This document shows positions 1 through 64,000 of a stretch of 64,000 bases of DNA, piece after piece. The first letter of the stretch is position 1; the number at the start of each line of letters is the position of its first letter. The notes beneath the pieces were generated by a model that was given only the letters and a program-made list of their open reading frames with translations, ran no database searches and had not been told where the DNA came from. The position numbers were made by a program, and so were the translations under genes. The DNA lies in the NCBI GenBank assembly GCA_963757945.1, contig CAVWTN010000002.1, forward strand, positions 458,262-522,261. The letters are read 5' to 3'. The stretch is from Vulcanimicrobiota bacterium (GTDB lineage Bacteria; Vulcanimicrobiota; Vulcanimicrobiia; Vulcanimicrobiales; Vulcanimicrobiaceae).

Positions 1-1
1 G

Positions 2-703
2 CAATTCCCCAACCATCCATGCGGACGCGACCACGGCATCCTCTCCGTCAGCTCGATCATCGCCGCGCATCTGCCGCATGCGGTCGGCGTGGCGTACGCC
101 TTCAAGTACCGCAAGGAGTTCGACCGGGTCGTGCTCGCGACGTTCGGCGACGGATCCACGAGCGAAGGCGAGTGGCACGAGTCGCTCAATTTCGCCGCGG
201 TCCACAAGCTGCCGGTCGTCTTCTTATGCGAGAATAACGGCATCGCGATCTCCGTCCCGCAGGCGCAACAGATGGCGATCGCCGACATCTACAAGCGCGC
301 CGCCGGCTACGGAATCCCGGGCGTCGTCTGCAACGGGCTCGACCCGATCGCGACCTACGCGACCGTCAAGGAAGCGTTCGCACGTGCCCGCTCCGGCGGC
401 GGTCCGACGCTGGTCGAGGCGAAATGCTACCGGTATCTCGCGCATTCGACCGACGACGACGATCGCACGTACCGCAGCCGCGAGGAAGTGCAGCAGCATC
501 GCAAAGCCAACGACCCCGTCCCGCACTTCGAGGCGCTGCTGGTCGAACACGGCATCATCGACGCGCACGCGGTCGTCACGCTCAAGAAATCGATCCTGCA
601 AGAGATCAACGAGGCGACCGACCGGGCCGAGTCGCAACCGCTCCCGGCGCCGAGCGAGCTCTTCACGCACGTGTACGAAGGGAGCCACGAGCCATGGCGC
701 TAG
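2..703 (+). CDS. 2-oxoacid (pyruvate/acetoin/branched-chain) dehydrogenase E1 component alpha subunit, 5'-truncated by window edge
   Basis: In-frame translation from position 2 with no stop; thiamine-PP E1alpha-like sequence (…GDGSTSEGEWHESLNFAA…LCENNGIAIS…). Stop overlaps the start of the E1beta gene. Confidence 0.85.
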   Translation, partial: QFPNHPCGRDHGILSVSSIIAAHLPHAVGVAYAFKYRKEFDRVVLATFGDGSTSEGEWHESLNFAAVHKLPVVFLCENNGIAISVPQAQQMAIADIYKRAAGYGIPGVVCNGLDPIATYATVKEAFARARSGGGPTLVEAKCYRYLAHSTDDDDRTYRSREEVQQHRKANDPVPHFEALLVEHGIIDAHAVVTLKKSILQEINEATDRAESQPLPAPSELFTHVYEGSHEPWR

Positions 704-1701
704 CCGCCCACCCCCACACGACCGTGATGAACAACGTCGAGGCCGTGCGCGCGGCGCTGCACGAAGCGCTCAAGGGAGATCAACGCACGCTGATCCTCGG
801 CGAGGACGTCGGCGCGCGCGGCAACGTCTTCCTGATCACCAAAGGTTTCCTCGATGAGTTCGGCGCGGAGCGCGTGATCGATACGCCGCTCGCCGAGGCC
901 TCGATCGTCGGCGTCGCGGTCGGTATGGCGATGGAGGGCCTGCGCCCGATCGCCGAGATCCAGTTCGCCGATTTCATCTATCCGGCGTTTAACCAGATCG
1001 TCGGCGAGGCCGCGAAGACGCGCTATCGCTCGAACGGCGACTACTCGTGTCCGCTCGTGATCCGCACGCCCTACGGCGGCGGCGTCCACGGCGCGCTCTC
1101 GCACTCCGTTTCGATCGAAGCGCTGTTCTATCACGTGCCGGGGCTGAAGATCGTCGCACCGTCGTTCCCGGCCGACATCAAGGGCCTGCTCGCGGCGGCG
1201 ATCGAGGATCCGGATCCGGTCCTCTTCCTGGAACACAAGCGGACGTATCGCCTCGTCAAGGGCGAGGTCCCGACCAAGCGCTACACGATTCCGATCGGGA
1301 AAGCCGACGTCAAGCATGCCGGCACGCAGCTGACCGTCGTCTCGTACGGGCTCAACGTGCATCAGGCGCTCGATGCCGCGCTGCGCCTCGAAGCCGAGGG
1401 CCTCTCGGTCGAGGTGATCGATCTGCGCTCGATCCGGCCGATGGACCGCACGACGATCCTGCAGAGCGTGCGCAAGACGCGCAAACTGCTGATCGTTCAC
1501 GAAGACAACAAGTTCGGCGGCATCGGCGCCGAGATCAGCGCGATGGTCGTCGAGCAGGCGTTCTTCGATCTCGACGCGCCGATCCGGCGTCTCTGCGGGC
1601 CGGACGTCCCGGCGATGGGCTACGCGCATACGCTCGAGGATGCGTTCATGATCTCGACCGCTCGTATGGAAGCGGCAATGCGCGAACTGATCGCGTTTTA
1701 G
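694..1701 (+). CDS. 2-oxoacid dehydrogenase E1 component beta subunit
   Basis: Transketolase-like E1beta motifs (EDVGARGNVF, IDTPLAEASIVG, PYGGGVHG). ATG at 694 overlaps the E1alpha stop (ATGGCGCTAG). Confidence 0.9.
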   Translation: MALAAHPHTTVMNNVEAVRAALHEALKGDQRTLILGEDVGARGNVFLITKGFLDEFGAERVIDTPLAEASIVGVAVGMAMEGLRPIAEIQFADFIYPAFNQIVGEAAKTRYRSNGDYSCPLVIRTPYGGGVHGALSHSVSIEALFYHVPGLKIVAPSFPADIKGLLAAAIEDPDPVLFLEHKRTYRLVKGEVPTKRYTIPIGKADVKHAGTQLTVVSYGLNVHQALDAALRLEAEGLSVEVIDLRSIRPMDRTTILQSVRKTRKLLIVHEDNKFGGIGAEISAMVVEQAFFDLDAPIRRLCGPDVPAMGYAHTLEDAFMISTARMEAAMRELIAF

Positions 1702-1737
1702 CGGCGTCCAGCGAGGAAGATGGGAGAAGCGGAAACG

Positions 1738-3090
1738 ATGTCTACGACGATTACGATGCCGCAGCTCGGAGAATCGGTGACCGAGGGGACCGTCGCGCAG
1801 TGGCTCAAGAAAGTCGGCGACACCGTCGAGAAGTACGAGGCGTTCGTCGAGGTCTCGACCGATAAGGTCAACGCCGAAGTGCCCGCGCCCGTGAGCGGGA
1901 CGATCCGCGAGCTGATCGTCAAAGAGGGCGAGACCGTGCCGACCGGTGCGCCGATCGCGGTCATCGACGAAGTCGGCGCGCAAAGCGCTCCGCCTCCAAG
2001 CGCCCCGAGCCCGAGCGAGCGCGTTGCGCCCGCAGCGAGCGTCCCGCCCGCGGTCCTGACGGCGACCGTGACCGCAATCGCGAGCGGCGCGCCGGAGCCC
2101 TCCGGCAACGGCCACGCGAAGAACGCGCCCGAACTTCTGCGGCGCGTCTCCCCCGCCGTCCGGCGCCTAGCGCGCGAGCACGCGATCGATCTGAGCCGGA
2201 TCTCCGGGACGGGAATCGGCGGACGAATCACGGCGAACGACGTGCTGGCCGCAGCCCAAAGCGGATCGGCGGCACTGCCGGCCGCGGCCCCGTCGAGCCT
2301 GCCCGCCGCCCCGGCACCCGCCGCCACGGCGCCCGCCGCCCCGGGGGCGCCCGCGGCCGCCGCCGCCGCGAAGCCGCACGCCGCCGCGCCGGCGCCCGGC
2401 GAAACGATCCCGCTCACGCAGGCGCGACGGATCATCGCGCAGCGGATGGTCGAATCCAAGCACACCGCGCCGCATGCCTGGACGATGGTCGAGGTCGACG
2501 TCAGCTCGCTTTGGGCCTGGCGCGCGAAGGAAAAGGACCGCTTCCTGCGCGATCACGGCGTCCCGCTGACGCTTTTGCCCTTCTTCATCCGCGCGGTCGT
2601 GGAATCGCTGCGCGCATTCCCGCTCATGAACGCGCGCTTCACCGAGGACGGCATCAGCCTGTTCAAGGAAGTGCACATCGGGATCGCGATCGGGCTGGAA
2701 ACCAACCTCGTCGTGCCGGTCATTCGCAACGCGGACGCGCTTTCGATCACGGGCCTCGCGCTTGCGGCCGGGCGCCTGATCGAGAAGGCGCGCAGCGGCA
2801 AGCTCGCCGTCGACGATCTCGCCGGCGGCACGTTCACGGTCAACAACACCGGGGCGAACGGCTCGATCATGTCCGCGCCGATCATCAACGGCGGGCAGGC
2901 GGGCATCGTGACGATGGAGGCCGTCGTCAAGCGGCCCGTCGTCGTCGAGGGTGACGCGATCGCGATCCGTTCGATGATGAACGTGTGCCTGTCGCTCGAC
3001 CACCGGGTCCTCGACGGCGCGATCGCGAGCGCGTTCTTGGTCGATCTCAAGAAACGCCTTCAAGCGATGGGGCCGGGCTCGCAACTCTAA
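1738..3090 (+). CDS. dihydrolipoamide acyltransferase E2 component
   Basis: N-terminal lipoyl domain (EVSTDKVNAEV), Ala/Pro-rich linker, E3-binding motif, catalytic DHRVLDGA. ATG at 1738 has RBS GGGAGAAG 8 nt upstream; alternative ATG at 1720. Confidence 0.9.
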   Translation: MSTTITMPQLGESVTEGTVAQWLKKVGDTVEKYEAFVEVSTDKVNAEVPAPVSGTIRELIVKEGETVPTGAPIAVIDEVGAQSAPPPSAPSPSERVAPAASVPPAVLTATVTAIASGAPEPSGNGHAKNAPELLRRVSPAVRRLAREHAIDLSRISGTGIGGRITANDVLAAAQSGSAALPAAAPSSLPAAPAPAATAPAAPGAPAAAAAAKPHAAAPAPGETIPLTQARRIIAQRMVESKHTAPHAWTMVEVDVSSLWAWRAKEKDRFLRDHGVPLTLLPFFIRAVVESLRAFPLMNARFTEDGISLFKEVHIGIAIGLETNLVVPVIRNADALSITGLALAAGRLIEKARSGKLAVDDLAGGTFTVNNTGANGSIMSAPIINGGQAGIVTMEAVVKRPVVVEGDAIAIRSMMNVCLSLDHRVLDGAIASAFLVDLKKRLQAMGPGSQL

Positions 3091-5555
3091 GGACGCGTGG
3101 GTTCCACCTTCCAGATCGTTTCGGCGTATTCGCGAATCGAGCGATCCGAGGAGAACTTGCCCATGCGCGCAACGTTGAGGATCGAGCATCGCGTCCAGGC
3201 CTCTTGATCGTGCCAAAGCTCGCTCACGCGCGTCTGCGCCTCGAGATAGCTCTGGAAGTCGGCGAGGACGAGGAACGGGTCGCTCTCGCGCAGATTCTCG
3301 ACGAGCGGCGCGAAGAGCTTGCGATCGCCGTTCGAAAAGGCGCCGGATGCGATGAGGTCCAACGCCTCGCGGACGACCTGGTTCTTCTCGTAGATGTCGC
3401 GCGGATGATAGCGCGGCGCGCTCTCGGCGGCCTGCTCCGCGGTCAGCCCGAACGAGAAGAAATTCTCCGCGCCGACCGCCTCGCGTATCTCGATGTTCGC
3501 GCCGTCGAGCGTTCCGATCGTCAGCGCACCGTTCATCGAGAACTTCATGTTCCCGGTCCCCGATGCTTCCTTCCCCGCCAGCGAGATCTGCTCCGAAAGA
3601 TCGGCCGCGGGATAGACGTGCTGCGCGCTCTTCACGTTGAAATTCGGAAGGAAGGCGACGCGCAGCCGGTCCCGCGTCTTCACGTCCGCGTTGACGACGG
3701 CGGCAATCGCATCGATCAGCTTGATGATCAGCTTCGCCATGCGATAACCGGGCGCGGCTTTCGCGGCGAACAGGTACGTTCGCGGCGCGAGTTCCGGCGA
3801 CGGGTCGCGCCCCAGCCGCAGGTAGAGTGCGACGATGTGGAGCGCGTTTAGGTGCTGCCGCTTGTACTCGTGAAGGCGCTTTGCCTGTACGTCGAAGAGG
3901 CTCGCCGGGTCGACGGCGGCGCCGGTGCGCTCCGCGAGGATTGCGGCGAGACGGGACTTCGCCGTATGCTTCACGGCCCGCCAAGCCGCACGAAACTCCG
4001 CATCGCCGGCAAACGGCTCGAGCTTGCGCAACTCGTCGAGGTCCGTGAGCCAGCCGGCGCCGATGTGCGCCGTTATGAGCGCGGCAAGCGGCGGATTCGC
4101 GAGGCCGACGAAGCGCCGCTGCGTCACGCCGTTGGTGACGTTCGTGAACTTCTCCGGCCATAGCTCGTAGAAGTCGCGCAGGATCGTTCTCCGCAAGAGG
4201 TCGGAGTGCAGTTCGGCGACGCCGTTCACTTTTTTGCTGCCGACCGTCGCCAAGTGCGCCATGCGAACGGTGCGCCCGCCATCCTCACCGATCAGCGACA
4301 TCCGCGCGACGCGCGCCCGGTCGCCGGGGAACGCGGCACGGACCTCCTCCAGAAAGCGCCGGTTGATCTCGTAGACGAGTTCGAGATGGCGCGGCAGCAG
4401 CTCGCCGAAAATTCCGATGGGCCACTTCTCGAGCGCTTCCGGCAGCAGCGTATGGTTGGTATAGCCGAACGTGTTCCGCGTGACGTCCCACGCCTTTTCC
4501 CAGTCGAGCTTGTGCTCGTCGACCAGCAGGCGCATGAGTTCGGCGACGGCGAGCGCCGGGTGCGTGTCGTTGAGCTGAATCGTCCACTTATCGTGAAAGG
4601 ACTCGACCCGGGCGCCCCCCGCCAGATGCATCCGCAGCATGTCCTGTAAAGAGCACGAGACGAAGAAGTACTGCTGCTCGAGGCGCAGGATCTTTCCTTG
4701 GATCACTTCGTCGTTCGGATAGAGCACTTTGCTGATGTTCTCGGAATAGATCTTCTCGCCGACGGCTCCGTAATAGTCGCCGCGATTGAACGACGCGAAG
4801 TTGAAGGAATCGACGGCCTCGGCGCGCCACAGGCGCATCCGATTGCAGTTGTCGACGCGGAAGCCGAGCACGGGCGTATCGTACGCCACGCCTTTGACGA
4901 CGTTGGCGGCGACCCAGCGCACGCTGCGGCGCCCGCGTTCATCGGTATAGGCCTCAGTGTGCCCGCCGAACTTCACTTCATAGGTTATTTCCGGGCGCAC
5001 GACTTCCCAAGGATTGCCCCAGCGCAGCCAGCGGTCCGTGATCTCGACTTGCCACCCGTCGCGAATGAGCTGCTCGAAGATCCCGAACTCATAGCGAATG
5101 CCGTAGCCGATTGCGGGGTACCCGAGCGTCGCGAGCGAGTCCATGTAACACGAGGCCAGCCGCCCGAGCCCCCCGTTGCCCAGGCCCGGCTCCGTCTCTT
5201 GTTCGATGACGTCGTCGAAATCGACGCCCAGCTCTTCCATCGCAGCCCGGACCTGCTCCGTGATGCCCAGGTTGAGCATATTGTTCGCAAGATGCGGCCC
5301 CGGCAGATACTCCGCCGAGAGATACGCGACGGCTCGCGAGTTCCGATATTGTTCGAGGGTTTGCTCGCCCGTCTCGAAGACGCGTTCGCGAACCGTGAGC
5401 GCAAGCGCCAAATACTTGTCGTTCCGCGTCGCCGCCGGGAGCGTGCGGCCCAGCGCGCCGAACAGGTTGTTCAGGAATGACCGCTTGATATCCGAGGGAG
5501 AGTTTCGATGGCCGTCGCCGTGCGGACCGTCGGGCGAGCCCTCAGTCGTCAGCAT
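3087..5555 (-). CDS. glgP: glycogen/alpha-glucan phosphorylase (GT35)
   Basis: 822 aa. Pyridoxal-phosphate region EASGTGNMKFSMNGALTIGTLDGANIEI and other GT35 conserved blocks. Convergent with the E2 gene, 4 bp overlap. Confidence 0.9.
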   Translation of the reverse strand: MLTTEGSPDGPHGDGHRNSPSDIKRSFLNNLFGALGRTLPAATRNDKYLALALTVRERVFETGEQTLEQYRNSRAVAYLSAEYLPGPHLANNMLNLGITEQVRAAMEELGVDFDDVIEQETEPGLGNGGLGRLASCYMDSLATLGYPAIGYGIRYEFGIFEQLIRDGWQVEITDRWLRWGNPWEVVRPEITYEVKFGGHTEAYTDERGRRSVRWVAANVVKGVAYDTPVLGFRVDNCNRMRLWRAEAVDSFNFASFNRGDYYGAVGEKIYSENISKVLYPNDEVIQGKILRLEQQYFFVSCSLQDMLRMHLAGGARVESFHDKWTIQLNDTHPALAVAELMRLLVDEHKLDWEKAWDVTRNTFGYTNHTLLPEALEKWPIGIFGELLPRHLELVYEINRRFLEEVRAAFPGDRARVARMSLIGEDGGRTVRMAHLATVGSKKVNGVAELHSDLLRRTILRDFYELWPEKFTNVTNGVTQRRFVGLANPPLAALITAHIGAGWLTDLDELRKLEPFAGDAEFRAAWRAVKHTAKSRLAAILAERTGAAVDPASLFDVQAKRLHEYKRQHLNALHIVALYLRLGRDPSPELAPRTYLFAAKAAPGYRMAKLIIKLIDAIAAVVNADVKTRDRLRVAFLPNFNVKSAQHVYPAADLSEQISLAGKEASGTGNMKFSMNGALTIGTLDGANIEIREAVGAENFFSFGLTAEQAAESAPRYHPRDIYEKNQVVREALDLIASGAFSNGDRKLFAPLVENLRESDPFLVLADFQSYLEAQTRVSELWHDQEAWTRCSILNVARMGKFSSDRSIREYAETIWKVEPTRP

Positions 5556-5606
5556 GATGCCGGCCTCGGCGCGCGAGCCTCGTCGTTTGCATCCATCGGT
5601 GCCGGC

Positions 5607-7256
5607 TCAGGCCGGGACGGCGAGCGCGTTCGTGACGATGTGCTGCGCTTCGGCGACGATCGCCCCGAGGTGCGCCTCGTCGCGAAACGACTCAGCGTAG
5701 ATCTTGTAGATGTCTTCCGTCCCGGAAGGCCGCGCGGCGAACCAGCCTGAGGCGGAGACGACCTTCAGCCCACCGATCGGCGCGCCGTTCCCGGGTGCGC
5801 GCGTGAGCTTCGCGAGGATCGGTTCGCCCGCGAGTTCGGCGTCCAGAACGGCTTCGGGCGCGAGCTTCGCAAGGCCGGCCTTCTGCTCGCGGGTTGCGGG
5901 GGCGTCGATCCGAGTCGAGAGCGGCGCTCCGAACTCGGCCGTCAAGGTTCGATAGTGAACGCCGGGATCCGAGCCGGTGCGCGCGGTGATCTCCGCGGCG
6001 AGCAAGCCCATCACGATGCCGTCCTTGTCCGTCGTCCACACGGTGCCGTCGCGGCGCAGGAAGCTCGCACCCGCGCTTTCCTCCCCGCCGAAGCAGCACG
6101 TCCCGGAGAAGAGGCCGTCGACGAACCACTTGAACCCGACCGGCACTTCCAAGAGCGCGCGGCCGAGCCCGGCGACGACGCGATCGATGAGGCTGCTGCT
6201 CACGACCGTCTTTCCGACCGCCGCCTGCGCGCTCCAAGCCGTGCGATGCACCAGCAGATAGTGAATCGCGACCGAAAGGAAGTGGTTCGGATTCATCAGG
6301 CCGGCCGAGGGAGTGACGATGCCGTGCCGGTCCGCGTCCGTGTCGGTGGCGAACGCGACGTCGTACTTTGCACTCAAATCCAGCAGCCGCGCCATCGCGT
6401 AGGGGCTCGAGGGGTCCATTCGAATGCGCCCGTCCCGATCGACCGTCATGAACGAGAACGTCGGATCGACGATGCGATTGACGACCTCGATGTCGAGCCC
6501 ATAGGTCGCGTTGATCGCATCCCAATACTGCGTGGACGCGCTGCCGAGCGGATCGACGGCGAGTTTGGGGCCCGCCGCGCGGATGACGTCGAAATCGACG
6601 ATCGCAGCGAGATCGTCGACGTAGGGCTGGAGGAAATCGAACCGGCGCGTCGTCTCGGCGCAGATCGCGCGCTCGTACGCCGTGCGCCGCACGCCCGCGT
6701 TCCCCGCCGCAAGCAGCTCGTTCGCGCGCCGTTCGATCCAGCCCGTGACCTCGGTGTCGGCGGGTCCCCCGTTCGGCGGGTTGTACTTGAAACCGCCGTC
6801 CTCGGGCGGGTTGTGCGACGGCGTGATGAGGATCCCGTCGGCTAGCGGCCCCGTGCGACTCCGGTTCGCGACGAGAATCGCACGCGAGATCACGGGCGTC
6901 GGCGTGGGCGCATCGTCGCGCTGCAGGGCGACGGCGACGCCGTTGGCGGCGAGCACTTCCAGCGCCGTGCGCTCGGCGGGCCCGGAGAGCGCATGCGTAT
7001 CTTTTCCGAGGAAGAGCGGGCCGTCGATGCCGTGCGCGGCCCGGTAGTCGCAGATCGCCTGAGCGATGGCGAGGATGTGCGCCTCATTAAAAGCGTTCCG
7101 CAGCGGCGAACCCCGGTGGCCGCTCGTCCCGAATGAGACGCGCTGAGCCGGGTCGGCGGCGTCGGGCCGGCGGTCGTAGTAGGCGCCGATCAGCTGCGCA
7201 ACATCGATGAGAAGCTCGGGCGGGGCCGGTTTCCCAGCCAACGGGGACACGCTCAT
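5607..7256 (-). CDS. pgm: alpha-D-glucose-phosphate-specific phosphoglucomutase
   Basis: Active-site [15 protein letters not shown] and GTSGHRG motifs. Start taken at the ATG before MSVSPLAGK (7256), because the ORF's upstream 63 aa are Arg/Gly-rich and not protein-like. Confidence 0.85.
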
Positions 7257-7456
7257 GTAGGCCTCGGATCCAGGGGTGCCGGGCCGGAAAACTTCCCGGC
7301 GTTCGCACCGTCCCCTACCGCTCGAACCGCGCCGAGCGCACCTTTTCCCCCCGCGCGCGGCCGCGGGAACAGCGGCATTTTCTCTGTTAAATGGGCGTAA
7401 AGCCCTATAGGGGGCGGCCGCTCGGGCCGTATAGTAGAGATGCAAGGAGGGTGTTC

Positions 7457-8794
7457 GTGCACGCGAGCATCGCGAATGCGCAAGGATCGCGCATACAGCG
7501 CCGTACCGCCGTTATAACAACGGTCTGCTTGGTCATTGGCTGCGCGGCCCTGTTGCCGTTCGCGCACCGCACCTATCCGGCGATCCCCGGCATGCCGCCG
7601 GTCTTCATCACGTTCTCGCTGTGCCTCGCGGCGATCTCGGCGTTCGTGATCGCAACGCAGTACAAGAGCTCGCGCTCGCGCGCGCTCTTGATCCTCGCCT
7701 CGGGCTACGCGTTCATCGCGCTGATCGCCATCCCGGAACTGTTCATCGCGCTCACGCGCTCGGCCGGGCTCAACCTCGCCCCCAACGCCGGGCGCATCCT
7801 CGCGTTCGCCGCGCAGGCCGGATTCGATTTCCACGTCTGTTGGTACATCTACGCCGCGAACCGCAAGCTGAAAGTCCCGCTCGAAGGCGCCGATTTCGTT
7901 TCGACCGTCTTCTCCATGCGGCTCGTGCTCGTGACGTTGATCGTCACGACGGTCGCATTCGGGCCGTGGAAGCTCCCCGCCGGGCTCGACATCGTCGGCC
8001 CCGCGACCTTCGACAGCCTGACGCTCGCGGCGACGCTCCTCTACCGCCGCCAAGGATCGATCCTCAGCAGTTGGCTCGTCGTCGCCCTGATCGCTTCGAT
8101 CCTGGGCGAGCTCTTCACGGTCGCGAGCGGGACGCGCTTCACGCTCGGATGGCACGTCGCAAGCACGCTGCGCCTGATCGAGTACGGCGTGATCCTCGGC
8201 GCGTTCGTGACCGAAGTTTCGATCCGGTCCGGCGAACTCGCAACGCTGGCGACGATCGATCCGCTGACGGAACTCGCGAATCGCCGCCACCTCGACGCGT
8301 ACCTGGCCCGGCTCCTCTCCGACGGCCGGCGGACGACCGACACGCTCTCCCTCCTGATGATCGACATCGATCACTTCAAGCGCTTCAACGACCGCTTCGG
8401 GCACGCCGCGGGCGACCTCGCATTGCAGACGGTCGCGACGGCGCTCAAACGCAGCGTCGGCCGAAACCAGGATTTCGTGGCACGCTACGGCGGCGAAGAG
8501 TTCGTCGTGCTGCTCACCGCCGTCGATCGGCTCGGCGCGCTCGACATCGCGGAACGGATGCGGGAGCGCGTCGAAGGCATGCTGATCGCGCTCGAAAACG
8601 GCTCGCAGCACGTCACGATCTCCATTGGGATCGTCTCGGTCCGCAGCCGCGAGGGGCTCGATCCCGCCGCGCTCCTGCGCGAAGCGGACCGCGCGCTCTA
8701 TGCCGCCAAGGCACTCGGACGCAACCGCGTCCACGAAAATCGCGTCTTTCCGGCGAGCCTGCGCCGGCCGACTGAGGACGTCGCGACCGCCTGA
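7457..8794 (+). CDS. membrane-anchored diguanylate cyclase (GGDEF domain with GGEEF active site) with N-terminal multi-TM sensor region
   Basis: About 7 predicted TM helices, then a GGDEF domain ([12 protein letters not shown]…[11 protein letters not shown]). GTG at 7457 lies 6 nt after AGGAGG (7445-7450). Confidence 0.8.
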
Positions 8795-8811
8795 GCGAAA
8801 GCCGGGACGTC

Positions 8812-9183
8812 GTGCAGATTCGCAAACATTTCAGCTTCGAGGCCGCCCACGTGCTGCCGCACCATCCCGGAAAGTGCAGCCGCCTGCACGGTCATTCCTA
8901 TCGTCTCGAGGTGGCGCTCGAAGGGCCGCTGCAGGAAAGCGGGCCGTCGCAGGGCATGGTCCGCGACTTCGACGAGCTCAAAGACGTCGTCAAACGCACG
9001 GTGATCGAACGGGTCGATCACCGCTCGCTCAACGACCTGCTCGCCAACCCGACGGCGGAACTCCTCGTCGAGTGGATCTGGGGCCAGCTCGCACCGGAGT
9101 TACCCGAGCTCGCCGAACTCGTGCTGTGGGAAACGCCGACGGCGTGCGCCGTGTCGCGTGGGCCGGATGCTCGAGCTCGCTGA
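8812..9183 (+). CDS. queD: 6-carboxy-5,6,7,8-tetrahydropterin synthase
   Basis: PTPS/QueD family motifs (FSFEAAHVLP…CSRLHGHSY…). Confidence 0.85.
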   Translation: MQIRKHFSFEAAHVLPHHPGKCSRLHGHSYRLEVALEGPLQESGPSQGMVRDFDELKDVVKRTVIERVDHRSLNDLLANPTAELLVEWIWGQLAPELPELAELVLWETPTACAVSRGPDARAR

Positions 9184-9742
9184 GATCTTCTACAGCGTGC
9201 AGGGCGAAGGAACCCACGTCGGCACGCCCGCGGTCTTCGTGCGCCTGGCCGGGTGCAACCTGAACTGCCGTTTTTGCGACACGGACTACTCGCTGAAGTT
9301 CGTCGCGCCGGTCGCCGAGGTCGTCGCGCGCGTGCGTGAAACGGGCGGCGGTTGCCCGATGGTGGTGCTGACGGGCGGCGAGCCGCTCGCGCAACGCGAA
9401 GCGCTCGAGCTGATCGATGCGCTGCGGGCGGACGGACGGCGCATCCACGTCGAATCGAACGGTTCCGTCGCCGTCGCGCTCCCGCGCGACGTCTGGCTGA
9501 CCGTCTCGCCGAAGGAACGGCTCGATCCCGCGATGGCGGCGCGCGCGAACGAAGTGAAGCTGATCGTCGACGGGCGGATCCCGCATGAATGGGACGGCGC
9601 GTTTCCGGCCGCGACGCCGCGTTTCTTGCAGCCGGAAGGCAACAAACCGCGCAACGTCGAGCTCGCGCTCGCGGCCGCCAAAGCGGCGCCCGAGCGCTAC
9701 CGGCTCTCGCTGCAAACGCACAAGTTCATCGGCGTCCGATGA
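9158..9742 (+). CDS. queE: 7-carboxy-7-deazaguanine synthase (radical SAM)
   Basis: QueE N-terminus (IFYSVQGEGTHVGTPAVFVRLAGCNLNCRFCDT). Overlaps queD; the exact start could be 9167. Confidence 0.85.
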   Translation: MGRMLELAEIFYSVQGEGTHVGTPAVFVRLAGCNLNCRFCDTDYSLKFVAPVAEVVARVRETGGGCPMVVLTGGEPLAQREALELIDALRADGRRIHVESNGSVAVALPRDVWLTVSPKERLDPAMAARANEVKLIVDGRIPHEWDGAFPAATPRFLQPEGNKPRNVELALAAAKAAPERYRLSLQTHKFIGVR

Positions 9743-10344
9743 TCCTCGTGGTCTGCGCGACGGAAATCGAACGGGCGCGCCTGCCGCTGCGCGAGGGCGT
9801 CGAGGTTCTCGTCAGCGGGATCGGGCCGGTCGAGGCCGCGCTCGCGACCGCCGCCGCGCTCGCGCGCGAGGCCTACGAGCTGACGATCAACGTCGGGATC
9901 GCGGGCGTGTTCCCCGGGCGCGGCGAGATCGGCGACGCATTTGCCGTTGCGGAGGAGCTCTACGCCGACCTCGAACTCGAGGGCGGCGCTTCGCTCGGGT
10001 TTTCGCTCCCGGATCGCGCCGAGAGCAGCGCCCCGGCGCTCGAGCCCTTCCGTGCGGGGAAGCTCCCGGCGCGGATCGGGCGAGGGATCACGACGGCGAC
10101 GATCACCGCGAGCGATGGGCGCGCGGCCCTGCTCGCGTTGCGCTTCGAGTGCGACGTGGAGGCGATGGAAGGCTTCGCGGTGTTGCGCGCGGCGGCGCTC
10201 GCCGGGGTTCCTGCGCTCGAGTTGCGCGGCATCTCGAACCTCGTCGGCGATCGCGCCAAGAACCGCTGGGATTTCAACCGTGGCGCCGACGCGGCCGGCG
10301 CCGCGCTCGCGGCGTTCCTGGATTGGTATCGAGCCGGCAAGTGA
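9739..10344 (+). CDS. mqnB: futalosine hydrolase (MTA/SAH-nucleosidase family)
   Basis: MILVVCATEIE…GIGPVEA…VEAMEGFAV…ISNLVGDR is a PNP/MTAN-fold signature. ATGA overlap with the queE stop. It sits next to mqnD. Confidence 0.65.
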   Translation: MILVVCATEIERARLPLREGVEVLVSGIGPVEAALATAAALAREAYELTINVGIAGVFPGRGEIGDAFAVAEELYADLELEGGASLGFSLPDRAESSAPALEPFRAGKLPARIGRGITTATITASDGRAALLALRFECDVEAMEGFAVLRAAALAGVPALELRGISNLVGDRAKNRWDFNRGADAAGAALAAFLDWYRAGK

Positions 10345-10404
10345 CCGGTATGCGCCGCGAGGGCCGCGAGGTTACGCTCGCGGAGGTGCGCAACTGAGCC
10401 GGAT

Positions 10405-11265
<861 letters not shown>

Positions 11266-11285
11266 CCTGGCGCCCTTCGACGGGC

Positions 11286-11642
11286 TCAGGACGAGGGGGC
11301 CGAAATGCAGGCCGCGATCAGCGCGCGGATGGTCTCGAGTTCGCCGCTCGTGATGTGAGACGGCGTCTCGGTCAGGCGCGAGTGAGGAACCGTTTGGACG
11401 TTCCAAGCGAGCGCGTAGCACGGCTTCGTACAACCGTTCTCTGGCGTCGGCGGAATCAACAACGCGGCGCCCGCCACGGCGAGTTCAGCGGCGCCCGTCA
11501 GCGGCACGACGATCTCGAACTGCAAGGCGCCCCCGAAGAAGCTCGGCGAGCTTACGACCACAGCGGGGCGCAGCTTGTGCGGCTCCCCGGAACCCGCAAG
11601 CGCGTCGCGCCAGTTGACCGCGACGATCTGACCGGGCCTCAT
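11286..11642 (-). CDS. type II toxin, MazF/PemK-family mRNA interferase-like
   Basis: 118 aa. MRPGQIVAVNW…KLRPAVVVS matches the PemK/MazF fold signature. 4-bp ATGA overlap with the upstream small RHH gene. Confidence 0.55.
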   Translation of the reverse strand: MRPGQIVAVNWRDALAGSGEPHKLRPAVVVSSPSFFGGALQFEIVVPLTGAAELAVAGAALLIPPTPENGCTKPCYALAWNVQTVPHSRLTETPSHITSGELETIRALIAACISAPSS

Positions 11643-11890
11643 GCATCCTTCGCGCCCGGAAAGAAGCCGGCGGGATCGTCGGCCCAACCCTCCGGATGCT
11701 CTCTGAGATAGGCAGCGGCCCGTTCGATGCTCGCCCGCCGCGCAGCGGCAAGCGTTTCGGCCGCCCACCGCTCCAAGATGTCCCGCGCCAGAGCCGACGC
11801 CCCGGCGGCATCCCGCGTAGCCGCTGCATCGGCCAGGACCTGACGGGTCTCTCGGCTCAGCCGGACGGAAAGTGTCTCAGTCTTTGCCAT
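11639..11890 (-). CDS. ribbon-helix-helix (CopG/RHH) antitoxin
   Basis: 83 aa. MAKTETLSVRLSRETRQVLADAA is RHH-like. Translationally coupled to the MazF-like gene. Confidence 0.5.
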   Translation of the reverse strand: MAKTETLSVRLSRETRQVLADAAATRDAAGASALARDILERWAAETLAAARRASIERAAAYLREHPEGWADDPAGFFPGAKDA

Positions 11891-12023
11891 ACACAAACTG
11901 TAACACACCAGGTGCACTTCATGAACTGCCGGCGGAAGGGCCGGCTCGAAATGGGCAAGACCTCAGCATGAACATTTCGAGCGCCGGCAGCCGCGCCGGC
12001 GGCGTCAGTGATAGGTAAAGAGC

Positions 12024-12566
12024 ATGGCACAGGACGGCAGCGACCTCGTCCCCGAGCCGAGCGGCTCCGATCACATCCGGGGCTCGCTCGAGGCGCCCAT
12101 CGTCATCACCGAGTTCGGCGATTTCGAATGCCCGTATTGCGGCGACGCGTACCAGGTTCTCGAAGCGAACTTGGAACGCTACGCGCCGCGCGTCGCGCTC
12201 GTCTTCCGCCACTTTCCGTTGCCGATGCATCCGCACGCCCCGGCCGCGGCCGAAGCGGCCGAAGCCGCGGCGAGCGCCGGAAAGTTCTGGGAGATGCACC
12301 GGGAGCTCTTCCTACACCAAAAGGCGCTGACCGTTCGCGATCTGCGCGCCTACGCGGAAGCGATCGGCGTCGATGGGAGCAGCGTCGAGAAGGCGATCGA
12401 GCACGGCACGCATCGCCGGCGCATCGAACGCGACGTGCAGTCCGGCGAGCGCAGCGGGATCGAGGGAACGCCGGCGCTCTTCATCAACGGGTTCGCCTAC
12501 GATGACGACGTCACGGTCGAGGCTTTGAGCGAAACGATCGAGCGCGCCCTCGCCGCGCGAACCTGA
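12024..12566 (+). CDS. DsbA-family thiol:disulfide oxidoreductase (thioredoxin fold)
   Basis: CPYC active-site motif (FGDFECPYCG) and the rest of the DsbA-like thioredoxin domain. Confidence 0.75.
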   Translation: MAQDGSDLVPEPSGSDHIRGSLEAPIVITEFGDFECPYCGDAYQVLEANLERYAPRVALVFRHFPLPMHPHAPAAAEAAEAAASAGKFWEMHRELFLHQKALTVRDLRAYAEAIGVDGSSVEKAIEHGTHRRRIERDVQSGERSGIEGTPALFINGFAYDDDVTVEALSETIERALAART

Positions 12567-12626
12567 GCCGCTCCGTTCTCGCCCCGCGCGAAACGGTGTC
12601 GGCGCGGGGCCGTGGAATCATTCGCC

Positions 12627-13190
12627 ATGAAAACGTTCATCCGAACGCTTCTTCTGACTCTCTCGATCGGAGGCGCCGTCTTCGTCATGTCCAGCGAATC
12701 CACAGCCGCGTCCTTTCAACTGACGAGCCCCGCCTTCGCGGACGGCGGGACGCTGCCGCACTCGACGCTCTTCAACGGGTTCGGCGTCGGCGGCGAGAAC
12801 AAATCGCCGGCGCTCGCCTGGAAGGGCGCGCCGGCTGGCACGAAGAGCTTCGCGCTCACCGTCTTCGACCCCGACGCGCCGACCGGCCACGGCTGGACGC
12901 ACTGGGTCGCCTTCAACATCCCGGGCGACGCCGTGGGCCTGCCTGAAAATGCGGGCGCCGAAGGCAACACGCACGGGATAACGCTGGGATACACGGACTT
13001 CGGCACGAGTGCCTACGGCGGCGCCGCTCCGCCGCCCGGAGACACGCCGCATCACTACCTGTTCACGCTGTACGCGCTCGACCTGCCGAAGCTCGATCTC
13101 GATTCCAAGACGACGATCGCGCTGTTGCGCTTCGCGATCCGCGGACACGTCCTCGGAACGGCGACGCTGACCGGACGCTTCGGCCGCTAG
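12627..13190 (+). CDS. YbhB/YbcL family (PEBP/Raf-kinase-inhibitor-like) protein, secreted
   Basis: Signal peptide, then PEBP motifs (DPDAPTGHGWTHW, HHYLFTLYALD). Confidence 0.75.
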   Translation: MKTFIRTLLLTLSIGGAVFVMSSESTAASFQLTSPAFADGGTLPHSTLFNGFGVGGENKSPALAWKGAPAGTKSFALTVFDPDAPTGHGWTHWVAFNIPGDAVGLPENAGAEGNTHGITLGYTDFGTSAYGGAAPPPGDTPHHYLFTLYALDLPKLDLDSKTTIALLRFAIRGHVLGTATLTGRFGR

Positions 13191-13194
13191 CCGA

Positions 13195-14484
13195 GTGCAG
13201 CATCAAGGGAACGCGCCGCGACGCGACGCCCGCCGCGCCGCGTGCGCGTTTGCGCCGCTGCTGGCGCTCGCCGGGTTGCTGGGCGCATTGCTCGGCGGAG
13301 CGCCCGGCCCCCGGCCCGTAAGCGCCGCGCCGATCCCGCCGGCCGCCGTCATGCTCGGCGACGAGGTCTTTCTGCAAGAGGCCTGGCGCGAGTTGCGGGG
13401 CCGCTGCGTCGGCATCGTCACGAATCAGACCGGCGTCACCTCGCAGCTCGAATCGATCGTCGATGCGGCGCGCCGCAATCCGCAGATCTGCGTGAAGGCG
13501 ATCTATTCGCCCGAACACGGCTTGCGCGGCGATCAACCGGCGGGCGCGAACGTCTCGTCGTACGTCGACGCGCGCAGCGGGCTGCCGGTCTACAGCCTCT
13601 ACGGAAAGACGCGCCACCCGACGGCCGAGATGCTCGACGGCGTCGACGTCCTGCTCTTCGACATCCAAGACGTCGGTGACCGCGCCTATACGTACGTTTC
13701 GACGATGGCCTACGTGCTCGAAGCCGCCAAGGAGTTCCACAAGGAAGTCTGGATCCTCGATCGGCCCAACCCGCTCGGCGGCGAGATCGTCGAAGGGCCC
13801 GTCCTCGATCCGCGTTTCAAATCGTTCGTCGGGCTGTACCCGATCGCGTTGCGGCACGGGATGACCGTCGGCGAACTCGCGCGCCTGTTCGACGACGAGT
13901 TCGGCATCGGCGCGCAGCTGCGCGTGATCAAGATGCGCGGCTGGCAACGCGACATGTTCTGGCCGGCGACGGGGCTCGCGTGGGTTCAAACCTCGCCGAA
14001 CATCCCCGAATGGGACACGACGCTCGTCTATCCGGCCACGGGCCCGATCGACGAAGCGGGGATCAACAACGGCGTCGGCTTCACGAAGCCGTTCAAGTAT
14101 GCGGGCGCATACGGACTCGACGGGGCGCGGCTGGCGGACTATTTGAACGCGCGCCCGATCCCCGGGGTCTTCTTCCGCGCCGCGTCGTGGACGCCGCTCT
14201 CCGGCTTCTGGAGCGGAAAGCAGCTCGGCGGCGTCGAGCTGATCGTCACGAACCCGCGAACGTACCGCGCGGTGCGCACGGCCGTCGAACTCCTCTGCGC
14301 CGTCCGCGCCGTGGCCCCCGGCCTGCTCGCCGTCCATGCGGATGCGCTCGACCGCGACTGGGGGACCGACGCGCTTCGCCTGGGCCTGGCCGCCGGCTCG
14401 ACGCCCGAGCAGATCCTGCGCTCGTGGGAACCCCAAACGCAGAGCTTCCGCGCGCTGCGCGCGCGCTTTTTGCTCTACCCGTGA
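13195..14484 (+). CDS. DUF1343 family protein (exo-beta-N-acetylmuramidase NamZ-like), secreted
   Basis: Signal peptide plus DUF1343/YbbC-like conserved regions (VLLFDIQDVGDRAYTY, LDRPNP). Confidence 0.65.
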   Translation: MQHQGNAPRRDARRAACAFAPLLALAGLLGALLGGAPGPRPVSAAPIPPAAVMLGDEVFLQEAWRELRGRCVGIVTNQTGVTSQLESIVDAARRNPQICVKAIYSPEHGLRGDQPAGANVSSYVDARSGLPVYSLYGKTRHPTAEMLDGVDVLLFDIQDVGDRAYTYVSTMAYVLEAAKEFHKEVWILDRPNPLGGEIVEGPVLDPRFKSFVGLYPIALRHGMTVGELARLFDDEFGIGAQLRVIKMRGWQRDMFWPATGLAWVQTSPNIPEWDTTLVYPATGPIDEAGINNGVGFTKPFKYAGAYGLDGARLADYLNARPIPGVFFRAASWTPLSGFWSGKQLGGVELIVTNPRTYRAVRTAVELLCAVRAVAPGLLAVHADALDRDWGTDALRLGLAAGSTPEQILRSWEPQTQSFRALRARFLLYP

Positions 14485-14551
14485 ACGCCGCAGCGCCGCG
14501 CTCGGCAGCGCGCGGTCCAGGAACGGCGCGCGCCCTCGCAAAGAACGCTCG

Positions 14552-16009
14552 ATGACGGCTGATTCGCGAAGACGCGCGGCGCTCGTGGCTCGTCTCATCG
14601 ACGCGATCGGCCGCGACGCGGTGAAGACGGAGCCTGAAGATCTCGCCGCCTACGCCTACGACGCGTTCAGCGAAGAGGAGATGCCGAGCGTCGCGGTCAT
14701 CCCGCGCGACGCGAAGGACGTCAGCGCGATCGTCCGCATCGCGCGCGATTTTCGCGAGCCGATCGTTCCGCGCGGCGCGGGGACGGGGCTTTGCGGCGGG
14801 GCCGTGCCCGTGCACGGCGGGATCGTGATCTCCTTTGCGCGGATGAACCGCATCCTCTCGTTCGATCCGGCGAACCGCCGCGCGCGCGTGCAGCCGGGAA
14901 CGGCGAACCTCGCGCTGTCGGCGGCGATGCAGCCGCTCGGCCTCTTCTTCGGGCCCGACCCCTCGAGTCAAAAGATCTCGACGCTCGGCGGAAACACCGC
15001 GACGAACGCGGGCGGCCCGCACGCGCTCTCCTACGGTTCGATGATCAACCACGTGCTCGGCGTCGAGTTCGTCGATTCCGCAGGCCAGGTGCAGCACGTT
15101 TCCAGCGAAGACGCCGGCTACGACTTGTCAGCCGCGTTCGTCGGCAGCGAAGGGACGCTCGGCGTCATCACCGCCGTCGACCTGCGCCTGATGCGGCTGC
15201 CCGCCGCGACGCGCGTGTGCGTCGCGGCGTTCGGTGAGATCGACGCCGCCTCCGAGGCGGTCTCCGCGATCGTCGGCGCGGGGATCGTTCCGACCGCGCT
15301 CGAGATCATGGATCGCGTGATCACGCAAGCGGTCGAAGCGCATTACCATGCGGGCTACCCGACGGATGCCGGCGCCGTGCTGCTGGTCGAGATCGCGGGT
15401 GCGGCCGAGGACATGGCCGCCTCGGAGGCCGCGATCGCGACGATCGCCAAGCGCAGCGGCTCGCTCTCGTGGCGCAGCGCGCGCGACGCGAAGGAACGCG
15501 AAGCGCTGTGGGCCTCGCGAAAGGGCGCCGCGGGCGCGATCGGCCGCATCGCGCCGAACTATTACATCCAAGATGCGACGGTGCCGCGCACGAAGCTGCC
15601 CGAGGCCGTCCGCGCGGTCGATGCGATCTCTCGCGAACACGGCCTCGCGGTCGGCAACGTCTTCCATGCCGGCGACGGCAACCTGCACCCGCTCTTGCTG
15701 TTCGATCGCCGCGAGCGCAAGCAGATCGAGGCGGTCTTCGCGGCGGGGACCGACATTCTGACGGCCTGCATTGCGCTGGGCGGAACGATCTCCGGCGAGC
15801 ACGGCATCGGCTTCGAAAAGCGTGAATCGCTCTCGAAGGTCTTCTCGAGCGCCGACCTCGCGACGATGGGGCGGGTGCGCGACGTCTTCGATCCCGAGCG
15901 GCTCTTCAATCCCGACAAGATCTTCCCGAGCGGCGCCGTCTGCGCCGAGGTCCGCACGGGGCTCGGCGCCGCACCCGCGGCACCCGCGGCGCCGGTGAAC
16001 GCCGAATGA
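14552..16009 (+). CDS. glcD: FAD-linked oxidase, glycolate oxidase subunit GlcD-like
   Basis: FAD-binding PCMH domain (VVPRGAGTGL…GG) and C-terminal FAD-oxidase domain (ISGEHGIG). Start at ATG 14552; the upstream part of the ORF is Arg-rich junk. Confidence 0.8.
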   Translation: MTADSRRRAALVARLIDAIGRDAVKTEPEDLAAYAYDAFSEEEMPSVAVIPRDAKDVSAIVRIARDFREPIVPRGAGTGLCGGAVPVHGGIVISFARMNRILSFDPANRRARVQPGTANLALSAAMQPLGLFFGPDPSSQKISTLGGNTATNAGGPHALSYGSMINHVLGVEFVDSAGQVQHVSSEDAGYDLSAAFVGSEGTLGVITAVDLRLMRLPAATRVCVAAFGEIDAASEAVSAIVGAGIVPTALEIMDRVITQAVEAHYHAGYPTDAGAVLLVEIAGAAEDMAASEAAIATIAKRSGSLSWRSARDAKEREALWASRKGAAGAIGRIAPNYYIQDATVPRTKLPEAVRAVDAISREHGLAVGNVFHAGDGNLHPLLLFDRRERKQIEAVFAAGTDILTACIALGGTISGEHGIGFEKRESLSKVFSSADLATMGRVRDVFDPERLFNPDKIFPSGAVCAEVRTGLGAAPAAPAAPVNAE

Positions 16010-17268
16010 AGCTCAAGCTGCCCGATCCGGCGGAGTATGCGCTCGGCGGACGCGTGCCGTCGCGCATCGTCTTTCCCGCCTCGCCCGCGGAGCTTGCGGA
16101 GACGCTGCGTTCGTGCGACGCCGCCGGCGAAGCGGTCGTGGTCTTCGGCGGCGGGACGCTGCAAGGTTTCGGCAACGCGCCCGCGCGGTATGACGTCGCG
16201 ATCGGTCTCGGCGCGCTCGACCGAACGCTCGCCTACGAATACCGCGACCTGACGATCGCAGTCGAAGCGGGGATGACGGTCGGCGCGCTCGAGCGGACGC
16301 TCGCGAAGGATCGCCAGTTCGTTCCGCTCGACGCCCCGCGCCGCGCCGTCAGCACGGTCGGCGGAACGATCGCCTCCGGTTGGCTCGGACCGCGTCGCGC
16401 GACCCACGGCCGTCCGCGCGATCTGCTGATCGGCACGACCGCGGTGCTCGCCGACGGCACGATCGCGAAAGCGGGCGGCATGGTCGTCAAGAACTCGACC
16501 GGCTACGACCTCAGCCGCCTCTACGCGGGCTCGCTCGGCACCCTCGCGGTGCTCGTGCGCACGAACTTCAAGACCAAACCCCTCCCGGCGTTGCAGCGCG
16601 TCGCGCTCGCAGCGCTCCCCGAGGGCACGCGCGAACGCGCGGTCGCCCACGTCTTGGCGCTCGAACTCGAACCGGCGGCCGCGCTCGTCATCGGCGGCTT
16701 CGCGGGCGAGATCGACGGACACGACGGCATCGACGGCCGGATCCTGTTGTTCTTCGAGGGGTCCGAACGCGCCGTCGAGCGCGCCACCCGGGACGTGCGC
16801 TCGGCGCTCGGGGCTGCGGGCGTCCCGGAGACGACGCTGATCGACCGCGGCGCGGGCGAAGTGCTGCAACGCGCGATCGACGCCTATATCGAGCCGTTCG
16901 GCGCGTCGGTGACGTACCGCATCGGCGGGTTGCCGAGCGACGCGCTGCTGCGCGAGCGCGCCGTGGGTCTGCTCGCCCAACGGCACGGGCTCGCCTACGA
17001 GTCGATCTGCGACGTGCGCACCGGCGACCTGATCGCGCGGATCGTCGGGGAGGACGCCGATGTTCTCGACGCCGCGATCGTCCCGTTCGACGAAGCACTG
17101 CACGACGCGAGCCCGCGCGCGACCGTCATCTCGGCGCCCGACGGTGTGCGCGAGCGCCTCGCCGTCTGGGGCGCTCCGCCCGCCGCACTCGCGCAAATGC
17201 GCGCGCTCAAACGCCGCTTCGACCCCAACGGAACGCTCGCGCCCGGCCGCTTCGTCGGCGGAATCTAG
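16006..17268 (+). CDS. glcE: glycolate oxidase FAD-binding subunit GlcE-like
   Basis: FAD-binding-4 domain. 4-bp overlap with glcD. No glcF Fe-S subunit follows. Confidence 0.7.
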   Translation: MKLKLPDPAEYALGGRVPSRIVFPASPAELAETLRSCDAAGEAVVVFGGGTLQGFGNAPARYDVAIGLGALDRTLAYEYRDLTIAVEAGMTVGALERTLAKDRQFVPLDAPRRAVSTVGGTIASGWLGPRRATHGRPRDLLIGTTAVLADGTIAKAGGMVVKNSTGYDLSRLYAGSLGTLAVLVRTNFKTKPLPALQRVALAALPEGTRERAVAHVLALELEPAAALVIGGFAGEIDGHDGIDGRILLFFEGSERAVERATRDVRSALGAAGVPETTLIDRGAGEVLQRAIDAYIEPFGASVTYRIGGLPSDALLRERAVGLLAQRHGLAYESICDVRTGDLIARIVGEDADVLDAAIVPFDEALHDASPRATVISAPDGVRERLAVWGAPPAALAQMRALKRRFDPNGTLAPGRFVGGI

Positions 17269-17277
17269 GACGGCCAA

Positions 17278-18288
<1,011 letters not shown>

Positions 18289-19497
18289 TTAGTTGGAGCT
18301 GCGGGCCGCGGCTTTGCGCTCGGCCGAGCGTTTTCCGACCGCCAGCATCGAGAGCGCCGCGAGCAGCGGCACGTAGCTGACCTGCACGAGCGCGGCATCG
18401 AAGCCGATGCGAACGCCGACGAACCCCGTCAGCGCGACGAACATCGAGCCTACGCCGAACGCGACGCCGTTCATCAGGCCCAGCGCCATCCCGAGATTGC
18501 GCGGCAGCATCCCCTGGACGAGCGCGACGCCCGGCGCGTTCTGCATTGCGAGCAAGACGCTGCCGCCGAGCAGGCACGCGATCCCGAGCGAACCGGGAAA
18601 CAAGAAGAACAGCACCAGCAGCGGGACCGCTCCGCAGAGGCTGGCGACGCAGACGCGCAGCGCCCCGAAGCGGTCGGCGAGCGCGCCGCCGGCGTACAGG
18701 CCGGCGACCGAGACCATCAGGAAGGCGCTGACGAGTTCGCCCGATTGCGTCAGCGTGAAGCCGCGCGCGGCGAGCACGTTCGGCAGAAACGTCATGAACG
18801 CGCCGGTGACGAACTGCCGCAGCGCCGTGCTCACGATGATGAGCGTCAGTCCGAAGCGGTCGACGCGCTCGTGCACGACGGGCGCTGTGAATTCCGGCCG
18901 CGCGCCGCCGTACGCCGCGCGATCGACCCGCGGCATCAGCGCGAAGATCGCGCAGGCGACGAGCACCATCGGCGGGAGCAGATAGAGCGCGCCCGCGCCG
19001 CCGAAATGCGCGAGCAGCGGCGCGATCACGATCGGCCCCAGGGCGAAGCCGAACTGCCCGCCGATCTGGAAGATCGAGATGCCGCCGGCCTTGCGCGTCC
19101 CGCTGAGCATCGCGGAATACTTGCCGGCCTCGGGATGCATCACCGCGGAGCCCAGCCCGCCGACGACGATGCAGAGCGCCAGCAACGCGAGCGAGTGGAC
19201 CGAGCCCGCGAGCGAAAGGCTCGTGACGGTCAACAGGATCGCGCTCGGCAGAAACCACCAGCGGCCGTGGCGATCGGCATAGGCACCGAAGAACGGCTGG
19301 ACGATCGAACTCGTGAAGTACCAGAGGAACCCGAGCAGGCCTTGATAGACCGGCGAGAGTTGGTCGCGGGCGATCACGAAGTAGATCACCAGCGGAATCA
19401 TCCCCGCGAAGAAGTCGCTGACGCCGTGCGCGACGGCGACGAACGAGAGCGCCCGCAGGTTCCATTCCCCTGGCCGGCGCGCCGCGCTAGCTCCCAA
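18289..19497 (-). CDS. MFS transporter
   Basis: 12-TM major-facilitator topology with an MFS motif (GAYADRHGR). Confidence 0.8.
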   Translation of the reverse strand: MGASAARRPGEWNLRALSFVAVAHGVSDFFAGMIPLVIYFVIARDQLSPVYQGLLGFLWYFTSSIVQPFFGAYADRHGRWWFLPSAILLTVTSLSLAGSVHSLALLALCIVVGGLGSAVMHPEAGKYSAMLSGTRKAGGISIFQIGGQFGFALGPIVIAPLLAHFGGAGALYLLPPMVLVACAIFALMPRVDRAAYGGARPEFTAPVVHERVDRFGLTLIIVSTALRQFVTGAFMTFLPNVLAARGFTLTQSGELVSAFLMVSVAGLYAGGALADRFGALRVCVASLCGAVPLLVLFFLFPGSLGIACLLGGSVLLAMQNAPGVALVQGMLPRNLGMALGLMNGVAFGVGSMFVALTGFVGVRIGFDAALVQVSYVPLLAALSMLAVGKRSAERKAAARSSN

Positions 19498-19673
19498 TCG
19501 TGCGCTCCATTCCCTCCGGCGAGCCTAAGCGTCTACACATCCTTGCTCCAAAATGACGCGCAGCGGTGTGCGAAGGTTGCGGGGGGTGGGGCGAGCCGGG
19601 CGGCTCGCTAACATCCTGCAGCGAAGGAACGTTGCACACATCGGCATCGCTACACTCTTCAAGTGGGAGAACC

Positions 19674-20291
19674 ATGCGTAATCTTCTTTCATTCGCGTTC
19701 GCCGCGGCGCTTGCCGCCGCGAGCGTCCCGGCCTTGGCACAGACGGCGGCGGGCACCGCGACCCAGCCCATTTGCCCGGCAAACGACCCGGTCGTGTGGC
19801 TGAACACCGAGACGAAGGTGTTCCACGTCAAGGGCGACCGGTATTTCGGCACGACCAAGAAAGGCAAATACGAGTGCCAATCCGCGGCGACCGCGGAAGG
19901 CGGGAAACTCTCCAAGCAAGGTTCGAAGGCCGGCGGCGCGGCCGCGGGCCCGGCCGGAGCGGCCGCGACCGCCACCCCGGCTGCGAAGCGCGGCTTCAAG
20001 GGTCTGTTCGCCCCGGCGGCGACCGCCACGGCCGCCCCGGTTCCGGCGGCCAGCGTGACCCCCGCCGCGACAAAGCGTCACCACAAGGGCGCCACACCGG
20101 CACCGGGAGCAGCGCTTCCGGACGCGACCGCGACCACCGCTCCCGGCAAGAAGAAACACCATCACAAGAGTGAGGCGACACCGGCCCCCGACGCCTCGGC
20201 GACCGAGGCGCCCGGCACAAAGAAACACCACCACAAGAGCAAGGAGTCACCCGCTCCCGATGCGGCCGCAACGGTAGCGCCCGCGAAGTGA
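19674..20291 (+). CDS. secreted low-complexity His/Lys-rich repeat protein
   Basis: Signal peptide (MRNLLSFAFAAALAAASVPALA), one Cys pair, then about 3 tandem ~24-aa repeats (KKHHHKSEATPAPDASATEAPGT). RBS GGGAGA upstream of ATG 19674. Confidence 0.55.
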   Translation: MRNLLSFAFAAALAAASVPALAQTAAGTATQPICPANDPVVWLNTETKVFHVKGDRYFGTTKKGKYECQSAATAEGGKLSKQGSKAGGAAAGPAGAAATATPAAKRGFKGLFAPAATATAAPVPAASVTPAATKRHHKGATPAPGAALPDATATTAPGKKKHHHKSEATPAPDASATEAPGTKKHHHKSKESPAPDAAATVAPAK

Positions 20292-20395
20292 CGTAACGAG
20301 CAGCGGCGGTGGAGCCGGCGAGAGCCGGCGCCCCGCCTCACTGCATGTTTGGCCCGCATTCGCGGGAATAGAAATGGTATGGGCAAGCGGGGATA

Positions 20396-21238
20396 GTGCG
20401 CGTCGCCGTGATCGGTGCCTCCGGTTTCATCGGGCGGCACCTGGTGGAGGCACTGCAGAAACGCGCCGACGAGGTGATCCCCCTCTCGTTGCGTGACCCC
20501 GAAGAAGCCGGGCGGTCCTGCGCGGGCGCCGATGCCGTGGTGAACTTGGCGGGGGAACCGGTCGCCCAGCGCTGGACGGAAGGGGCCAAGGCACTGATCC
20601 GCAGCAGCCGCGTCGACGCTCCGCGGAAACTGATCGCCGTTCTGGCGACGCTGCCGGCGCCTCCCAAGGCGTACGTCTCAGCCTCGGCGATCGGCTACTA
20701 CGGAACGAGCGAAACGGCGACGTTCACGGAGTCGAGCGCTCCCGGGAGCGATTTTCTCGCCGGCGTGTGCATCGAGTGGGAAGCCGAGGCCGAACGGGCC
20801 GCGGCTGCGGGCATGCGCGTCGCGATCGTGCGCACGGGCCTGGTCATCGGAGCGGACGGCGGCGCGCTGACGCGGCTCTTGCCGGTGTTCAAGCTCGGCG
20901 GCGGCGGTCACGTCGCCGGCGGCAATCAGTGGTACTCCTGGATCCACATCGACGACATCGTCGGAATCTATCTCGCCGCGATCGACCGCGTCGGGGGCGT
21001 GCTGAACGCGACCGCGCCGCATCCGCTGCGCAATCGCGACTTCACCGCCGCGCTCGCGCACGCGGTCAATCGGCCCGCATTCTTCCCCATCCCCGAGTTC
21101 ACGATGAATCTCGTTTTCGGCGAAGGGGCGATCATCGTGACGAGGGGGCAGCGCGTGCTGCCCGAGCGCACCAGCGCCCAGGGCTATACGTTCCTCTATC
21201 CCGAGATCGACAGGGCCTTCGCGCAGATCGTGGGCTGA
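20396..21238 (+). CDS. TIGR01777/YfcH-family NAD-dependent epimerase/dehydratase (DUF1731 C-terminus)
   Basis: N-terminal Rossmann motif VAVIGASGFIGRHL. GTG start at 20396. Confidence 0.7.
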   Translation: MRVAVIGASGFIGRHLVEALQKRADEVIPLSLRDPEEAGRSCAGADAVVNLAGEPVAQRWTEGAKALIRSSRVDAPRKLIAVLATLPAPPKAYVSASAIGYYGTSETATFTESSAPGSDFLAGVCIEWEAEAERAAAAGMRVAIVRTGLVIGADGGALTRLLPVFKLGGGGHVAGGNQWYSWIHIDDIVGIYLAAIDRVGGVLNATAPHPLRNRDFTAALAHAVNRPAFFPIPEFTMNLVFGEGAIIVTRGQRVLPERTSAQGYTFLYPEIDRAFAQIVG

Positions 21239-21315
21239 CGAAGCGGCCGCCGACTGTAACGCGGCACGCCGGATGCCGATGATCTAAGGATGGCGAGCAC
21301 ACCAGGGGAGATGGC

Positions 21316-21762
21316 ATGATCGGAGTCGGAGACGTAGCACCGGATTTCAACACGACGAGTGAGCGCGGACACTCGATCCGGTTGCGCGATACCCTCGCGA
21401 AGGGGCCGGTCGTCCTCATCTTTTACCCAGGCGACAGCACGCCGGGCTGCACGAAACAGCTCTGCGCCGTCCGCGACGACTATGAGAAATACGACGCTGC
21501 GGGGATCACGGTGTTCGGCGTCAACAACGCCGACGCCGAATCGCATTGGCGCTTCATCGCGCAGAACAGGCTCAGCGTGCGCCTGCTCGTCGACCGGGAT
21601 TTCAAGATCTCAACGGAATACGGCTGCGTGCTCGGCTTCGGACCGCTGCGCCTGATCAAGCGCACCGTGGTCGGCATCAACAAGGACGGCGCGATCGTCT
21701 ATTACCAGCGCGGCACTCCGACGACGGACGAGATCATCGCCGGAATCACGCAAACCGCCTAA
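21316..21762 (+). CDS. bcp: thioredoxin-dependent peroxiredoxin (Bcp/AhpC-TSA family)
   Basis: Peroxidatic Cys motif in FYPGDSTPGCTKQLC. Confidence 0.8.
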   Translation: MIGVGDVAPDFNTTSERGHSIRLRDTLAKGPVVLIFYPGDSTPGCTKQLCAVRDDYEKYDAAGITVFGVNNADAESHWRFIAQNRLSVRLLVDRDFKISTEYGCVLGFGPLRLIKRTVVGINKDGAIVYYQRGTPTTDEIIAGITQTA

Positions 21763-22694
21763 GCGCGCACTTCGGCGTGCGCTTCGAGCGTTTCGAGATA
21801 TTTCTCGACCTCGAGCGCGGCCTTGCAACCCATCCCCGCCGCCGTGACCGCCTGTTTGTAGCGGATGTCGTACACGTCGCCCGCGACGAACACGCCCGGC
21901 ACGTCCGTGTGCACGCCGTCCGGCGAGCGGATGTAGCCCTGCGGATCGAGCGCCAGCTGATCGCGGAAGATCGCGGTGTTGGGATCGTGCCCGATCGCGA
22001 TGAAGATCGCGTCGGCAGCGAAGTCGCTGCGTTCTCCGGTCACGACGTTGCGCAACGTCAAGCGCTCGAGGTGATGTTCGCCGTGCATTTCCTCCACGGC
22101 CGTATCCCACACGAAGGAGATCTTCGGGTGCGCGAGCGCGCGGTCGGCCATGATCTTGCTCGCGCGCAAACGCTCGCGCCGGTGGATCACCGTCACGTGT
22201 TTGCCGAAGCGCGTGAGGAAGATCGCCTCCTCCATCGCGGAATCGCCGCCGCCGATCACGACGATCTCCTTTTCGCGGAAGAACGCACCGTCGCACGTCG
22301 CGCAGGTCGAGACGCCGCGGCCGCGCAGCCGGGCTTCACCCGGCACATCGAGCCAGCGAGCGCTGGCGCCGGTCGCGACGATGACGGCATCGGCGGTATG
22401 TTCGCCCTCGGCGTCCCACACGCGCAGCGGGCGCTGCGAAAAGTCCACGCGCGTGACGTCGACGTTCTCGATCTTTGCGCCGAAGCGCTCGGCCTGGGCG
22501 CGAAACGCCTCCATCAACTCGGGACCCATGATGCCCTCGGGAAATCCCGGGAAATTCTCGACCTCCGTCGTGAGCATCAACTGCCCGCCGTACATGTGGC
22601 CGCCGAAGACGCGCGGCGCGAGATTCGCGCGCGCGGCGTAAATCGCCGCCGTGAGGCCGGCGGGGCCCGAACCGATGATGATCACTCGTTCCAT
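21759..22694 (-). CDS. trxB: thioredoxin-disulfide reductase
   Basis: Motifs IIGSGPAGLTAAIYAAR and CATCDG (redox-active site). Start at ATG 22694 (MERVIII); 4-bp overlap with bcp. Confidence 0.9.
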   Translation of the reverse strand: MERVIIIGSGPAGLTAAIYAARANLAPRVFGGHMYGGQLMLTTEVENFPGFPEGIMGPELMEAFRAQAERFGAKIENVDVTRVDFSQRPLRVWDAEGEHTADAVIVATGASARWLDVPGEARLRGRGVSTCATCDGAFFREKEIVVIGGGDSAMEEAIFLTRFGKHVTVIHRRERLRASKIMADRALAHPKISFVWDTAVEEMHGEHHLERLTLRNVVTGERSDFAADAIFIAIGHDPNTAIFRDQLALDPQGYIRSPDGVHTDVPGVFVAGDVYDIRYKQAVTAAGMGCKAALEVEKYLETLEAHAEVRA

Positions 22695-22774
22695 ATCGCC
22701 CGCTTCGACCGCAGGTGTAGCCCTCCCGGTTGCGCCGCTGGGTGAGGACCGGCCCAATACCGAAGCAACGCCGC

Positions 22775-23611
22775 ATGAACCCGAGCGACTTTGCCCTCGA
22801 GGACGACTTTTGCGACGTCCTGCGAAAGGCGATGCGCGGGACGGGCGAGGGGCCCACCGTTATCGCCGAGCGAACAGGGCTCGACGCCGCCGCGATCAAC
22901 CGCTGGTCGAAGGGCGAGGGCGTCCCCGACGAGGCGACCACGCGTACGCTCGCGCGCGCGCTCGCGCTCGACCCCGGAAAACTCGCCGATTCCGCCGCAC
23001 GGCGCTGGCATCCGCACGTCGCGCTGCCGGGCGACGTGCGGCATCACCCGCACGATCCGCACCCCTCCAACGGATACCTTTTCTTCTTGGAGGAGAACCG
23101 GACCGCGGCGCTCATCGATCCGGCGGGGATCGCGAAGACCATCCTCGACGCAATCCGCGAGGGGCCGTATGCGCTGCGCTACATCCTGATCACGCACAAA
23201 CACGCCGATCATTGCGACGCGACCGCCGATATCGCGCACGCGTTCCCAGGCGCTCAGATCGTCATGCATAAAGACGACGTCGCCGCGCTCGGCGCCTACA
23301 CGCGCAAGGCCCTTCCGCTGGTCGACAACGCGGCGCTGCCGTTCGGGGAGGGCGCCGAGATCCGGATGCTCCACACGCCCGGGCACACTGACGGCTCCTC
23401 GTCGTATTTGTTTCGCTCGACGCTCTTCACCGGGGATACGCTCTTCGCGGGGAGCGTCGGGGGCGCGTACGGCGACCTGAGCACCTATCGCGACATTCTC
23501 GAGAGCGTCCGCACGAAAATCTTCACGCTTCCGGACGACGTCGTCCTGATGCCCGGGCACGGCCCGCCGTCGACGGTCGCCTTGGAAAAAGCGCACAATC
23601 CCTTCTTCTGA
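22775..23611 (+). CDS. MBL-fold metallo-hydrolase (glyoxalase II-like)
   Basis: Motif HKHADHCD and downstream metal-binding His/Asp residues. Start ATG at 22775 assumed (MNPSDF). Confidence 0.7.
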   Translation: MNPSDFALEDDFCDVLRKAMRGTGEGPTVIAERTGLDAAAINRWSKGEGVPDEATTRTLARALALDPGKLADSAARRWHPHVALPGDVRHHPHDPHPSNGYLFFLEENRTAALIDPAGIAKTILDAIREGPYALRYILITHKHADHCDATADIAHAFPGAQIVMHKDDVAALGAYTRKALPLVDNAALPFGEGAEIRMLHTPGHTDGSSSYLFRSTLFTGDTLFAGSVGGAYGDLSTYRDILESVRTKIFTLPDDVVLMPGHGPPSTVALEKAHNPFF

Positions 23612-23620
23612 AATGGACGC

Positions 23621-24148
23621 ATGATCGAGAGAGTCTTCGAAAAGTTCCTCTGGAACACGCGCTTCATCGTCGTCGTCGCCGTGATCGCGTGCCTGTTCGC
23701 CTCGGTGGCGATGTTCTTCATCGCCACCGTCGATGTCGTGCGGTTGCCGCAGGCCGCGGTGGACTACGTCAATCCCGCGCTCGCGGAGGCGGAGCGCCAC
23801 CGTCTCTACAATCGGACCGTCGCGGACGTCGCGGGAATCATCGATGCGTACCTGTTCGCGACGATCCTGCTCATCTTCGCGCTCGGTCTCTACGAGCTCT
23901 TCGTGAGCAAGATCGAGGCGGCCGAGAACTCCGCGTTTGCGGAGCGGATCCTGCTCGTCCGCTCGCTCGACGATCTCAAGGATCGCCTTGCGAAAGTGAT
24001 CTTCCTGATCCTGATCGTCAAGTATTTCGAATACGCGTTGGAGCAACAAATCCACACGTCGCTCGATCTCTTGATGCTCGCACTGGGCATCGCGCTCATC
24101 GCCCTAGCAATCTACCTGACCCGAGCGGCCAAAGGCACCGGCCACTAG
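23621..24148 (+). CDS. YqhA-family (UPF0114) membrane protein
   Basis: 4-TM small membrane protein with a YqhA-like N-terminus (FLWNTRFIVVVAV). Confidence 0.6.
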   Translation: MIERVFEKFLWNTRFIVVVAVIACLFASVAMFFIATVDVVRLPQAAVDYVNPALAEAERHRLYNRTVADVAGIIDAYLFATILLIFALGLYELFVSKIEAAENSAFAERILLVRSLDDLKDRLAKVIFLILIVKYFEYALEQQIHTSLDLLMLALGIALIALAIYLTRAAKGTGH

Positions 24149-24205
24149 AGCGACCACATCCGGCGCATCCTTCGACAAGCTGCGCACCCTGAGCTTGCCG
24201 AGGGG

Positions 24206-24976
24206 TCAGACGCGGAGCTTGTAGCCGACCGCCGTCATGCGCAGCGCGGCGGCGAGCGCCAGGGCGGTGAGCACCGAGACGATTGCGAGAGAGCGCCCCA
24301 GCGGCACGTCGCCCGTGCCGATGAAGGCGTAGCGGAACGCATCGATCATATACATCATCGGATTGAACGCGGAGACCGCGCGGACGGCGGGCGGCAACTG
24401 TTGCGCCGACGTGAAGACGCCGCCCACGAACACGAGCGGCGTGATCACGAACGTCGTGAAAATCGCGATGTGGTCGAACTTCTCGGCCAGCAGGCCGAAG
24501 ACGATGCCGATCGCCCCGAACAGCACGGCGACCAGCAGCGTCACGCCCACGAACAGGAACCAATTCTGCGGCCAGGTCTGCGCGAACAGGATCCCGACCG
24601 CGAGCACGAGCCCCGCGATGAAGAGCGCGCGCACGGCCGAGGCCACGATAAAGCCGCTGACGAGCTCGAGCGCCGAGAGTGGCGCGATCAGCATCTCCTG
24701 AATCGAGTTCATCAAACGGCCCTGAAAGACGGAGCTGCTGCTCTCGCCGTACGTCGCGTCGATCACCTGCAGCATGATCAGCCCCGGAATCAGGAACGCC
24801 GCGTAAGTGACGCCGCCGGCCGGCTTGATTCGGCTGCCCAGCGAGAGCCCGAAGACCACGACGTAGAGCACGGTCGTGATCACGGGCGGCCAAACGACCT
24901 GATTGATCACCTTGTACGTGCGCATGAGCTCGCGCTTGACCAGCGTCCAGAATCCGACGACGTTCGGCCCGTTCAC
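24206..24976 (-). CDS. ABC-2 type transporter permease
   Basis: 6-TM ABC-2 permease topology. Overlaps the ATPase gene by 4 bp. Confidence 0.8.
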   Translation of the reverse strand: MNGPNVVGFWTLVKRELMRTYKVINQVVWPPVITTVLYVVVFGLSLGSRIKPAGGVTYAAFLIPGLIMLQVIDATYGESSSSVFQGRLMNSIQEMLIAPLSALELVSGFIVASAVRALFIAGLVLAVGILFAQTWPQNWFLFVGVTLLVAVLFGAIGIVFGLLAEKFDHIAIFTTFVITPLVFVGGVFTSAQQLPPAVRAVSAFNPMMYMIDAFRYAFIGTGDVPLGRSLAIVSVLTALALAAALRMTAVGYKLRV

Positions 24977-25899
24977 CGGCGCGTCAACTCCAGGAATACG
25001 TCTTGCAGGTTCGCGCGGCGGTAGTCGACGTCGACGACGCGGTAGCCTGCGCTCTCGAGCGCCGCGAGCGCGTTCGAGATGCGTTCCGCCTTGAGCCCGT
25101 CGAACCGGGCGACCCCCGGCGCATCCTCGTCGGGCTTGGCGCCGAGTTCCTCGAGTTCGCCGCTACATCGAACGAACGCGCGATCGAGCGTGACGCGCAA
25201 CGTGCTGCCGCCCCTGCCGGAGAGCAACTGTTCCGTCGTGTCGAAAGCGACGAGCCGGCCCCCTTCGATGATCCCGATCGTGCGGCAGAGCTCCTCGGCT
25301 TCCTCGAGATAATGCGTCGTGAGCACGATCGTCATGCCGCCCGCGTTGAGCTCGCGCAAGAACGCCCACAGCTCGATACGCAGTTCCACATCGACCCCGG
25401 CGGTCGGCTCATCGAGGATCAACAGACGCGGCTGGTGGATCAGCGCACGCGCAAGCGTCAGCCTGCGCTTCATCCCGCCTGAGATCTTGACGTAGGTCTC
25501 GTGCGCCTTGGCGCTCAGCCCGAAGCGCTCGAGCAGCTCGTCGGCGCGCCGATTGACCGCGGCCCCTTGCATGCCGAAATATCCGGCCTGGTAGATCAGC
25601 ACGTCGCGGATCGAAAGATAGCGATCGAAGTTGTATTCCTGCGGCGCGAGCCCGACGAGCTTCCGGGCTGCGCGCCAGTCCGTCTGCGTGTCCGAACCGA
25701 AGACCGCGATCCGGCCGGCCGAGGGGCGCGCGAGACCCACGATCGCGTTGATCGTCGTCGTCTTCCCCGCGCCGTTCGGTCCGAGCAGACCGAAGAACTC
25801 GCCGGCGCGAACGCGCAGCGAAAGATCGTCGACGGCCGTGAACGTGCCGTAGCGCTTCGTCAGATGCGAAATCGAGATCGCATCAGGGGATCCGTTCAC
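24973..25899 (-). CDS. ABC transporter ATP-binding protein
   Basis: Walker A GPNGAGKTT, signature LSGGMKRRL, Walker B LILDEPT. GTG start at 25899 with AAGGAG upstream; the ORF's N-terminal extension is not protein-like. Confidence 0.8.
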   Translation of the reverse strand: MNGSPDAISISHLTKRYGTFTAVDDLSLRVRAGEFFGLLGPNGAGKTTTINAIVGLARPSAGRIAVFGSDTQTDWRAARKLVGLAPQEYNFDRYLSIRDVLIYQAGYFGMQGAAVNRRADELLERFGLSAKAHETYVKISGGMKRRLTLARALIHQPRLLILDEPTAGVDVELRIELWAFLRELNAGGMTIVLTTHYLEEAEELCRTIGIIEGGRLVAFDTTEQLLSGRGGSTLRVTLDRAFVRCSGELEELGAKPDEDAPGVARFDGLKAERISNALAALESAGYRVVDVDYRRANLQDVFLELTRR

Positions 25900-26623
25900 C
25901 GAGCTCCTTGTACCGATGGCGCAACAGCACTCGTTCGCGCGCCTTGGCGCCGGGCATCCCGCTCTTACGGATCTGGCGCGCCACCCCTTCGACGTCGAAC
26001 GAAACGCGCCGGTGCTTGACCTGCCAACCGCCGGGCCGCTCGGTGAAAATCGCATAGCTCACGCGCGGGTCGCCGTCTTTCGGCAAACCTGCCGAGGCCA
26101 CGTTCACGAGCATGCGATCGCGCCAAACGCGAACGTAAGGCAGATGCAAGTGCCCGAAGGCGATCGTCCGCTCCGGCACGCCGGCGGTCATGCGCACCAG
26201 GAACCCATCGTCGGCGTCGGGCCACAGGTGTTCTTCATCGTTGCGCGGGTTTGCATGCACGACGAGCAGTTCGTTCCCTTCGGAGCCGATGCGCAACGAA
26301 AACGGGAAGTCGCGCAGGCGCTCGAGCCAGGTTGCGCCGAGTTGCTCGCGCTGCCATGCGAACGCCGAGGCTTCCGCCTCGTCTGCGGCGAGCACCTCGT
26401 CCGCGTCGGCGCCGGCAGCGATGTAGCGATCCGTGTTCCCGCGTACGCAGCGCGCGCCGATTTCCTCTAGGCGTTCGAGCACTTGACGCGGGCGTGGACC
26501 GTCCATGCAATAATCGCCCGCACCGATGATCACGTCGGCGCCGCCCTGCTCGGCGAGGTCCGCCAGGCACGCATCCAGGCCCCGGATGTTTCCGTGAACG
26601 TCGGAAACGATCGCGGCCCGCAC
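25883..26623 (-). CDS. metallophosphoesterase (calcineurin-like)
   Basis: AIVSDVHGN…GDY…GNTD…GHLH phosphoesterase motifs. GTG start at 26623 lies 2 nt after the upstream gene's stop; an alternative ATG at 26689 would overlap it. Confidence 0.65.
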   Translation of the reverse strand: MRAAIVSDVHGNIRGLDACLADLAEQGGADVIIGAGDYCMDGPRPRQVLERLEEIGARCVRGNTDRYIAAGADADEVLAADEAEASAFAWQREQLGATWLERLRDFPFSLRIGSEGNELLVVHANPRNDEEHLWPDADDGFLVRMTAGVPERTIAFGHLHLPYVRVWRDRMLVNVASAGLPKDGDPRVSYAIFTERPGGWQVKHRRVSFDVEGVARQIRKSGMPGAKARERVLLRHRYKELGERIP

Positions 26624-26625
26624 GT

Positions 26626-27495
26626 TCAGCTTCGCCGCAGCGCGAGCGCGAGCAACGACGGCGTCGTCCCGATCTTGCCGAACTCCCACAGGTCGATCGC
26701 GTCGACGGCGACCTTCGCGGCGCGCAGCAGCGGGGGGACCGCGCGGAAACGGAGGTTCCCGATCACGCGCCCGCGCCCGAGCGCGAGCACGCCGGCGCCG
26801 TAATCGTCGCCGCGCGGCACTTCGATCGCCGTCAACCCGGCAAACGCGGCGCCCTGCACGAGCCCGGGCGAATACAGGATCGCTTCCTCATCGACGAAGG
26901 CGGCGACGGCCCGCAAGCGCACGGCATCCGCGGCTACGCCGACCTCGACGATGCGCCGCCCGATCCCGCGCGCGTACGCGGCGAGCTGCTCGCGCCCATG
27001 GGCGTTGCCGCGCCGCCCCGTCGGGATTCCCCCGGCCGATGGCCGTGCTTCACTGACACCGAGGTACAGCGCTTCCGGGCCGAGCAGCACGTCGCCGCCG
27101 TCGAGCAATCCGGGCGCTTCGATCCGGCCGACGATCGGCACGCCCGCCGTCGCCAGCGCCGCTTCGACGGCCGCGAGTTCGGTTCGCCGGGCTACGTCGC
27201 TGGGCCGCATCAAGAACGCGCCGCCCGGGAAGACGACCGCGAGATCCGCGACCGCGCTCGCATTCGGCAAGCCGGGCGTTTGGTCGATCGCGATCGTTTG
27301 GACGCCGTTGTAGTGCAGCGTGCCTTCGAAGATCGCGAATTGCTCGAGCGCGCGCGCGAAGATCGTCCCCGATTCGCCCTGAACGGGCTTCGCCCGTTCG
27401 ATCGCAGCCGACGGCCGCACGAGCAGCGCCGCCGCCAAGCGTGCGCCGTCATCTTCGACAAAGGGGCCCTTGATCTCGTTCGCTATGCTGACCAC
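26626..27495 (-). CDS. amidinotransferase-superfamily protein (dimethylarginine dimethylaminohydrolase-like)
   Basis: DDAH/arginine-deiminase-fold similarity across the length. The usual C-terminal catalytic Cys appears to be replaced (…GKIGTTPSLL), so it may be non-catalytic. Confidence 0.5.
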   Translation of the reverse strand: MVSIANEIKGPFVEDDGARLAAALLVRPSAAIERAKPVQGESGTIFARALEQFAIFEGTLHYNGVQTIAIDQTPGLPNASAVADLAVVFPGGAFLMRPSDVARRTELAAVEAALATAGVPIVGRIEAPGLLDGGDVLLGPEALYLGVSEARPSAGGIPTGRRGNAHGREQLAAYARGIGRRIVEVGVAADAVRLRAVAAFVDEEAILYSPGLVQGAAFAGLTAIEVPRGDDYGAGVLALGRGRVIGNLRFRAVPPLLRAAKVAVDAIDLWEFGKIGTTPSLLALALRRS

Positions 27496-27550
27496 CCTCA
27501 GTAGTTAACGAGAACCCCCCTCGCGCCCCCTCGCCCCGTGCGCGACTCGT

Positions 27551-27952
27551 TCAGCCTGAGCTTGCCGAAGGGGTCGAAGGGTCTGCACCGATGTCGAGGG
27601 TGATTCGGCCGCTTCCGTTGCAGGTGCAGCAGGCGAGGCCGCTGCCGGTGGCGCGAGCGATTCCGGAGCCTCGGCAGTTCGGGCAGGCTTGGGTTCGCTT
27701 CGGCACGCTGTGAACGCCGCGTCCGCCGCAGGCGCTGCAGGTCAAGCGCTTTTGCGGCTGCACGGCGGTCCCGCGGCACTCACCGCAGCGCACGAATGGT
27801 GCGCGCACGAGAATCATGCCCTCGCCGTGGCAGATCTCGCAGCGCGAGAGCGGGGAAAGGACCCCGAATGGATCCTTTCCCGTCCCGCGGCAGAACGCGC
27901 ACGCGACCTCATGGTACGCGGAGTTCGGGGTCCGGTTAGGCTGGATTGCCAC
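27551..27952 (-). CDS. DnaJ-type zinc-finger protein (six CxxCxGxG motifs), gas-vesicle-cluster associated, paralog 1
   Basis: 133 aa with repeated CxxC(x)GxG motifs ([48 protein letters not shown]). Paralog of 29608..29985. Confidence 0.6.
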   Translation of the reverse strand: MAIQPNRTPNSAYHEVACAFCRGTGKDPFGVLSPLSRCEICHGEGMILVRAPFVRCGECRGTAVQPQKRLTCSACGGRGVHSVPKRTQACPNCRGSGIARATGSGLACCTCNGSGRITLDIGADPSTPSASSG

Positions 27953-27964
27953 GCACGACCTCCA

Positions 27965-28636
27965 CTACGCGAGTCGAACTTGTTGCGTTGCGCTATCCGC
28001 CACGAGGTAGGTCAGCTTCTCCAACTTCTCGACTTGGTCGAAGAGCGAGAGAGCCTCGTGGTAATGCCCCTCGTTTTCGAAGACGTGCCCGAGTTCAAGG
28101 AGCCGATCGAACGCCTCGCGCCCCTCGATGCTGCCGGGATAGCGCCGCAGGAGCCGCGTGTATCCGTCGATCGCGGTGTGGATCAGCCCTTGTTCGTCCC
28201 AGGCTTGCGCTGCGCGAAGCAAGGCCACTCGGCCCGATGCCGCCGCGGCCAACTTCTGCAACGTGTGCAGGAACGAGGAATGACGTTCCGCCAGCGCCGT
28301 GCGAATTTCATCGTCCGACGCATAGACGCTGAAGGTCCCCGCGGGGAGCAACGTAAGGCGCCGCTGTAACGCGTCGACGACCCGGCCGTGATCGAACGTT
28401 ATCCGCCCGAGCCACGCGTCATCCTGGGCCAGCGTGCGCACGCGCTCCTGCGAAAATTCGTCGAGCGGAACGGCGCTGACGAGTGCGGCCAACTCGCCAT
28501 ACTCGATCGCGGTGAGCGGCGCCGATCCGTTGACGCCGAACGTGTCATCGGGCAGGCGGCTCTGGGCATCGGTCTGCTTCGCGATCCCGTAAAGGTACCA
28601 CCCGTGGTCCGGGGGCAAGCGGTGTTTCGTCATCAC
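27965..28636 (-). CDS. GvpL/GvpF-family N-terminal domain fused to a TPR-like C-terminal region
   Basis: N-terminal ~135 aa aligns with the gvpL at 31578..32423 (GHAWYLYGIAK…YGELAALVSAVPLDEF…FSVYASDD). The C-terminus diverges into TPR-like helices (AWDEQGLIHTAIDGYTRLLRRYPGS…GHYHEALSLFDQV). Confidence 0.65.
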   Translation of the reverse strand: MMTKHRLPPDHGWYLYGIAKQTDAQSRLPDDTFGVNGSAPLTAIEYGELAALVSAVPLDEFSQERVRTLAQDDAWLGRITFDHGRVVDALQRRLTLLPAGTFSVYASDDEIRTALAERHSSFLHTLQKLAAAASGRVALLRAAQAWDEQGLIHTAIDGYTRLLRRYPGSIEGREAFDRLLELGHVFENEGHYHEALSLFDQVEKLEKLTYLVADSATQQVRLA

Positions 28637-29031
28637 CGGCTCCCTCCGCGTGCGACGCCGGCTCGCCTGCGCGTGTAGCTGCTCCAGATGCGCGCCGTCT
28701 CGCTGCGTCGGCCGTGGAGGCCGCCGAGCAGACCGCGAACCTGCGCCCGGTTCTGTGCCGTTTCTGCCTCGAGCAGCGTTCGCTGGCGCTGTGCCGTTGC
28801 CGCAAGCTCGCGGCCGAAACCCGCGAGCAGCGTGGCGACCGCCCGGCTACGGACGGTCACGTCCTCTCTGAGCGCCTCTCGCAGCGAGGCATCCTCGCGC
28901 AGGCGCTCGCGCCCCAGCAGCTCGAGCTTTTGCGCGATCGCCGCCCGTCTGGCTGCAATCTCTAGCGAGCGTTCATCGTGCGCCTGCTCCAACCGATCGG
29001 TCAGCGCGCGCACGTCCGCGACTATTGCCAT
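28633..29031 (-). CDS. predicted coiled-coil gas-vesicle-associated protein ('GvpX' paralog 1, family not recognised)
   Basis: 132 aa, helical and Arg/Glu/Ala-rich. The first ~100 aa are paralogous to 37420..38013 (MAIVADVRALTDRLEQ…). ATG at 29031; the ORF's upstream extension is junk. Immediately downstream of gvpA1. Confidence 0.5.
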   Translation of the reverse strand: MAIVADVRALTDRLEQAHDERSLEIAARRAAIAQKLELLGRERLREDASLREALREDVTVRSRAVATLLAGFGRELAATAQRQRTLLEAETAQNRAQVRGLLGGLHGRRSETARIWSSYTRRRAGVARGGSR

Positions 29032-29168
29032 GTCGATCTCCCGAATCATTGAAGAAAAACAGTGCGAGGGGGCGCCGGCGTCTTTGCCGCCGATCGCTAC
29101 GCACGACCGGCATGCAAGCCCCGGCGCCCTTCGCTCGAGCTCGATCGACGAGCTCTTTGCCGCTCGTG

Positions 29169-29399
29169 CTATGCGGCGGCCGCCTGCGGTGCGGCGACGG
29201 ATGCCGTGAGCCCGATCGCTTCGGCATACTTGAGGTAGGTTTCGACCGACGCGACGACGGCGCGGATTTCGATCGCGAGCAATTCGATGCCGACCAGCGA
29301 CACGCGCACCCATGCGTCGATGACGAGGCCCTTGTCCAAGATGCGATCGACGACTTCCACGAGGCTCGACGAGCCGATTGCCTTCTCTACTTGTGCCAT
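29169..29399 (-). CDS. gvpA: gas vesicle structural protein GvpA (copy 1)
   Basis: 76 aa: [64 protein letters not shown]… is the canonical GvpA core. Confidence 0.92.
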
Positions 29400-29494
29400 T
29401 CTCAGCCAAGCTCCCTGTGACGAATAGCGGCCTTGACGCATTGCCGAAGCCGCTGGTTGGGGTCCCATCGCCATCCTATCCGGCGCTCGAGAAC

Positions 29495-29543
29495 TCAACA
29501 ACACTCGATCGAGGTACTGCGGACTATCCGGACGGATACAAAT
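29495..29543 (-). promoter_or_regulatory. conserved upstream element of gvpA copy 1 (CTCGATCGAG palindrome + TATCCG-N2-CGGATA inverted repeat)
   Basis: About 48 bp nearly identical to 38510..38558 upstream of gvpA copy 2, while the flanking intergenic DNA diverges. Confidence 0.5.
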
Positions 29544-29607
29544 CCGTGCGCCCTTCGAACCACGCGGGGCGCACGCCGCAGCGCGGGATCGCGCCTGGCT
29601 GGCGGCG

Positions 29608-29985
29608 TTACGAAGCCGAACCGCTATGCAACGTCACTCTGCCGCTGCCGGTACAGGTGGAACACGACAGATCGATCTCGCTTTCCGGATCGACGCCCGT
29701 ACCTTTGCAAACCGGGCACGCTTGGTTGTTCTTCGAGACGCTCTGCACGCCGCGCCCTCCGCACGCACTGCACGTCAGACGCTTGTGCGGCTGCGCGCCG
29801 GTACCATGGCATTCGCCGCAGCGCACGAACGGCACGTGCACGATGTTCTTGCCGACGCCCTGGCACGTCTCGCAGCGCGAAAGGTCGGAAAGGAGCCCGA
29901 ACGGATCCTTACCCGTACCGCTACAGAATGCGCATTCGACGGCCTGTTCGCCTGGTTTCGGAACTGGATTAGGCATTGGCTCCAA
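29608..29985 (-). CDS. DnaJ-type zinc-finger protein (CxxCxGxG repeats), paralog 2
   Basis: 125 aa ([48 protein letters not shown]). About 50% identical to 27551..27952. Overlaps the gvpJ stop. Confidence 0.6.
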
Positions 29986-30280
29986 TCGCCTCCTCTACGC
30001 GTGCGAGTCTTTCTTTGAGTAAAAGGTTATCGGCCTCGAGACTTTCGGCGCGCGAAACCAGCGCCGAGTCGCGCTCCCACCAGTTGATCCCCATCTCTTT
30101 CGCCTTGTCCACCGATGCGATCAACAAGCGCACCTTGATGCTCAACAACTCCACCTGAACGAGGGAGATGGTGATGTCCCCGGCGATGACGATGCCCTTG
30201 TCGAGCACGCGCTCGAGGATGTCGGCCAAGTTCGTGGTCTGGATTGCACTGGCGACGCGCCGGTCGCTTGCGTTCTGCAT
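29969..30280 (-). CDS. gvpJ: gas vesicle protein GvpJ (GvpA-family)
   Basis: NLADILERVLDKGIVIAGDITISLVQVELLSIKVRLLIASVDKAKEMGI. RBS GGGAGAAGG upstream. Confidence 0.8.
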   Translation of the reverse strand: MQNASDRRVASAIQTTNLADILERVLDKGIVIAGDITISLVQVELLSIKVRLLIASVDKAKEMGINWWERDSALVSRAESLEADNLLLKERLARVEEAIGANA

Positions 30281-30303
30281 GTTCCCTTACCTTCTCCCTG
30301 TTA

Positions 30304-30633
30304 TCACAGGAGATTGCCCAGCGGTCCCAAGTTGAGATTCAAATCCTCGCCTTCCAGACCGAACCGTTCTTTGAGCTCGATCATCGCTTGCTCGAGGTTC
30401 ATGAACGTCTCGCCCATCCGCTCGACCTCGTCCGCCGTCACGCTCTCCGCTTCGATGCGCTTGATGGCCTGACGCTCGAGCAACTGGCGCAACAACTCGA
30501 TGATCGTGAGCACGAGCTTTGCCAGCCCTTGCTCCACGCGCTCCGGGTCGATATCGAGCCGATCCTCCGCGGCCCGCGCCGCGGACGACGGCGCGATCGT
30601 GTCGGGGAGATCGGTCGCATCATTCACGTTCAT
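30304..30633 (-). CDS. gvpK: gas vesicle protein GvpK
   Basis: 109 aa. EQGLAKLVLTIIELLRQLLERQAIKRIE…LNLNLGPLGNLL is the GvpK signature. Confidence 0.85.
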   Translation of the reverse strand: MNVNDATDLPDTIAPSSAARAAEDRLDIDPERVEQGLAKLVLTIIELLRQLLERQAIKRIEAESVTADEVERMGETFMNLEQAMIELKERFGLEGEDLNLNLGPLGNLL

Positions 30634-31409
30634 CGCTGTACCCTCGCCGCTATGCGGGCTCGCGAACGGTCCTCCGCCACGAAGCTGTACGGCGCGGACG
30701 GGCCGCTCAGCACCAGATCGAGTTCCGGGCGCTCGCTGCACAGGCTCGCAAACGCCCTGCGGAATCCCGGCACCGCGGCCGGATCCACGAGATACGCGGC
30801 GCTGCAGGCGATGCGCTCGCTCGCCAGCTCGGACCAACGCACTTCGCGCGCGTGGGGAGAGAGGCGCTCGTCGATGCCGTCCCGCGCCGCGCGGAGGCGC
30901 TCTTCGAGAATCTGCGCCTTCAAATGCACGCGCATCAGCCCGCGCAAGTAACGAGCGCCCGCACCGGAACCGCGAATGTTCGGCCCTGCAGGCAAAGCTG
31001 CCGCCGGCGCGCTTGCGCCGTCCCGCAGAACGGAAGACGTGGTCAGGATCGCCAGATCCAACTCCGCCATGGGGCCCAAGCGCGCCAAGTCCTCGTGCAA
31101 CTGCTCGCGCTGCCGTGCGAGCGTTTCGACGACGGCCGTCTCGCCGCGCAGTACCGTGCCGAACCGGGCAGGAAGCGCGGAGTTCCGCTGGCGTACCGCC
31201 TCGACGACGGCTTGGTGAGCGAAGAGATGCTTGGCCGTATGCTCCCAACGTTCCTGACTCACCGCGCCGGTGACGGCCGCAAGGCCTGCGCCGCGGACCA
31301 AAGCCAACGCCTCACCCTCCACGCCGCGCACGCCGGGCGCCAGCTCGGCCTGCGGCGGAACGATCGCGTAGACGTACAGGTATCGTTCGCTACGGTCGAG
31401 CGTTTCCAC
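30630..31409 (-). CDS. gvpF: gas vesicle protein GvpF/GvpL family
   Basis: N-terminal YLYVYAIV… and GvpF-family architecture. GTG start; ATGA-type overlap with gvpK. Confidence 0.75.
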   Translation of the reverse strand: METLDRSERYLYVYAIVPPQAELAPGVRGVEGEALALVRGAGLAAVTGAVSQERWEHTAKHLFAHQAVVEAVRQRNSALPARFGTVLRGETAVVETLARQREQLHEDLARLGPMAELDLAILTTSSVLRDGASAPAAALPAGPNIRGSGAGARYLRGLMRVHLKAQILEERLRAARDGIDERLSPHAREVRWSELASERIACSAAYLVDPAAVPGFRRAFASLCSERPELDLVLSGPSAPYSFVAEDRSRARIAARVQR

Positions 31410-31581
31410 GGTATTGCGGCTCCCCTACGCACAGCGCAATCACGAGTTGCAGGTCGAGGAAGAGCAGGTCGACGCCGGCGACCGAGATCGTCAGATTCCC
31501 CGCCAGCACGAGGCCCCGATCGAGGACCCGGTCGAGCAGATCGAGGAGGGTGACCTCGTCCGGCTCTGCAACGGCGCTCAT
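31390..31581 (-). CDS. gvpS: small GvpA-family gas vesicle protein (GvpS/GvpM-like)
   Basis: 63 aa. TLLDLLDRVLDRGLVLAGNLTISVAGVDLLFLDLQLVIA is a GvpA-fold core. Confidence 0.7.
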   Translation of the reverse strand: MSAVAEPDEVTLLDLLDRVLDRGLVLAGNLTISVAGVDLLFLDLQLVIALCVGEPQYRGNARP

Positions 31582-32423
31582 CGGTGCACGCTCCCTTGCT
31601 CTTCGATGGATTCAGGATCGACGAAATTGTACGGCGGCCACGGCCCGCTATATTCGACCTTGATCTCCGGGCGCAGTTGACCGATGCGCTCCACCATCTC
31701 CAAGAACGCACCTTGCTGCGCGCGCCGGACCAAGAATGTCCGGCGCAGGATCGCGAGCGTCGCTTCGCCGTCCGTGAGGCGCAGGGGCGAGAGCTCCCCG
31801 CCGGCGACCGCGAGCGAACGCAGTTCCGCGTACGCCTGGTCGCTCACGCCTGCGATCGTGTCTTCGACGTGACGCTTCAAGAGGGTCGCGATTTGGCGAT
31901 CCACGAGATAGGCGCGGCCGGCACTCGACGACGCCCGCTTCTCCAGCAACTGCGCGATCTGGGGGACGGAGCGGGAAAGGCTCTTGCGCAGGAGCGTCCG
32001 ATCGAACGTCAGCCGCACCTCGAACTCGTCGCAGCCCTCCAACCGTTGCAGGATGCGTAAGATCGAGGACTGACTTTCCGCAAGCGCCGCAAGAATGTCG
32101 TCATCGCTCGCATAGACGCTGAACAACCGCGCGGGCACGATGCCCAGGCGCTGCTGCAGCCCTTCGACGACCCGTTCGTGCTCGGAGGCGACCTGCCCGA
32201 GCCACGTATCGTCTTGCGCGAGCGAGCGCACGCGCTCCGCTTCGAAATCGGCAAGCGGAACGGCGCTCACGAGTGCGCTTAACTCCCCATAACTGATCGC
32301 GCCGACGAGCGTCGCGCCGTCCACGCCGAGGATCGCGAGCGGCAGCCGGCTGCGAACATCGCTCTCCTTCGCGATTCCGTACAGATACCACGCATGCCCG
32401 GGCGGCAATACTCGATCGATCAT
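31578..32423 (-). CDS. gvpL: gas vesicle protein GvpL/GvpF family
   Basis: 282 aa, WYLYGIAKE…GELSALVSAVPL. Start at ATG 32423, which overlaps the gvpG stop by 1 nt. Confidence 0.8.
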   Translation of the reverse strand: MIDRVLPPGHAWYLYGIAKESDVRSRLPLAILGVDGATLVGAISYGELSALVSAVPLADFEAERVRSLAQDDTWLGQVASEHERVVEGLQQRLGIVPARLFSVYASDDDILAALAESQSSILRILQRLEGCDEFEVRLTFDRTLLRKSLSRSVPQIAQLLEKRASSSAGRAYLVDRQIATLLKRHVEDTIAGVSDQAYAELRSLAVAGGELSPLRLTDGEATLAILRRTFLVRRAQQGAFLEMVERIGQLRPEIKVEYSGPWPPYNFVDPESIEEQGSVHR

Positions 32424-32671
32424 CAGAGCGACGCCTTGTATTCGCGAATCTCGTTCAAGCGCTGCAAGATGCTCGCTTCCGCCTCGCTGTACTCCGCTTC
32501 CGAGATCTCGCCCAAATCGAGTTGCAAGCTCAGCCGCATCAGCGCGCTCTCGAGGCGGCCTTCGTCGTACATCTCCGCGTCGACCGCCTCTTTGATCTTC
32601 TCGAACACAAAGAGCAGCCCGCGGGCCGGTCCCGCAACCGGCAGACACACGAGATCGGTGACCAATCCCAT
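32423..32671 (-). CDS. gvpG: gas vesicle protein GvpG
   Basis: 83 aa. MGLVTDLVCLPVAGPARGLLFVFEKIKEAVDAEMYDE…LDLGEISEAEYSEAEASIL is GvpG-like. RBS AAGGAGAG. Confidence 0.7.
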   Translation of the reverse strand: MGLVTDLVCLPVAGPARGLLFVFEKIKEAVDAEMYDEGRLESALMRLSLQLDLGEISEAEYSEAEASILQRLNEIREYKASL

Positions 32672-32673
32672 CG

Positions 32674-33477
32674 CTAGCTCTCCTTTTCCCAGGCGAGATC
32701 GACGAAATCGAACGGCGGCAGAGGCCCGACGTACTTCAGAATCAGCCGTTCGGCATTCCGCTCGGCGATCGCGTTGACGGCCGCGTCGAAGCGCGCTTCG
32801 CTTGCTTTCTCCACGAGAAACGCCGCGTTGACGATCATCATGTCCGTGAGCAGGGCGTTCGTCTTCATCTCCACGCACAGCGGTGCAAGCTCGCTCTCGA
32901 TCTCCTCGGCGTCGCGCGTGCGCAGCAGGGCCATGGCCTGCTCCACCAATTGCCCGAGCCGGATCTGCTCGAAGTGGCCCGACCCCGATACCATCTCGTC
33001 ACGCAACGAGCGGATGTCGTCCCGCGCGGCCACGATCTCGGCGAACACGCGCTCCCGTTTCCAAAGCACCTTGAGCCCGAGCTCGACTCGCCCGCGGACA
33101 TGCGCCAAGATCGCGAGCAGCTCGTCGCGCCGCGCTTCAAGAACCTGCTCGCCGACACGCGCGTCGCTCGCGGAGATCAATCCGAATTGCGCGGGGATCA
33201 CCTCGCTGAACGTGAGGATCTCTTCGAGAACGCGCTGATGCGTCAGGAGGTTCTCGCGGCTAACGTCGTAGCGAGCTGCCGGAGAGTCGCTGACGATCGC
33301 CGCGAGCTCGCCGGCCCGGACGGCGCGCACCGCGTCGCCGCGCCCGCCGACCGCGGCCGCGGCGAACGCACCGCGCCCTTCGAGCGCGGCTGCGGGAACG
33401 ATGCCGTAGACATAAACGCCGGCCGCGCCCGCGGACGTTCCCGCCTCGCTCGCGGCGAGCTTCTCGTCACTCACCAT
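32674..33477 (-). CDS. gvpF: gas vesicle protein GvpF
   Basis: 267 aa. GVYVYGIVPAAA…LAAIVSDSP… is GvpF-family. Start at ATG 33477. Confidence 0.8.
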   Translation of the reverse strand: MVSDEKLAASEAGTSAGAAGVYVYGIVPAAALEGRGAFAAAAVGGRGDAVRAVRAGELAAIVSDSPAARYDVSRENLLTHQRVLEEILTFSEVIPAQFGLISASDARVGEQVLEARRDELLAILAHVRGRVELGLKVLWKRERVFAEIVAARDDIRSLRDEMVSGSGHFEQIRLGQLVEQAMALLRTRDAEEIESELAPLCVEMKTNALLTDMMIVNAAFLVEKASEARFDAAVNAIAERNAERLILKYVGPLPPFDFVDLAWEKES

Positions 33478-35659
33478 GGGCCGCCTCTTCCGCCTGGAGG
33501 GCCGCGACGTGCGCTTCGCGCGCCTGCACGAACGCGTTCTCGAAGTGACGCCGCTCGATGACGAACGGCGTGAACGCCGCCTGGGGTTCGCGCTCGATCG
33601 ATTCGCGGATCGCGAGCATCGCCGCACGCCGGCAAAGCCCCTCGAGATCCGCGCCGACGAGGCCCTCGGTGCTCGCTGCGATGCTCTTGAGGTCCACGTC
33701 TGCACTCAACTGCCGGCCGCGCGTGTGCACGCCGAGGATCGACAGGCGCGCAGCCCGGTCCGGGGCGTGCAACGGGAGAATCACGTCGAAGCGCCCGGCG
33801 CGCAACAGCGCGGGATCGATCATGTCCGGGCGATTGGTCGCGCCGAGAATGACGACGCCGCGCAATTCCTCGATGCCGTCGAGTTCGGCGAGGAACTGCC
33901 CCACGACACGTTCCGCAACGTGCCCCCCGCCGCTCCCGTCGCCGCGGCGCGGCACGAGCGCGTCGATCTCGTCGAAGAAGACCATGCACGGCGCGGCTTG
34001 CCTGGCCTTGTGGAAGACTTCGCGGATGCCTTTCTCCGACTCGCCGACCCACTTCGAGATCAGCGCGGGCCCCTTGACCGAGATGAAATTGATGCCGCTC
34101 TCCGCCGCGGCCGCCCTCGCCACGAGCGTCTTTCCCGTTCCCGGCGGCCCGGTCAGGAGCAACCCTTTCGGTGGATTCACCTTGGCAAACGCAAAGCGGT
34201 CGGCATACGCGAGCGGCCAGGCGACCATCTCACGAATGACTTCCTTCACCTCGTCGAGCCCGCCGACGTCGTCCCACTTCACGTCCGGCAGTTCGGTGAA
34301 GACCTCGCGAATGGCCGAGGGCTCCGTCTCCGTGAGCGCATCCGTGAAGTTCCGCATCGAGATTTCGAGCTTGAGCAGCTCCTCGTAGGGAAGCTGCGGG
34401 TTCTTGAAATCGATCGTCGGGAGAGCGTTTCGCAAGCAGCTCATCGCGGCTTCGCGGCACACCCCGGCGAGATCGGCGCCGACGAAGCCATGCGTGATCG
34501 CCGCCAGCTTCTCGAGGTCCACATCCTTCGCGAGCGGCATGCCGCGCGTGTGAATCTGCAAGATCTCCAGACGCCCCACCTTGTCGGGGACGAGGACCGA
34601 GATTTCGCGATCGAAGCGCCCCGGCCGGCGCAGCGCCGGGTCGATGCTATCCGGAATGTTCGTCGCGCCGATGACGACGACGTGCCCGCGGGACTCGAGG
34701 CCGTCCATCAGGGTCAGGAGCTGCGCGACCACGCGCTTCTCGACTTCCCCTTGGACCGCTTCGCGCTTGGGCGCGATCGCGTCGATCTCGTCGATGAAGA
34801 CGATGCTCGGCGCGTGGTTCTGCGCCTCATCGAAGAGCTTGCGCAGATTTGCTTCCGACTCGCCGTAGAACTTGTGGATGATCTCCGGACCGTTGACGTG
34901 CACGAAGTGCGCGGAGGTTTCGGCTGCGACCGCTCGCGCGATCAGCGTCTTGCCGCACCCGGGCGGCCCGTAGAGCAAAACTCCCTTGGGCGGCTCGATG
35001 CCCAGACGCGCGAAGACCTCCGGGTAGCGCATCGGCAACTCGATCATCTCGCGAATCCGCGCGATCTCTCTCCCCAGGCCACCCACGTCCTCGTAGGACA
35101 CTCCCGGCGCGCGGCCTCCCAGGGTGGCATCTCCGGCGATGCGCACGACGGTGGCTCGATCGACGTAGACGGGACCGGACGGGCTCGTGTCCTTGACGAT
35201 GAAATCGACCGCCCGCGAACCGAACAGCGCGACGCGCACGCGATCGCCCACCACGAGCGGCACGTTCTCGAGCAGCGTGCCGATGTAGCGCGAATCTTGC
35301 GCGCCGAGCGCCTTGGCGGTGACGACCGGCGTGAGCGCGAGACTCGCCGCGCTGTGGTTGCCCGCCTTCTTGAGTTGCACGCTATCGTCGAGCGCCGCCT
35401 GCGCGTTCTCCCGGATGATCCCGTCGATCTGGACCAGACCCTTGCCGCGCTCGCCGGGGAACGCCGGCATGATCCGCGCCGTGGTGTTGCGTTTGCCTGC
35501 GATCTCCACGATGTCGCCGATCGCGCAACCGAGACGCTCGATATCCGCCGGATCGACGCGCGCGATCGCCCGGCCGACGTCTTTCGGAAGCGCCTCCGCA
35601 ACGCGCAGCGCGAGCGCCGCCCGCTCGCCTACCGCGCCGCTTGCTCCGGGTTGACTCAT
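33467..35659 (-). CDS. CDC48/VAT-like double-ring AAA+ ATPase (N-domain + D1 + D2) embedded in the gvp operon
   Basis: 730 aa. CDC48-type N-domain, two Walker A sites (GPPGCGKT, GPPGTGKT), two Walker B sites (IVFIDEID, MVFFDEID), and a second-region-of-homology with Arg fingers. Confidence 0.85.
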   Translation of the reverse strand: MSQPGASGAVGERAALALRVAEALPKDVGRAIARVDPADIERLGCAIGDIVEIAGKRNTTARIMPAFPGERGKGLVQIDGIIRENAQAALDDSVQLKKAGNHSAASLALTPVVTAKALGAQDSRYIGTLLENVPLVVGDRVRVALFGSRAVDFIVKDTSPSGPVYVDRATVVRIAGDATLGGRAPGVSYEDVGGLGREIARIREMIELPMRYPEVFARLGIEPPKGVLLYGPPGCGKTLIARAVAAETSAHFVHVNGPEIIHKFYGESEANLRKLFDEAQNHAPSIVFIDEIDAIAPKREAVQGEVEKRVVAQLLTLMDGLESRGHVVVIGATNIPDSIDPALRRPGRFDREISVLVPDKVGRLEILQIHTRGMPLAKDVDLEKLAAITHGFVGADLAGVCREAAMSCLRNALPTIDFKNPQLPYEELLKLEISMRNFTDALTETEPSAIREVFTELPDVKWDDVGGLDEVKEVIREMVAWPLAYADRFAFAKVNPPKGLLLTGPPGTGKTLVARAAAAESGINFISVKGPALISKWVGESEKGIREVFHKARQAAPCMVFFDEIDALVPRRGDGSGGGHVAERVVGQFLAELDGIEELRGVVILGATNRPDMIDPALLRAGRFDVILPLHAPDRAARLSILGVHTRGRQLSADVDLKSIAASTEGLVGADLEGLCRRAAMLAIRESIEREPQAAFTPFVIERRHFENAFVQAREAHVAALQAEEAAHGE

Positions 35660-36156
35660 TTCTTCTTCTCGAGGCGAACCTCGAGAATGGCATTCTTAAA
35701 GCTTCGCTGCAGGTTCGACGCATCGACCTGCGCCGGCAACAGGAGTTCCTTGGAGTATTTCCGTTCGCGACCGGCGGCCTCGAGCGTCAGGATGTCGCCC
35801 TCAACTTCGACCTTGATGTCTTCGTCCGTGACGCCCGGCAGCTCCGCCACGACCAAGACATGATCGGCTTCGTCGAAAATGTCGACGAGCGGCTCGCGCA
35901 CCTCGGAAACTTCGGGCCCGTGTGCCGTGGGGCGGATGTTGCCGAACTGCTCGATGACCGGAACGCCGCCGAGCGACTTGATCGACACGCCGTAGAGGCC
36001 GCGCAATTCACGCGGACCGCTCAGCTCGCCGCTGCGCCGGATTTCCTTGCCCTCGCCGAGCTCACCGAGCAGATCGATGAAACCGCCCAGCCCTTTGAGG
36101 ATCTCGCCGAGCCCGAGATCCGTGCGCGGATCGCTTGTCTTCCGTTTGCTGCTCAT
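35656..36156 (-). CDS. gvpH: Hsp20/alpha-crystallin family protein (GvpH-like)
   Basis: 166 aa with an alpha-crystallin domain (ADHVLVVAELPGVTDEDIKVEVEGDILTLEAAG). ATGA overlap with the CDC48-like gene. Confidence 0.75.
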   Translation of the reverse strand: MSSKRKTSDPRTDLGLGEILKGLGGFIDLLGELGEGKEIRRSGELSGPRELRGLYGVSIKSLGGVPVIEQFGNIRPTAHGPEVSEVREPLVDIFDEADHVLVVAELPGVTDEDIKVEVEGDILTLEAAGRERKYSKELLLPAQVDASNLQRSFKNAILEVRLEKKK

Positions 36157-36159
36157 CTT

Positions 36160-36459
36160 CTAGTACTCCAACGTCAGCGCATGGCGGTCACTCGCGGCAG
36201 GCGGGGCTTCGATGCCGCCGGCGATCGGGCGCGCGATCGGCCGTGATTCGAGGTCGGCGATCTGCCCGTCGACCTCGCGCAAACGCGCCTCGACGGTTTG
36301 CTGTCTTTTCCGCGCGAGCTCGACTTCGCGCACGAGCCGCCGGCGTTCGCCCGCCAGCCGCTGGAGTTGCAATGCACGGCTCACTTCGCTGCGCAACCCG
36401 ATCGACGGGGGCAGCCCGCGAAACGACCGCACGTCGTGCATGGTGCTAGGTTGCCCCAT
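36160..36459 (-). CDS. small predicted coiled-coil protein in the gvp operon (unknown)
   Basis: 99-aa ORF tightly packed between gvpN (2-nt gap) and the Hsp20 gene, with RBS GGAG. Helical Arg/Glu-rich composition. It could be spurious in this high-GC DNA. Confidence 0.4.
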   Translation of the reverse strand: MGQPSTMHDVRSFRGLPPSIGLRSEVSRALQLQRLAGERRRLVREVELARKRQQTVEARLREVDGQIADLESRPIARPIAGGIEAPPAASDRHALTLEY

Positions 36460-36461
36460 GG

Positions 36462-37391
36462 TTACTTCCGCCTTTTCGGACTGCCGGTTTCCCGGATGCG
36501 CCGCCGCGACTTTTCAGATCGATCGGAGCCGCCGCTGACGAGCACATCAGCGCACGTCTGCTCGAACGCCGGCTCTCCGGGAACCGCGCGTCCACCGGAG
36601 ATCGACAAGACCTTGGCGATCATGATGGAGCGGCGCAGCGTGGACCCTACGTGGCCGGACTCATCCCTCCAGTGATGCACGACGTCGACGATCCGTTCGG
36701 CATCCTCGAGGGGAACGCCGGACTTCGCTCGAGTGATCTCGATCTCCGTATCGCGATCGAAGCCGCTCATGTCGATCGTGATCATCCGGTCGAGCAGTGC
36801 ATCCTGCGCGCCGTGCACGCCCACGTACTCGTCGGGATTCGACGTGAAGATCGCGGAGAACGCGGGGTGAACCTTCAGATACTGCACGCCGTTCCTGCTC
36901 GTGGGCAACATGAGCAGCTTCTCTTCCAACACGGCGAGCAGGACGTTGTTCGCCTCCGCGCGCGAGCGCGAGAACTCGTCGTAAAGCAGCGTCAGCCCTT
37001 CGCGGCAGGCGACCGTCAAACGATTGTCGACCCACTGTTGCGTCACGTCCTCCTCGGTCTTGAGGACCGAGTGGACGAAGTTGTCGACGACCCTGCGGCG
37101 GCGATAGCCGGATCGCCCGCCGACAAGGTCCGATGTGCCGAACTCGTCGTCACCGCACAGCAACGCCAGCGGCCGGCCCAGGTGATGCGCGACGTGCAGC
37201 GCCAAGGTCGTTTTGCCCGAGCCGGACGGTCCGCGGAAATGCACCGGATAGCCGGCCCGGATATACGTGAGGGCCCGTGCGGTCAGGGCCCGGATGAAGT
37301 CGGTCTCAACGAAATCCGCGCGTGGCCGGCTCGTGATGACCGAACTCCCTCCGACCGCAGGCGCGCTACCGTTCAACGTGACGCTCGCCAA
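36462..37391 (-). CDS. gvpN: gas vesicle protein GvpN (MoxR-like AAA+ ATPase)
   Basis: Walker A HFRGPSGSGKTTLA, Walker B LLYDEFSR. TTG start at 37391 preceded by AGGAGG at 5-nt spacing. Confidence 0.85.
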   Translation of the reverse strand: MASVTLNGSAPAVGGSSVITSRPRADFVETDFIRALTARALTYIRAGYPVHFRGPSGSGKTTLALHVAHHLGRPLALLCGDDEFGTSDLVGGRSGYRRRRVVDNFVHSVLKTEEDVTQQWVDNRLTVACREGLTLLYDEFSRSRAEANNVLLAVLEEKLLMLPTSRNGVQYLKVHPAFSAIFTSNPDEYVGVHGAQDALLDRMITIDMSGFDRDTEIEITRAKSGVPLEDAERIVDVVHHWRDESGHVGSTLRRSIMIAKVLSISGGRAVPGEPAFEQTCADVLVSGGSDRSEKSRRRIRETGSPKRRK

Positions 37392-37419
37392 GGCGCCCTC
37401 CTCTTCTTATCGAGTGCGA

Positions 37420-38013
37420 TCAAGTTGCAAAGTAAATTTCGCGAACGTCGTCCTTACGGGCGCGGTTCTGCTCGATGAGTCCATCGATCGCATGACCGAC
37501 TCCCGCGCGCGATGCGTGGAAGTGACGCTCGATGTCGTGGATCTTCACGCCGTTTGGATGGCCGGCGAGGAACGTGAAGACCTTGTCCTGCAGAGCGGTT
37601 GAATGATGCTGGACGCTTGGTTTGGGGCCATCTTGCGTCACCGCTCTGAAGGCGTAGTAATTGCCCCAGATCCCGGCCGTCTCCACGCGATTGACGTGGA
37701 AGGCGTCAAGGAGCCGGCTGACCTGTGCCCGGTTCTCCGCCGCGTCGGCCTTGAGCTGCGCGTTCTGCTTCTTCGCCGTCGCAGCAAGCTCCCGATCGAA
37801 ACCGGCAAGCTGATCGGCGACCGACCGGCTACGGGCGACGACCTCGGTATGGAGCGCCGCTCGCAGCTCCGTCTGTTCTTGAGTCCGCTCGCGTTGGAAG
37901 CGCGAAAGCTTCTGCGAAATCGCCTGTCGTCTCGCCGCGATCTCTTGGAACCGCTCTTCGTGCGATTGCTCCAACCGATCCGTCAGTGCGCGCACGTCTG
38001 CAACTATTGCCAT
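37420..38013 (-). CDS. predicted coiled-coil gas-vesicle-associated protein ('GvpX' paralog 2) with extra C-terminal winged-helix-like domain
   Basis: 198 aa. The N-terminal ~110 aa are paralogous to 28633..29031 (MAIVADVRALTDRLEQSHEER…). C-terminal ~70 aa extension (…VFTFLAGHPNGVKIHDIERHFHASRAGVGHAIDGLIEQN…). RBS GGGGGAGA. Confidence 0.5.
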   Translation of the reverse strand: MAIVADVRALTDRLEQSHEERFQEIAARRQAISQKLSRFQRERTQEQTELRAALHTEVVARSRSVADQLAGFDRELAATAKKQNAQLKADAAENRAQVSRLLDAFHVNRVETAGIWGNYYAFRAVTQDGPKPSVQHHSTALQDKVFTFLAGHPNGVKIHDIERHFHASRAGVGHAIDGLIEQNRARKDDVREIYFAT

Positions 38014-38151
38014 CTGGATCTCCCCCGCTTGTTGCGGCGTTGCGAGAGGGGCGCCGGCGGCCTTCACGCTGCTCTCTGGGCGCGAGCAGCGTGTAGACCC
38101 CAGCGCCCTCCCTCAAGCTCGATATAGTCGAGCCTATCTCTACCGCTCGCG

Positions 38152-38382
38152 CTACGCGGCGACGGGCTGGGGTGCTGCGACCGATGCCGTAAGCCCGATC
38201 GCTTCGGCATACTTGAGATACGTCTCGACCGAGGCCACGACGGCGCGGATCTCGATAGCGAGCAACTCGATGCCGACGAGCGACACGCGCACCCATGCAT
38301 CGATGACAAGGCCCTTGTCCAGGATACGATCGACGACTTCCACGAGGCTCGATGAGCCGATTGCCTTCTCTACTTGTGCCAT
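38152..38382 (-). CDS. gvpA: gas vesicle structural protein GvpA (copy 2)
   Basis: 76 aa. Identical to copy 1 except for 2 C-terminal residues (…APQPVAA vs …APQAAAA); DNA about 88% identical, mostly synonymous changes. Confidence 0.92.
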
Positions 38383-38478
38383 TATTTAACGAAGCTCCCT
38401 GTGACAAATGGCGGCCAAGACACACTGCCGAGGCCACTGCTTGGGATTCGAGAAACCATGAACATCAGGTTTCCCTCC

Positions 38479-38558
38479 CTACGATGCATCGTAGTCGTAC
38501 GGCAGCGGCACAACAACACTCGATCGAGGTAGCGCGAGCTATCCGAACGGATACAATC
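38479..38558 (-). promoter_or_regulatory. gvpA copy-2 upstream region: 16-bp perfect palindrome CTACGATGCATCGTAG (38479..38494) plus conserved CTCGATCGAG / TATCCG-N2-CGGATA element (38510..38558)
   Basis: The conserved element is shared with 29495..29543. The 16-bp palindrome is unique to copy 2. It lies between the RR stop and gvpA2. Confidence 0.5.
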
Positions 38559-38564
38559 ATGCCG

Positions 38565-39221
38565 TCACTCCACCATTCCGACGCGCATCGCGAGGACCGC
38601 GACGTGCGTGCGATCGCGCGCGGCGAATTTTCCGATGATGCTCTGAACGTGCTTCTTGACGGTCACTTCAGCAAGACCGAGCTCGTCGCCGATGGCGCGA
38701 TTCGTCTTTCCGTCGACCAAAAGATCGAGCACCATTCGCTCGCGCTCGGTGAGATCGATCCCGGCCTTCTTCGCGGCGTTCGCCGGCGCCAGCGCCTCGT
38801 CCGCAAGCGCGCGCCGGATGACCGCATCTCTCACGACGATGTTGCCTTGACTGACTGCGGTGACGGTATGATACAAGAGATCGCGCGAGCAATCTTTGAG
38901 CAAATAGCCTGCCGCCCCGGCACACACCGCGCTCGTCACGAACGCATCGTCGCCGTAGCTGCTCATCATGATGACGGCGGTATCCCCGAAGGCTTCCTTG
39001 ATGCGACGCGCCGCATCCAAGCCGCCCATGCCCGGCATGCGCACGTCCATCAACACGACGTTCGGCCGCAGCCGTTCCACGCTCGCGATCGCGCTCTTTC
39101 CATCCTCCGCCTCGCCGACGACCTCGATCGCAGGATACGTCTCGAGCATGGCCCGCACGCCCTCGCGAACGACGAGATGGTCATCGACCAGCAGGACGGA
39201 GATGCGCGGCGTTGCGCTCAT
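38565..39221 (-). CDS. LuxR/NarL-family response regulator (REC + HTH)
   Basis: 219 aa. Receiver domain LLVDDH…VVLMDVRMPGMGG; C-terminal LuxR HTH (LTERERMVLDLLVDGKTNRAIGDELGLAEVTVKKH). Start at ATG 39221. Confidence 0.85.
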   Translation of the reverse strand: MSATPRISVLLVDDHLVVREGVRAMLETYPAIEVVGEAEDGKSAIASVERLRPNVVLMDVRMPGMGGLDAARRIKEAFGDTAVIMMSSYGDDAFVTSAVCAGAAGYLLKDCSRDLLYHTVTAVSQGNIVVRDAVIRRALADEALAPANAAKKAGIDLTERERMVLDLLVDGKTNRAIGDELGLAEVTVKKHVQSIIGKFAARDRTHVAVLAMRVGMVE

Positions 39222-39988
39222 CGCAAATGCTCCCGGGATTCGCTCGCCACGAACGAAGGCGCGCCGAGCGCGAGCGACGCCGGGACGATCACGGTCGTCG
39301 CGGTGCCCTTGCCTGGGGCGCTTTCCACGGTCAACGTGCCGTCGAGGAGTTCCGCACGCTTGGTCATGCTCAGCACGCCGAAATGCCGCGGTGCACGCTC
39401 TCCGATCAGCGTGGCGACATCGAAACCGGCGCCGTCGTCGAGCACGGTCCATTGGATCGTATCGCCTACGCGACGGAGCGTGGCCACGATCCGCGATGCA
39501 TTTGCATGTTTGACGACGTTTGTAATCGCCTCGTGAACGATGCGATAGAGCGCCGTCTCCACTTCCTTGGGAAAGTGCAGCGGAGCGAGTTCGTAATGAA
39601 CCGCCAGACCGTGGCTCTCGCGCAGCTCGTCCAGTTCGTGCTGGATTGTCGACACGAGCCCGACGTCGTCGAGCGCCGCCGGCCGCAGGCAGGCGACGAC
39701 CTCTCTGGCCTCCTGAAGTGCCTTGCGAACGCAACTCCCGGCACGATTCACGCTCGCCCGAACGTCGTCCGGCAAATTCGATCGTGCAACCACGACTTGA
39801 AGCTGCTGGAAGGCCGCGGTCAGCGTTTGCGTGAGACCATCGTGGATGTCCAAGCAAATTCGCTCGCGCTCCCGTTCCTGCGCCTCAAGCGTCTTCTGCA
39901 ACAGATAACGAACGCGTTGCTCCTGCTCTTGCAAAGCAGTGCGCAAGCCTGCGTCGTCGGCCTTCCTCTGCGCACTTATCTCAGACAT
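39218..39988 (-). CDS. sensor histidine kinase, HisKA_3 + HATPase_c, no TM or recognisable sensor domain
   Basis: 256 aa. H-box LDIHDGLTQTL about 45 aa from the N-terminus; ATPase motifs (ITNVVKHANA, DDGAGF, GLLSM). 4-bp overlap with the RR gene. Confidence 0.8.
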   Translation of the reverse strand: MSEISAQRKADDAGLRTALQEQEQRVRYLLQKTLEAQERERERICLDIHDGLTQTLTAAFQQLQVVVARSNLPDDVRASVNRAGSCVRKALQEAREVVACLRPAALDDVGLVSTIQHELDELRESHGLAVHYELAPLHFPKEVETALYRIVHEAITNVVKHANASRIVATLRRVGDTIQWTVLDDGAGFDVATLIGERAPRHFGVLSMTKRAELLDGTLTVESAPGKGTATTVIVPASLALGAPSFVASESREHLR

Positions 39989-40543
39989 ACGGGGCGAGCC
40001 TCGGAATCGCCCCGAATCTTAAGCCCGTTAATGATTCGGGCGTGGTGCACTGCCTGGCCTGATGGAACGTCGACATAGGCATTGCCGAACTCGGTACGGT
40101 GATCGTACTGAACTCGGCGGAAGTCCTTACCAGCAACGAGCATCGACATGCACATTTCAGCCTATTACTCGTTTTGCCCCGGAATGTGCACGGCAAACCC
40201 GCTTGTATGCGGCCTTCCCCGCCTGCGCCGCGACGCGCGTACGGCGGCACGCGACGTGCGCGCGGAATCCGTGCGCGAGCGCGGTGCTATTGCGGTGCGC
40301 GGCGAGAAAGCCACCAGCAGCAACCCTTGCGAATGAAGTGATCGGAAACGGCGGACGCCGATTCGTGTCTGGGAATCACCATGATACCAAACGGCGTTGA
40401 AAATACAGTCCCATGTATGGGGGATAATCCGGCGACCAGACGCGCAGTCACGCGAACGCCGCGGGTTCGGCTAGCCGTACTCGAGCAAAGATACGTGCGG
40501 TGCGCGTGCTGCTTGGGGAGCTATCCGAGCGCAGCCAAGTGCT
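39989..40543. other. 555-bp non-coding region with locally lower GC, upstream of the HK-RR-gvp genes
   Basis: No protein-like ORF on either strand. GC drops to roughly 50-55% around 40100-40450. Stem-loop GGGGCGA-9nt-TCGCCCC at 39990..40012. Confidence 0.4.
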
Positions 40544-43084
40544 TTATTTCGTCCGGCCTGCTAGCGCGACATATGGCGCCGCATCCGGCGCCGCCGTGAA
40601 GAAGTCGCGTAAGTCGGCGGCCAGCGCATCGCCGAGCGAGAGCGGCGGCAGCCCGAGCAGCTCCTCCTCCGTCTTCAGGACGCTCGCCGTGGAGAGATGA
40701 CGGCCGCCGAGGTAGTGCGGCTTCGCATACGGCGAGATGACGAGCGCGTAGCTTCTGTGCGCGTGAACGTGATCGCGCGAATTCTCCGCATCGTCGGGCA
40801 TGACGAAGATCGCGGTCTCCTTCCATTGCGGAAGATGCGTGAGAAACTCGACGATGCTCCCGAGCGCGGCGTCGCCGTCTTTGACTTGCTCGGCGAGAGA
40901 GGGCAGTCCGGGCGCGGCGGCACCGCGATCGCCCGGCAGCCAGATCTGCGTGAAGGCGGGGAAGCCGTTGGATGCGACCAGCTGCGAGAAGTCGGAGACG
41001 AACTCTTGCGCGCGCCGCGTATCGCGGATCGATGGGCTCCAGCCGGGATAGTCGAGGTCGATGCGCCCGGCGAGCGCCGCAAGCGCGGGGACGTCGAGCG
41101 AATAGACGCCGCCTAGCCCGGGTGCTTGCACGCTCGCTCCCGCGACGCTGCCCGTCGACGCGGTATACCCCGAGAGCCGCACGAGGTCGCCGTAATCGCG
41201 ATAGCTCAGGCGCTTACGCGCGAGCGCATCGAAGATGTAGCCGGCTCGCGGATAGTCCTCGGGATCTTGGCTGCTCGTAAACGGCAGGCGGCCGCGCTCG
41301 ATTCGCAGCGTTCGCTCGCTGAACGCCGTCGCGAGCCCCCCCGCGGCGAACTGGTGCGCCCCGTTCGATTCCTCAGCGTCCGCGTAAAAATTCGTAGCCA
41401 GCCCATACGTGCGGGCCAGCGCATGCAGATTCGGCGTGACGGATTCATCGAACGCCGTGAACGTGCGCTCGCCGTTGCCCCACGGTTTGCCCGCTGCATC
41501 CGTGAGATCGCCGAGCATCGCATCGTAGCTCTTGCTCTCTTCGAGAATCAACACGACGTGCTTGATCGCATGGCTCGCCTCGCCGGAAAAACCCTGCGGC
41601 ACGATCGGGTTCGCCGTCGCCCTGCGCGCGATGCGCACGTACGTCAGTGCCCGGCGCGTCACCCGGCCGAGATCCAGCGTGCCCAATTCGATCTTCTGCA
41701 GCGTCGCCCAGACCGCGCTGCTGTCCCCGGTGAATCCGGGTTCGTGATCCAGTCCCTTCGCGTTGGCGACGAGCAGCGTCGTATCGTTCGCGGTGAGCGC
41801 GAGCGCGCTCGGAGACCAGCCCGTGGGGATCAGGCCGATACGATGCGGCCGCACCGGATCGCGCACGTCGAGCACGGCGACGGCGTTCAGCCCCGCTAGC
41901 GCGACGTAGAGCCGCCGCTGGTCGGCGCCCAGCGCGAGCGCAACCGGCTGCGTGCCGTAGGGCGCGCGGTCGAACAATCGCAGCTCGGTCCCACCGACGA
42001 CGCGCGCGCGGCCCTTATCAAACCCCACCACCGCGATGCGATCGACGTTCGTCATCGTGACGAAGGCGTGCCGACCGTCGCGCGTGGCGACGACCGCGGT
42101 GGGATGCGCGCCGCCGATCGTCGCACGGCCGTCGGGCGGCCGATCCATCTCGAGAGCGTACGCGCGGCGCCCGTCGGGGATCCCCCCCGTCCCGAGCGGA
42201 ATGACGGAGAGCGAGGAGGATCGCCCGCGATCGATCCGCGCGCCGCGGAACTCGGGCGCTCCGAGCGCCGCCGGGAGCGCGCGATAGGCCGCGAGCCCCT
42301 CGTTCGAAACGAGCAGCCGCTCTCCGGCACGCGCTGCGCCGAAGGGGAAGTATCCGACGGGAATCACTGGGCCGGCGAGCGCGCGCGTCGCCGTGTCGAT
42401 CGTCGCAACGGTGTTCGCCATGTTGTTTATGACGTAGATCCGCGCGCCGTTCTGCGAGGGGACGAGCGTCCCGGGGAACGCGCGGCCGGCGGTCGCGAGG
42501 CGTGCATCCGCGGCGGGCGGCATCGGGATCATCGCGGCGATCGGATCGGGCGCCAGCCGCCCCGCCGCGTCCAGATCGAATGCGAGGACCGCATCGTTCG
42601 CGCCGCCGCTCGCGAAGACGAGCGTCCGGCCGCGATCGAGCGGGTCGGCGACCGCCACGATCCCGGCGAAGAACGTCGCATCGGGCGCGCGGTACTGGTC
42701 GACGAGCCGCATCGATGCGACGTCGACGACCGCGAGCGAATACCCGCCGTGGACGCGCGGATCGAGCGTGCTGATCGCGCCGCTTTGCCGGTCGTCGCAG
42801 TTCGCGACGATCGCATAGCGCCCGTCCGGGGTCAGCGCGAGACCCAGCGCGTTCGTCCCGACGAGCGTGCTGGTGCCTTCGGGAATGACCAAGCGCCCGG
42901 AGGGCAGGATCTGCGAGAACGGATCGGCTGGATCGAGCACGCCGGCCGGGCGGGTTCCCGCCGGCGGCTCGAAGGTAAGGAGCGCAACGGGCCGCGCCGT
43001 GGGGCGAGGCTGCGGATGCGCGCCGAGCAAGCTGACCGCAGCGACAAGCGCGGCCAAGAGGCGGAGTCTCACGTCATCCCGCAT
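40544..43084 (-). CDS. secreted fusion protein: YVTN-type beta-propeller repeats + C-terminal phosphoesterase-family (PLC/acid-phosphatase-like) domain
   Basis: 846 aa. Signal peptide. The N-terminal ~480 aa carry repeated beta-propeller YVTN/lactonase-like units. The C-terminus has phosphoesterase-family motifs (HVVLILEESKSYD…, …PDDAENSRDHVHAHRS). Confidence 0.65.
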   Translation of the reverse strand: MRDDVRLRLLAALVAAVSLLGAHPQPRPTARPVALLTFEPPAGTRPAGVLDPADPFSQILPSGRLVIPEGTSTLVGTNALGLALTPDGRYAIVANCDDRQSGAISTLDPRVHGGYSLAVVDVASMRLVDQYRAPDATFFAGIVAVADPLDRGRTLVFASGGANDAVLAFDLDAAGRLAPDPIAAMIPMPPAADARLATAGRAFPGTLVPSQNGARIYVINNMANTVATIDTATRALAGPVIPVGYFPFGAARAGERLLVSNEGLAAYRALPAALGAPEFRGARIDRGRSSSLSVIPLGTGGIPDGRRAYALEMDRPPDGRATIGGAHPTAVVATRDGRHAFVTMTNVDRIAVVGFDKGRARVVGGTELRLFDRAPYGTQPVALALGADQRRLYVALAGLNAVAVLDVRDPVRPHRIGLIPTGWSPSALALTANDTTLLVANAKGLDHEPGFTGDSSAVWATLQKIELGTLDLGRVTRRALTYVRIARRATANPIVPQGFSGEASHAIKHVVLILEESKSYDAMLGDLTDAAGKPWGNGERTFTAFDESVTPNLHALARTYGLATNFYADAEESNGAHQFAAGGLATAFSERTLRIERGRLPFTSSQDPEDYPRAGYIFDALARKRLSYRDYGDLVRLSGYTASTGSVAGASVQAPGLGGVYSLDVPALAALAGRIDLDYPGWSPSIRDTRRAQEFVSDFSQLVASNGFPAFTQIWLPGDRGAAAPGLPSLAEQVKDGDAALGSIVEFLTHLPQWKETAIFVMPDDAENSRDHVHAHRSYALVISPYAKPHYLGGRHLSTASVLKTEEELLGLPPLSLGDALAADLRDFFTAAPDAAPYVALAGRTK

Positions 43085-43159
43085 ACGCGGTGAAACAGAC
43101 GGCTCCTAGCTGCCCATCGGCAAGCTCAAGGTGACTGGAGGGTTAGGCCACCCTGAGTC

Positions 43160-44632
43160 TCATCGAAGGGCGGGTGGGGCCCCGCAGCGCTCGAGCGCGC
43201 GGGAGAGTCGCGCGATCCCCTCGCGCGCGGTCGCCTCGTCCAGATCGCCGAAGGAAAGCCGCAGGGCCGCGGGGCCCGAGCGGGTCGGGTACGACGGGTC
43301 GGCCGGCATCACTAGGACCCCTTCGCGCGCGCATTCGTCGAAGGCCGCCTGCGTCGAGATGCGCGGCGGGAGGGGAAGCCACATCGTCAAGCCCGCGGCC
43401 GGGGGGCGCACGTTCGCCCACGGCAGGGCGCGCGCCAGCTCTTCGACGAACGCGTCGCGCCGGCGACGGTAGAGCGCGCGCGCCGACCGCAAGTGCTTGG
43501 GATACGCGGGCGACTCCATGAAGCGCCGCAGCGACCGCTGCATCAGCGTCGAGGTGAACGAGTCCGTGCGCTCCTTCGCCGCCGCGAAGGGCGCGTGGAG
43601 CGCGCCGCGCGCGTGGATGTAGCCGACGCGCAGCGCCGGGAAGATCGATTTCGAAAGGCTCTCGAGCACGATCGTGCGCCCGTCGACGTCGTACGCCGCG
43701 AGCGGCGCGGGGGGCTCCCCGTCGTAGGTGAAGACCCAGCCGGTCTGATCTTCGAGAATCACGACGTCGTAACGCCGCGCGAGCGCCACGATCGCCTTCG
43801 CGCGGCGCTCGGGCAAAATGCCGCCGATTGGATTCTGCGCGAACGGGTTCAGGTAGAGCAAGCGCGGACGGTACTCGGCGAAGACGCGCTCGACGTCGTC
43901 GACGCGGACGCCGTCGTCGTCGGTCGCAAGCTCGACGTAGGTCACGCCGCGCGCATCGAACGCGCCGAGCGTGGCGGCGTAGGTCGGGCTCTCGGCCGCC
44001 ACGACCGAGCGCGGTTCGAGCAGCGTCCCCGCGACGATGTCGACGGCTTGCTGCGCGCCCGAACACACGATCAGATCGTTCGCGGAAACCTCCACGCCGC
44101 GAGCGCGCAGAGCGTTTGCGAGCGTCTCGCGCAGTTGGGGATCGCCGCTCCCCGAAGCGTACTGCATCGTCTCGGGCGGATCGTCCGCCAGCGTCCGCTG
44201 GACGCAGCGCCCGAACTCCGCGAGCGGGAAGGTCTCGGGCGCCGGGTAACCGGTCGCAAGCGAGATCGTGCCCGGGCGGTTCGCCAGCTCGAGCCGGGCG
44301 AGGACGTTCTCCATTCGCGCGCGAGTGACTCCGCCGAGGTCCGGTTCCCAGCGGCGCGCCAAGGGTTCGGCGGCAACCGCGGCGCGCGCCACGAACGAGC
44401 CCTTGCCGACGCGCGTGACGATGCGGCCGCGCGCCGAGAGCGCCTCGTACGCCTGCGAAACCGTGACCAGTCCGCAGCCGAGGCTCTTCGCGAGCGAACG
44501 CATCCCGGGCAACCGGTCCCCTGCGGCGAACTCACCGCGCTCGATCTGCGCCGCGAGGCCGTCCGCAATCTGAACGTAGAGCGGGCGCTTGTCCCGTTCG
44601 TCGAGGACGATCGCGCCCGGAGGCTCGTTCAC
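43160..44632 (-). CDS. MocR/GntR-family PLP-dependent aminotransferase-like transcriptional regulator
   Basis: N-terminal GntR wHTH (PLYVQIADGLAAQIERGEF…LPGMRSLAKSLG), then a class-I aminotransferase domain with a PLP lysine motif (LSKSIFPALRVGY). GTG start at 44632 overlaps the upstream stop (GTGA). Confidence 0.8.
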   Translation of the reverse strand: MNEPPGAIVLDERDKRPLYVQIADGLAAQIERGEFAAGDRLPGMRSLAKSLGCGLVTVSQAYEALSARGRIVTRVGKGSFVARAAVAAEPLARRWEPDLGGVTRARMENVLARLELANRPGTISLATGYPAPETFPLAEFGRCVQRTLADDPPETMQYASGSGDPQLRETLANALRARGVEVSANDLIVCSGAQQAVDIVAGTLLEPRSVVAAESPTYAATLGAFDARGVTYVELATDDDGVRVDDVERVFAEYRPRLLYLNPFAQNPIGGILPERRAKAIVALARRYDVVILEDQTGWVFTYDGEPPAPLAAYDVDGRTIVLESLSKSIFPALRVGYIHARGALHAPFAAAKERTDSFTSTLMQRSLRRFMESPAYPKHLRSARALYRRRRDAFVEELARALPWANVRPPAAGLTMWLPLPPRISTQAAFDECAREGVLVMPADPSYPTRSGPAALRLSFGDLDEATAREGIARLSRALERCGAPPALR

Positions 44633-45327
44633 GCGGCGTCGAGCCGGTACCCGATGCCGCGAACCGAGGATATCTGCACGATCGAGCCCACCTCGGAGAG
44701 CTTCTTGCGCAACGCGGCGACGTGCACGTCGACGACGCGCGTCGGCACGCCCGAGACGTCGTTCCAGACGCGCTCGAGGATCTGCGCGCGCGTCAGCAAC
44801 CTGCCTTCGGCCTCCGCCAAGAACCACAGCAAACGGAATTCGAGCGCCGTCAGGCTGGTGGTCCGTTCGCCTCGTTCGAGCACGTGCAGATCGCGCAGCA
44901 GGCGCGCGTCGCCGATGCCGAGCGTCGCGCCGTTTGCGTTCGCGCGAGCCCGATCGCGGCGCCGCAAGAACGCGCCGATGCGAGCGATCAGCTCGCTCGG
45001 TAGAAAGGGCTTGGTGATGTAGTCGTCGGCCCCGAGACCGAGGCCCCGCAGCTTGAACTCTTCCTCCGCGTGACCGCTCACGAGCAAGATGTACGCATCG
45101 GCGCTCTCAGCGATCGCCGTGCACACGTCGAGCCCCGACATATCGGGCAAGCCGATATCCAACAGCACGACGTCCGGGTGATATTTCGTCATCAGCTGCA
45201 AGCCGGCCGAGCCGTTCGACGCGATGCGCGCATCGTAGCCGGCCTTCGCCAAAACGAGCTGCTCGAAGCGCGCCGTGTCGGCGTCATCTTCGACGATCAG
45301 CACCCGGGCCGCCGAGCTGTCGATCAT
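44629..45327 (-). CDS. OmpR/PhoB-family response regulator
   Basis: REC domain (LIVEDD…VVLLDIGLPDMSG) plus winged-helix trans_reg_C (LTALEFRLLWFLAEAEGRLLTRAQIL…GIGYRL). No cognate kinase adjacent. Confidence 0.85.
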   Translation of the reverse strand: MIDSSAARVLIVEDDADTARFEQLVLAKAGYDARIASNGSAGLQLMTKYHPDVVLLDIGLPDMSGLDVCTAIAESADAYILLVSGHAEEEFKLRGLGLGADDYITKPFLPSELIARIGAFLRRRDRARANANGATLGIGDARLLRDLHVLERGERTTSLTALEFRLLWFLAEAEGRLLTRAQILERVWNDVSGVPTRVVDVHVAALRKKLSEVGSIVQISSVRGIGYRLDAA

Positions 45328-46775
45328 TTCCGAAGGCCGATCCCCACGGGAATGTCCTCGCTGTCGACCGCGAGCAGGCGCCGCCCAACGCCTTCGCGCG
45401 CGGCTTCCGATGCGACGGCCTTCGCGACGGCGTCGACGACGCGCGGATCGAAAACGCTGGGAATGACGTACTCCGGGCCACGTTCGGCATCGGTGACGAT
45501 CTCCGCGATCGCATGAGCGGCCGCAAGCTTCATCCCTTCGGTGATCTTTCGCGAACGGCTATCGAGTGCGCCGCGGAAGATGCCGGGGAACGCGAGCAGG
45601 TTGTTGACCTGATTGGGAAAGTCCGAGCGGCCGGTCGCCATCACCGCGACGTAGGGCGCCGCGACGTCCGGCATGATCTCGGGCGTCGGGTTGGCCATCG
45701 CGAAAACGATCGGGTCGCGCGCCATCAGCTGGAGATCGGCGGGCTTGAGGATGCCGGGCGCCGAGACGCCGATGAAGACGTCCGCGCCGCGCAAGACCTC
45801 GCCGAGCTTCCCGCGGCGGTTCTCGCGATTCGTGTTCTGCGCGAGCCACGTCCAATGCGAGTTCGTGTAGGTGTCGTCGCGATTGAGCGCGCCCTCGCGG
45901 TCGACGGGGATCACGTCGTGCACGCCGGCGGCGAGGAGCATCTTGATCGTCGCCGTGCCGGCCGCGCCGGAACCCACGACGACGACGGTGAGGTCCTCGA
46001 TGCGCTTGTCGACGACTTTCGCCGCATTGATCAGCGCCGCCAGGATCACGACGGCGGTTCCATGCTGATCGTCGTGCATCACGGGAATGTCGAGCCGCTC
46101 GATCAAGCGCCGTTCGATCTCGAAACAGCGGGGCGCCGAGATGTCCTCGAGGTTGATGCCCCCGAAGATCGGCGCGATGCGAACGACGGTCTCGACGATC
46201 TCGTCGACGTCCTTTGTATCCAAGCAGATCGGGAACGCGTCGATCCCGGCGAACTGCTTGAAGAGCATCGCTTTGCCTTCCATCACGGGCGCGGCGCCAT
46301 ATGGACCGATATCCCCGAGGCCAAGCACCGCCGTGCCGTCGGAGACGACGGCGACCGTGTTGCGCTTGATCGTGAATTGATAGGCCTTCGAGGGATCGTC
46401 GGCGATGGCCATCGAGACGCGCGCGACGCCCGGCGTGTAGACCGTCGAAAGGTCGTGCCGCGTCTTGACCGGGACCGTCCCTTCGACGCGAATCTTGCCA
46501 CCCTGATGGGCCAGAAACGTGCTATCCGAGACGCTGATCACCTTGACGTCGCCAAGGCCTTGGACGATCGCGCGCACCGCGGCGGCGACGGCATCGGAAG
46601 GAACGTTGACCGTGACGTCGCGCGTCACCGCCGCCTTGCCGATCGCGCACACGTCGATGCCGCCGACGATCCCGCCGGCCGATCCGATCGCGGAAGCGAG
46701 TTCGGCGAAGGCTCCCGGGGTATTCGGCATCTCGAGGCGCATGATGAGGGAAAAACCAATTGCAGGGCTTGCCAT
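45324..46775 (-). CDS. NAD(P)-dependent malic enzyme with N-terminal ACT-like domain
   Basis: Malic enzyme conserved blocks (FNDDIQGTA-like [21 protein letters not shown]) and a Rossmann NAD-binding region. About 65 aa regulatory N-terminal domain. Confidence 0.85.
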
Positions 46776-46879
46776 GCCCCTAGGTTATCGGCAGAAAATG
46801 ATAGGTCCTCGCAGGCGCGCCGCAAACGCCGCGCCCAAGCCCCGCCGGGTCGAGCGTCCACGCTCGGCGGGCGCCCGCG

Positions 46880-48235
46880 CTATTGGCCCGAGACCGTCAT
46901 TTCCGCCACGCGAAACGACGGCGCGACGATCGCGCCGTCGAACCGCAGATCGTTCGCGACGCCGTCGATCGCGGCGAGCATCGTCGCCAGGTTCCCGGCG
47001 ATCGTGAACTCGTCGAGGGGGCCAGCGAGTTCCCCGTTCTCGATCGCGAAACCGCGGGCTCCGCGACTATAGGTTCCGCTGACGTATTCCGTTGCGAAGC
47101 CGATCGTATCGACGACAAAAACGCCGCGCGCCGTTCCCGCGATCAGCTCGGCGAGCGTCTGCGAGCCCGGTTCCAGGAAGAAATTGTTCGGTCCCACGCC
47201 GCCGCCCGCCGCGTTCGCCGTCGATTTCGCGCCGAGCTTACGGCCGTAATAGACGTCGAAGAGATACGTGCGCAACACGCCGCGGTCGAAGACGACGGTG
47301 CGACGCGTCGGGACGCCCTCGGCATCGAAGGGCGACGTGCCCAGGCCCCCGACGAGCCGGCCGTCGTCGACGATCGTCACGAGGTCGCTGCCGACGCGCT
47401 CTCCGACTCGGTCGATCAGAAACGAGTTGCCGACCGCGACGTGCGCCGCATTCACGGAAGCGAACACGTCGGAGAGCACGGCCGCCGCGACGTCGCGCTC
47501 GAAAATGACCGGCACGCGCATCGTCGCAGGCCGGCGCGCGCCGCAAAGATCCACCGCCCGCCGCGCCGCCGTTTCGGCGATCGAGGCGACCGATTCGAGC
47601 GCGGCATAACCGCGCGCCGCGCTTCCATAGCCGGCAACGCGCAGATTGGCACCGTCTTGCGCGATCGGCGCGGTGCTGCGCGACGCGCTCGAAGCCCGAA
47701 ACGAGCCTCGAAAACCGCGTGAATTCACGAGTGCCAGCGTCGTCGTCCCATCGGCGACGCGCGAGCCGCTCGAATTCGCGATGCGCGGGTCGACCTCGCG
47801 AATGCGGCGCTCCAACTCGAGCGCGTCGTCCAGCTTCGCTTCGACGGCGCGCTCGCGCACGTCCGCGGCGAGGATCCCGAGGTCCGCGCCTTCTGCGGCC
47901 GGCGGCAGGTCGTCGGGCAAGCCGGCGAACGGGTCGATCGCGACGTGCCCCGCCGCATCGACCACTTCGCGCGCCAGCGCACCGAGCGTGGCGGCGGAAA
48001 GGTCGGTCGTCGCAAGCGTCGCTTTCGCGCCGTTCTTGAAGACGCGCAGGGTCAGCGCGCGGCCGATCGATTGTTCGAGCTTCGCGATCTCGCGGCCGCG
48101 CGCTTCGGTGGAAAAACGTTCCGATACGTGAACCGTCGCCTCGGCGTCCGTCGCGCCCGCGGCGAGCGCCGCCTCGACGGCGCGTCCCGCGATTTCGAGC
48201 TCAAGCTCCAAGCGCGGAACCCCCGACCGTCGCAT
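46880..48235 (-). CDS. PmbA/TldE-family metalloprotease
   Basis: TldD/PmbA family similarity throughout. Paired with the downstream tldD. Start uncertain because the 5' end overlaps tldD by 35 bp. Confidence 0.75.
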   Translation of the reverse strand: MRRSGVPRLELELEIAGRAVEAALAAGATDAEATVHVSERFSTEARGREIAKLEQSIGRALTLRVFKNGAKATLATTDLSAATLGALAREVVDAAGHVAIDPFAGLPDDLPPAAEGADLGILAADVRERAVEAKLDDALELERRIREVDPRIANSSGSRVADGTTTLALVNSRGFRGSFRASSASRSTAPIAQDGANLRVAGYGSAARGYAALESVASIAETAARRAVDLCGARRPATMRVPVIFERDVAAAVLSDVFASVNAAHVAVGNSFLIDRVGERVGSDLVTIVDDGRLVGGLGTSPFDAEGVPTRRTVVFDRGVLRTYLFDVYYGRKLGAKSTANAAGGGVGPNNFFLEPGSQTLAELIAGTARGVFVVDTIGFATEYVSGTYSRGARGFAIENGELAGPLDEFTIAGNLATMLAAIDGVANDLRFDGAIVAPSFRVAEMTVSGQ

Positions 48236-49607
48236 GCGAGAGCTTGACCGTCGGCAGGCCGACTCCGACCGGCACGTACTGCCCGCCCTTGCCGCAGGTA
48301 TAGAAGCGCCCCGCGAGCCGGCTATCGTTGCCGACCGCTACGACGCGCGTCATGACCTCGGGACCGTTGCCGATCAGCGTTGCGCCGCGCACCGGACGCG
48401 TCAGCTTGCCGTCTTCGATCAGGTATCCCTCGGCGAGCATGAAGACGAAATCGCCCTTGCTGATCTCGACTTGTCCACCCGCAAACGACTTCGCGAACAG
48501 CCCGCGTTTGACCGAGCCGATGATCTCTTCGTAGGTCGATTCGCCGCTGGGCATGTAGGTGTTGCACATGCGCGGCTGCGGCATGCTGCGAAACGATTGA
48601 CGCCTGCCGCTGCCCGTGGACGAACACTCCATCAAGGTCGCATTGAGACGATCGTGCATGTAACCGCACAGGATGCCGTTCTCGACCAGAACTTTGTGGG
48701 AGCCGGGCGTTCCCTCGTCGTCGACCGCGACGCTGCCGCGTTCTTCGGGCAGATTGCCGTCGTCGTAGATCGTCACGAGCTCGCTCGCAACGCGCTCGCC
48801 GATGCGCCCGCTGTAGAGCGAGGTGCCTTGCCGGTTGAAATCCCCTTCGAGACCGTGGCCGACCGCCTCGTGGAGCAGAACGCCCCCGCTCCCCGCGCCG
48901 ACGACGACCGGCAATTCGCCCGCGGGCGCCTCGACCGCCTCCGCGTTGACCGCGGCGACGCGCGCCGCTTCACGCGCGATCGCTTCAGGAGTCTGCTCGA
49001 GGAAATATGCAAGGCTCGTGCGCCCGCCGTCGGCGGAGAAGCCGTTGCCGCGCACGGTGCCGCGCGCGACGCACTGCACCGCGAGCGTCACGAGCGGCCT
49101 GCGGTCGGTCACGTAGCGGCCCTCGCTCGTCGCGATCACGACCTCCTGCAATTCCTGCGCGATCGACGCGTTGACCGCGACGATCCGCGGATCGAAGGCG
49201 CGCGCGGCGACGTCGGCGCGCGAGAGCAGATCGACGTAGGCTGCGGACGCGCTTCCGTCGAGGGCGGCGGCCGCGTGATAGATATCAGGTGCGAGTTGCG
49301 GCCGCGTACCGAGGTCCACGCTCGCCGCACGCGAGGAGCCGCCGCGGGCGATGTACGAAGCGATCCGCGCCGTGCGCAGCAACGCCTCGCGCGAGAGGTC
49401 GTCCGTGTGCGCGTAGCCCGCGCGTTCGCCGGAGAGCACGCGTATCCCGACGCCGCTCGTGACCGTCAGACCCGCTTCGTGGATCGCGCCGTCCTGAAGC
49501 CGGAACGAACGCGCGGTGCGATGCTCGTAGAATGCGTCGGCGTAGTCGCCGGCGCCGATCGCCTCGGCAAGGACGGCGGAAAAAGTCGCCGCGTCGATCG
49601 TCTCCAT
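48201..49607 (-). CDS. tldD: TldD-family metalloprotease
   Basis: TldD motifs (HEAVGHGLEGD, …GYMHD…). 468 aa. Confidence 0.85.
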   Translation of the reverse strand: METIDAATFSAVLAEAIGAGDYADAFYEHRTARSFRLQDGAIHEAGLTVTSGVGIRVLSGERAGYAHTDDLSREALLRTARIASYIARGGSSRAASVDLGTRPQLAPDIYHAAAALDGSASAAYVDLLSRADVAARAFDPRIVAVNASIAQELQEVVIATSEGRYVTDRRPLVTLAVQCVARGTVRGNGFSADGGRTSLAYFLEQTPEAIAREAARVAAVNAEAVEAPAGELPVVVGAGSGGVLLHEAVGHGLEGDFNRQGTSLYSGRIGERVASELVTIYDDGNLPEERGSVAVDDEGTPGSHKVLVENGILCGYMHDRLNATLMECSSTGSGRRQSFRSMPQPRMCNTYMPSGESTYEEIIGSVKRGLFAKSFAGGQVEISKGDFVFMLAEGYLIEDGKLTRPVRGATLIGNGPEVMTRVVAVGNDSRLAGRFYTCGKGGQYVPVGVGLPTVKLSHATVGGSALGA

Positions 49608-49630
49608 TCCGGGTCTCTTTTCGATGAACC

Positions 49631-51229
49631 TCAGAAGTCCGCCAAGCGATCGAGCGCTAGATCCTCGAGGTCCGCGAGCCGATCGCTGCCTGCGTGTTCT
49701 CCGTTCGAGAGAAACGCGAACACGATCGGACCGTGGCGCCGGCTCTCGACGACCCCGGCGAGGCCGTTGACGCCCTCCAAGTGCCCGCTCTTGCCGCGAA
49801 CCCGGCCGGCGCCGTCCTGCAGCGTGCGGCGGCGCACGGTTCCCTCGATTCCGACACGGGGCATCAGCGGGACGACGCTCTCATCGGCGGGGACGAACAA
49901 TTGCGCGCGTAAGAGCGCGGCCAGCGACGCCGCGGTCAGACGGTTCGAGAACGAAAGGCCGCTGCCGTCGACGATCCGCACGCCTTCGCTCGGGACGTTC
50001 CAACGCGCGAGCAACGTCTTCTCGATGCGAATGCCGTCGCTGCTGCCGGCCGCGCCGAAGCCGTCCGCCGCGAGTAAACGCAGCAGTTGCTCGGCCGTGT
50101 GATTGTCCGAAGCAAAGAGCATCTCGTGCACGAGACGCTCGACGGGCGGCGAGCGATGCGTCCACAACGCGAGCGCATCGCCCGGCGCGGCGCCCAGCTC
50201 GACGCCGCCGCCGAGCGCGATCCGATGCCCTTCGAGCATCGCCGCAAACGCGTGGCCCGCATAACGCGGAAGATCCAGAACCGGCTGCCAATCGTGTTCG
50301 GTCTCGCCGGCCGCGACCGTGCCCCAGGCCCGAAAGACGTTGCTTCCGCGCCGATCGCGCGGCCCGGCGCCGCCGTCGCGTTCGAAGAAGAACTGCGCCG
50401 GACTGCCCGCCCCGACCGTTTCGATCGTGCCGTGCACGCGCACGCCGCTCTTCGGCGGCTCGGTTTCGATGCGCGCCGCAGCTCCGGGAACCGTCGGGGT
50501 CACGCGAAAATCGACGCTGTCTCCGTCGAGCGAGAGCGCGCTCGCGGCAAACGCAAAGCCTGCGCGCAGGTCGTCCGGCGACCAGGTGGGGTTCGTCTCC
50601 TCGCCGGAAAAACGCGTCGCGTCCACGACGAGCGGCCCTTCGACGCGCCGGATCCCGCGCGCCGCGAGTTCGTGCGCCGCGCCGCGCAAATCGTCCGACG
50701 TCAAAGCCGGATCGCCGCCGCCCACGAGCCAAAGCGGTGAGGGAACCGTGCCGTCCCGGGGCTCGGCGCGCGCGAGCACGCGCGTTTCGATGCGCCGTTG
50801 CGGCCCCAAAACGGCGAGCGCGGCCGCCGCGACCACGAGCTTGATCGTCGACGCCGGGACGAGCGAACGGCGCGCACCGTGCGAAAAGAGCACCGTGCCG
50901 TCCGCCGTGACGATCTGGACCCCGGCATCCGAGAATACCGGGTCGTCCAAGAGCGCGCGCAACGAGCGCTGCGCGCGTGTCCGTTCGGCGCCGCTCCAGC
51001 GCGCGGCGCGCACAACGCGCGGCGCTCGCGCGCCGGGGAGCGCCGGAGCGGGCACGACGGGGTGCGTTGGGGCCTTCGGTCCGCAGGCCGACAGCACGCC
51101 CAGGCAGAGCGCGAGCGCCGCGCGCAGCTCCGATACCCGCAATCTCAGATCCCCGCGCCCTCCGCGAACTCGAGCTCTTGCATGCCGTCGCGGCCCCCGA
51201 ACGCCAGCGCTTCGACCAGTTCCAACCAC
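49631..51229 (-). CDS. dacB: D-alanyl-D-alanine carboxypeptidase/endopeptidase (PBP4 family), lipoprotein
   Basis: Lipobox LGVLSAC. PBP4 motifs STIKL, SDN, KSG. The true start is probably an internal start codon near the lipobox (about 51100); the annotated 5' end is the ORF maximum. Confidence 0.7.
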   Translation of the reverse strand: MVGTGRSAGVRGPRRHARARVRGGRGDLRLRVSELRAALALCLGVLSACGPKAPTHPVVPAPALPGARAPRVVRAARWSGAERTRAQRSLRALLDDPVFSDAGVQIVTADGTVLFSHGARRSLVPASTIKLVVAAAALAVLGPQRRIETRVLARAEPRDGTVPSPLWLVGGGDPALTSDDLRGAAHELAARGIRRVEGPLVVDATRFSGEETNPTWSPDDLRAGFAFAASALSLDGDSVDFRVTPTVPGAAARIETEPPKSGVRVHGTIETVGAGSPAQFFFERDGGAGPRDRRGSNVFRAWGTVAAGETEHDWQPVLDLPRYAGHAFAAMLEGHRIALGGGVELGAAPGDALALWTHRSPPVERLVHEMLFASDNHTAEQLLRLLAADGFGAAGSSDGIRIEKTLLARWNVPSEGVRIVDGSGLSFSNRLTAASLAALLRAQLFVPADESVVPLMPRVGIEGTVRRRTLQDGAGRVRGKSGHLEGVNGLAGVVESRRHGPIVFAFLSNGEHAGSDRLADLEDLALDRLADF

Positions 51230-51693
51230 GGACCGTCAGCGACGCGTTCGCGCAAGCGCCGCGCCGGCCTCGTCGCGCGCAGCGCGTCCTCGCGAAAGAT
51301 CGTCGCTCCGAAACGCCGCGCGCGCAACATCCGTTCCAGCGCCGGTGCGCCGTATTCGATCAGCCCGACCCCGGGCTCGAGCTCCCAGCGCTGGATCGCC
51401 CCGGCCGGCGCGACGAACGCGAAGTGCGTGCAATACGGAAGATAGCTGCGCCACTTCGCATCGGCCAGGACGTCGCCGCGCGACGATTTCACCTCGAAGA
51501 TCCGCGCTTGACGCGTGTATTTCGTCAAGCCGATCACATCGAAGCGCAAGCCGCTCCCCAGCGGCGAGAACTCGGTGCCGGCGTACGCGTACCCGAGCGC
51601 GCGCATCCGCTCGAGTGCGAGCGCCCGCAACTCGCTCGTCATCGGGGCTCGCCCGGCGGCCGGCGTAAGCGGGATGTAGTCGAGTGCGGGCAT
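51145..51693 (-). CDS. hypothetical protein, possible PD-(D/E)xK nuclease fold (MmcB-like?)
   Basis: About 180-aa ORF with a D…E-V-K pattern (RFDVIGLT…IFEVKSS). Weak assignment. Overlaps the dacB ORF 5' extension. Confidence 0.3.
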   Translation of the reverse strand: MPALDYIPLTPAAGRAPMTSELRALALERMRALGYAYAGTEFSPLGSGLRFDVIGLTKYTRQARIFEVKSSRGDVLADAKWRSYLPYCTHFAFVAPAGAIQRWELEPGVGLIEYGAPALERMLRARRFGATIFREDALRATRPARRLRERVADGPWLELVEALAFGGRDGMQELEFAEGAGI

Positions 51694-51705
51694 CGTGCCG
51701 AGGGC

Positions 51706-53214
51706 TCAGTCGCGCGGCCGCAGGCCGTCGAGCGAGAACAAGCGCGTGGGTCTCTCCCAGCGCAAGGTCGCTATTCCGTCCGGCGCGAGCGATTCGCACC
51801 ACGTAAAATAGAACGTGCGCGGCGGCGTCGCGCCGTACCGGTACGAGTGCGCGCCGCCGTCCACGACGCGCTCGCACGCGAGCTCAAAACGCGAGGCAAA
51901 CTCGGGACGAGCCGCGAGCGGTTGATTGTCGACGAAGAGCGCGCGGCGCGCGTGCTTGGTCGACGGATACCAATTGTGCGATTCGCGCCCCTGCCAATCG
52001 TAGCCGATGACGACGGCCGGAACGTTCGCGTTGAAATCGATCACGGATGAGAGCCCGTATCCGTCCGTCATCACGATCGCGTGCCGCTCGCGGGCGATCC
52101 GCGCGAGATCGCGTGCGAGCGGGCGGTAGGCGAACATCTCGAACGGTCCCGCGTTGCGAAGCTGCACGCCCGTTTCGCGCTGAATGATCCGGTAGCTCGC
52201 GACCGGTGCGAACGCCATCGCGAAGATCGCCGGGAGCAGCACGGCCGCCGGCACGAGCGCGATCGTGGTCCAGACGATGCGGCGGCGAGCGGCCAACTGC
52301 ACGTAGGCGATCCCCATCATCGCGCAGAGCGAAGCGAACGCGCCGAAGGCCCAGTGAATTTCGACGTCGCGGAAAAGCGCGAGCAGCGTCAGCGTGCCGA
52401 GCAGCGGCAGCGCGGTCCAAGCCAAGAAGGCGTTACGCGGCCGTAGCGCGAGGATCAAGACACCGAGCCAGATCCCGGGCGAGTACGCGGCGGCTTGAGC
52501 GGCGTACAGCGAGAGCACGTGCCGCAGCGAGGACTGCATCAAGCGCTCGCCTTCGTGGCGGTGCACCAGCGCGAACGCGAACGTGACCCACTCGTGCGCC
52601 GCGTTCCAGATGACGAACGGCGAATAGACCAGCGCGCAGATGCCGAACGAGAGCGCGAGGCCTTCCCGCCAGTACCGGCGATGCGCGGGCAAGAGTGCAT
52701 AGCCCGCGATCCCGGCGACGAGCGCGAACCCGAACATGCGCGAGAGCAGCACGCCGCCGAGCGCAAGACCCAGCAGCGCGTAATCGCGCCGTTCGCCGGA
52801 GCGGAACGCGCGCGCGGCAAACCACAGGGCCAAGCACCAGAACATGAGATACGGACCGTCCGGCTGCGCCGAGCCGAACGCGATCGACGCGAGCGGCGTG
52901 ACCGAGAACGCGATCGCCGCGGCATCGCCAGCGCGCCGGTCGCCCGCGAGCAGCGTCGCGCAGCGCGCCAACGCGTACGTCGCGATCGCGCCGCACAGGA
53001 CGAACCCCAGGCGCACGAAGCCCGGATTGTTCCCGAGCCATCCGAACGAGGCGATCGTCCACGCGACCGCGGGCGGGTGGTCGACGTAACCGAACGCCGG
53101 CCGCCGGCTCCACTCCCAATAATACGCTTCATCGCCGGTCAACGGGAGCATGAATCCGCCCACGGCTCGCAGGATGAACGCGACGATCACGACGGCCCAC
53201 ACGTACGGCGTCAT
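51706..53214 (-). CDS. glycosyltransferase family 39 / ArnT-like membrane glycosyltransferase
   Basis: About 11 TM helices with an N-terminal GT39/PMT_2-like region (LTGDEAYYWEWSRRPAFGYVDHPP). Confidence 0.7.
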   Translation of the reverse strand: MTPYVWAVVIVAFILRAVGGFMLPLTGDEAYYWEWSRRPAFGYVDHPPAVAWTIASFGWLGNNPGFVRLGFVLCGAIATYALARCATLLAGDRRAGDAAAIAFSVTPLASIAFGSAQPDGPYLMFWCLALWFAARAFRSGERRDYALLGLALGGVLLSRMFGFALVAGIAGYALLPAHRRYWREGLALSFGICALVYSPFVIWNAAHEWVTFAFALVHRHEGERLMQSSLRHVLSLYAAQAAAYSPGIWLGVLILALRPRNAFLAWTALPLLGTLTLLALFRDVEIHWAFGAFASLCAMMGIAYVQLAARRRIVWTTIALVPAAVLLPAIFAMAFAPVASYRIIQRETGVQLRNAGPFEMFAYRPLARDLARIARERHAIVMTDGYGLSSVIDFNANVPAVVIGYDWQGRESHNWYPSTKHARRALFVDNQPLAARPEFASRFELACERVVDGGAHSYRYGATPPRTFYFTWCESLAPDGIATLRWERPTRLFSLDGLRPRD

Positions 53215-53963
53215 CGCTCGTGCGGCTCCACGAGCCCGCCGTTCACGCCGATCGTCTGACCGTTGATGAAACCGGCATCATCCGAAAGATAGAAGCGGAC
53301 GGCGGCCGCGATATCTTCCCAGGAACCGGCGTGGCCCGTGGGATTCGCAGCGGGAACGCTGCTCGCTCCGAAGCGGTCGAGCTCCTTATCGCGGATGTCG
53401 CCCGGCTCGATCGCGTTCACGGTGATCCCGTGCCGCGCTTCCTCGAGCGCGAGCGCCCGTGCGAACGTCACGACGGCGGCTTTCGCCGCGCCGTACAAGG
53501 TCATGCCCGCGGCTGGGAGCGTCGCGTGAGAACCGTTCATGCCGAAGAACACGAGGCGCCCGAAAGCGCGTTCGCGCATGCCCGGCAGGACGGCGAACGC
53601 GCCCTCGACGGCGCTCCCCAGATTGGCCGCCAGCATCGTCTCGTAGTCGGCGAAGGTCGATGCGGCGAACCGCCGCACGACGATCGGACCCGCGGCGTGG
53701 ACGAAGGCATCCAGCCTTCCGAAGCGCGCCTGGACCGCCGCCACGGCCGCCTGCGTTTGCCCGCGCACGGCGTGATCGGCCGGGAAGGCAAAGCCTTCCT
53801 GGCCCGCCCGTTCGATGGCGGCCAACGTCTCGTCCGGCGGTGTCCCGGCCGGCCTGTACGTAAAGGCCACCCGGTAGCCGCTCTCCGCAAGATTCCGAGC
53901 GATGCCGCGAGCCAAGCCGCGCGCCGCCCCCGTAACCAGCGCTACCCGAGTCTGCGTGCTCAC
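53211..53963 (-). CDS. SDR-family oxidoreductase
   Basis: TGAARGLARGIA Rossmann motif and a Y-x3-K active site. 4-bp overlap with the GT39 gene. Confidence 0.8.
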   Translation of the reverse strand: MSTQTRVALVTGAARGLARGIARNLAESGYRVAFTYRPAGTPPDETLAAIERAGQEGFAFPADHAVRGQTQAAVAAVQARFGRLDAFVHAAGPIVVRRFAASTFADYETMLAANLGSAVEGAFAVLPGMRERAFGRLVFFGMNGSHATLPAAGMTLYGAAKAAVVTFARALALEEARHGITVNAIEPGDIRDKELDRFGASSVPAANPTGHAGSWEDIAAAVRFYLSDDAGFINGQTIGVNGGLVEPHER

Positions 53964-54062
53964 TTCGCGGGGTTCTTCGTCGTCAGCCGCACCCTTCCGC
54001 GTTGGGCGGCGACCTCGGGTTTCCCCTGCCGGTGTTTCTCGGTCGTACTAGGTGACGGCGGC

Positions 54063-57000
54063 CTATACCCCCGCTTCGATTCGCGGCGCGACGAGTTCCG
54101 GCAGGCCCTGCTCGGCCTTCCTTTTCCTTTTTTCCGCACGGCGCTCCGAGGCGCCCATGATCGTGCAGTAGACGATCGGCACGAGCATCAGCGTCAAAAC
54201 GAGCGAACTCGAGAGGCCGCCGATGAGGACCGTCCCCATCGACGCCCGCTCTTCGCCGCCTTCGGTCAAGCCCAGCGCGAGCGGGAGCATGCCGAAGATC
54301 ATCGCGCACGTCGTCATCAAGATCGGCCGGAAGCGCGTCGATGCGGCCTTCGTCATCGCTTCGACCACGCGTAAGCCTCGCGCGCGCATCTGGTTCGCGT
54401 AATCGACGAGCAGGATGCCGTTCTTGGCGACGAGGCCGAACAGCATGATCATCGCGATCAGCGAGAACAAGTTGAGCGACTGGTGCCGCAGCGCGAGCCC
54501 CACGAGCGCGCCGATGATCGCAACCGGAACCGAGAACATCACGACGAACGGCTCGACGAACGATCCGTAGAGCACGACCATCAGCATGTAGACGAGCGTG
54601 ACGGACGTCAGCAGCGCGAGCCCCATGCTCGAGAACGTCTGTTGGTAGAGCTCGGCGTCGCCGGCCGAGAGCGCCTTCGTATCGGGCGGCAGGAAACCAG
54701 GCGTCGCGAGCGCTTTGTCGACCGGCCCGAGCACGGTGCCGAGCGTCGTCGTTCCATCGATATCCCCGATCACGCGCACGATGCGGTGGCGGCTCTGCCG
54801 TTCGATCTTCGTAGGAGCTTTCGTCAGCGTGAAACTCGCAATCGAACCCAAACTGACGAGCGAGCCGTCGAGCGCGCGCACTTTGACCGTCTTGACGCGC
54901 GCGATGTCGTTGCGCGTGCCTTCGGGCAACTGCACGCGAACGTTGATGAGCCCGCTTTCCGTGCGGACCTTCGTCGCGATCGCGCCGCCGATGGCGATGC
55001 GGGCGGCGGTCGCCGCATCGCCCGGAGCGACGCCGACGAGGGTCGCGCGCGCCGGATCGATCTGAATGTTCAGGCGCGGACCGTCGCCCTCGGCCCCGGT
55101 TTGCACGTTGATCGCGCCGGGCTGCGCGCGGATCAGCGCCGCCAGCTTGTTGGCCGCTGCGTTCAGCGTCGCGTCGGGACCCGAGAGCGTGTAATAGATC
55201 GGCGTCCCGGTCCCGCCGCCGCCCTCTTTCTGCGCTTCGAAGCGCGCGCCGGGGACGGTCCAATCGAGCTTGCGGAGATCCTCGAGGGCGCGGTTCGTTT
55301 CCTTGCGTTTGTCCTGGCGCAGGATCACCGTGAAGCGGCCGACCTGCCCGCCGATCGTCGATCCCCAGCCGCTCGGTTTTCTGCCCGCGGTCGTCAGCAC
55401 GCTCTCAACGTCCTTGACCTTCAACGCCTCCGTCGCGAAGCGATCCATCGCCGCCTCCGTGACCGCCAGCGGCGTACCGATCGGGTAGGTGACCGCGCCG
55501 GTGAGCATGCCCGTGTTCGACCCCGGGATGAACTCCGAGCCGATGAAGCCGAGCGGCACGAGCGCGATCGCGCCGATGACCAACACGAAGCCGCTGCTGA
55601 CCGTCAGCCAGCGGTGCCCGAGCGCCCACGGCAGCACCCGCTCGAGATAGAAGCGCGCGACCACATCGAAGGAGCGCTGGAACCAGGCGGCCCAACCGGG
55701 GACGCCTTCGCTGCGCGTCTTGACCGACCAGCGGCCCGCCAACAGCGGCGTCAGCGTGAAGGAGACGAGCAGCGAGAACAGCGTCGCGACGACGATGACG
55801 ATGCCGAACTCCTTCATGTATTTGCCGACGATCCCGGAGAGGAATGCGATCGGGAAAAACACGACGACGTCGACGAGCGTGATCGCGATTGCGGCTTGGC
55901 CGATCTCGGTGCGCCCGTTGTAGGCGGCATCGAGAGGTGATTCGCCCATGTCTCGATGGCGCGTGATGTTCTCGAGCACCACGATCGAATCGTCGACGAG
56001 GATCCCGATCGTCAGGCCGAGCCCCATCATCGAGATCGTGTCGATCGTGTAATTCAAGAGCCGCATGACCATGAACGTCGCGAGCAGCGACATCGGGATC
56101 GCGATCATGACGACCGCCGCGTTGCGCCAGGCGTGCAGGAACAGCAGCATCACGATCGCCGTGAGCAAGATGCCCTCGCCCAAGCTCTGCAAGACGCCGT
56201 TGATCGAGGCTCGCGTGTAATCGGCGTTCGCTTCGATCTCGCTGAACTTGACCTCGGGATGGCGCGCGGCGAGATCCTTGAAGGCCTTGCGCACGGCGTC
56301 GGTCGTCTTGATCTCATCCGAATCGGCGCTGCGTTGAACGTCGAGGATCACGCCTGCAGCACCGTTATATTTCGTCGGGTAGCGCTGTTCTTGGTGGCCG
56401 TCGACGACGGTGGCAAGCGCCCCGATCGTCGGCATCATCATGCCCGCGGAGACCGTCGTGCCGCTGGGATAGAGCGAAACGGGCAGTGCCAAGATATCGG
56501 CCGGCTGCACGATATCCGCGTGGACCGAAACGCTGGTCTCGCTGGTCTTGGCGTCGATGCGGCCGCCCGGCAGGTTCGCGTTGTTTTGCTGGACCGAGCC
56601 GAACACGTCGCCGAGCGTCGCGCCGACGCCGTCGAGCCGGCCGAGATCCGGATACACGTAGATTTCGCGGAGCGTGTCGCCGCGCGTATCGATCGAGACG
56701 ACGCCCGGCACGTTCTTGAGTTCGGGCACGAGCCGGTCCTCGATCAGATCGCCGAGCGCTCCGGCGGAGAGCGAAGTCGAGCTCAGCGCTTCCGTCAGAA
56801 TCGGATCGGCCGTCCCCGAGTTCTTGAACACGGTCGGCGGATCGAGATCCGCCGGCATGTTGACGCGCGCCGTATCGACCCGCCGCTGGACGTCCGTCGC
56901 GGCGAAATCGAGATTCGTATCGAGCTTGAACTGGACGATGACCGACGCCGTGCCTTCTTGCGCGGTCGCCGAGAGTTTGTCGAGGTTATCGATGCCGTCG

Positions 57001-57212
57001 AGTTGATCTTCGATCGGCTTGATGACGAGCTTCTCCATCTCGGCGGGAGACGCGCCGGGGTAGCTCGCGGAGACGACGACGATCGGAAACGCGACGTTCG
57101 GAAACAGACTCACGCCGAGCGAGCGGTAGGAGATGAACCCGAAAATTGCAATCGCGATCGCCGCCATCGCGACGATGACCGGCCGGGTTATCGCAAATCG
57201 GGTCAACCACAC
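54063..57212 (-). CDS. RND efflux transporter permease (AcrB/HAE family)
   Basis: 1049 aa, 12-TM RND architecture with two large periplasmic loops. No membrane-fusion adaptor or outer-membrane factor gene adjacent. Confidence 0.9.
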   Translation of the reverse strand: MWLTRFAITRPVIVAMAAIAIAIFGFISYRSLGVSLFPNVAFPIVVVSASYPGASPAEMEKLVIKPIEDQLDGIDNLDKLSATAQEGTASVIVQFKLDTNLDFAATDVQRRVDTARVNMPADLDPPTVFKNSGTADPILTEALSSTSLSAGALGDLIEDRLVPELKNVPGVVSIDTRGDTLREIYVYPDLGRLDGVGATLGDVFGSVQQNNANLPGGRIDAKTSETSVSVHADIVQPADILALPVSLYPSGTTVSAGMMMPTIGALATVVDGHQEQRYPTKYNGAAGVILDVQRSADSDEIKTTDAVRKAFKDLAARHPEVKFSEIEANADYTRASINGVLQSLGEGILLTAIVMLLFLHAWRNAAVVMIAIPMSLLATFMVMRLLNYTIDTISMMGLGLTIGILVDDSIVVLENITRHRDMGESPLDAAYNGRTEIGQAAIAITLVDVVVFFPIAFLSGIVGKYMKEFGIVIVVATLFSLLVSFTLTPLLAGRWSVKTRSEGVPGWAAWFQRSFDVVARFYLERVLPWALGHRWLTVSSGFVLVIGAIALVPLGFIGSEFIPGSNTGMLTGAVTYPIGTPLAVTEAAMDRFATEALKVKDVESVLTTAGRKPSGWGSTIGGQVGRFTVILRQDKRKETNRALEDLRKLDWTVPGARFEAQKEGGGGTGTPIYYTLSGPDATLNAAANKLAALIRAQPGAINVQTGAEGDGPRLNIQIDPARATLVGVAPGDAATAARIAIGGAIATKVRTESGLINVRVQLPEGTRNDIARVKTVKVRALDGSLVSLGSIASFTLTKAPTKIERQSRHRIVRVIGDIDGTTTLGTVLGPVDKALATPGFLPPDTKALSAGDAELYQQTFSSMGLALLTSVTLVYMLMVVLYGSFVEPFVVMFSVPVAIIGALVGLALRHQSLNLFSLIAMIMLFGLVAKNGILLVDYANQMRARGLRVVEAMTKAASTRFRPILMTTCAMIFGMLPLALGLTEGGEERASMGTVLIGGLSSSLVLTLMLVPIVYCTIMGASERRAEKRKRKAEQGLPELVAPRIEAGV

Positions 57213-57471
57213 AGTCGCGTCATCCTCCGGCTCCGGTTGCTACGCCCTCAGGTACGCGGAACCCGTCCCCGAAGTTTCGCTTGGCCCGCAATCTGGTTCC
57301 GCAAGGGACCCCTCGCCTGGCCGGTCAGCCGTTAGACGGCCCCAACCCCGGCCGCGTCCCCCCGCCGCCGGGCGCTCGGCGTGACGGGGCCCGCGCTCGT
57401 CGTCGTGGTCACCTGTCGAAGGGTGCGCTCGCCGAACGGCCGGTCCGCCGGAGAACGACGGGTTCCGTGGG

Positions 57472-57499
57472 ACGAGAAAAACCCGCCGGGTGACGGCGG
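57472..57499 (-). terminator. intrinsic terminator after tRNA-Leu
   Basis: On the minus strand, CCCGCCG-5nt-CGGCGGG followed by TTTTTC, immediately 3' of the tRNA. Confidence 0.6.
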
Positions 57500-57586
57500 G
57501 TGGTGCGCGAGACTGGACTCGAACCAGCACGCCCTTGCGGGCGCTAGCCCCTCAAGCTAGTGCGTCTACCAATTCCGCCACTCGCG
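57500..57586 (-). tRNA. tRNA-Leu (anticodon GAG), CCA encoded
   Basis: Minus-strand sequence GCGCGAGTGGCGGAATTGGTAGACGCACTAGCTTGAGGGGCTAGCGCCCGCAAGGGCGTGCTGGTTCGAGTCCAGTCTCGCGCACCA folds as a class-II tRNA with a long variable arm and anticodon loop TTGAGGG. Confidence 0.85.
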
Positions 57587-57760
57587 CACGGGGGCCCAAA
57601 GCTTGGGCGCGGGAAAGCGCCAAAGCGATTAACCCGCGTATGGTATCGTATCGGCCGACGCCGTGCAAGACACGCCGCGGGGTATCCCGCACGGGGCAGC
57701 TATCCCCGGCGACGGGCGTGATTGACAGGCTGCGGCGGGGGGTGGTACCGTCGGGAGCGT

Positions 57761-57841
57761 CATGTTTGCGCGTGCTTTCGGTCCGGCGCCGTGCTGTTGT
57801 CCCCCCGTAACGCTTCGTCGGGAAGGGTGCATTCGCGCGTA
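57761..57841 (+). other. putative 26-codon leader ORF (MFARAFGPAPCCCPPVTLRREGCIRA*) with three consecutive Cys codons
   Basis: ATG at 57761 with GGGAG upstream. Follows a TTGACA-N18-TACCGT promoter-like sequence at 57721..57750. A terminator follows at 57870..57906. Confidence 0.3.
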
Positions 57842-57869
57842 GACGGCGTCAGCGCATGACGCAAGCGTT

Positions 57870-57906
57870 GACCCCCTGCCGGCGGCAGGGGGTCTTTTCA
57901 TTTTTC
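57870..57906 (+). terminator. intrinsic terminator / attenuator 44 bp upstream of the nif-like genes
   Basis: GACCCCCTGCC-GGC-GGCAGGGGGTC hairpin followed by TTTTCATTTTTC. Confidence 0.55.
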
Positions 57907-57949
57907 TGCGAGGCCCTCGCCTCGCGTAGCACCCGGAAGGAACGCATCG

Positions 57950-59416
57950 GTGGACATCAACCTTGATAGCGCGGTCGTGCCGGTTCGCGAAGCGCGACTC
58001 GGCTCGGTCAGCGGCTACGTCGGGACGGCCGCCGATCTGGTGGCCCGCTCGGCGGCAGGCACGCTCGCGGACCGCGGCCGGAGCTTCACGCAGTGCCTCT
58101 CCTGCTCGGAGATGTGCGCGGTCTCGCTGCTTGCCTATATCCAAGATGCCGCGGTCGTGAGCCACGCGCCGCTCGGGTGCGCGGCGAGCTTCGGCGGAAT
58201 GAACCAGCTCAATCGCTGGGGTCAGCTGCGACGCGGCCTGCAGGTCGGCAACGCGCACTTGGTCAGTTCCAACCTGACGGAGAGCGACACGATCTTCGGG
58301 GCCGCCGCGAAGCTCGAGCAGGCCGTGCGGGCGGCCTACGAACGCTTCGACCCCAAGGCGATCTTCGTCGCGACCGCCTGCGCGTCGGCGATCATCGGCG
58401 AGGATCTCGCCGGCCCCCTCGACGATCTCGAACGCGAGCTCGGCGTTCCGATCGTGCCCGTCCACTGCGAAGGCTTCCGCTCCCAGCTATGGTCGAGCGG
58501 TTTCGACGCCGCGTATCACGCGATTCTGCGGAAGATCGTCAAGCCCGCGCAGCGGAAGCGCAACACGGTCAACGTCGTCAACTTCTGGCACGACGACGTC
58601 TTCTCGCACCTGCTCGAGCCGCTCGGGCTGACCGCGAACCTGATCGTTCCGTTCTCGACGATCGCGCAATTGGAGACGATCTCCGAGGCGGCGGCGACCG
58701 TGCAGATGTGCGCCACGCTCGGCACCTATCTCGCGAGCGGCCTCGAGGAATTGCACGGCGTCCCGGCGATCAAGGCTCCACAGCCGTACGGCATCGCCGG
58801 AACGGATGCGTGGCTGCGCGCGCTCGCCCGCGCGACCGGGAAAGAATCGCAGGCAGAAGCGCTGATCGCCGCCGAGAAGGACGCGATCGCGCAGGAGCTC
58901 GCGGACCTGCGCCGAGAGCTCGGCGGCGTGCGCGCGTACGTCGCCGCCGGGAGCGCGCACGGACACAGTCTGATCAGCGTCCTGCGCGAACTGGGCGTCA
59001 CGATCGAGGGCGGCTGCTTCTATCACCACGATCCGAAGTTCGATCACGGCGACCCCGCGGGCGATACGCTCGGGCACGTCGTGCGGACGTACGGCGATTT
59101 CAAGGCCGGCGTCTGCAACAAGCAGCTCTTCGAGCTGATCAACCTCGCGAATCGCATCAAGCCCGACATCTTGATCGTCCGGCACGGCAACCTCGCGGTC
59201 TGGGGCGCGAAGCTCGGCATCCCGACGTTCCTGTTGCAGGACGAGCACCTCTCGCTCGGCTATCGCGGGATCGTCCGCTACGGACGCAAGATCCTGGACT
59301 TCGTGAGCAATCCCGCGCTCGTGAAGCATCTGGCGAAACACACGCGGCTCCCGTACAAGCCGTGGTGGTTCGAGCAGAATCCCTACGCGTTCTTGAAGGC
59401 GGAACGGACGCCGTGA
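57950..59416 (+). CDS. nitrogenase component-1-like oxidoreductase, NifD/NifE-like subunit
   Basis: 488 aa. NifD-type cluster-ligand region (CAVSLLAYIQDAAVVSHAPLGC) and further conserved Cys/His positions. GTG start with AGGAA RBS. Confidence 0.65.
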   Translation: MDINLDSAVVPVREARLGSVSGYVGTAADLVARSAAGTLADRGRSFTQCLSCSEMCAVSLLAYIQDAAVVSHAPLGCAASFGGMNQLNRWGQLRRGLQVGNAHLVSSNLTESDTIFGAAAKLEQAVRAAYERFDPKAIFVATACASAIIGEDLAGPLDDLERELGVPIVPVHCEGFRSQLWSSGFDAAYHAILRKIVKPAQRKRNTVNVVNFWHDDVFSHLLEPLGLTANLIVPFSTIAQLETISEAAATVQMCATLGTYLASGLEELHGVPAIKAPQPYGIAGTDAWLRALARATGKESQAEALIAAEKDAIAQELADLRRELGGVRAYVAAGSAHGHSLISVLRELGVTIEGGCFYHHDPKFDHGDPAGDTLGHVVRTYGDFKAGVCNKQLFELINLANRIKPDILIVRHGNLAVWGAKLGIPTFLLQDEHLSLGYRGIVRYGRKILDFVSNPALVKHLAKHTRLPYKPWWFEQNPYAFLKAERTP

Positions 59417-60735
59417 GCACGATCGTCGAGCAGCCGAGAAACTTCTGCCCGCTGGGCGGCCAGCAAACCGTGCTCGCGATCGAGCGCGCGATCCCGATCG
59501 TCCACGCGGGGCCGGGCTGCTCGTCGATGCTCTTCGGCGGGCTCGCGATGGCGAACGGGTTCCAGGGTTCGGGTTATGCCGGCGGCGGAACGGTCCCGAG
59601 CACGAATGCGGGCGAACGCGAGGTCGTCTTCGGCGGCGAGGAGCGCCTGCGCGAAGAGATCGAAGGCGCGCTCCAAGTGCTCGACGCCGATCTCTACGTC
59701 GTGCTGACGGGCTGCACCGCGGACCTCGTCGGGGACGACGTCGCACAAGTCGTGCGGCCGTTCCGCGAGCGCGGCGTGCCGATCGTGCACGCCTCGACCG
59801 GCGGCTTCAAAGGGTACTCGTGCTTGGGGCACGAGCTCGTCGTGCGGGCGATCGTCGAGCAATTCCTGGAACCCGCGACCGCGACGATCCCGGGGCTCGT
59901 CAACGTGTGGTCGGTCGTGCCGTACAAGGACACGTTCTGGGCCGGGAATCTCGAGGCGATTCGCGAGTTGCTCGAAGGGATCGGGCTCGAGGCGAACATC
60001 CTCTTCGGCCACGATTCCGGCGGCGTCGCGGCCTGGCGCCGCGTCCCGGCGGCGCAATTCAACCTCGTCGTTTCGCCCTGGACGGGGCTCGCGATCGCGC
60101 ACGATCTCGAGGCGGCGTTCGGCACGCCGTACCTGCACTATCCGGTCTTCCCGATCGGCGCCGTCGAATCGAGCCGCTTCCTGCGGGAGGTCGGCGAGTT
60201 CGCCGGGATCGCGCCCGAGATCGTCGAGCGCTTCATCGAGCGCAAGGAGAACCGGTTCTATCACTACCTCGACCGCGCCGCCGACTTCTTCCTCGAAGCG
60301 CGCTGGGACTTGCCCGACCGTTTCGTCAGCATCGCCGATTCGTTTTACACGATCGGGATCGCGCGCTTCCTCGTGAACGAACTCGGCTTGTTGCCCGGGC
60401 ATCAATTCATCACCGACGATCCGCCGGAGGAGAGCCGCGCGCTCCTCTCCGATCTGCTCGCGAACCTCACGCCGAAGGTCTCGGCGCACGTCACGTTCAC
60501 GCACGACGGCGGCGAGATCGCAAACACGCTCCGCGCCCTGCGCAGCGACGAGAAGCCGATCGTCTTCGGCACGAGCTGGGACAAAGATATCGCGCGCGAA
60601 CTGCGCGGCTACAAACTCAGCATCGGCCTCCCGACGACCGACCGCATCGTCCTCGACCGCGCCTACGCCGGCTACGCCGGAGGCCTACGCCTCATCGAAG
60701 ACATGTACGCCGCCGTCCTCTCCAGCTCCCAATAG
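59413..60735 (+). CDS. nitrogenase component-1-like oxidoreductase, NifK/NifN-like subunit
   Basis: 440 aa, NifK/N-type region (CPLGGQQTVLAIERAIPIVHAGPGC). GTGA start/stop overlap with the preceding subunit gene. Confidence 0.65.
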   Translation: MSTIVEQPRNFCPLGGQQTVLAIERAIPIVHAGPGCSSMLFGGLAMANGFQGSGYAGGGTVPSTNAGEREVVFGGEERLREEIEGALQVLDADLYVVLTGCTADLVGDDVAQVVRPFRERGVPIVHASTGGFKGYSCLGHELVVRAIVEQFLEPATATIPGLVNVWSVVPYKDTFWAGNLEAIRELLEGIGLEANILFGHDSGGVAAWRRVPAAQFNLVVSPWTGLAIAHDLEAAFGTPYLHYPVFPIGAVESSRFLREVGEFAGIAPEIVERFIERKENRFYHYLDRAADFFLEARWDLPDRFVSIADSFYTIGIARFLVNELGLLPGHQFITDDPPEESRALLSDLLANLTPKVSAHVTFTHDGGEIANTLRALRSDEKPIVFGTSWDKDIARELRGYKLSIGLPTTDRIVLDRAYAGYAGGLRLIEDMYAAVLSSSQ

Positions 60736-60799
60736 TCGCGCCACCGTGACGTCAAGACTCGTCACGCTGAGCCTGTCGAAGCGCGCAGCGCCGACTCCT

Positions 60800-61318
60800 T
60801 CACAACGAGCGGGCGATGTCATCCATCCTAAGGATCATCCGGCGTGGATTCGACGGAAGTGACACGAAGCCGACACTCGCGTAGAGCTTGGTCGCTCCGG
60901 GAGATGCATCCAGCGCGACGTCGAGGACGACGAATGCCGAAGCGACGGTTGCCGACGGCGTGTGCGCCTCCCGGAGCGCGTGACTCAAGAGTTTTCGGCC
61001 GAGCCCTTGCCCTTCGTAGCGTTCGTCGACGGCGAAACGGCCGAGCAGGGTCGCAGGGACGGGGAAGGTTGGGCGCCCACGCCTGAAAGCGTCAGGAAGC
61101 CCCGTGAGTTCGAGGGTGCACGCCGAGAGCGTGAAAAATCCGGCGATCGCACCCGTGCGATCGGCCAAGACGTGGACCCGGGTCGTACGATTCTCGTGTT
61201 GTTTGCGAGCGCTCGTGCGCAGAAAGACGTTGAGGCTCTGCGCCCGGCAATGGAATCGATCGCGGAGATGGTGAGGCGCGAGCAGTTGTAGGTGAAAGCC
61301 GTCAGCCGCGAGCGGCAT
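60800..61318 (-). CDS. GNAT-family N-acetyltransferase toxin (TacT-like)
   Basis: GNAT fold motifs (RFAVDERYEGQGLGRKLL). Overlaps and is co-directional with the upstream DUF1778 antitoxin gene. Confidence 0.7.
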   Translation of the reverse strand: MPLAADGFHLQLLAPHHLRDRFHCRAQSLNVFLRTSARKQHENRTTRVHVLADRTGAIAGFFTLSACTLELTGLPDAFRRGRPTFPVPATLLGRFAVDERYEGQGLGRKLLSHALREAHTPSATVASAFVVLDVALDASPGATKLYASVGFVSLPSNPRRMILRMDDIARSL

Positions 61319-61586
61319 CAGGCCCGGTGAGCGCTAGCAATTCGCGCAGTTCAGGAAGCTCGCCGTGCCGCTCCCGCACGAGCAACTCCATGACGAGGCG
61401 GCTGTCGTCCTCGGTCAGCGTCCAGCGCTCGATGGAGGCCGCTGCTTCGTCCGCCTTCTCGATGACTGCCGCAATGATGAAATCGCTCATCGAACGCCCC
61501 GAGAGGGCCGCGATCTTCCGGACGCGCTCCTTCAGAGGCGCCGGAATCCGAAGGTCGACCCGTTCGGTGGCCGGAGTGGTCTTCAT
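61302..61586 (-). CDS. DUF1778-family antitoxin (TacA-like, RHH)
   Basis: 94 aa. MKTTPATERVDLRIPAPLKERVRKIAALSGRSMSDFIIAAV… is the DUF1778 signature. Start at ATG 61586. Confidence 0.7.
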   Translation of the reverse strand: MKTTPATERVDLRIPAPLKERVRKIAALSGRSMSDFIIAAVIEKADEAAASIERWTLTEDDSRLVMELLVRERHGELPELRELLALTGPDAARG

Positions 61587-61756
61587 GGTACGAATTGTAC
61601 GGCGCTTTACTGTACAACACCTCTGACCGTACGGTAATTGTCCGTACGTTCCGGCTATCGGGATCGTTGGGCTTCGGGCCTCCGTCTGTCCGTACGAAGG
61701 GTCTATCGCCACCCCAAGCCCCCGGCTGCCCTAGAGCGAAGTGGCGATAGGCGGCC

Positions 61757-62212
61757 TCATTTTCCGAAGAGCTGGAAGCGCGCGATGTTGAAGCGCAGAT
61801 AAAGATAGCAGCCGACGCAGAAGCCCGCGAGCGCCACCGCCGCGGCCAGCGCAGCGAACGACGAGAAGATCCAACCCACGAGCGGCGCGTGGGCGAGAAA
61901 CGCGATCTGCGCGATCCCGAGAAAGATCGTGGCGAGCGAGTTGTTGAAGCGCATCAAGCGGCGGTCCTCGGTTTCGGCCGTCGCGTTCCAGCGCGCGAAG
62001 ACGCGCGAGCCGATCTGATAGATCAGGCTCCCGCGCGAGCCGAACAGCGCGGCGCTCCCCAGGATCAGGAACAGGGCGGTCGTGATCAGCGGCTGCTGCA
62101 GCACGACCGCCGCGATGACGCCCAGCAACAGCGTCCAGCGGTTCAGCAGCACGATCGGCAGCGGAATGTCGGGTGCGCAGCCCTGCGGCACCGCTTGCGT
62201 CTCGCCGCTCAC
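61757..62212 (-). CDS. small membrane protein (DUF4395-like)
   Basis: 151 aa, about 4 TM helices. 4-bp overlap with the corrinoid-protein gene. Confidence 0.45.
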   Translation of the reverse strand: MSGETQAVPQGCAPDIPLPIVLLNRWTLLLGVIAAVVLQQPLITTALFLILGSAALFGSRGSLIYQIGSRVFARWNATAETEDRRLMRFNNSLATIFLGIAQIAFLAHAPLVGWIFSSFAALAAAVALAGFCVGCYLYLRFNIARFQLFGK

Positions 62213-62874
62213 GCGGGTTGCCTGCGGCTTTCGAGCAACGAGGTCGCGAGCTTCGCGGCGGAAGCTGCGTTTCCGGCGTAGCCGTCGGCGCCGATCTTGC
62301 GCGCGAACGCGGCGGAGATCGGCCCTCCGCCCACGATCACGCTAAAGCGTTCGCGCAGTTGCTCGCGTTCCAGCAGGCGGACGATCTCGGCCATGTTCTC
62401 CATCGTCGTCGTCATCAGCGTCGAGACGGCGATGATGTCGGCCCCCGTCTCCTTCGCGCGTTCGACGAAGACGTGCGGCGCGATGTCGCGGCCGAGATCG
62501 ACGACGTCGAAGCCGGCGGTCTCGAGCATCATCTTGACGAGATTCTTGCCGATGTCGTGCGTGTCGCCTTCCACGACGCCGATCACGACGGTGCCCTTCT
62601 TGCCGCCCGCATCGACGCGCACGTGCGGGCGCAGGATGTCCAGCCCCGCGTACATCGCATCGGAGCAGAGCAGCAGCTCGGGGATGAAATACTCTTCTTC
62701 TTCGAAGAGCTGCCCCGCGCGCTCCATGCCGTGCGCGAGCCCTCGGTCGATCGCGGCGTACGCGTCGAGGCTCTCGTCGACGACCCGGTTCGCGTTCTCG
62801 ACGGCTTTCTCGGCGTCCATCTCGACGACGGCGTCGGAAAGGTTCGAGAGCAGATTCACTTCGAGGCTAGACAT
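62209..62874 (-). CDS. cobalamin-binding corrinoid protein (methyltransferase cognate, MtbC/MttC-like)
   Basis: B12-binding N-terminal cap plus Rossmann B12 domain with DxHxxG (GDTHDIGKNLV). Start at ATG 62874. Confidence 0.75.
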   Translation of the reverse strand: MSSLEVNLLSNLSDAVVEMDAEKAVENANRVVDESLDAYAAIDRGLAHGMERAGQLFEEEEYFIPELLLCSDAMYAGLDILRPHVRVDAGGKKGTVVIGVVEGDTHDIGKNLVKMMLETAGFDVVDLGRDIAPHVFVERAKETGADIIAVSTLMTTTMENMAEIVRLLEREQLRERFSVIVGGGPISAAFARKIGADGYAGNAASAAKLATSLLESRRQPA

Positions 62875-64000
62875 ATTCGAGTCTCCTTTGGGCCGGTTCG
62901 GGAACGTTCGCGACCGCGGGGGCCTCGAAGCCGAGGCTCGCGACGAAGGTCTTCTGGAACTCGGGGAACGTCGCCAGATCGAGCGCGTCGACGCGCCCCG
63001 CGACCTGGGCCATCGCGGCGCGGGCGGGCGCATTGACGAGCAGCGCGCGGCCGCCCGTCTTCGAGGTGTTGCCGAGAAACGTGATGCGCCCCGCGAACGC
63101 GCGCGGCAAGAGTCCCAAGCGAAACAGGCTCTCCGCGCGCACGTGGTAGCCGAACGAGCCTGCGATGAAGACGCGATCGACCGCTTCGGGCGCGACGCCG
63201 GCCTGCGCGAGCAACATCTCGATCCCGCACCGCACGGCGCCCTTCGCGAGCTGGACGTGCCGGATGTCGCGCTGCGTCAGATGCACCCCGGGCGCAAGCG
63301 CGAACGCGGGCTTGCGCTCGCGTTCCACGATGTGCCGCGCGAACTGCGGCGCGAGCTCCGCCGTTTTGCGCAGCCTGCCCGCTCGATCGACGATGCCGCG
63401 CGCGACGAGCGCGCCGGCCGCGTCGAGCAAGCCGCTGCCGCACAGCCCGGCGGGATCGGCGCCGCCGATGACGCCCAGGCTCACCTCGCCGTCCTCGCCG
63501 ATCTCCACGCTCTCGATCGCGCCGCTCGCTGCGCGCATGCCGCAGCTGATGTTCATGCCCTCGAACGCGGGGCCCGCGGCCGTCGACGTCGCCGTCAGCT
63601 TGCCGTCGACGGCGAGCACCATCTCGCCGTTCGTGCCGATGTCGATGAAGAGCGAGACGCCCGCCAGCGTCTGCAGGCGCGCGGCGAGGATCCCCGAGGT
63701 GATATCCGCACCGACGAACCCCGAGATGACCGGCGGCAAGTAGATCGCGCCGCCCTCGGCGAGCGCCAGGCCGTGCTCGCGCGCGTCGAGCAGCGCCGGC
63801 AGCTCCAGATTCGAGAGATACGGAGACTTGCCCAGCGTCGCCGGATCCGTTCCGGTCGCGAGGTGGAGCATGCACGTGTTGCCGCTGTAGACGACCTCGT
63901 AAATATCTGCGCGCCGCACGCCCGCGGCCGCCGCGACCTCGTCGAGCAGGTCGCCGAGCGCGCCCGCGACGGCCGCGTGCAGCTCTTGCAGCCCGCCGGG
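62867..64000 (-). CDS. corrinoid activation/regeneration protein (RACo-type ASKHA ATPase), 5'-truncated by window edge
   Basis: ASKHA/DUF4445-like C-terminal domain (FIDIGTNGEMVL…AGSFG…). The reading frame stays open to the window end, so the N-terminal part lies beyond 64000. Confidence 0.65.
   Translation of the reverse strand, partial: PGGLQELHAAVAGALGDLLDEVAAAAGVRRADIYEVVYSGNTCMLHLATGTDPATLGKSPYLSNLELPALLDAREHGLALAEGGAIYLPPVISGFVGADITSGILAARLQTLAGVSLFIDIGTNGEMVLAVDGKLTATSTAAGPAFEGMNISCGMRAASGAIESVEIGEDGEVSLGVIGGADPAGLCGSGLLDAAGALVARGIVDRAGRLRKTAELAPQFARHIVERERKPAFALAPGVHLTQRDIRHVQLAKGAVRCGIEMLLAQAGVAPEAVDRVFIAGSFGYHVRAESLFRLGLLPRAFAGRITFLGNTSKTGGRALLVNAPARAAMAQVAGRVDALDLATFPEFQKTFVASLGFEAPAVANVPEPAQRRLEYV

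Follow-up and report, generated by a model that had tools for sequence, protein, structure and literature searches.

An old gvpA duplicate under strong purifying selection in a Vulcanimicrobiota gas vesicle locus, heading a probable reduced copy of the cluster

The window (the whole 64-kb stretch of Vulcanimicrobiota bacterium DNA analysed here) contains a gas vesicle (gvp) locus with two gvpA genes, whose start codons are 8,983 bp apart, with 13 genes between them (Table 1). The copy designated gvpA2 leads a complete cluster: after X2 come gvpN, a 99-aa ORF, Hsp20/GvpH, a CDC48-like AAA+ protein, GvpF, and GvpG, followed by GvpL, a GvpS-like protein, another GvpF, GvpK, GvpJ, and ZnF2, an order matched in the related loci L007 and L012. 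The copy designated gvpA1 leads a unit of four genes, called module 2 here: gvpA1, X1, F′ (a GvpL-N::TPR fusion), and ZnF1. Syntenic orthologues of gvpA2 are found in L002, L004, L005, L007, and L012, and module 2 in L006, L011, and L016. The pair of genes for a histidine kinase and a response regulator upstream of gvpA2 is in the same place in L001, L004, L005, and L007.

Table 1. Genes and sequence features of the two gvpA units, in window coordinates (all on the minus strand)
Feature	Position	Strand	Description	Basis
HisKA_3 histidine kinase	39218-39988	-	upstream of gvpA2	Pfam
NarL/LuxR-type response regulator (GerE-type)	38565-39221	-	directly upstream of gvpA2	Pfam
gvpA2 upstream region	38383..38556	-	promoter-like	alignments; conservation
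gvpA2 7-2-7 palindrome	38539-38554	-	GTATCCG-TT-CGGATAG	alignment
gvpA2 second block	38516-38531	-	TACCTCGATCGAGTGT with palindrome CTCGATCGAG	alignment
gvpA2 putative -35	38511-38516	-	TTGTTG; 17-nt spacer to -10	
gvpA2 putative -10	38488-38493	-	TACGAT	
Leader segment of ~30 nt	38458-38487	-	A2/orthologue type only	
gvpA2 leader hairpin	38409-38439	-		
gvpA2 RBS	38394-38399	-	GGGAG	
gvpA2	38152-38382	-	76 aa; C-terminus PQPVAA; leads complete cluster	
gvpA2-X2 hairpin	38049..38108	-	long, GC-rich	spacer fold z -5.8
X2	37420..38013	-	197 aa; uncharacterised family of gvp clusters	
Remaining complete cluster	29608..37391	-	gvpN to ZnF2	Pfam, NCBIfam
Structured spacer after ZnF2 stop	29542..29607	-		fold of 29530-29612: -44.1 kcal/mol, z -2.8
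gvpA1 upstream region	29400..29541	-	promoter-like	conserved with gvpA2 upstream blocks and in L006
gvpA1 7-2-7 palindrome	29524-29539	-		
gvpA1 second block	29501-29516	-		
gvpA1 putative -35	29496-29501	-	TTGTTG; 17-nt spacer to -10	
gvpA1 putative -10	29473-29478	-	TAGGAT	
gvpA1 leader hairpin	29425-29455	-		
gvpA1 RBS	29410-29415	-		
gvpA1	29169-29399	-	76 aa; C-terminus PQAAAA; leads reduced module 2	
gvpA1-X1 hairpin	29070..29129	-	homologous to gvpA2-X2 hairpin	spacer fold z -4.4
X1	28633..29031	-	132 aa; X2 paralogue without C-terminal domain	
F′	27965..28636	-	223 aa; GvpL N-terminal half (~aa 1-131) fused to TPR segment	
ZnF1	27551..27952	-	133 aa; DnaJ-type CXXCXGXG zinc finger; last module-2 gene	Pfam PF00684

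A major shell protein was recognized here by a length of about 70-80 aa, first position in its cluster, and a better match to the GvpA model than to those for GvpJ and GvpM. GvpA2 scores 61.1 bits against Pfam PF00741 (Gas_vesicle; cut-off 25) and 124.1 bits against NCBIfam NF006874 (GvpA; cut-off 100), both above the curated thresholds, with GvpJ and GvpM far behind at 47 and 34 bits; GvpA1, of the same length, is identical to it across both stretches matched by these models. A GvpJ (103 aa) and a GvpS-like protein (63 aa) are encoded separately within the same cluster.

The initial annotation had described nearly identical proteins encoded by diverged DNA, and this is borne out: the two genes differ at 22 of 231 bases, of which 20 are synonymous, and the two non-synonymous changes (A73P and A74V) are confined to the C-terminal tail, with residues 1-72 the same in both. 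The quoted example strings, one from each gene, lie on the plus strand at 29232 and 38215; many synonymous sites do differ, as they were meant to illustrate, but the identity estimated by eye (roughly 88%) is 90.5% when computed. By the NG86 method (20 differences over 60.2 synonymous sites, 2 over 167.8 non-synonymous sites), dS is 0.44, dN 0.012, and dN/dS 0.027, which supports an old duplicate whose protein is under strong purifying selection, as had been proposed. At this distance the copies are not essentially identical, and neither a recent duplication nor a collapsed repeat fits the alignment. Nor do they stem from misassembly: both copies, in their respective flanks, recur in independent metagenome assemblies, with L001 and L003 matching the window at 100% identity, L016 at 99.3%, and L002 at 97.9%.

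The duplication is not limited to gvpA. With the offset staying at 8982-8984 bp, homology continues through the upstream blocks (83-89% identical), gvpA (90%), the gvpA-X spacer (73%), and X (70-81%), and there are additional paralogue pairs outside this offset block, ZnF1-ZnF2 (59% identical) and F′-GvpL. The pieces of module 2 follow the same order as the single-copy cluster of L007, in which the ZnF gene directly adjoins the same downstream flank as ZnF1. F′ has Pfam matches to GvpL_GvpF (residues 12-133) and TPR (138-206). Residues 1-131 of the L007 GvpL match the window at 28633-28241, and the free-standing 90-aa TPR protein of L007 matches the whole window only at 28246-28010, inside F′; the window's sole TPR copy thus sits in module 2. 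Since a promoter/leader, hairpin, X, GvpL fragment, TPR, and ZnF are shared in L007 order, module 2 is, by this collinearity, evidently a whole-cluster tandem duplicate cut down by deletions. Each gvpA copy does head its own sub-module with a conserved promoter-like region, as the initial annotation had it, but module 2 is no second complete cluster.

The co-duplicated paralogue pairs have dS values of 0.84-1.16, similar to those of orthologues between the window and L004 or L007 (0.66-0.97), and in trees the paralogue split is about as deep as the split of the window lineage from L004/L007 (bootstrap values near the duplication are 31-67, compatible both with an original absence of module 2 from L007 and with its loss there). 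The duplication is therefore ancient, as claimed, and matches in depth the divergence from relatives with ~76% nucleotide identity.

Synonymous divergence of the gvpA pair is lower than this (pS 0.33, compared with 0.51-0.58 for the co-duplicated genes; Fisher p = 0.003). It might mean that the two genes have been homogenized by past gene conversion, or that gvpA1 reached module 2 as a later copy, in which case the module 2 of L006, without gvpA1, could be read as the pre-insertion state. A synonymous deficit is, however, also seen between orthologues, where gvpA synonymous divergence is 0.5-0.8 times that of neighbouring genes, so that a slow synonymous rate accounts for the lower paralogue dS. 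A run test found no conversion tract between gvpA1 and gvpA2: their differences are evenly spread, with no more than 9 identical codons in a row (P = 0.74). Related strains also show orthologous pairing, with 1 difference between the A1 copies of the window and L016 and 8 between the A2 copies of the window and L002, as against 22-26 between A1 and A2 (23-26 in L016/L002); the A1-A2 distance in L016 is unchanged from that in the window. As the L006 junction, too, has a better explanation (below), a converted or younger gvpA is considered very unlikely.

In L006, the module-2 promoter region is fused directly to X1; gvpA1 is absent, while X1 and F′ are kept. Both modules and all orthologues share a homologous gvpA-X spacer and leader, and the junction is for this reason best read as a 372-nt deletion. 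The evidence is a single 1.1-kb contig; if it is correctly assembled, the second gvpA copy is dispensable in at least one lineage, and the promoter region, kept without gvpA1, would serve the remainder of module 2. L006 also tempers the idea of strong selection to retain both gvpA copies. Taken further, gvpA1 could be a redundant leftover in the course of being lost, with module 2 kept only for its accessory genes, in particular the TPR segment that is exclusive to it. Against this, the 20 synonymous and 2 non-synonymous changes accumulated over a long time indicate that selection has acted on gvpA1 in the window's lineage; its start codon and RBS are intact; and it is retained in L016, with 1 difference. 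Loss in progress is improbable.

The regions upstream of the two genes are far more alike than the synonymous sites of the co-duplicated genes (only ~45-50%), and are conserved in five related loci as well as between the paralogues. Two palindromic blocks recur in both, at equal distances from putative -35 and -10 boxes, and in the 64-kb window these motifs (allowing up to 1 mismatch) are restricted to the two gvpA loci. Promoter activity is inferred from this conservation: the putative -35/-10 pairs agree with the consensus at only 7 of 12 positions, and a simple sigma-70 consensus scan called neither promoter. One consistent upstream difference, and the only one, distinguishes the two types: a leader segment of ~30 nt is present in gvpA2 and all single-copy orthologues, and missing from gvpA1 and from the A1-type leader of L006.

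The outer of the two blocks has a GTATCCG-NN-CGGATAG geometry at both gvpA genes, and is a perfect palindrome in L006. Operators of the NarL type consist of inverted heptamers 2 bp apart, bound by response regulators of the NarL/LuxR family. The half-site here departs from the NarL consensus. The neighbouring kinase and response regulator may control both gvpA promoters, possibly through the palindromes, and the shared palindromes and spacing suggest that the two genes are co-regulated.

Each gvpA is also followed by a strong hairpin, in spacers that are 73% identical. Its outer stem (GGGCGCYGG/CCGGCGCCC) is kept in 7 of 7 related loci; its inner stem has a few compensated pairs. The gvpA1-X1 hairpin is followed by UGUUUUUCUUC, and a U-rich tract after the hairpin is found only on the gvpA1 side. 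The structured spacer between ZnF2 and the gvpA1 upstream region could be the end of the main-operon transcript, though no canonical U-tract terminator was detected in it.

The next gene, X, belongs to a family of 203 representatives, members of which adjoin gvpA or gvpN in L004, L005, L007, L012, L014, and L017. X2 is predicted to contain a single 125-residue helix (AF2, pLDDT >90) and a C-terminal winged-helix-like domain; it has no match above threshold in Pfam, NCBIfam, or the PDB (a Pfam MarR_2 hit is sub-threshold), and X1 has no Pfam hit. The two are 60% identical in amino-acid sequence (dS 0.84, dN/dS 0.40), and X1 has an 88% orthologue in L006. Among relatives, X proteins range from 132 to 345 aa with variable numbers of repeat units of ~50-66 aa. 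In being encoded directly after gvpA, hydrophilic, and composed of long predicted helical repeats in variable number, X resembles GvpC, a protein of 33-residue repeats that binds the outside of the vesicle and stiffens it (PMC7204071). However, the repeats differ in length, X2-type proteins add the winged-helix-like domain, and there is no match to the 33-residue repeat family (Pfam Gas_vesicle_C). X falls outside this repeat family, and its position behind gvpA, the 125-residue predicted helix, and the variable repeat number hint only indirectly at binding to and strengthening of the vesicle surface.

The arrangement is of a well-known kind, in that multi-copy gvpA is already well known: there are 2 copies in Calothrix, 3 in Microcystis, 5-7 in Anabaena flos-aquae, and 3-4 in methanogens, usually explained by dosage of the most abundant component (PMC7204071; PMC9501494). 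As in those organisms, a single locus here has more than one major-shell gene, with identical or nearly identical products. Their copies, however, are described as adjacent tandem repeats, often identical, while those of the window, 9.5% diverged, are separated by 8,983 bp; both have a promoter region of their own, and gvpA1 is embedded in a decayed duplicate of the entire cluster. A tandem gvpA array of the cyanobacterial type is ruled out by this distance and by the divergence (dS 0.44). The Bacillus megaterium cluster gvpAPQBRNFGLSKJTU likewise holds two GvpA-type genes, gvpA and gvpB, in one co-oriented cluster with other genes between, but those genes differ (P and Q), and a decayed whole-cluster copy headed by one of the two is not reported there (PMC9501494).

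A third comparison, proposed in the initial annotation, is with the p-vac and c-vac (gvp1 and gvp2) clusters of Halobacterium salinarum: two complete 14-gene clusters on different replicons, regulated by GvpD and GvpE (PMC4390858). These too are gvpA-led units with slightly different GvpA proteins in one genome. The second unit in the window, however, is made up of 4 genes, lies in tandem in the same locus, and carries the operator motifs of the first; GvpD/E homologues are absent. Duplicated complete clusters of this type are ruled out, as module 2 has only gvpA1, X1, GvpL-N::TPR, and ZnF1, and the analogy is weak. It nevertheless raises the possibility that the modules are expressed in different conditions, or build two kinds of vesicle, one from GvpA1 with the short X1 and the other from GvpA2 with the long X2, much as p-vac and c-vac are expressed to give vesicles of differing shape in different phases of growth (PMC4390858). 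The A1-type leader, the U-rich tract behind gvpA1, and the divergence and domain content of X1 and X2 are consistent with this, as is the restriction of GvpA changes to the tail, which in haloarchaeal GvpA is at the vesicle exterior (PMC4390858). On the other side, the palindromic blocks and their spacing to the putative boxes are identical at both promoters, giving little backing to differential regulation; module 2 lacks the assembly genes N, F, G, K, J, and S and cannot build vesicles alone; the mature GvpA proteins are the same over all but the tail; and L006 has no gvpA1 at all. Such specialisation is thus possible but unlikely. The two modules nonetheless probably differ in function or regulation in some way, because A1-type leaders lack the ~30 nt and X1 lacks the C-terminal domain.

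The working model, to which we assign a probability of about 0.7, is a tandem duplication of the whole cluster, reduction of its downstream copy, independent evolution of the gvpA genes under purifying selection, and co-regulation. An ancestral single cluster, similar to that of L007 (promoter, gvpA, hairpin, X, N, 99aa, Hsp20, CDC48, F, G, L, S, F, TPR, K, J, ZnF), would have been duplicated over its full length, beginning with the gvpA promoter and ending with the zinc-finger gene. The upstream copy would have remained complete except for loss of the small TPR gene; deletions in the downstream copy would have left gvpA1, X1 (having lost its C-terminal domain), the GvpL(1-131)::TPR fusion, and ZnF1. 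The gvpA copies would then have evolved independently, very strong selection on the protein preserving the same shell subunit save for two tail residues, and each would have retained the same promoter/operator region and post-gene hairpin. Both would be switched on together by the same regulator or regulators, probably the adjacent NarL-type two-component system. The second gene may then supply extra GvpA dosage, and its promoter a separate transcription start for the distal X1, F′, and ZnF1, while the hairpins may keep gvpA mRNA in excess of that of the downstream genes.

A bolder and rather doubtful extension is that module 2 does more than raise dosage and is a sub-functionalised partner of the complete cluster, and X a new, non-homologous analogue of GvpC, with the X1/X2 ratio tuning vesicle width or strength. 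The idea draws on the occurrence of the sole TPR as a GvpL-N::TPR fusion and on the pairing of a GvpA tail variant with the short X1. If it is true, the X1/X2 ratio would depend on one promoter being present twice with differing leaders, and the DNA-binding-like domain of X2 could provide feedback from the state of vesicle assembly to the pair of palindromic operators.

The gvp cluster, which occupies approximately 38556-27551 on the minus strand, includes two gvpA genes (Table). Their predicted products are identical over residues 1-72 and differ in the tail only; GvpA2 lies above the curated thresholds of both Pfam Gas_vesicle and NCBIfam GvpA. The full cluster is headed by gvpA2, followed in order by X2 (one of two copies of X, an uncharacterised gene next to gvpA), gvpN, a 99-aa ORF, Hsp20/GvpH, a CDC48-like AAA+ gene, GvpF, GvpG, GvpL, a GvpS-like gene, GvpF, GvpK, GvpJ, and the zinc-finger gene ZnF2. 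Directly after ZnF2 comes a reduced set, module 2: gvpA1, X1, F' (the N-terminal half of GvpL fused to a TPR segment), and ZnF1.

Features of the gvp locus, with the position of X in related loci (window coordinates unless a locus is named)
Feature	Coordinates	Strand	Remarks
gvpA2	38152-38382	-	76-codon ORF; protein ends PQPVAA
gvpA1	29169-29399	-	76-codon ORF; protein ends PQAAAA
X2	37420-38013	-	
X1	28633-29031	-	
~99-aa ORF	36160-36459	-	conserved; no family match
CDC48-like double-AAA+ ATPase	33467-35659	-	
GvpL	31578-32423		
ZnF2	29608-29985	-	DnaJ-type CXXCXGXG zinc-finger protein
F'	27965-28636	-	223 aa; counterpart is the N-terminal half of GvpL
ZnF1	27551-27952	-	DnaJ-type CXXCXGXG zinc-finger protein; 59% amino-acid identity to ZnF2
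7-2-7 inverted repeat, GTATCCG-NN-CGGATAG	29524-29539; 38539-38554		conserved across compared loci
Block TACCTCGATCGAGTGT, containing palindrome CTCGATCGAG	29501-29516; 38516-38531		conserved across compared loci
TTGTTG, 17 nt, TAGGAT or TACGAT			putative -35 and -10 boxes; conserved upstream of gvpA copies
Leader block with hairpin-forming sequence, then RBS GGGAG			conserved across compared upstream regions
Upstream ORF in gvpA2 leader	38465-38382	-	27 codons
HisKA_3 kinase and NarL/LuxR-type response regulator	38565-39988		directly upstream of gvpA2
X in L004	7550-8368		
X in L005	6489-7133		
X in L007	4076-4903		
X in L012	943-1950		
X in L014	6001-7038		
X in L017	344-1249		

To our knowledge, the CDC48-like ATPase, the DnaJ-type zinc-finger proteins, and the ~99-aa ORF are all outside the textbook gvp gene set. 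The ATPase and the ORF recur in three related loci (L007, L012, and L014), the last of which also has a GvpF fused to a DnaJ domain; the ORF is further present in a fourth (L005). The L007 ATPase gene (6675-8564) is broken into four called ORFs, which could reflect assembly frameshift errors or a pseudogene. The plus strand between 27000 and 41000 has many long ORFs antisense to real genes (e.g., 795 aa at 33476-35863, opposite the CDC48-like gene); ORFs of this sort are commonly produced by 65-70% G+C and are no evidence of genes.

The coding sequences of gvpA1 and gvpA2 differ at 22 of 231 positions, 20 of the differences being synonymous and two non-synonymous (Nei-Gojobori dS 0.44, dN 0.012, dN/dS 0.027). 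The initial annotation had described two such ORFs, with near-identical proteins and about 88% DNA identity: both ORFs are confirmed, and the strings it quoted from them are found at 29232 and 38215, while the identity is slightly higher, at 90.5%. The copies are diverged and not essentially identical. Both also turn up, each in its own flanking sequence, in metagenomes assembled independently (identity to the window 100% for L001 and L003, 99.3% for L016, and 97.9% for L002), so they are real; an assembly artefact, which that annotation had also dismissed, and a collapsed repeat are both rejected. Across seven gvpA sequences of the lineage, residues 1-70 vary at position 3 only. gvpA1 and gvpA2 are evolving independently, under strong protein constraint.

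In one of these assemblies, L002 (16-460, aligned with window 38382-37940), differences from the window are unevenly placed: 28 of 36 are in gvpA2 and its 3' spacer, and gvpA2 has 8 synonymous differences, whereas X2 and gvpN, with approximately 300 synonymous sites between them, have 6 (Fisher p = 6e-4). Most are C/G-to-T changes seen in L002 alone. Recombination at this spot, mutation linked to transcription, and a mixture of strains in a short metagenome contig are all possible sources.

Since the gvpA pair is less diverged at synonymous sites (pS 0.33) than the co-duplicated genes are (Fisher p = 0.003), gene conversion between the two copies was considered. It was rejected because three observations speak against it. 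The same synonymous deficit is seen among gvpA orthologues, at 0.5-0.8 times the neighboring genes, and so reflects a slow synonymous rate in gvpA; the differences between gvpA1 and gvpA2 are evenly spread, with a longest run of identical codons of 9 (P = 0.74); and in a second strain the copies pair as orthologues, with 1 difference for A1-A1 and 8 for A2-A2, vs 22-26 for A1-A2.

The homology between modules is not confined to gvpA. It extends from the upstream region through X, the offset between the copies staying at 8982-8984 bp throughout: two upstream blocks are 83% and 89% identical, the gvpA coding sequences 90%, the spacer after gvpA 73%, and the X genes 70-81% (60% at the protein level). 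Farther downstream, F' is paired with the N-terminal half of GvpL and ZnF1 with ZnF2. The relatives used for comparison come from exact-protein look-ups only; no further ones were found by scanning a genome contig collection with the X2 protein and the promoter DNA pattern, or a metagenome contig collection with the promoter pattern and an X alignment.

One of these relatives, L007 (a 61-kb contig with approximately 76-81% DNA identity to the window), has just one cluster, in which gvpA, X, and ZnF each occur once and a 90-aa TPR gene stands free between GvpF and GvpK; the flanking gene that comes immediately after is the one seen in the window. Module 2 is collinear with this cluster piece by piece: first the promoter, then gvpA together with the N-terminal part of X; next GvpL residues 1-131 (matching window 28633-28241) and TPR residues 12-90 (matching 28246-28010, with no other TPR match in the window); and finally ZnF with its downstream flank. 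Set beside F', L007 10001-10846 and 11797-12069 encode as separate genes what is here a single fusion. The main cluster of the window has no TPR gene at the corresponding place (approximately 30578-30678), which, with the TPR segment present inside F', indicates complementary losses in the two copies. In the simplest history, the whole cluster would have been duplicated in tandem, deletions would have stripped most genes from the downstream copy, and the upstream copy would have lost its TPR gene, so that module 2 is now the sole place with a TPR segment, which is joined there to the N-terminal half of GvpL. Module 2 also occurs in three other contigs: L016 (GvpK, GvpJ, ZnF2, gvpA1, X1, and F'), L011 (F' and ZnF1), and L006 (ZnF2, promoter, X1, and F').

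Synonymous divergence between paralogues (dS 0.84 for X, 0.93 for GvpL/F', and 1.11-1.16 for ZnF) is similar to that between orthologues in the window and L004, L005, or L007 (0.66-0.97). In neighbor-joining trees of X, ZnF, and the N-terminal part of GvpL, the paralogues separate at about the depth at which the L004/L007 lineage splits off, and after L012 does, with weak support (bootstrap 31-67). The proposal of an ancient duplication under purifying selection is thus supported, and "ancient" is warranted, with a date that depends on few relatives.

The second gvpA can be lost, as shown by L006, a single 1.1-kb contig. This sequence (1-1096) is 79-85% identical to the window, aligning with 29846-29419 and then jumping to 29046-28352, so that its leader runs straight into the X1 ribosome-binding site. 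Absent from it are 372 nt (window 29418-29047) that comprise the gvpA1 coding sequence, its ribosome-binding site, and the spacer hairpin. The gap is best read as a deletion, because the leader and promoter are homologous to gvpA leaders everywhere else. Retention of the promoter without gvpA1 implies that the duplicated promoter would drive X1, F', and ZnF1.

The upstream regions were compared between both window copies, the orthologues in L004, L005, L007, and L012, and module 2 of L006. Several elements are conserved (Table), of which the 7-2-7 inverted repeat and the CTCGATCGAG palindrome, at no more than one mismatch, occur within the 64 kb only at the two gvpA loci. The upstream blocks are 83-89% identical between paralogues, vs approximately half at synonymous sites of the co-duplicated genes, and so are constrained. 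A sigma-70 consensus scan called neither gvpA promoter and a terminator consensus scan called no terminator, so that it is conservation that argues for the putative promoters; when 27000-40500 was scanned against Rfam, neither leaders nor spacers matched a known RNA family. The HisKA_3 kinase and NarL/LuxR-type response regulator genes occupy the same position in the window and all syntenic relatives. Their products are obvious candidates for binding the inverted repeats, and for a dedicated two-component control of gas-vesicle formation.

The leader hairpin was not retained as a structure (z 0.24 vs shuffled sequence, with little covariation), and stays as a conserved sequence block only. The upstream ORF in the gvpA2 leader is preceded by a GGGAGGG box and ends in a TAA stop overlapping the ATG of gvpA2; its counterpart in L005 is open and encodes a similar peptide. 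It was rejected as a conserved feature, the frame being broken in L007 and L012 and in a different phase in the A1 leader, and is probably not functional.

Each gvpA is followed by a long GC-rich hairpin, at 29070-29129 after gvpA1 and at 38049-38108 after gvpA2, conserved in seven loci (the window spacers fold with z of -4.4 and -5.8, respectively). It probably stabilizes or partly terminates the gvpA transcript; for haloarchaea, gvpA mRNA has been proposed to have a stabilizing secondary structure (PMC4390858).

Differential regulation of the two gvpA promoters, in the manner of the Halobacterium p-vac and c-vac clusters, had also been proposed. Some room for specialization is left by the different X proteins and GvpA tails, by a U-rich tract after the gvpA1 hairpin, and by the leaders: those of A1 type (window and L006) lack approximately 30 nt just past the putative -10 box, a segment conserved in gvpA2 and all single-copy orthologues, and this is the sole consistent upstream difference between the two types. 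However, both promoters share the same operator-like motifs, and module 2 falls short of a complete second cluster and could not build vesicles by itself. Differential regulation is therefore not supported by the sequence, and a reading of this kind seems unlikely.

Multiple gvpA copies are known from other organisms: Calothrix has two per locus, Microcystis three, and Anabaena flos-aquae five to seven (PMC7204071; PMC9501494); further cases are three to four identical copies in methanogens and gvpA plus gvpB in Bacillus megaterium (PMC9501494); and p-vac plus c-vac in Halobacterium (PMC4390858). The window locus differs from the tandem arrays in the spacing and divergence of its copies, and from p-vac/c-vac in completeness and location, but is best filed with this known multi-copy kind.

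Gene X adjoins gvpA (on its 3' side) or gvpN (on its 5' side) in all eight loci examined. Sequence searches of Pfam, NCBIfam, and PDB found no family for it; a word-indexed search across 5.8 billion proteins yielded only five clusters, and a profile search 203 representatives at E <= 0.001. Members are 132-345 aa long, with a variable number of internal repeats of approximately 50-66 residues. The AlphaFold2 model has a continuous 125-residue helix (pLDDT > 90) and a low-confidence C-terminal domain, with sub-threshold matches to winged-helix families (MarR_2, IclR, EutK_C, and RPA_C); such a winged-helix-like domain is usual in X members. In position and repeat behavior X resembles GvpC, to which it has no homology, and it may be a GvpC analogue of separate descent.

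For gas-vesicle reporter engineering, the locus offers two natural, near-identical GvpA variants differing only in the tail, and in X an uncharacterized helical-repeat family of gvp clusters, possibly in the GvpC role. That a cluster may have more than one gvpA has long been known, and the core finding changes no picture, but the locus illustrates clearly how a second copy can come about and be kept. Its history is unusually readable, with duplication of the whole cluster and then complementary decay: the remnant alone has the TPR segment and the full copy alone the assembly genes, a duplicated promoter was kept in the remnant and now appears to serve it, and the gvpA copies, evolving independently, show no sign of homogenization.

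Follow-up and report, generated by a model that had tools for sequence, protein, structure and literature searches.

A conserved two-block module upstream of two gvpA genes, with an adjacent NarL-type response regulator as candidate activator

The window, the whole 64-kb stretch of DNA analysed here, contains two gas-vesicle gene clusters, all relevant genes of which lie on the minus strand. The order of transcription starts with a gene for a phosphoesterase-family protein (40547..43084), a 555-nt gap, a histidine kinase (HK), a response regulator (RR), copy 2 of the element described here, gvpA2, and a gene designated X2. These are followed by genes for a GvpN-like AAA_5 protein, a 99-aa ORF, an HSP20/GvpH-like protein, and a CDC48-type AAA+ protein, then by those for two GvpF/L proteins, a GvpK fusion, a GvpJ-like protein, and a DnaJ-type CxxCxGxG zinc-finger protein (29611..29985). 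The order continues with element copy 1, gvpA1, X1, a GvpF/L-TPR gene, and a second zinc-finger gene. The features of the two elements and their neighbors are as follows, with promoter hexamers and regulator sites given as predictions.

29172..29399, minus strand: gvpA1, 76 aa, Pfam Gas_vesicle
29400..29472, minus strand: gvpA1 leader, with hairpin 2 (AGCGGC..GCCGCU) and the SD AGGGAG, without hairpin 1 of the ancestral leader
29473..29478, minus strand: putative -10 of copy 1, TAGGAT, kept in all orthologs including the distant L011-L013
29496..29501, minus strand: putative weak -35 of copy 1, TTGTTG, placed from the fixed 22-nt spacing, with a 17-nt spacer to the -10
29501..29516, minus strand: block B of copy 1, TACCTCGATCGAGTGT, with a 10-bp palindrome inside (29504..29513); putative secondary site centered near -42.5 and abutting the -35; TAC(C) and GAGTGT kept, palindromy not
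29525..29538, minus strand: block A of copy 1, TATCCGTCCGGATA, 14-bp palindrome (29524..29541 with the flanks TTG...G); putative primary regulator site centered near -65.5, kept in all orthologs with RR identity of at least 60%
37423..38022, minus strand: X2, a long N-terminal helix/repeat region and a conserved C-terminal winged-helix-like domain; rival candidate trans-factor
38155..38382, minus strand: gvpA2, 76 aa, Pfam Gas_vesicle
38383..38487, minus strand: gvpA2 leader, with two hairpins and an SD
38488..38493, minus strand: putative -10 of copy 2, TACGAT
38511..38516, minus strand: putative -35 of copy 2, TTGTTG
38516..38531, minus strand: block B of copy 2, TACCTCGATCGAGTGT, with a 10-bp palindrome (38519..38528)
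38540..38553, minus strand: block A of copy 2, TATCCGTTCGGATA
38568..39221, minus strand: RR, NarL/LuxR-type, REC and GerE HTH (Pfam Response_reg 1.8e-27, GerE 4.4e-15)
39221..39988, minus strand: HK, 256 aa, Pfam HisKA_3 and HATPase_c, no recognizable sensor domain, 4-nt overlap with the RR gene

The earlier note had described two near-identical strings at 29495..29543 and 38510..38558. Both strings are present, each one base away from those coordinates: the copy 1 string is 49 nt long (29496..29544) and the copy 2 string 48 nt (38511..38558). As had been described, both hold the 10-bp palindrome CTCGATCGAG and the inverted repeat TATCCG-NN-CGGATA, at the positions listed above for the palindromes of blocks B and A. 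From the coordinates of gvpA1 and gvpA2 and the minus-strand orientation of all genes, copy 1 lies 97-145 nt upstream of the gvpA1 ATG and copy 2 lies 129-176 nt upstream of that of gvpA2, in agreement with the previous estimate of about 100-180 bp, and copy 2 does abut the end of the RR gene, 6 nt from its stop codon (38565..38567).

Read in the gvpA direction, the module has a fixed order: block A, TGTATCCGT(T/C)CGGATAG, which holds the 14-bp palindrome; 8 variable nt; block B, TACCTCGATCGAGTGT; exactly 22 variable nt; and TA(G/C)GAT, the putative -10. In full, this reads TTG-TATCCGT(C/T)CGGATA-G / 7 variable nt / TACCTCGATCGAGTGT / TGTTG + 17 variable nt / TA(G/C)GAT / leader / ATG.

A 35-nt degenerate pattern spanning both palindromes, searched with at most 3 mismatches, has 2 matches in the 64-kb window, which are the two gvpA elements, against 0 expected by chance (100 shuffles); within the same 64-kb window, TATCCGNNCGGATA and TACCTCGATCGAGTGT at 0 mismatches each occur only in the two elements. 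A generic repeat at many unrelated loci, the finding that the earlier note had named as telling against an operator, is therefore not what the window contains, as there are 2 copies in 64 kb and both precede gvpA. Nor does the element behave as a REP- or MITE-like repeat in the related loci, where the palindrome is found only before gvpA, save for a promoter duplicate in L009. Block A or B was found in 0 of 124 other metagenome gvpA upstream regions, among the matches listed; these control regions were retrieved by scanning metagenome DNA for a degenerate pattern of the gvpA 5' end and represent mostly MAVEKAIGS-type gvpA genes of other taxa. Exact look-ups of identical GvpA1 and GvpA2 proteins return the same organism only. 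That organism is represented in the enrichment samples SRR27973230 and SRR27943411.

A comparison of clusters 1 and 2 shows 76% nucleotide identity across leader, gvpA, and X, with protein identities of ~62% for X1/X2, ~54% for the GvpF/L proteins, and ~63% for the zinc-finger proteins, and cluster 1 is a duplicate of cluster 2 that is both old and condensed. Relative L002 has its zinc-finger gene directly before the ortholog of window 26629..27495, and therefore the module 27596..29544 is an extra, lineage-specific copy. Between copies 1 and 2, block A is identical at 13/14 positions and block B at 16/16, with identities of 50% for the 8-nt spacer, 41% for the 22-nt spacer (GAGTGT to the hexamer), and 40% for the 10 nt upstream of block A. 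The previous statement that the rest of the two intergenic regions has diverged is borne out for these spacers and for the sequence upstream of block A, where the copies align no better than shuffled sequence and nothing significant is shared; it fails for the TAGGAT/TACGAT hexamer and for the ~70 nt beside the ATG (leader hairpin and SD), which are alike in both copies. This downstream likeness runs through the proximal leader, gvpA, and a hairpin after the stop codon into the next gene. A remnant of the RR 3' end upstream of copy 1 was considered and rejected, as its local score of 20 compares with a shuffle mean of 16.2 +/- 2.3 and is equaled by 51 of 500 shuffles.

Two copies preceding paralogous genes inside one duplicated cluster could in principle have no function and simply persist, neutrally, from a recent duplication or gene conversion. 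We consider this extremely unlikely: the interleaved spacers are at random-level identity whereas the blocks are ~100% identical, the co-duplicated coding sequence has fallen to 54-63% protein identity, and the same blocks are kept in orthologs down to 60% RR identity. The blocks have outlived the divergence that wiped out the spacers.

Eleven orthologous or paralogous HK-RR-gvpA loci with RR identities of 60-100% were available for comparison, which provided the distinct intergenic sequences L002 (identical in L003-L005), L006, L007 (nearly so in L008), L092, L009, L093, L010, and L094, plus a partial paralog in L009. RR identity to the window is 79-87% in L002-L009, L092, and L093 (likewise for the proteins P0002-P0009), 60-63% in L010 and L094 (proteins P0010 and P0011), and 47-57% in the more distant L011-L013. 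Close RR orthologs were found only on metagenome or MAG contigs, the nearest named relatives being Chloroflexi MAGs at ~57%, and a genome scan with the RR as query had, among the matches listed, relatives at 51% identity or less. For RR and gvp genes together, the closest relatives with a name are Chloroflexi and Dehalococcoidia MAGs; homologs of the glycogen phosphorylase were uninformative as to lineage, the named matches being Verrucomicrobia at ~70% identity. The (phosphoesterase)-HK-RR-gvpA synteny is kept in every relative recovered, HK-RR-gvpA-X-GvpN appears in the same order on every contig long enough, and the element always lies between the conserved HK-RR operon and gvpA; the RR is still near gvpA in L011-L013.

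Pairwise identities averaged over 9 distinct sequences reach 0.94 in block A, 1.00 in GAGTGT, and 0.96 in the -10, compared to 0.52 and 0.48 in the 8-nt and 22-nt spacers and 0.55 in the upstream 10 nt. Within the alignment, GTATCCGTTCG(G/A)(A/G)TA and TAGGAT are near-invariant and GAGTGT is invariant. TATCCG-NN-CGGATA is perfect in both window copies and in L002, L007, L010, L092, L093, and L094, with one block A substitution each in L006 (GGATA to GAATA) and L009 (GGATA to GGGTA). Block A is perfect even at 60-63% RR identity, extending to 16 bp in L010 and L094 (CTATCCGATCGGATAG and TTATCCGTTCGGATAA), where nearly everything else in the intergenic region has changed and is unalignable. It becomes degenerate at 47-57% RR identity, as ATCC-N4/5-GGAC in L011-L013, and the core (G/A)(A/G)GTGT-N22-TA(G/C)GAT is still present in L011 and L012. 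The third, partial paralogous copy in L009 (~L009:2225..2400) keeps the same architecture, running from the 3' end of the RR through both blocks and the -10 to a stub of the leader, with no gvpA after it. This comparison supports the view of the element as a selectively maintained, non-repetitive DNA-level motif with dyad symmetry suited to a dimeric HTH protein, and it is very probable that it serves as a functional cis-regulatory module of the gvpA promoters.

The relatives also require a correction to the element's description as a bipartite palindrome, which stands for TATCCG-NN-CGGATA but not for CTCGATCGAG, as the latter is not kept as a palindrome in several of them. In its place are TACCTGATCGAGTGT in L002-L005, by a one-base deletion, TACCTGACCGAGTGT in L006, ACCCCATCGGGT in L010, and a different palindrome, ACACTCCATCGAGTGT, in L093. 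What is kept in block B is TAC(C), 8 nt after block A, and GAGTGT, 22 nt before the -10; the left part of the block has an identity of 0.73 compared to 0.94 for block A. Among relatives the block is 15-17 nt long, differing by 1 nt, an awkward property for a strict dimer site. In L094, 22 extra bp separate the two parts, with TAC staying 8 nt from block A and GAGTGT staying 22 nt from the -10, and therefore block B is better seen as the junction of a regulator-associated and a promoter-associated part. Block A at this locus, the sole one of its kind, is thereby moved 22 bp (about two helical turns) further upstream, to near -87.5 instead of -65.5.

The distance from GAGTGT to the -10 is exactly 22 nt in all close relatives as well as in L011, L012, and L094. 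Such constancy, extending to distant relatives with a degenerate block A, might be taken to mean that both blocks are core-promoter elements (UP-like, or a -35 of extended or unusual form read by an alternative sigma factor) that function with no dedicated regulator, and the putative -35 TTG is indeed poorly kept in L002 and L006. However, a perfect 14-bp palindrome at -65 is no known sigma or alpha-CTD element, and the 22-bp shift of block A relative to the -10 in L094 fits an upstream activator site rather than a core element. We also know of no sigma consensus (sigma-54, ECF, SigB/F, sigma-28) that matches, and the GG-N10-GC of the copy 1 leader, which could suggest sigma-54, is missing in copy 2 and the orthologs. 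We therefore judge a purely core-promoter role to be improbable.

Positions relative to transcription were reckoned with the -10 hexamer set at -12..-7, the promoter and start being placed by conservation. A TAnnnT -10 is typical of high-GC bacteria, and TA(G/C)GAT fits this pattern. Transcription would start near 29466 and 38481, giving leaders of ~67 nt and ~99 nt. From this predicted start, block B spans -50..-35 (center -42.5) and block A spans -72..-59 (center -65.5, and -64.5 to -66.5 in relatives), with block centers ~23 bp apart (22-24 in relatives). The -35 TTGTTG matches its consensus at 3/6 positions in the window and does worse in some relatives, and because of this a sigma-70 consensus scanner calls no promoter at the predicted -35/-10. 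A sigma-54 promoter was rejected since the GGC-N8-TGC motif (GG-N10-GC type) is present in the copy 1 leader only, with copy 2 and the orthologs having GT or CG at -12; a search of the cluster for a Sigma54_activat regulator found only a sub-threshold match inside the CDC48-type AAA+ protein.

The adjacency of copy 2 to the RR stop codon raises the question of an RNA-level element, either a terminator or processing hairpin at the HK-RR 3' end or a part of the long gvpA leader. The arms of block A could pair as a 5-6-bp hairpin, and the copy 2 region folds with z = -1.96. The predicted folds are nonetheless inconsistent between copies and orthologs (z = -0.65, -1.96, +1.44, and -1.35 for the two copies and two orthologs), the 2-nt loop is sterically poor, and copy 1 follows a gene other than the RR. 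The block A variants, GAATA in L006 and GGGTA in L009, break pairing or are one-sided rather than compensatory. No terminator-like site and no U-tract terminator were found at the elements, and no Rfam family matches anywhere near. A conserved RNA fold is absent, and a terminator or structured RNA was rejected as an explanation; we hold an RNA-level function to be very unlikely.

Attention falls on proteins that could read the module as DNA. The element is kept at gvpA1, which is not linked to the RR, even though the co-duplicated X neighbor is only ~62% identical, and therefore a trans-acting factor is needed. The RR is a candidate by position. Its phospho-acceptor, by alignment position, is Asp59, its closest solved relatives are VraR, NarL, and DevR (3c3w), and its recognition helix TVKKHVQSII is invariant in all orthologs; a helix that does not vary carries no signal of protein-site covariation. 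Three of the attributes of a NarL/FixJ-family operator are found here, namely a REC and GerE regulator with a HisKA_3 kinase in the locus, a 14-bp inverted repeat, and a phylogenetic footprint.

A comparison with characterized NarL-family systems shows both shared and differing features. ComA of B. subtilis activates from a conserved inverted repeat in class-I position plus a degenerate site beside a poorly conserved -35, with both sites needed for activation and the first half of the second site better conserved than its second half (PMC4797271). ComA promoters are like the present module in having an inverted repeat of two hexamers upstream, at a class-I-like position as counted here from the predicted start, and a degenerate second site a short fixed distance downstream beside the -35. 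They differ in sequence and spacing (TTGCGG-N4-CCGCAA versus TATCCG-N2-CGGATA) and in their second site, which is a direct repeat in ComA and looks like an imperfect inverted repeat here; the target here is a gas-vesicle structural gene. With M. tuberculosis DevR/DosR, binding starts at a conserved primary box and extends cooperatively to a poorly conserved secondary one that lies in helical phase, with at least 2 adjacent boxes, located at -63.5 and -42.5 in the case of tgs1 (PMC3177182). These positions are close to the -65.5 and -42.5 predicted here, but Dev boxes are 18-20-bp palindromes (GGGAC..GTCCC) as opposed to the 14-bp block A, and their centers are 21 bp apart rather than 23 bp (22-24 in relatives). 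The module has the hallmarks of a two-site NarL-family arrangement, with a conserved primary site and a weaker secondary site that abuts a weak -35 about two turns away, the positions being counted from the predicted start. By analogy, its layout would match the two-site activation described for ComA and DevR.

NarL sites of E. coli have the form 7-2-7, TACYYMT-NN-AKRRGTA. Like the module, they are dyad-symmetric, with half-sites that begin in TA and a core rich in pyrimidines. Block B has the NarL 7-2-7 length of 16 bp and its left heptamer TACCTCG fits TACYYMT at 6/7 positions, whereas its right heptamer (reverse complement ACACTCG) fits poorly and block A is 14 bp long (6-2-6 or 7-0-7). A true NarL 7-2-7 site was accordingly not recognized in either block, block A being 14 bp and block B, at 15-17 nt among relatives, agreeing in its left heptamer only.

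The motif, its uniqueness in the window, its conservation across relatives, the fixed spacings, the HK-RR-gvpA synteny, and the lack of a conserved RNA fold are observations; the promoter and its start, the choice of activation over repression, and the protein that binds are inferences from sequence. The most economical reading, which we favor somewhat, is that the adjacent NarL-type RR reads the element as an activator of both gvpA promoters. The element would then form the upstream half of an activator-dependent gvpA promoter, with block A as the best candidate operator. Under this proposal, the sensor-less HisKA_3 kinase would phosphorylate the NarL-type regulator on Asp59, and a dimer of the phosphorylated RR would bind block A, near -65, as a high-affinity dimer site. 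The bound dimer could then help a second dimer, or RNA polymerase, onto the -35 and block B (TAC(C)...CGAGTGT, near -42), which may act as a more degenerate second site touching the weak -35 TTGTTG. The outcome would be expression of gvpA2 and the gvp genes that follow it in cis, and of the duplicate gvpA1 module in trans.

Five arguments would speak for the RR: its adjacency, synteny over a wide identity range, a site geometry and promoter layout typical of the family, the trans-acting factor called for by conservation at the unlinked copy 1, and an apparent match between the invariant helix TVKKHVQSII and the invariant site core. The link between RR and motif is one of adjacency and co-occurrence, which are confounded by phylogeny. 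Also weighing against the RR are the 14-bp (6-2-6) geometry of block A, which is not the 7-2-7 of NarL, and the half-sites of blocks A and B, which have little in common beyond ..YYCG beside the dyad; because the half-sites differ, blocks A and B may bind different proteins.

X2 encodes a second candidate DNA-binding protein in the operon, so the RR is not the sole candidate. The module could be a real operator that is read by another protein, whether X2 as an autoregulator, an unlinked transcription factor, or the RR and X2 at one block each, an alternative we regard as rather unlikely but worth weighing. X2 and its L002 ortholog have sub-threshold winged-helix matches at the same C-terminal position (MarR_2 at E~0.006 in both, EarA at E 9e-4 in L002). 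This ~60-aa C-terminal domain, at about residues 135-200 of X2, is the best-conserved part of the X2 family. It is also encoded beside gvpA in L011-L013, as it is in low-GC gvp loci that are unrelated. Its AlphaFold model is three-helical, and the top Foldseek matches are nearly all winged-helix DNA-binding domains of the GntR-type, Z-alpha, MarR, PurR, and FapR kinds; the differing half-sites of blocks A and B would also be compatible with two proteins. All of these matches are non-significant, however, with Pfam scores below gathering cut-offs, Foldseek E values of at least 0.25, and a model pLDDT of 72, and a sequence search of the PDB with the domain found nothing meaningful. Domains of the X type are present, too, in gvp loci without blocks A and B, and winged-helix folds serve protein-protein contacts too. 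Repeat number varies among X2 homologs, which range from 197 to 333 aa and reach 450 aa in L011 and L012, and the paralog X1 is without the C-terminal winged-helix-like domain; the variable repeats and the domain-less paralog suggest that X2 may be a GvpC-like structural protein. In one specific version of the two-protein arrangement, the RR would bind block A and the X2 C-terminal domain would bind block B at the -35, with free X2 feeding back on gvpA transcription. We give this version little credence. If true, X2 feedback would amount to an assembly checkpoint that couples the building of the gas-vesicle wall to how strongly its major protein is expressed, and gvpA1, with a partner X1 lacking the domain, would escape or modify the X2 loop.

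To our knowledge, haloarchaea, Serratia, and a few cyanobacteria are the only groups in which the control of gas-vesicle genes has been dissected. In haloarchaea the known regulators are GvpE/GvpD, with GvpE a bZIP-like activator of archaeal type; in Serratia sp. ATCC 39006 they are GvrA/B/C, with GvrA an NtrC-type protein that depends on sigma-54. Regulation in Serratia has been reviewed (PMC11778176). Like the module described here, these systems involve a dedicated regulator in or beside the gvp cluster that acts on the gvpA promoter. In place of a GvpE or GvrA, this locus has as its candidate an RR of the NarL type, together with a sigma-70-like promoter; homology to the GvpE/GvpD or GvrA/B/C systems was not found, and the literature searched contained no report of a NarL-type two-component system linked to gvp genes. 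As a gene switch the module looks sensible but rather ordinary; its novelty is confined to this lineage and to gas-vesicle genes, and it introduces no new regulatory principle. It does provide a testable cis-code (TATCCG-NN-CGGATA, 8 nt, TAC(C)..GAGTGT, 22 nt, TAnGAT) and names an HK and an RR as candidates for the control of buoyancy in an uncultured, high-GC lineage with probable kinship to Chloroflexota, and such a compact inducible promoter-regulator pair could be tried in the heterologous expression of gas-vesicle clusters.

Cluster 1, an old and condensed duplicate of the main gvp cluster, forms an insertion with a zinc-finger gene on one side and the ortholog of L002:20223.. on the other. 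The related gvp locus L002 itself lacks cluster 1, and an identical copy was found only in L215, another run of the same organism. Each copy of the gvp cluster ends with a gene for a DnaJ-type CxxCxGxG zinc-finger protein, the two being paralogs that both lack a J domain, and a gene of this type likewise closes the gvp cluster of L002. The features concerned are as follows.

27596..29544: cluster 1, comprising the promoter, gvpA1, X1, a GvpF/L-TPR fusion gene and a zinc-finger gene
27599..27940, minus strand: zinc-finger gene
29611..29985, minus strand: paralogous zinc-finger gene
28636..29046, minus strand: X1, paralog of X2, after gvpA1
37423..38022, minus strand: X2, directly 3' of gvpA2

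The N-terminal part of the X2 protein is GvpC-like, with a long helix and repeats that vary in number, and its C-terminal part is a conserved winged-helix-like domain of ~60 aa (LQDKVFTFLAGHPNGVK..IEQNRARKD..), which is missing from X1. Comparison of this domain with Pfam gave no match above family threshold. The same domain also adjoins gvpA in distant loci (L011-L013, L096, L101, L105, L106, L128, L147, L148, and L173).

The regions flanking the two gvpA genes contain several potential RNA structures.

38383..38487, minus strand: gvpA2 leader
29400..29472, minus strand: gvpA1 leader
38117..38133: hairpin directly 3' of the gvpA2 stop codon
29137..29155: hairpin directly 3' of the gvpA1 stop codon

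Two hairpins are present in the gvpA2 leader and in every orthologous leader, GGGA..AGGAGC/GCUUCU..UCCC followed by G(Y)GGCC/GGCCGC, and the changes among these leaders are one-sided or wobble only. RNAalifold offers an alternative for the gvpA leaders in which UCCC pairs with the GGGA of the Shine-Dalgarno sequence, and single-sequence folding z-scores of the leaders were not significant. The gvpA1 leader is missing hairpin 1, the loss lying exactly between GGGA and CCC. The post-stop hairpins have different stems in the two copies (GAGCUCG/CGAGCUC and GCUCGA/UCGAGC) and no U-tract, and may act as an attenuator or stabiliser, setting gvpA apart from the downstream genes.

A third, partial paralogous copy of the gvpA upstream element was found at L009:2225..2400, comprising the last ~60 nt of a response regulator (RR) gene, block A (the G variant, as in the main L009 copy), block B (a GACC variant), TAGGAT after the 22-nt spacer, and a stub of the leader. 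It is followed not by gvpA but by unrelated sequence and an 87-aa ORF. In the window, copy 1 only has an additional CGGAT half-site 5 nt upstream of block A (29539..29549; ACGGAT-TTGT-ATCCGT), producing a row of three half-sites; this extra half-site may be due to chance.

The histidine kinase (HK) encoded with the RR is just 256-260 aa long in all close orthologs, with ~40 residues preceding the HisKA_3 domain and no recognizable sensor or transmembrane domain; GAF domains are found in the more distant kinase homolog of L011.

39221..39988, minus strand: histidine kinase
39989..40546: non-coding gap upstream of the kinase gene

A non-coding gap of 400-575 nt precedes the HK-RR operon in four loci and includes two conserved islands. 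One (TATCCCCCATA..GGGACTGT-N18-TATCAT) is promoter-like, with a TATCC half-site immediately upstream, and the other reads GCGGGTTTG..GGGCAGGACGAGTAGTAGGC..GCATGTC. These islands could mediate autoregulation, or they could form a small ORF or an RNA.

A NarL-type RR (~31% identity) is also encoded 400-650 nt upstream of gvpA in unrelated loci on low-GC metagenome contigs (L134, L138, L142, L171, and L181). Directly 3' of the RR stop codon, these loci carry a long imperfect hairpin that includes an ATAGCC-N3/4-GGCTAT palindrome. The outer-stem differences between loci are apparently compensatory. Compared with the gvpA element of the window, this hairpin has more the look of an RNA or a terminator.

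Follow-up and report, generated by a model that had tools for sequence, protein, structure and literature searches.

A CDC48-family AAA+ ATPase paired with Hsp20 as a predicted accessory component of bacterial gas-vesicle gene clusters

In the model gas-vesicle (gvp) clusters of Halobacterium, Anabaena, B. megaterium and Serratia, GvpN is the sole AAA+ protein in vesicle building according to the gene lists of a review, and the haloarchaeal clusters in these lists contain no CDC48 gene (PMC9501494). Since the model clusters build vesicles with GvpN as their only AAA+ protein, a CDC48-type enzyme is not universally required. Haloarchaeal GvpH "prevents GvpM aggregation" (PMC9501494), and Castillo & Saier (2010, PMC2963123) described an ArsA/Get3-like ATPase and an Hsp20 as conserved parts of bacterial gvp clusters; a CDC48 gene is never mentioned in the latter paper. 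The preliminary description of the locus presented here had held that no CDC48-type unfoldase was previously tied functionally to gas vesicles, and in agreement with this our full-text literature searches turned up no publication that connects CDC48 with gas vesicles.

Here we describe a gvp operon within a 64-kb stretch of DNA (the window), in which cdc48 lies on the minus strand between an Hsp20/GvpH-like gene and gvpF, with gvpN in the same operon. The features are given below in the reading order of that strand, with the domains of the CDC48 protein beneath its gene.

38565..39230 (-), response regulator of LuxR/GerE type, immediately upstream of gvpA1 (PF00072 96 bits, PF00196 55 bits)
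38152..38382 (-), gvpA1, major shell protein (NF006874 124 bits; PF00741 61 bits)
37420..38013 (-), Cx1, 197-aa coiled-coil-like protein after gvpA1, starting MAIVADV...
36462..37391 (-), gvpN, MoxR-like single AAA+ (TIGR02640 332.7 bits, cut-off 266.8)
36160..36459 (-), orf99, 99 aa, between gvpN and hsp20 and separated from them by +2 and +3 nt
35656..36156 (-), hsp20, GvpH-like small heat-shock protein of 166 aa, with its stop codon overlapping the start of cdc48
33467..35659 (-), cdc48, 730-aa CDC48/VAT-family double-ring AAA+ ATPase of the gas-vesicle-linked clade, ATG start
35132..35608 (-), CDC48 N-domain (CDC48_N and CDC48_2), aa 18-176 (PF02359, PF02933)
34280..35104 (-), D1 AAA module: Walker A GPPGCGKT (K237), pore loop K-F-Y-G (F264, Y265), Walker B IVFIDEIDA (E291), Arg fingers RRPGRFDRE
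33560..34279 (-), D2 AAA module: Walker A GPPGTGKT (K510), pore loop K-W-V-G (W537, V538), Walker B MVFFDEIDA (E564), Arg fingers LRAGRFD
32674..33477 (-), gvpF1, with an 11-nt overlap with the cdc48 stop (PF06386 229 bits)
32423..32671 (-), gvpG (PF05120 71 bits; tblastn match with GvpG of related locus L081)
31578..32423 (-), gvpL/F, second copy (PF06386 164 bits)
30630..31409 (-), gvpL/F, third copy (PF06386 160 bits)
30304..30633 (-), gvpK (PF05121 116 bits)
29969..30280 (-), gvpJ, GvpA-family minor protein (PF00741 64 bits)
29608..29985 (-), zinc-finger protein 1, DnaJ central CXXCXGXG repeats and no J domain (PF00684 52.3 bits)
29169..29399 (-), gvpA2, 97% identical to gvpA1 (PF00741 61 bits)
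28633..29031 (-), Cx2, shorter Cx1 paralogue after gvpA2, 41% identical to Cx1
27965..28636 (-), GvpL/F N-terminal half fused to TPR repeats (PF06386 69 bits, profile positions 1-112; TPR_6, TPR_14)
27551..27952 (-), zinc-finger protein 2, DnaJ central domain type, 56% identical to zinc-finger protein 1 (PF00684 38.1 bits)

From gvpN to gvpL the gaps between genes are, in order, +2, +3, -4, -11, +2 and -1 nt. The preliminary description had reported ATGA overlaps on both sides of cdc48. This is correct upstream, where the hsp20 stop and the cdc48 start overlap as ATGA; downstream, the gvpF ATG at 33477 instead lies 11 nt inside cdc48 (ATGGTGAGTGA), giving an overlap of 11 nt. The cdc48 gene is probably translationally coupled both to the upstream Hsp20/GvpH-like gene and to the downstream gvpF. 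Its placement between gvpF and an alpha-crystallin gene and the presence of two DnaJ-type zinc-finger proteins, both described earlier, were borne out by the profile searches, and since gvpN is present in the operon, CDC48 is an addition to GvpN rather than its replacement. Cx1 occupies the place expected for a GvpC-like protein and has weak homologues after gvpA in Bacteroidota loci, although profile searches gave no family above threshold. For orf99, there was no Pfam, NCBIfam or PADLOC match, but tblastn located a homologue at the equivalent position in a related locus (L082). Zinc-finger protein 1 has homologues in most related gvp loci. The response regulator is a candidate regulator of the cluster, and similar regulators flank the gvp clusters of two related loci (L083 and L084).

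By sequence, the 730-aa protein belongs to the CDC48/VAT family, and its intact motifs predict a working unfoldase. The NCBIfam family TIGR01243 ("CDC48 family AAA ATPase") matches residues 17-710 with 908.9 bits against a cut-off of 802.65. Pfam identifies both the double-psi barrel (CDC48_N, PF02359, 84 bits, aa 18-99) and the beta-clam (CDC48_2, PF02933, 45.6 bits, aa 121-176), along with two PF00004 AAA modules and two AAA_lid_3 domains, in line with the N-domain and two complete AAA modules first noted for this protein. In a PDB search, Thermoplasma VAT gives the top-scoring solved structure (5g4f, 736 bits; also 5vc7), and no chain named Cpa or Msm0858 is among the best 60 matches. VAT of Thermoplasma acidophilum (5G4F, 5G4G, 5VC7) and archaeal Cdc48 share the N-domain, D1 and D2 architecture, the aromatic pore loops of both rings, and the intact Walker and Arg-finger motifs, and archaeal homologues are ~50-56% identical to the protein described here. 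We take its pore loops (K-F-Y-G in D1, K-W-V-G in D2) to be like the VAT/p97 loops of processive unfoldases. Unlike these relatives, it is bacterial, encoded in a gvp operon, placed in a separate clade, and diverged in its N-domain.

GvpN, the canonical gas-vesicle AAA+ protein, is likewise an ATPase from gvp clusters with its gene in the same operon, but with 309 aa and a single module it is of the MoxR/AAA_5 type, whereas CDC48 is a classic-clade double-ring protein and a predicted unfoldase. CDC48 itself is not GvpN-type, as TIGR02640 is not among the best 25 of the 47 NCBIfam families it matches. The ArsA/Get3-like ATPases differ from CDC48 in fold and mechanism, and there is no arsA gene in the 64-kb window. 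An identity as an anti-phage AAA ATPase (IteA/IetA, TRIP13) was also rejected: NF042959 scores 246 bits against a cut-off of 510, the PADLOC matches reflect generic per-module AAA similarity, and partner genes are absent. On the opposite strand, a 795-aa ORF (33476..35863, +) overlaps cdc48. The homology sits in the minus-strand frame (E = 2e-273), and we count this antisense ORF among the usual by-products of 66% G+C.

The arrangement around cdc48 recurs widely. Most commonly it reads gvpN-...-hsp20-(arsA)-cdc48-gvpF, and bacterial genome loci found with the CDC48 protein are all gvp-linked (28 of 28), against none of 52 archaeal loci. The contexts looked up for CDC48 protein hits were gvp clusters in six of six cases, including Desulfofundulus sp. 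TPOSR (a record without a MAG label) and Ca. Hakubella. We see it again on plasmids of two cultured methanotrophs, Methylocella tundrae T4 and Methylosinus sp. C49, and on 27 gvpA-anchored metagenome contigs; among the 23 gvpA-anchored metagenome loci having both gvpN and gvpF, 19 have CDC48. In 47 of 52 cases hsp20 precedes cdc48 either directly or with ArsA in between (arsA falls exactly between the two in 25 loci), and gvpF is directly 3' in 49 of 53. Taken across about 12 bacterial phyla, the gene is thus co-located with gvpA/N/F/G/K in distant taxa with its orientation and position kept, which is our operational definition of a gvp accessory gene. GvpN and CDC48 co-occur across these loci, so neither replaces the other. 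That cdc48 might be a random neighbour had been set out beforehand as the way for the proposed link to fail; the link survived, with close bacterial homologues gvp-linked in every context examined. On this gene association, CDC48 is a predicted conserved accessory component of bacterial gvp clusters.

The phylogeny agrees. By neighbour joining (NJ), the gvp-linked CDC48s, alphaproteobacterial ones included, form one clade in 98 of 100 bootstraps, apart from the homologues outside gvp clusters. Outside it are 54 archaeal sequences and, grouping with these, the Rhizobium and Methylobacterium CDC48s that are not linked to gvp. The trees are NJ only and sample non-gvp bacterial CDC48s by three plasmid genes, some of them from the same bacterial class as gvp-linked members. 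Those of Rhizobium leguminosarum pR132502 and Methylobacterium radiotolerans pMRAD01 have the same family and architecture at ~50% identity, with no gvp genes within +/-8 kb. Such rhizobial plasmid genes, and Hsp20-CDC48 pairs apart from gvp genes in some archaea (L028, L032), are what one would expect if the two proteins were a general stress chaperone pair standing beside gvp by chance or hitch-hiking on a mobile island. Synteny and phylogeny contradict this idea, which we find scarcely credible: every bacterial clade member examined is inside a gvp cluster, with position conserved across ~12 phyla, the clade is split from the non-gvp genes, and CDC48 co-diverges with GvpN. Mantel correlations of the CDC48 distances are 0.92 with GvpN and 0.93 with Hsp20, compared with 0.52 for GvpF.

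Walker A and B motifs, Arg fingers and the aromatic pore loops of both rings are kept across the clade (145 members compared). The N-domain is the part most differentiated, with an identity of 0.52 among gvp-clade members and 0.34 when they are compared with archaeal sequences; position 77 is Q in 97% of the clade and R in 100% of archaeal sequences. The C-terminus (...AAHGE) lacks the HbYX motif for 20S proteasome docking, unlike 25 of 54 archaeal homologues with an HbYX-type tail; Y/F at position -2 is present in one of 145 clade members. CDC48 may still have another protease partner. In haloarchaea, GvpD leads to loss of GvpE, and on that model CDC48 could remove a regulator of gvp expression, or feed it to a protease, with the response regulator flanking the cluster and a ClpP gene near one related cluster (L085) as possible pointers. 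We consider this very improbable, as no protease gene is conserved in the gvp clusters examined, CDC48 has neither an HbYX motif nor GvpD homology, and its conserved partners are chaperones, not regulators.

One of these partners is Hsp20. The 166-aa protein contains an alpha-crystallin domain (PF00011, 33 bits against a gathering score of 20.8), and its best PDB match is 4rzk (E = 1e-18). It also passes the gathering score of haloarchaeal GvpH (PF05455, 24.3 bits against 22), with profile positions 99-166 of 177 matched, which is the alpha-crystallin part only. However, it scores far better as an archaeal Hsp20-type small heat-shock protein (NF041800, 137.1 bits), by far its best-scoring family even at just under the cut-off of 140. 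The family is kept over its full length in 50 gvp loci, and the Methylosinus counterpart is annotated as GvpH by PGAP. In sHsp-ClpB/Hsp104 bi-chaperone disaggregation, clients are kept extractable by the holdase until a double-ring AAA+ protein pulls them out by threading, and a similar functional logic may apply by analogy to Hsp20 and CDC48. Unlike ClpB/Hsp104, CDC48 belongs to another AAA+ clade and has no ClpB-type match, and the pair would serve a single gene cluster instead of the general stress response.

The observations themselves are that the protein belongs to the CDC48/VAT family with its motifs intact, lies within the operon, keeps its synteny and forms part of a separate clade; beyond these, the gene context suggests a substrate, a direction of action and cooperation with Hsp20. 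We favour, with a probability of roughly 0.55, a role for CDC48 as a gvp-cluster accessory subfamily member that acts with the Hsp20 holdase as a stand-alone unfoldase/disaggregase on GvpA-family proteins, in assembly quality control. The gene would be co-transcribed with the gvp assembly genes. GvpA, GvpJ and the other GvpA-family proteins are very hydrophobic and prone to aggregation; Hsp20 would keep them, or assemblies that have gone off pathway, extractable, and the CDC48 hexamer would use ATP to thread these clients through its aromatic pore loops. Unfolded, assembly-competent subunits would then go to GvpF/L, GvpN and the growing shell, with CDC48 working alone and not as a proteasome cap. 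Together, the two would form a disaggregase of the sHsp-plus-AAA+ type that serves a single organelle. Related clusters add ArsA/Get3-like ATPases, Hsp70 genes and fusions of GvpF with a J domain, and zinc-finger proteins are co-conserved with gvp loci carrying cdc48; the dedicated chaperone set proposed at the outset gains support from these additions, by which sister clusters would extend the pair.

The gene context fits disassembly and recycling as well as assembly quality control. CDC48/p97 enzymes classically pull subunits from stable assemblies, and CDC48 could similarly act as a p97-like segregase on a protein lattice, extracting GvpA from collapsed or unwanted vesicles so that debris is cleared and subunits reused, perhaps with active lowering of buoyancy. 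The same conserved gvp linkage underlies this reading, and the missing proteasome-docking motif fits subunit release rather than degradation. We regard it as unlikely, though a serious alternative. The cdc48 gene sits in the middle of a biosynthetic operon, after gvpN and before gvpF, and overlaps the genes on either side, which suggests that its product is made together with assembly factors and is not separately regulated, and its holdase and targeting partners (Hsp20, ArsA, the J-domain GvpF) fit subunit handling before assembly.

The substrate may also be an accessory-protein complex rather than a GvpA-family protein. CDC48 could take apart GvpF/L/G/K-type complexes for reuse or free GvpF-bound GvpA; gvpF is its usual downstream neighbour, and in sister clusters that GvpF bears a J domain. 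GvpF is reported to be the only Gvp that binds GvpA, with GvpL as a binding platform (PMC9501494), which would suit such a role. It appears rather improbable nonetheless, since CDC48 distances track GvpF much less than GvpN or Hsp20, and the pairing with a small heat-shock protein suggests aggregation-prone clients.

Because the Hsp20-CDC48 pair recurs in gvp clusters of about a dozen phyla, it looks like an overlooked helper for building or dismantling vesicles. We put forward, as a possible but doubtful extension, that the pair, often with ArsA, zinc-finger proteins, the J-domain GvpF and Hsp70, serves as a core proteostasis machine in most gas-vesicle systems of environmental bacteria and may be an ATP-driven motor extracting GvpA from the shell lattice. 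It may have been missed because the four model clusters lack the pair. To our knowledge, the gas vesicle is generally regarded as a structure that only collapse or dilution can remove; if GvpA extraction does occur, it would represent active, reversible cellular control over vesicle structure. Many native gvp clusters also fail to assemble in heterologous hosts, a failure that the Hsp20-CDC48 machine, if it operates as suggested, might help explain.

The gvp cluster lies on the minus strand, spanning approximately 38382 to 27551 in a window of about 67% G+C. Its genes are given with coordinates after refinement of start codons, and every gvp assignment scored above Pfam or NCBIfam thresholds.

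Genes of the gvp cluster
38382-38152, minus strand, gvpA1
38013-37420, minus strand, Cx1, 197 aa, no family
37391-36462, minus strand, gvpN (TIGR02640, 332.7 bits)
36459-36160, minus strand, orf99, 99 aa, no known family
36156-35656, minus strand, hsp20, 166 aa (PF00011, NF041800)
35659-33467, minus strand, cdc48, 730 aa (TIGR01243)
33477-32674, minus strand, gvpF
32671-32423, minus strand, gvpG
32423-31578, minus strand, gvpL/F, second copy
31409-30630, minus strand, gvpL/F, third copy
30633-30304, minus strand, gvpK
30280-29969, minus strand, gvpJ
29985-29608, minus strand, zinc-finger protein 1 (ZnF1)
29399-29169, minus strand, gvpA2
29031-28633, minus strand, Cx2
28636-27965, minus strand, fusion of a GvpF N-terminus with TPR repeats
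27952-27551, minus strand, zinc-finger protein 2 (ZnF2)

The genes from gvpN through gvpL are spaced, in order, by +2, +3, -4, -11, +2, and -1 nt. Judged solely from these distances, this stretch is likely a single operon with translational coupling. The preliminary description had placed ATGA overlaps on both sides of cdc48; the one between hsp20 and cdc48 is present, but cdc48 and gvpF instead share an 11-nt overlap. It had also described the CDC48 as additional to GvpN, and the separate gvpN gene agrees with this. A promoter and terminator consensus scan of 27000-39500 returned sites no more frequent than in shuffled sequence. An antisense ORF of 795 aa with an ATG start (33476-35863, plus strand) lies opposite cdc48 and hsp20; since homology falls on the minus strand, this ORF was taken to be a high-G+C artefact.

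Several other features of the layout were recorded. A LuxR/GerE-type response regulator (38565-39230, minus strand) is encoded immediately upstream of gvpA1, and five other gvp clusters (L083, L084, L166, L167, and L170) are likewise flanked by response regulators and sensor kinases. Between gvpL/F copies two and three lies a gap of 168 nt (31410-31577). At L082, the gvp locus of the closest relative, a 93-aa GvpA-family gene follows the second gvpL/F gene; such a gene may have been lost from the window, or the start of the third gvpL/F gene may be miscalled. The GvpL/F part of the TPR fusion is the N-terminal half (profile positions 1-112). The small orf99 adjoins gvpN and hsp20 at gaps of 2-3 nt and has a tblastn homologue in the equivalent position of L082 (1037-1321); unannotated ORFs of 97 and 104 aa after gvpN in L083 and L166 resemble it in size and place.

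The cdc48 product matches TIGR01243, "CDC48 family AAA ATPase", at 908.9 bits (cut-off 802.65) and contains CDC48_N, CDC48_2, two AAA modules, and two lid domains, as anticipated for a 730-aa protein with an N-domain and a double ring. Its best structural match is Thermoplasma VAT (5g4f, 736 bits), with the substrate-engaged VAT structure 5vc7 third in the list and p97 and Cdc48 ranking lower. The nearest named homologues are from Chloroflexota MAGs at approximately 70% identity. VAT is a processive unfoldase with aromatic pore loops in both rings. The catalytic elements and pore loops of both rings, listed here, are kept in 145 related sequences.

Catalytic elements and pore loops of the cdc48 product
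D1 ring: Walker A K237, Walker B E291, Arg fingers RRPGRFDRE, pore loop K-F-Y-G
D2 ring: Walker A K510, Walker B E564, Arg fingers LRAGRFD, pore loop K-W-V-G

The C-terminus (...AAHGE) has no HbYX-type tail, and a Tyr or Phe at position -2 occurs in only 1 of 145 gvp-clade members versus 25 of 54 archaeal homologues. The missing tail argues for a putative stand-alone unfoldase and disfavours a proteasome-activator role. A defence-system identity was rejected, as the AAA similarity to IetA/TRIP13 is merely generic and the partner genes are absent. The region diverging most between the gvp-linked and archaeal proteins is the N-domain. Its identity is 0.52 among gvp-clade members and 0.34 between clades; the corresponding values are 0.79 and 0.66 for D1 and 0.69 and 0.58 for D2. 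A search for clade-specific residues gave two clean positions, Q77 (an invariant arginine in archaeal sequences) and R201, too few to delimit a binding site. Two close homologues, P0012 (1210 aa, from a Chloroflexota MAG according to its name) and P0085 (1229 aa), contain intein and LAGLIDADG endonuclease domains (PF14890, PF14528) and represent CDC48 genes interrupted by inteins.

A protein-based scan of representative genomes returned 80 loci, with gvp genes in the flanks of all 28 bacterial loci and none of the 52 archaeal ones. The bacterial loci cover Chloroflexota, Actinomycetota, several Desulfobacterota lineages, Nitrospirota, Cloacimonetes, many Bacteroidota, Planctomycetia, one alphaproteobacterium, and Thermotogae; altogether, CDC48 in gvp clusters spans about a dozen phyla. 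All six protein-search matches whose contigs were looked up lie within gvp clusters (the nearest relative at 83% identity, a Chloroflexota MAG, Ca. Hakubella, Desulfofundulus sp. TPOSR, a Coprothermobacterota MAG, and an 8.2-Mb deltaproteobacterial contig). Plasmids of two cultured strains, Methylocella tundrae T4 and Methylosinus sp. C49, show the order gvpA-gvpN-gvpF-gvpG-gvpJ-...-Hsp20-hypothetical-CDC48; in the PGAP annotation, the Hsp20 of Methylosinus is called GvpH. Starting instead from GvpA, a metagenome scan yielded 80 loci, 23 with both gvpN and gvpF, and CDC48 was present in 19 of these 23; three of the four negatives end at a contig edge on the side that holds the gene in the sister architecture. 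Conservation with gvp genes, the lack of which the preliminary description had named as refuting its reading, thus holds in each of these samples. Among 59 gvp-linked CDC48 genes, Hsp20 directly precedes the ATPase gene in 22 and precedes it with a single arsA intervening in 25 (47 of the 52 having a recognisable neighbour), and gvpF is immediately downstream in 49 of 53. A protein search with a Desulfobacteraceae CDC48 returned MAG matches only, Desulfobacterium vacuolatum not among them; the 23-kb gvp cluster of that species yielded vesicles in E. coli (PMC10344784 supplement).

In a neighbour-joining tree of 199 sequences, the gvp-linked proteins and all 115 unclassified protein matches form one group, with 54 archaeal sequences outside it; bootstrap support was 98/100 in an 89-taxon subset. 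CDC48-family genes without gvp neighbours occur on plasmids of Rhizobium leguminosarum, R. grahamii, and Methylobacterium radiotolerans. When these were added, the gvp-linked sequences, including those of Methylocella and Methylosinus, again separated from all others at 98/100, by neighbour joining only and with these three genes as the non-gvp bacterial sample. The non-gvp alphaproteobacterial genes cluster with archaeal sequences and the gvp-linked alphaproteobacterial ones with the gvp clade; in this sample, clade is predicted by gene context rather than host taxonomy. The nearest tree neighbours of the CDC48s on the large Rhizobium and Methylobacterium plasmids (L168, L169, and L171) are Micrarchaeota. 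Judged by pairwise distances, CDC48 diverges in step with GvpN (Mantel r = 0.92, n = 43) and with Hsp20 (r = 0.93, n = 47), and less so with GvpF (r = 0.52); the ATPase therefore appears to have long travelled with the gvp cluster. That cdc48 is a chance neighbour of the gvp genes is scarcely credible, as conserved synteny and phylogeny both contradict it. On sequence grounds, the presence of cdc48 in the gvp operon is real and non-random, and its product is a putative gas-vesicle-dedicated CDC48/VAT-family member paired with a GvpH-like sHsp.

The gene upstream does encode an alpha-crystallin protein (PF00011, 33 bits). It also scores 137 bits against archaeal Hsp20 NF041800 (cut-off 140) and exceeds the Pfam GvpH gathering score, matching only the crystallin portion of that profile. 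Haloarchaeal GvpH is reported to block GvpM aggregation (PMC9501494). The gvp-linked Hsp20 is conserved full-length in 50 loci, including an N-terminal DLGLGGLFKG..VDL motif and central FGNI and REP..DVFDE segments. Both the top-scoring family, archaeal Hsp20, and the closest structure, 4rzk, indicate a probable affinity of this protein with archaeal-type sHsps. Hsp20 is directly upstream of CDC48, with no gvp genes, in an unclassified archaeon (L028, 303-647 and 819-2957) and a Nitrososphaerales MAG (L032, 9548-9892 and 10001-12148), whose CDC48s rank among the archaeal sequences closest to the gvp clade. Such pairs without gvp genes suggest that the pairing is older than its recruitment to gvp clusters; probably it arose in Archaea, was taken up as a unit, and was later recruited.

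Sister clusters carry further chaperone-type genes, namely ArsA/Get3-like ATPases, DnaJ-type zinc-finger proteins, J-domain-GvpF fusions, and one to three Hsp70 genes. The ArsA/Get3-like gene often sits exactly between hsp20 and cdc48 (L081 9001-9948 and 25 other loci), and in some clusters a tandem two-domain ArsA is encoded further downstream instead; none was found in the 64 kb of the window. The GvpL/F gene downstream of cdc48 bears a DnaJ J domain in L083 (6344-7426), L084 (12224-13267), L085 (871-1923), and L166 (12168-13187), and the clusters of L084, L085, and L166 have between one and three Hsp70 genes at their flanks. This combination implies that GvpF may recruit Hsp70 in such clusters; the fusion is absent from the window. 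ZnF1 and ZnF2 are paralogues (56% identical) with only DnaJ-type CXXCXGXG repeats and no J domain, and their homologues occur in gvp clusters of many phyla (in most of L001-L027 and L086-L165), mostly adjoining gvpN. The two gvpA genes are 97% identical, each followed by a Cx protein of no family. Cx1 and Cx2 (41% identical) start MAIVADVRALTDRLEQ and occupy the slot expected of a GvpC-like outer protein, with weak homologues after gvpA in Bacteroidota loci.

GvpA is extremely hydrophobic and amyloid-like, and must stay soluble and enter a growing gas-filled shell. We have established, at the level of predicted proteins and gene order, an apparently intact VAT-like double-ring AAA+ protein that would be co-expressed with gvp assembly genes, belongs to a gvp-specific clade, and has a specific sHsp partner. 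The dedicated chaperone system previously proposed is supported as far as computation reaches, with its mechanism inferred. We favour, at a probability of roughly 0.55, a mechanism in which the sHsp would keep hold of GvpA-family proteins or off-pathway aggregates, the CDC48 hexamer would pull these clients out by ATP-driven threading, and the freed subunits would pass to GvpF/L and GvpN for shell insertion. The same ATPase might instead extract GvpA from collapsed or unwanted vesicles for recycling and buoyancy control, which we consider fairly unlikely, or remodel the GvpF/L/G/K complex, which is distinctly unlikely; a regulatory role is very improbable. The cdc48 gene is not universal in gvp clusters; those of the Halobacterium, Anabaena, B. 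megaterium, and Serratia models list GvpN as the sole AAA+ protein (PMC9501494).

Consistent with the suggested novelty, we found no paper linking a CDC48-type ATPase to gas vesicles in a full-text collection with few subscription journals, so an earlier mention is possible. The single CDC48 mention in a gas-vesicle paper concerns a non-specific Ni-NTA contaminant (PMC6107691). Castillo and Saier (2010) noted ArsA and Hsp20 in gvp clusters with CDC48 unmentioned (PMC2963123), and the Ca. Hakubella paper reported hsp20 only (PMC7325909); the Ca. Hakubella cluster does carry a CDC48 gene. The gvp-linked genes are already publicly annotated, but just under the generic name "CDC48 family AAA ATPase". 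A 2022 review gives GvpN as the ATP-hydrolysing component, and current models credit the energy-dependent step of vesicle building to GvpN alone (PMC9501494). Our results point to a second motor type for gas vesicles, a mechanistically well-understood VAT-like unfoldase with a dedicated sHsp. The CDC48-sHsp pair may be a practical lever for gas-vesicle engineering; heterologous expression is reported to cause proteotoxic stress (PMC12848028), and only 5 of 15 native clusters produced vesicles in E. coli (PMC10344784). More broadly, bacterial CDC48-family ATPases may serve mainly in gas-vesicle systems.
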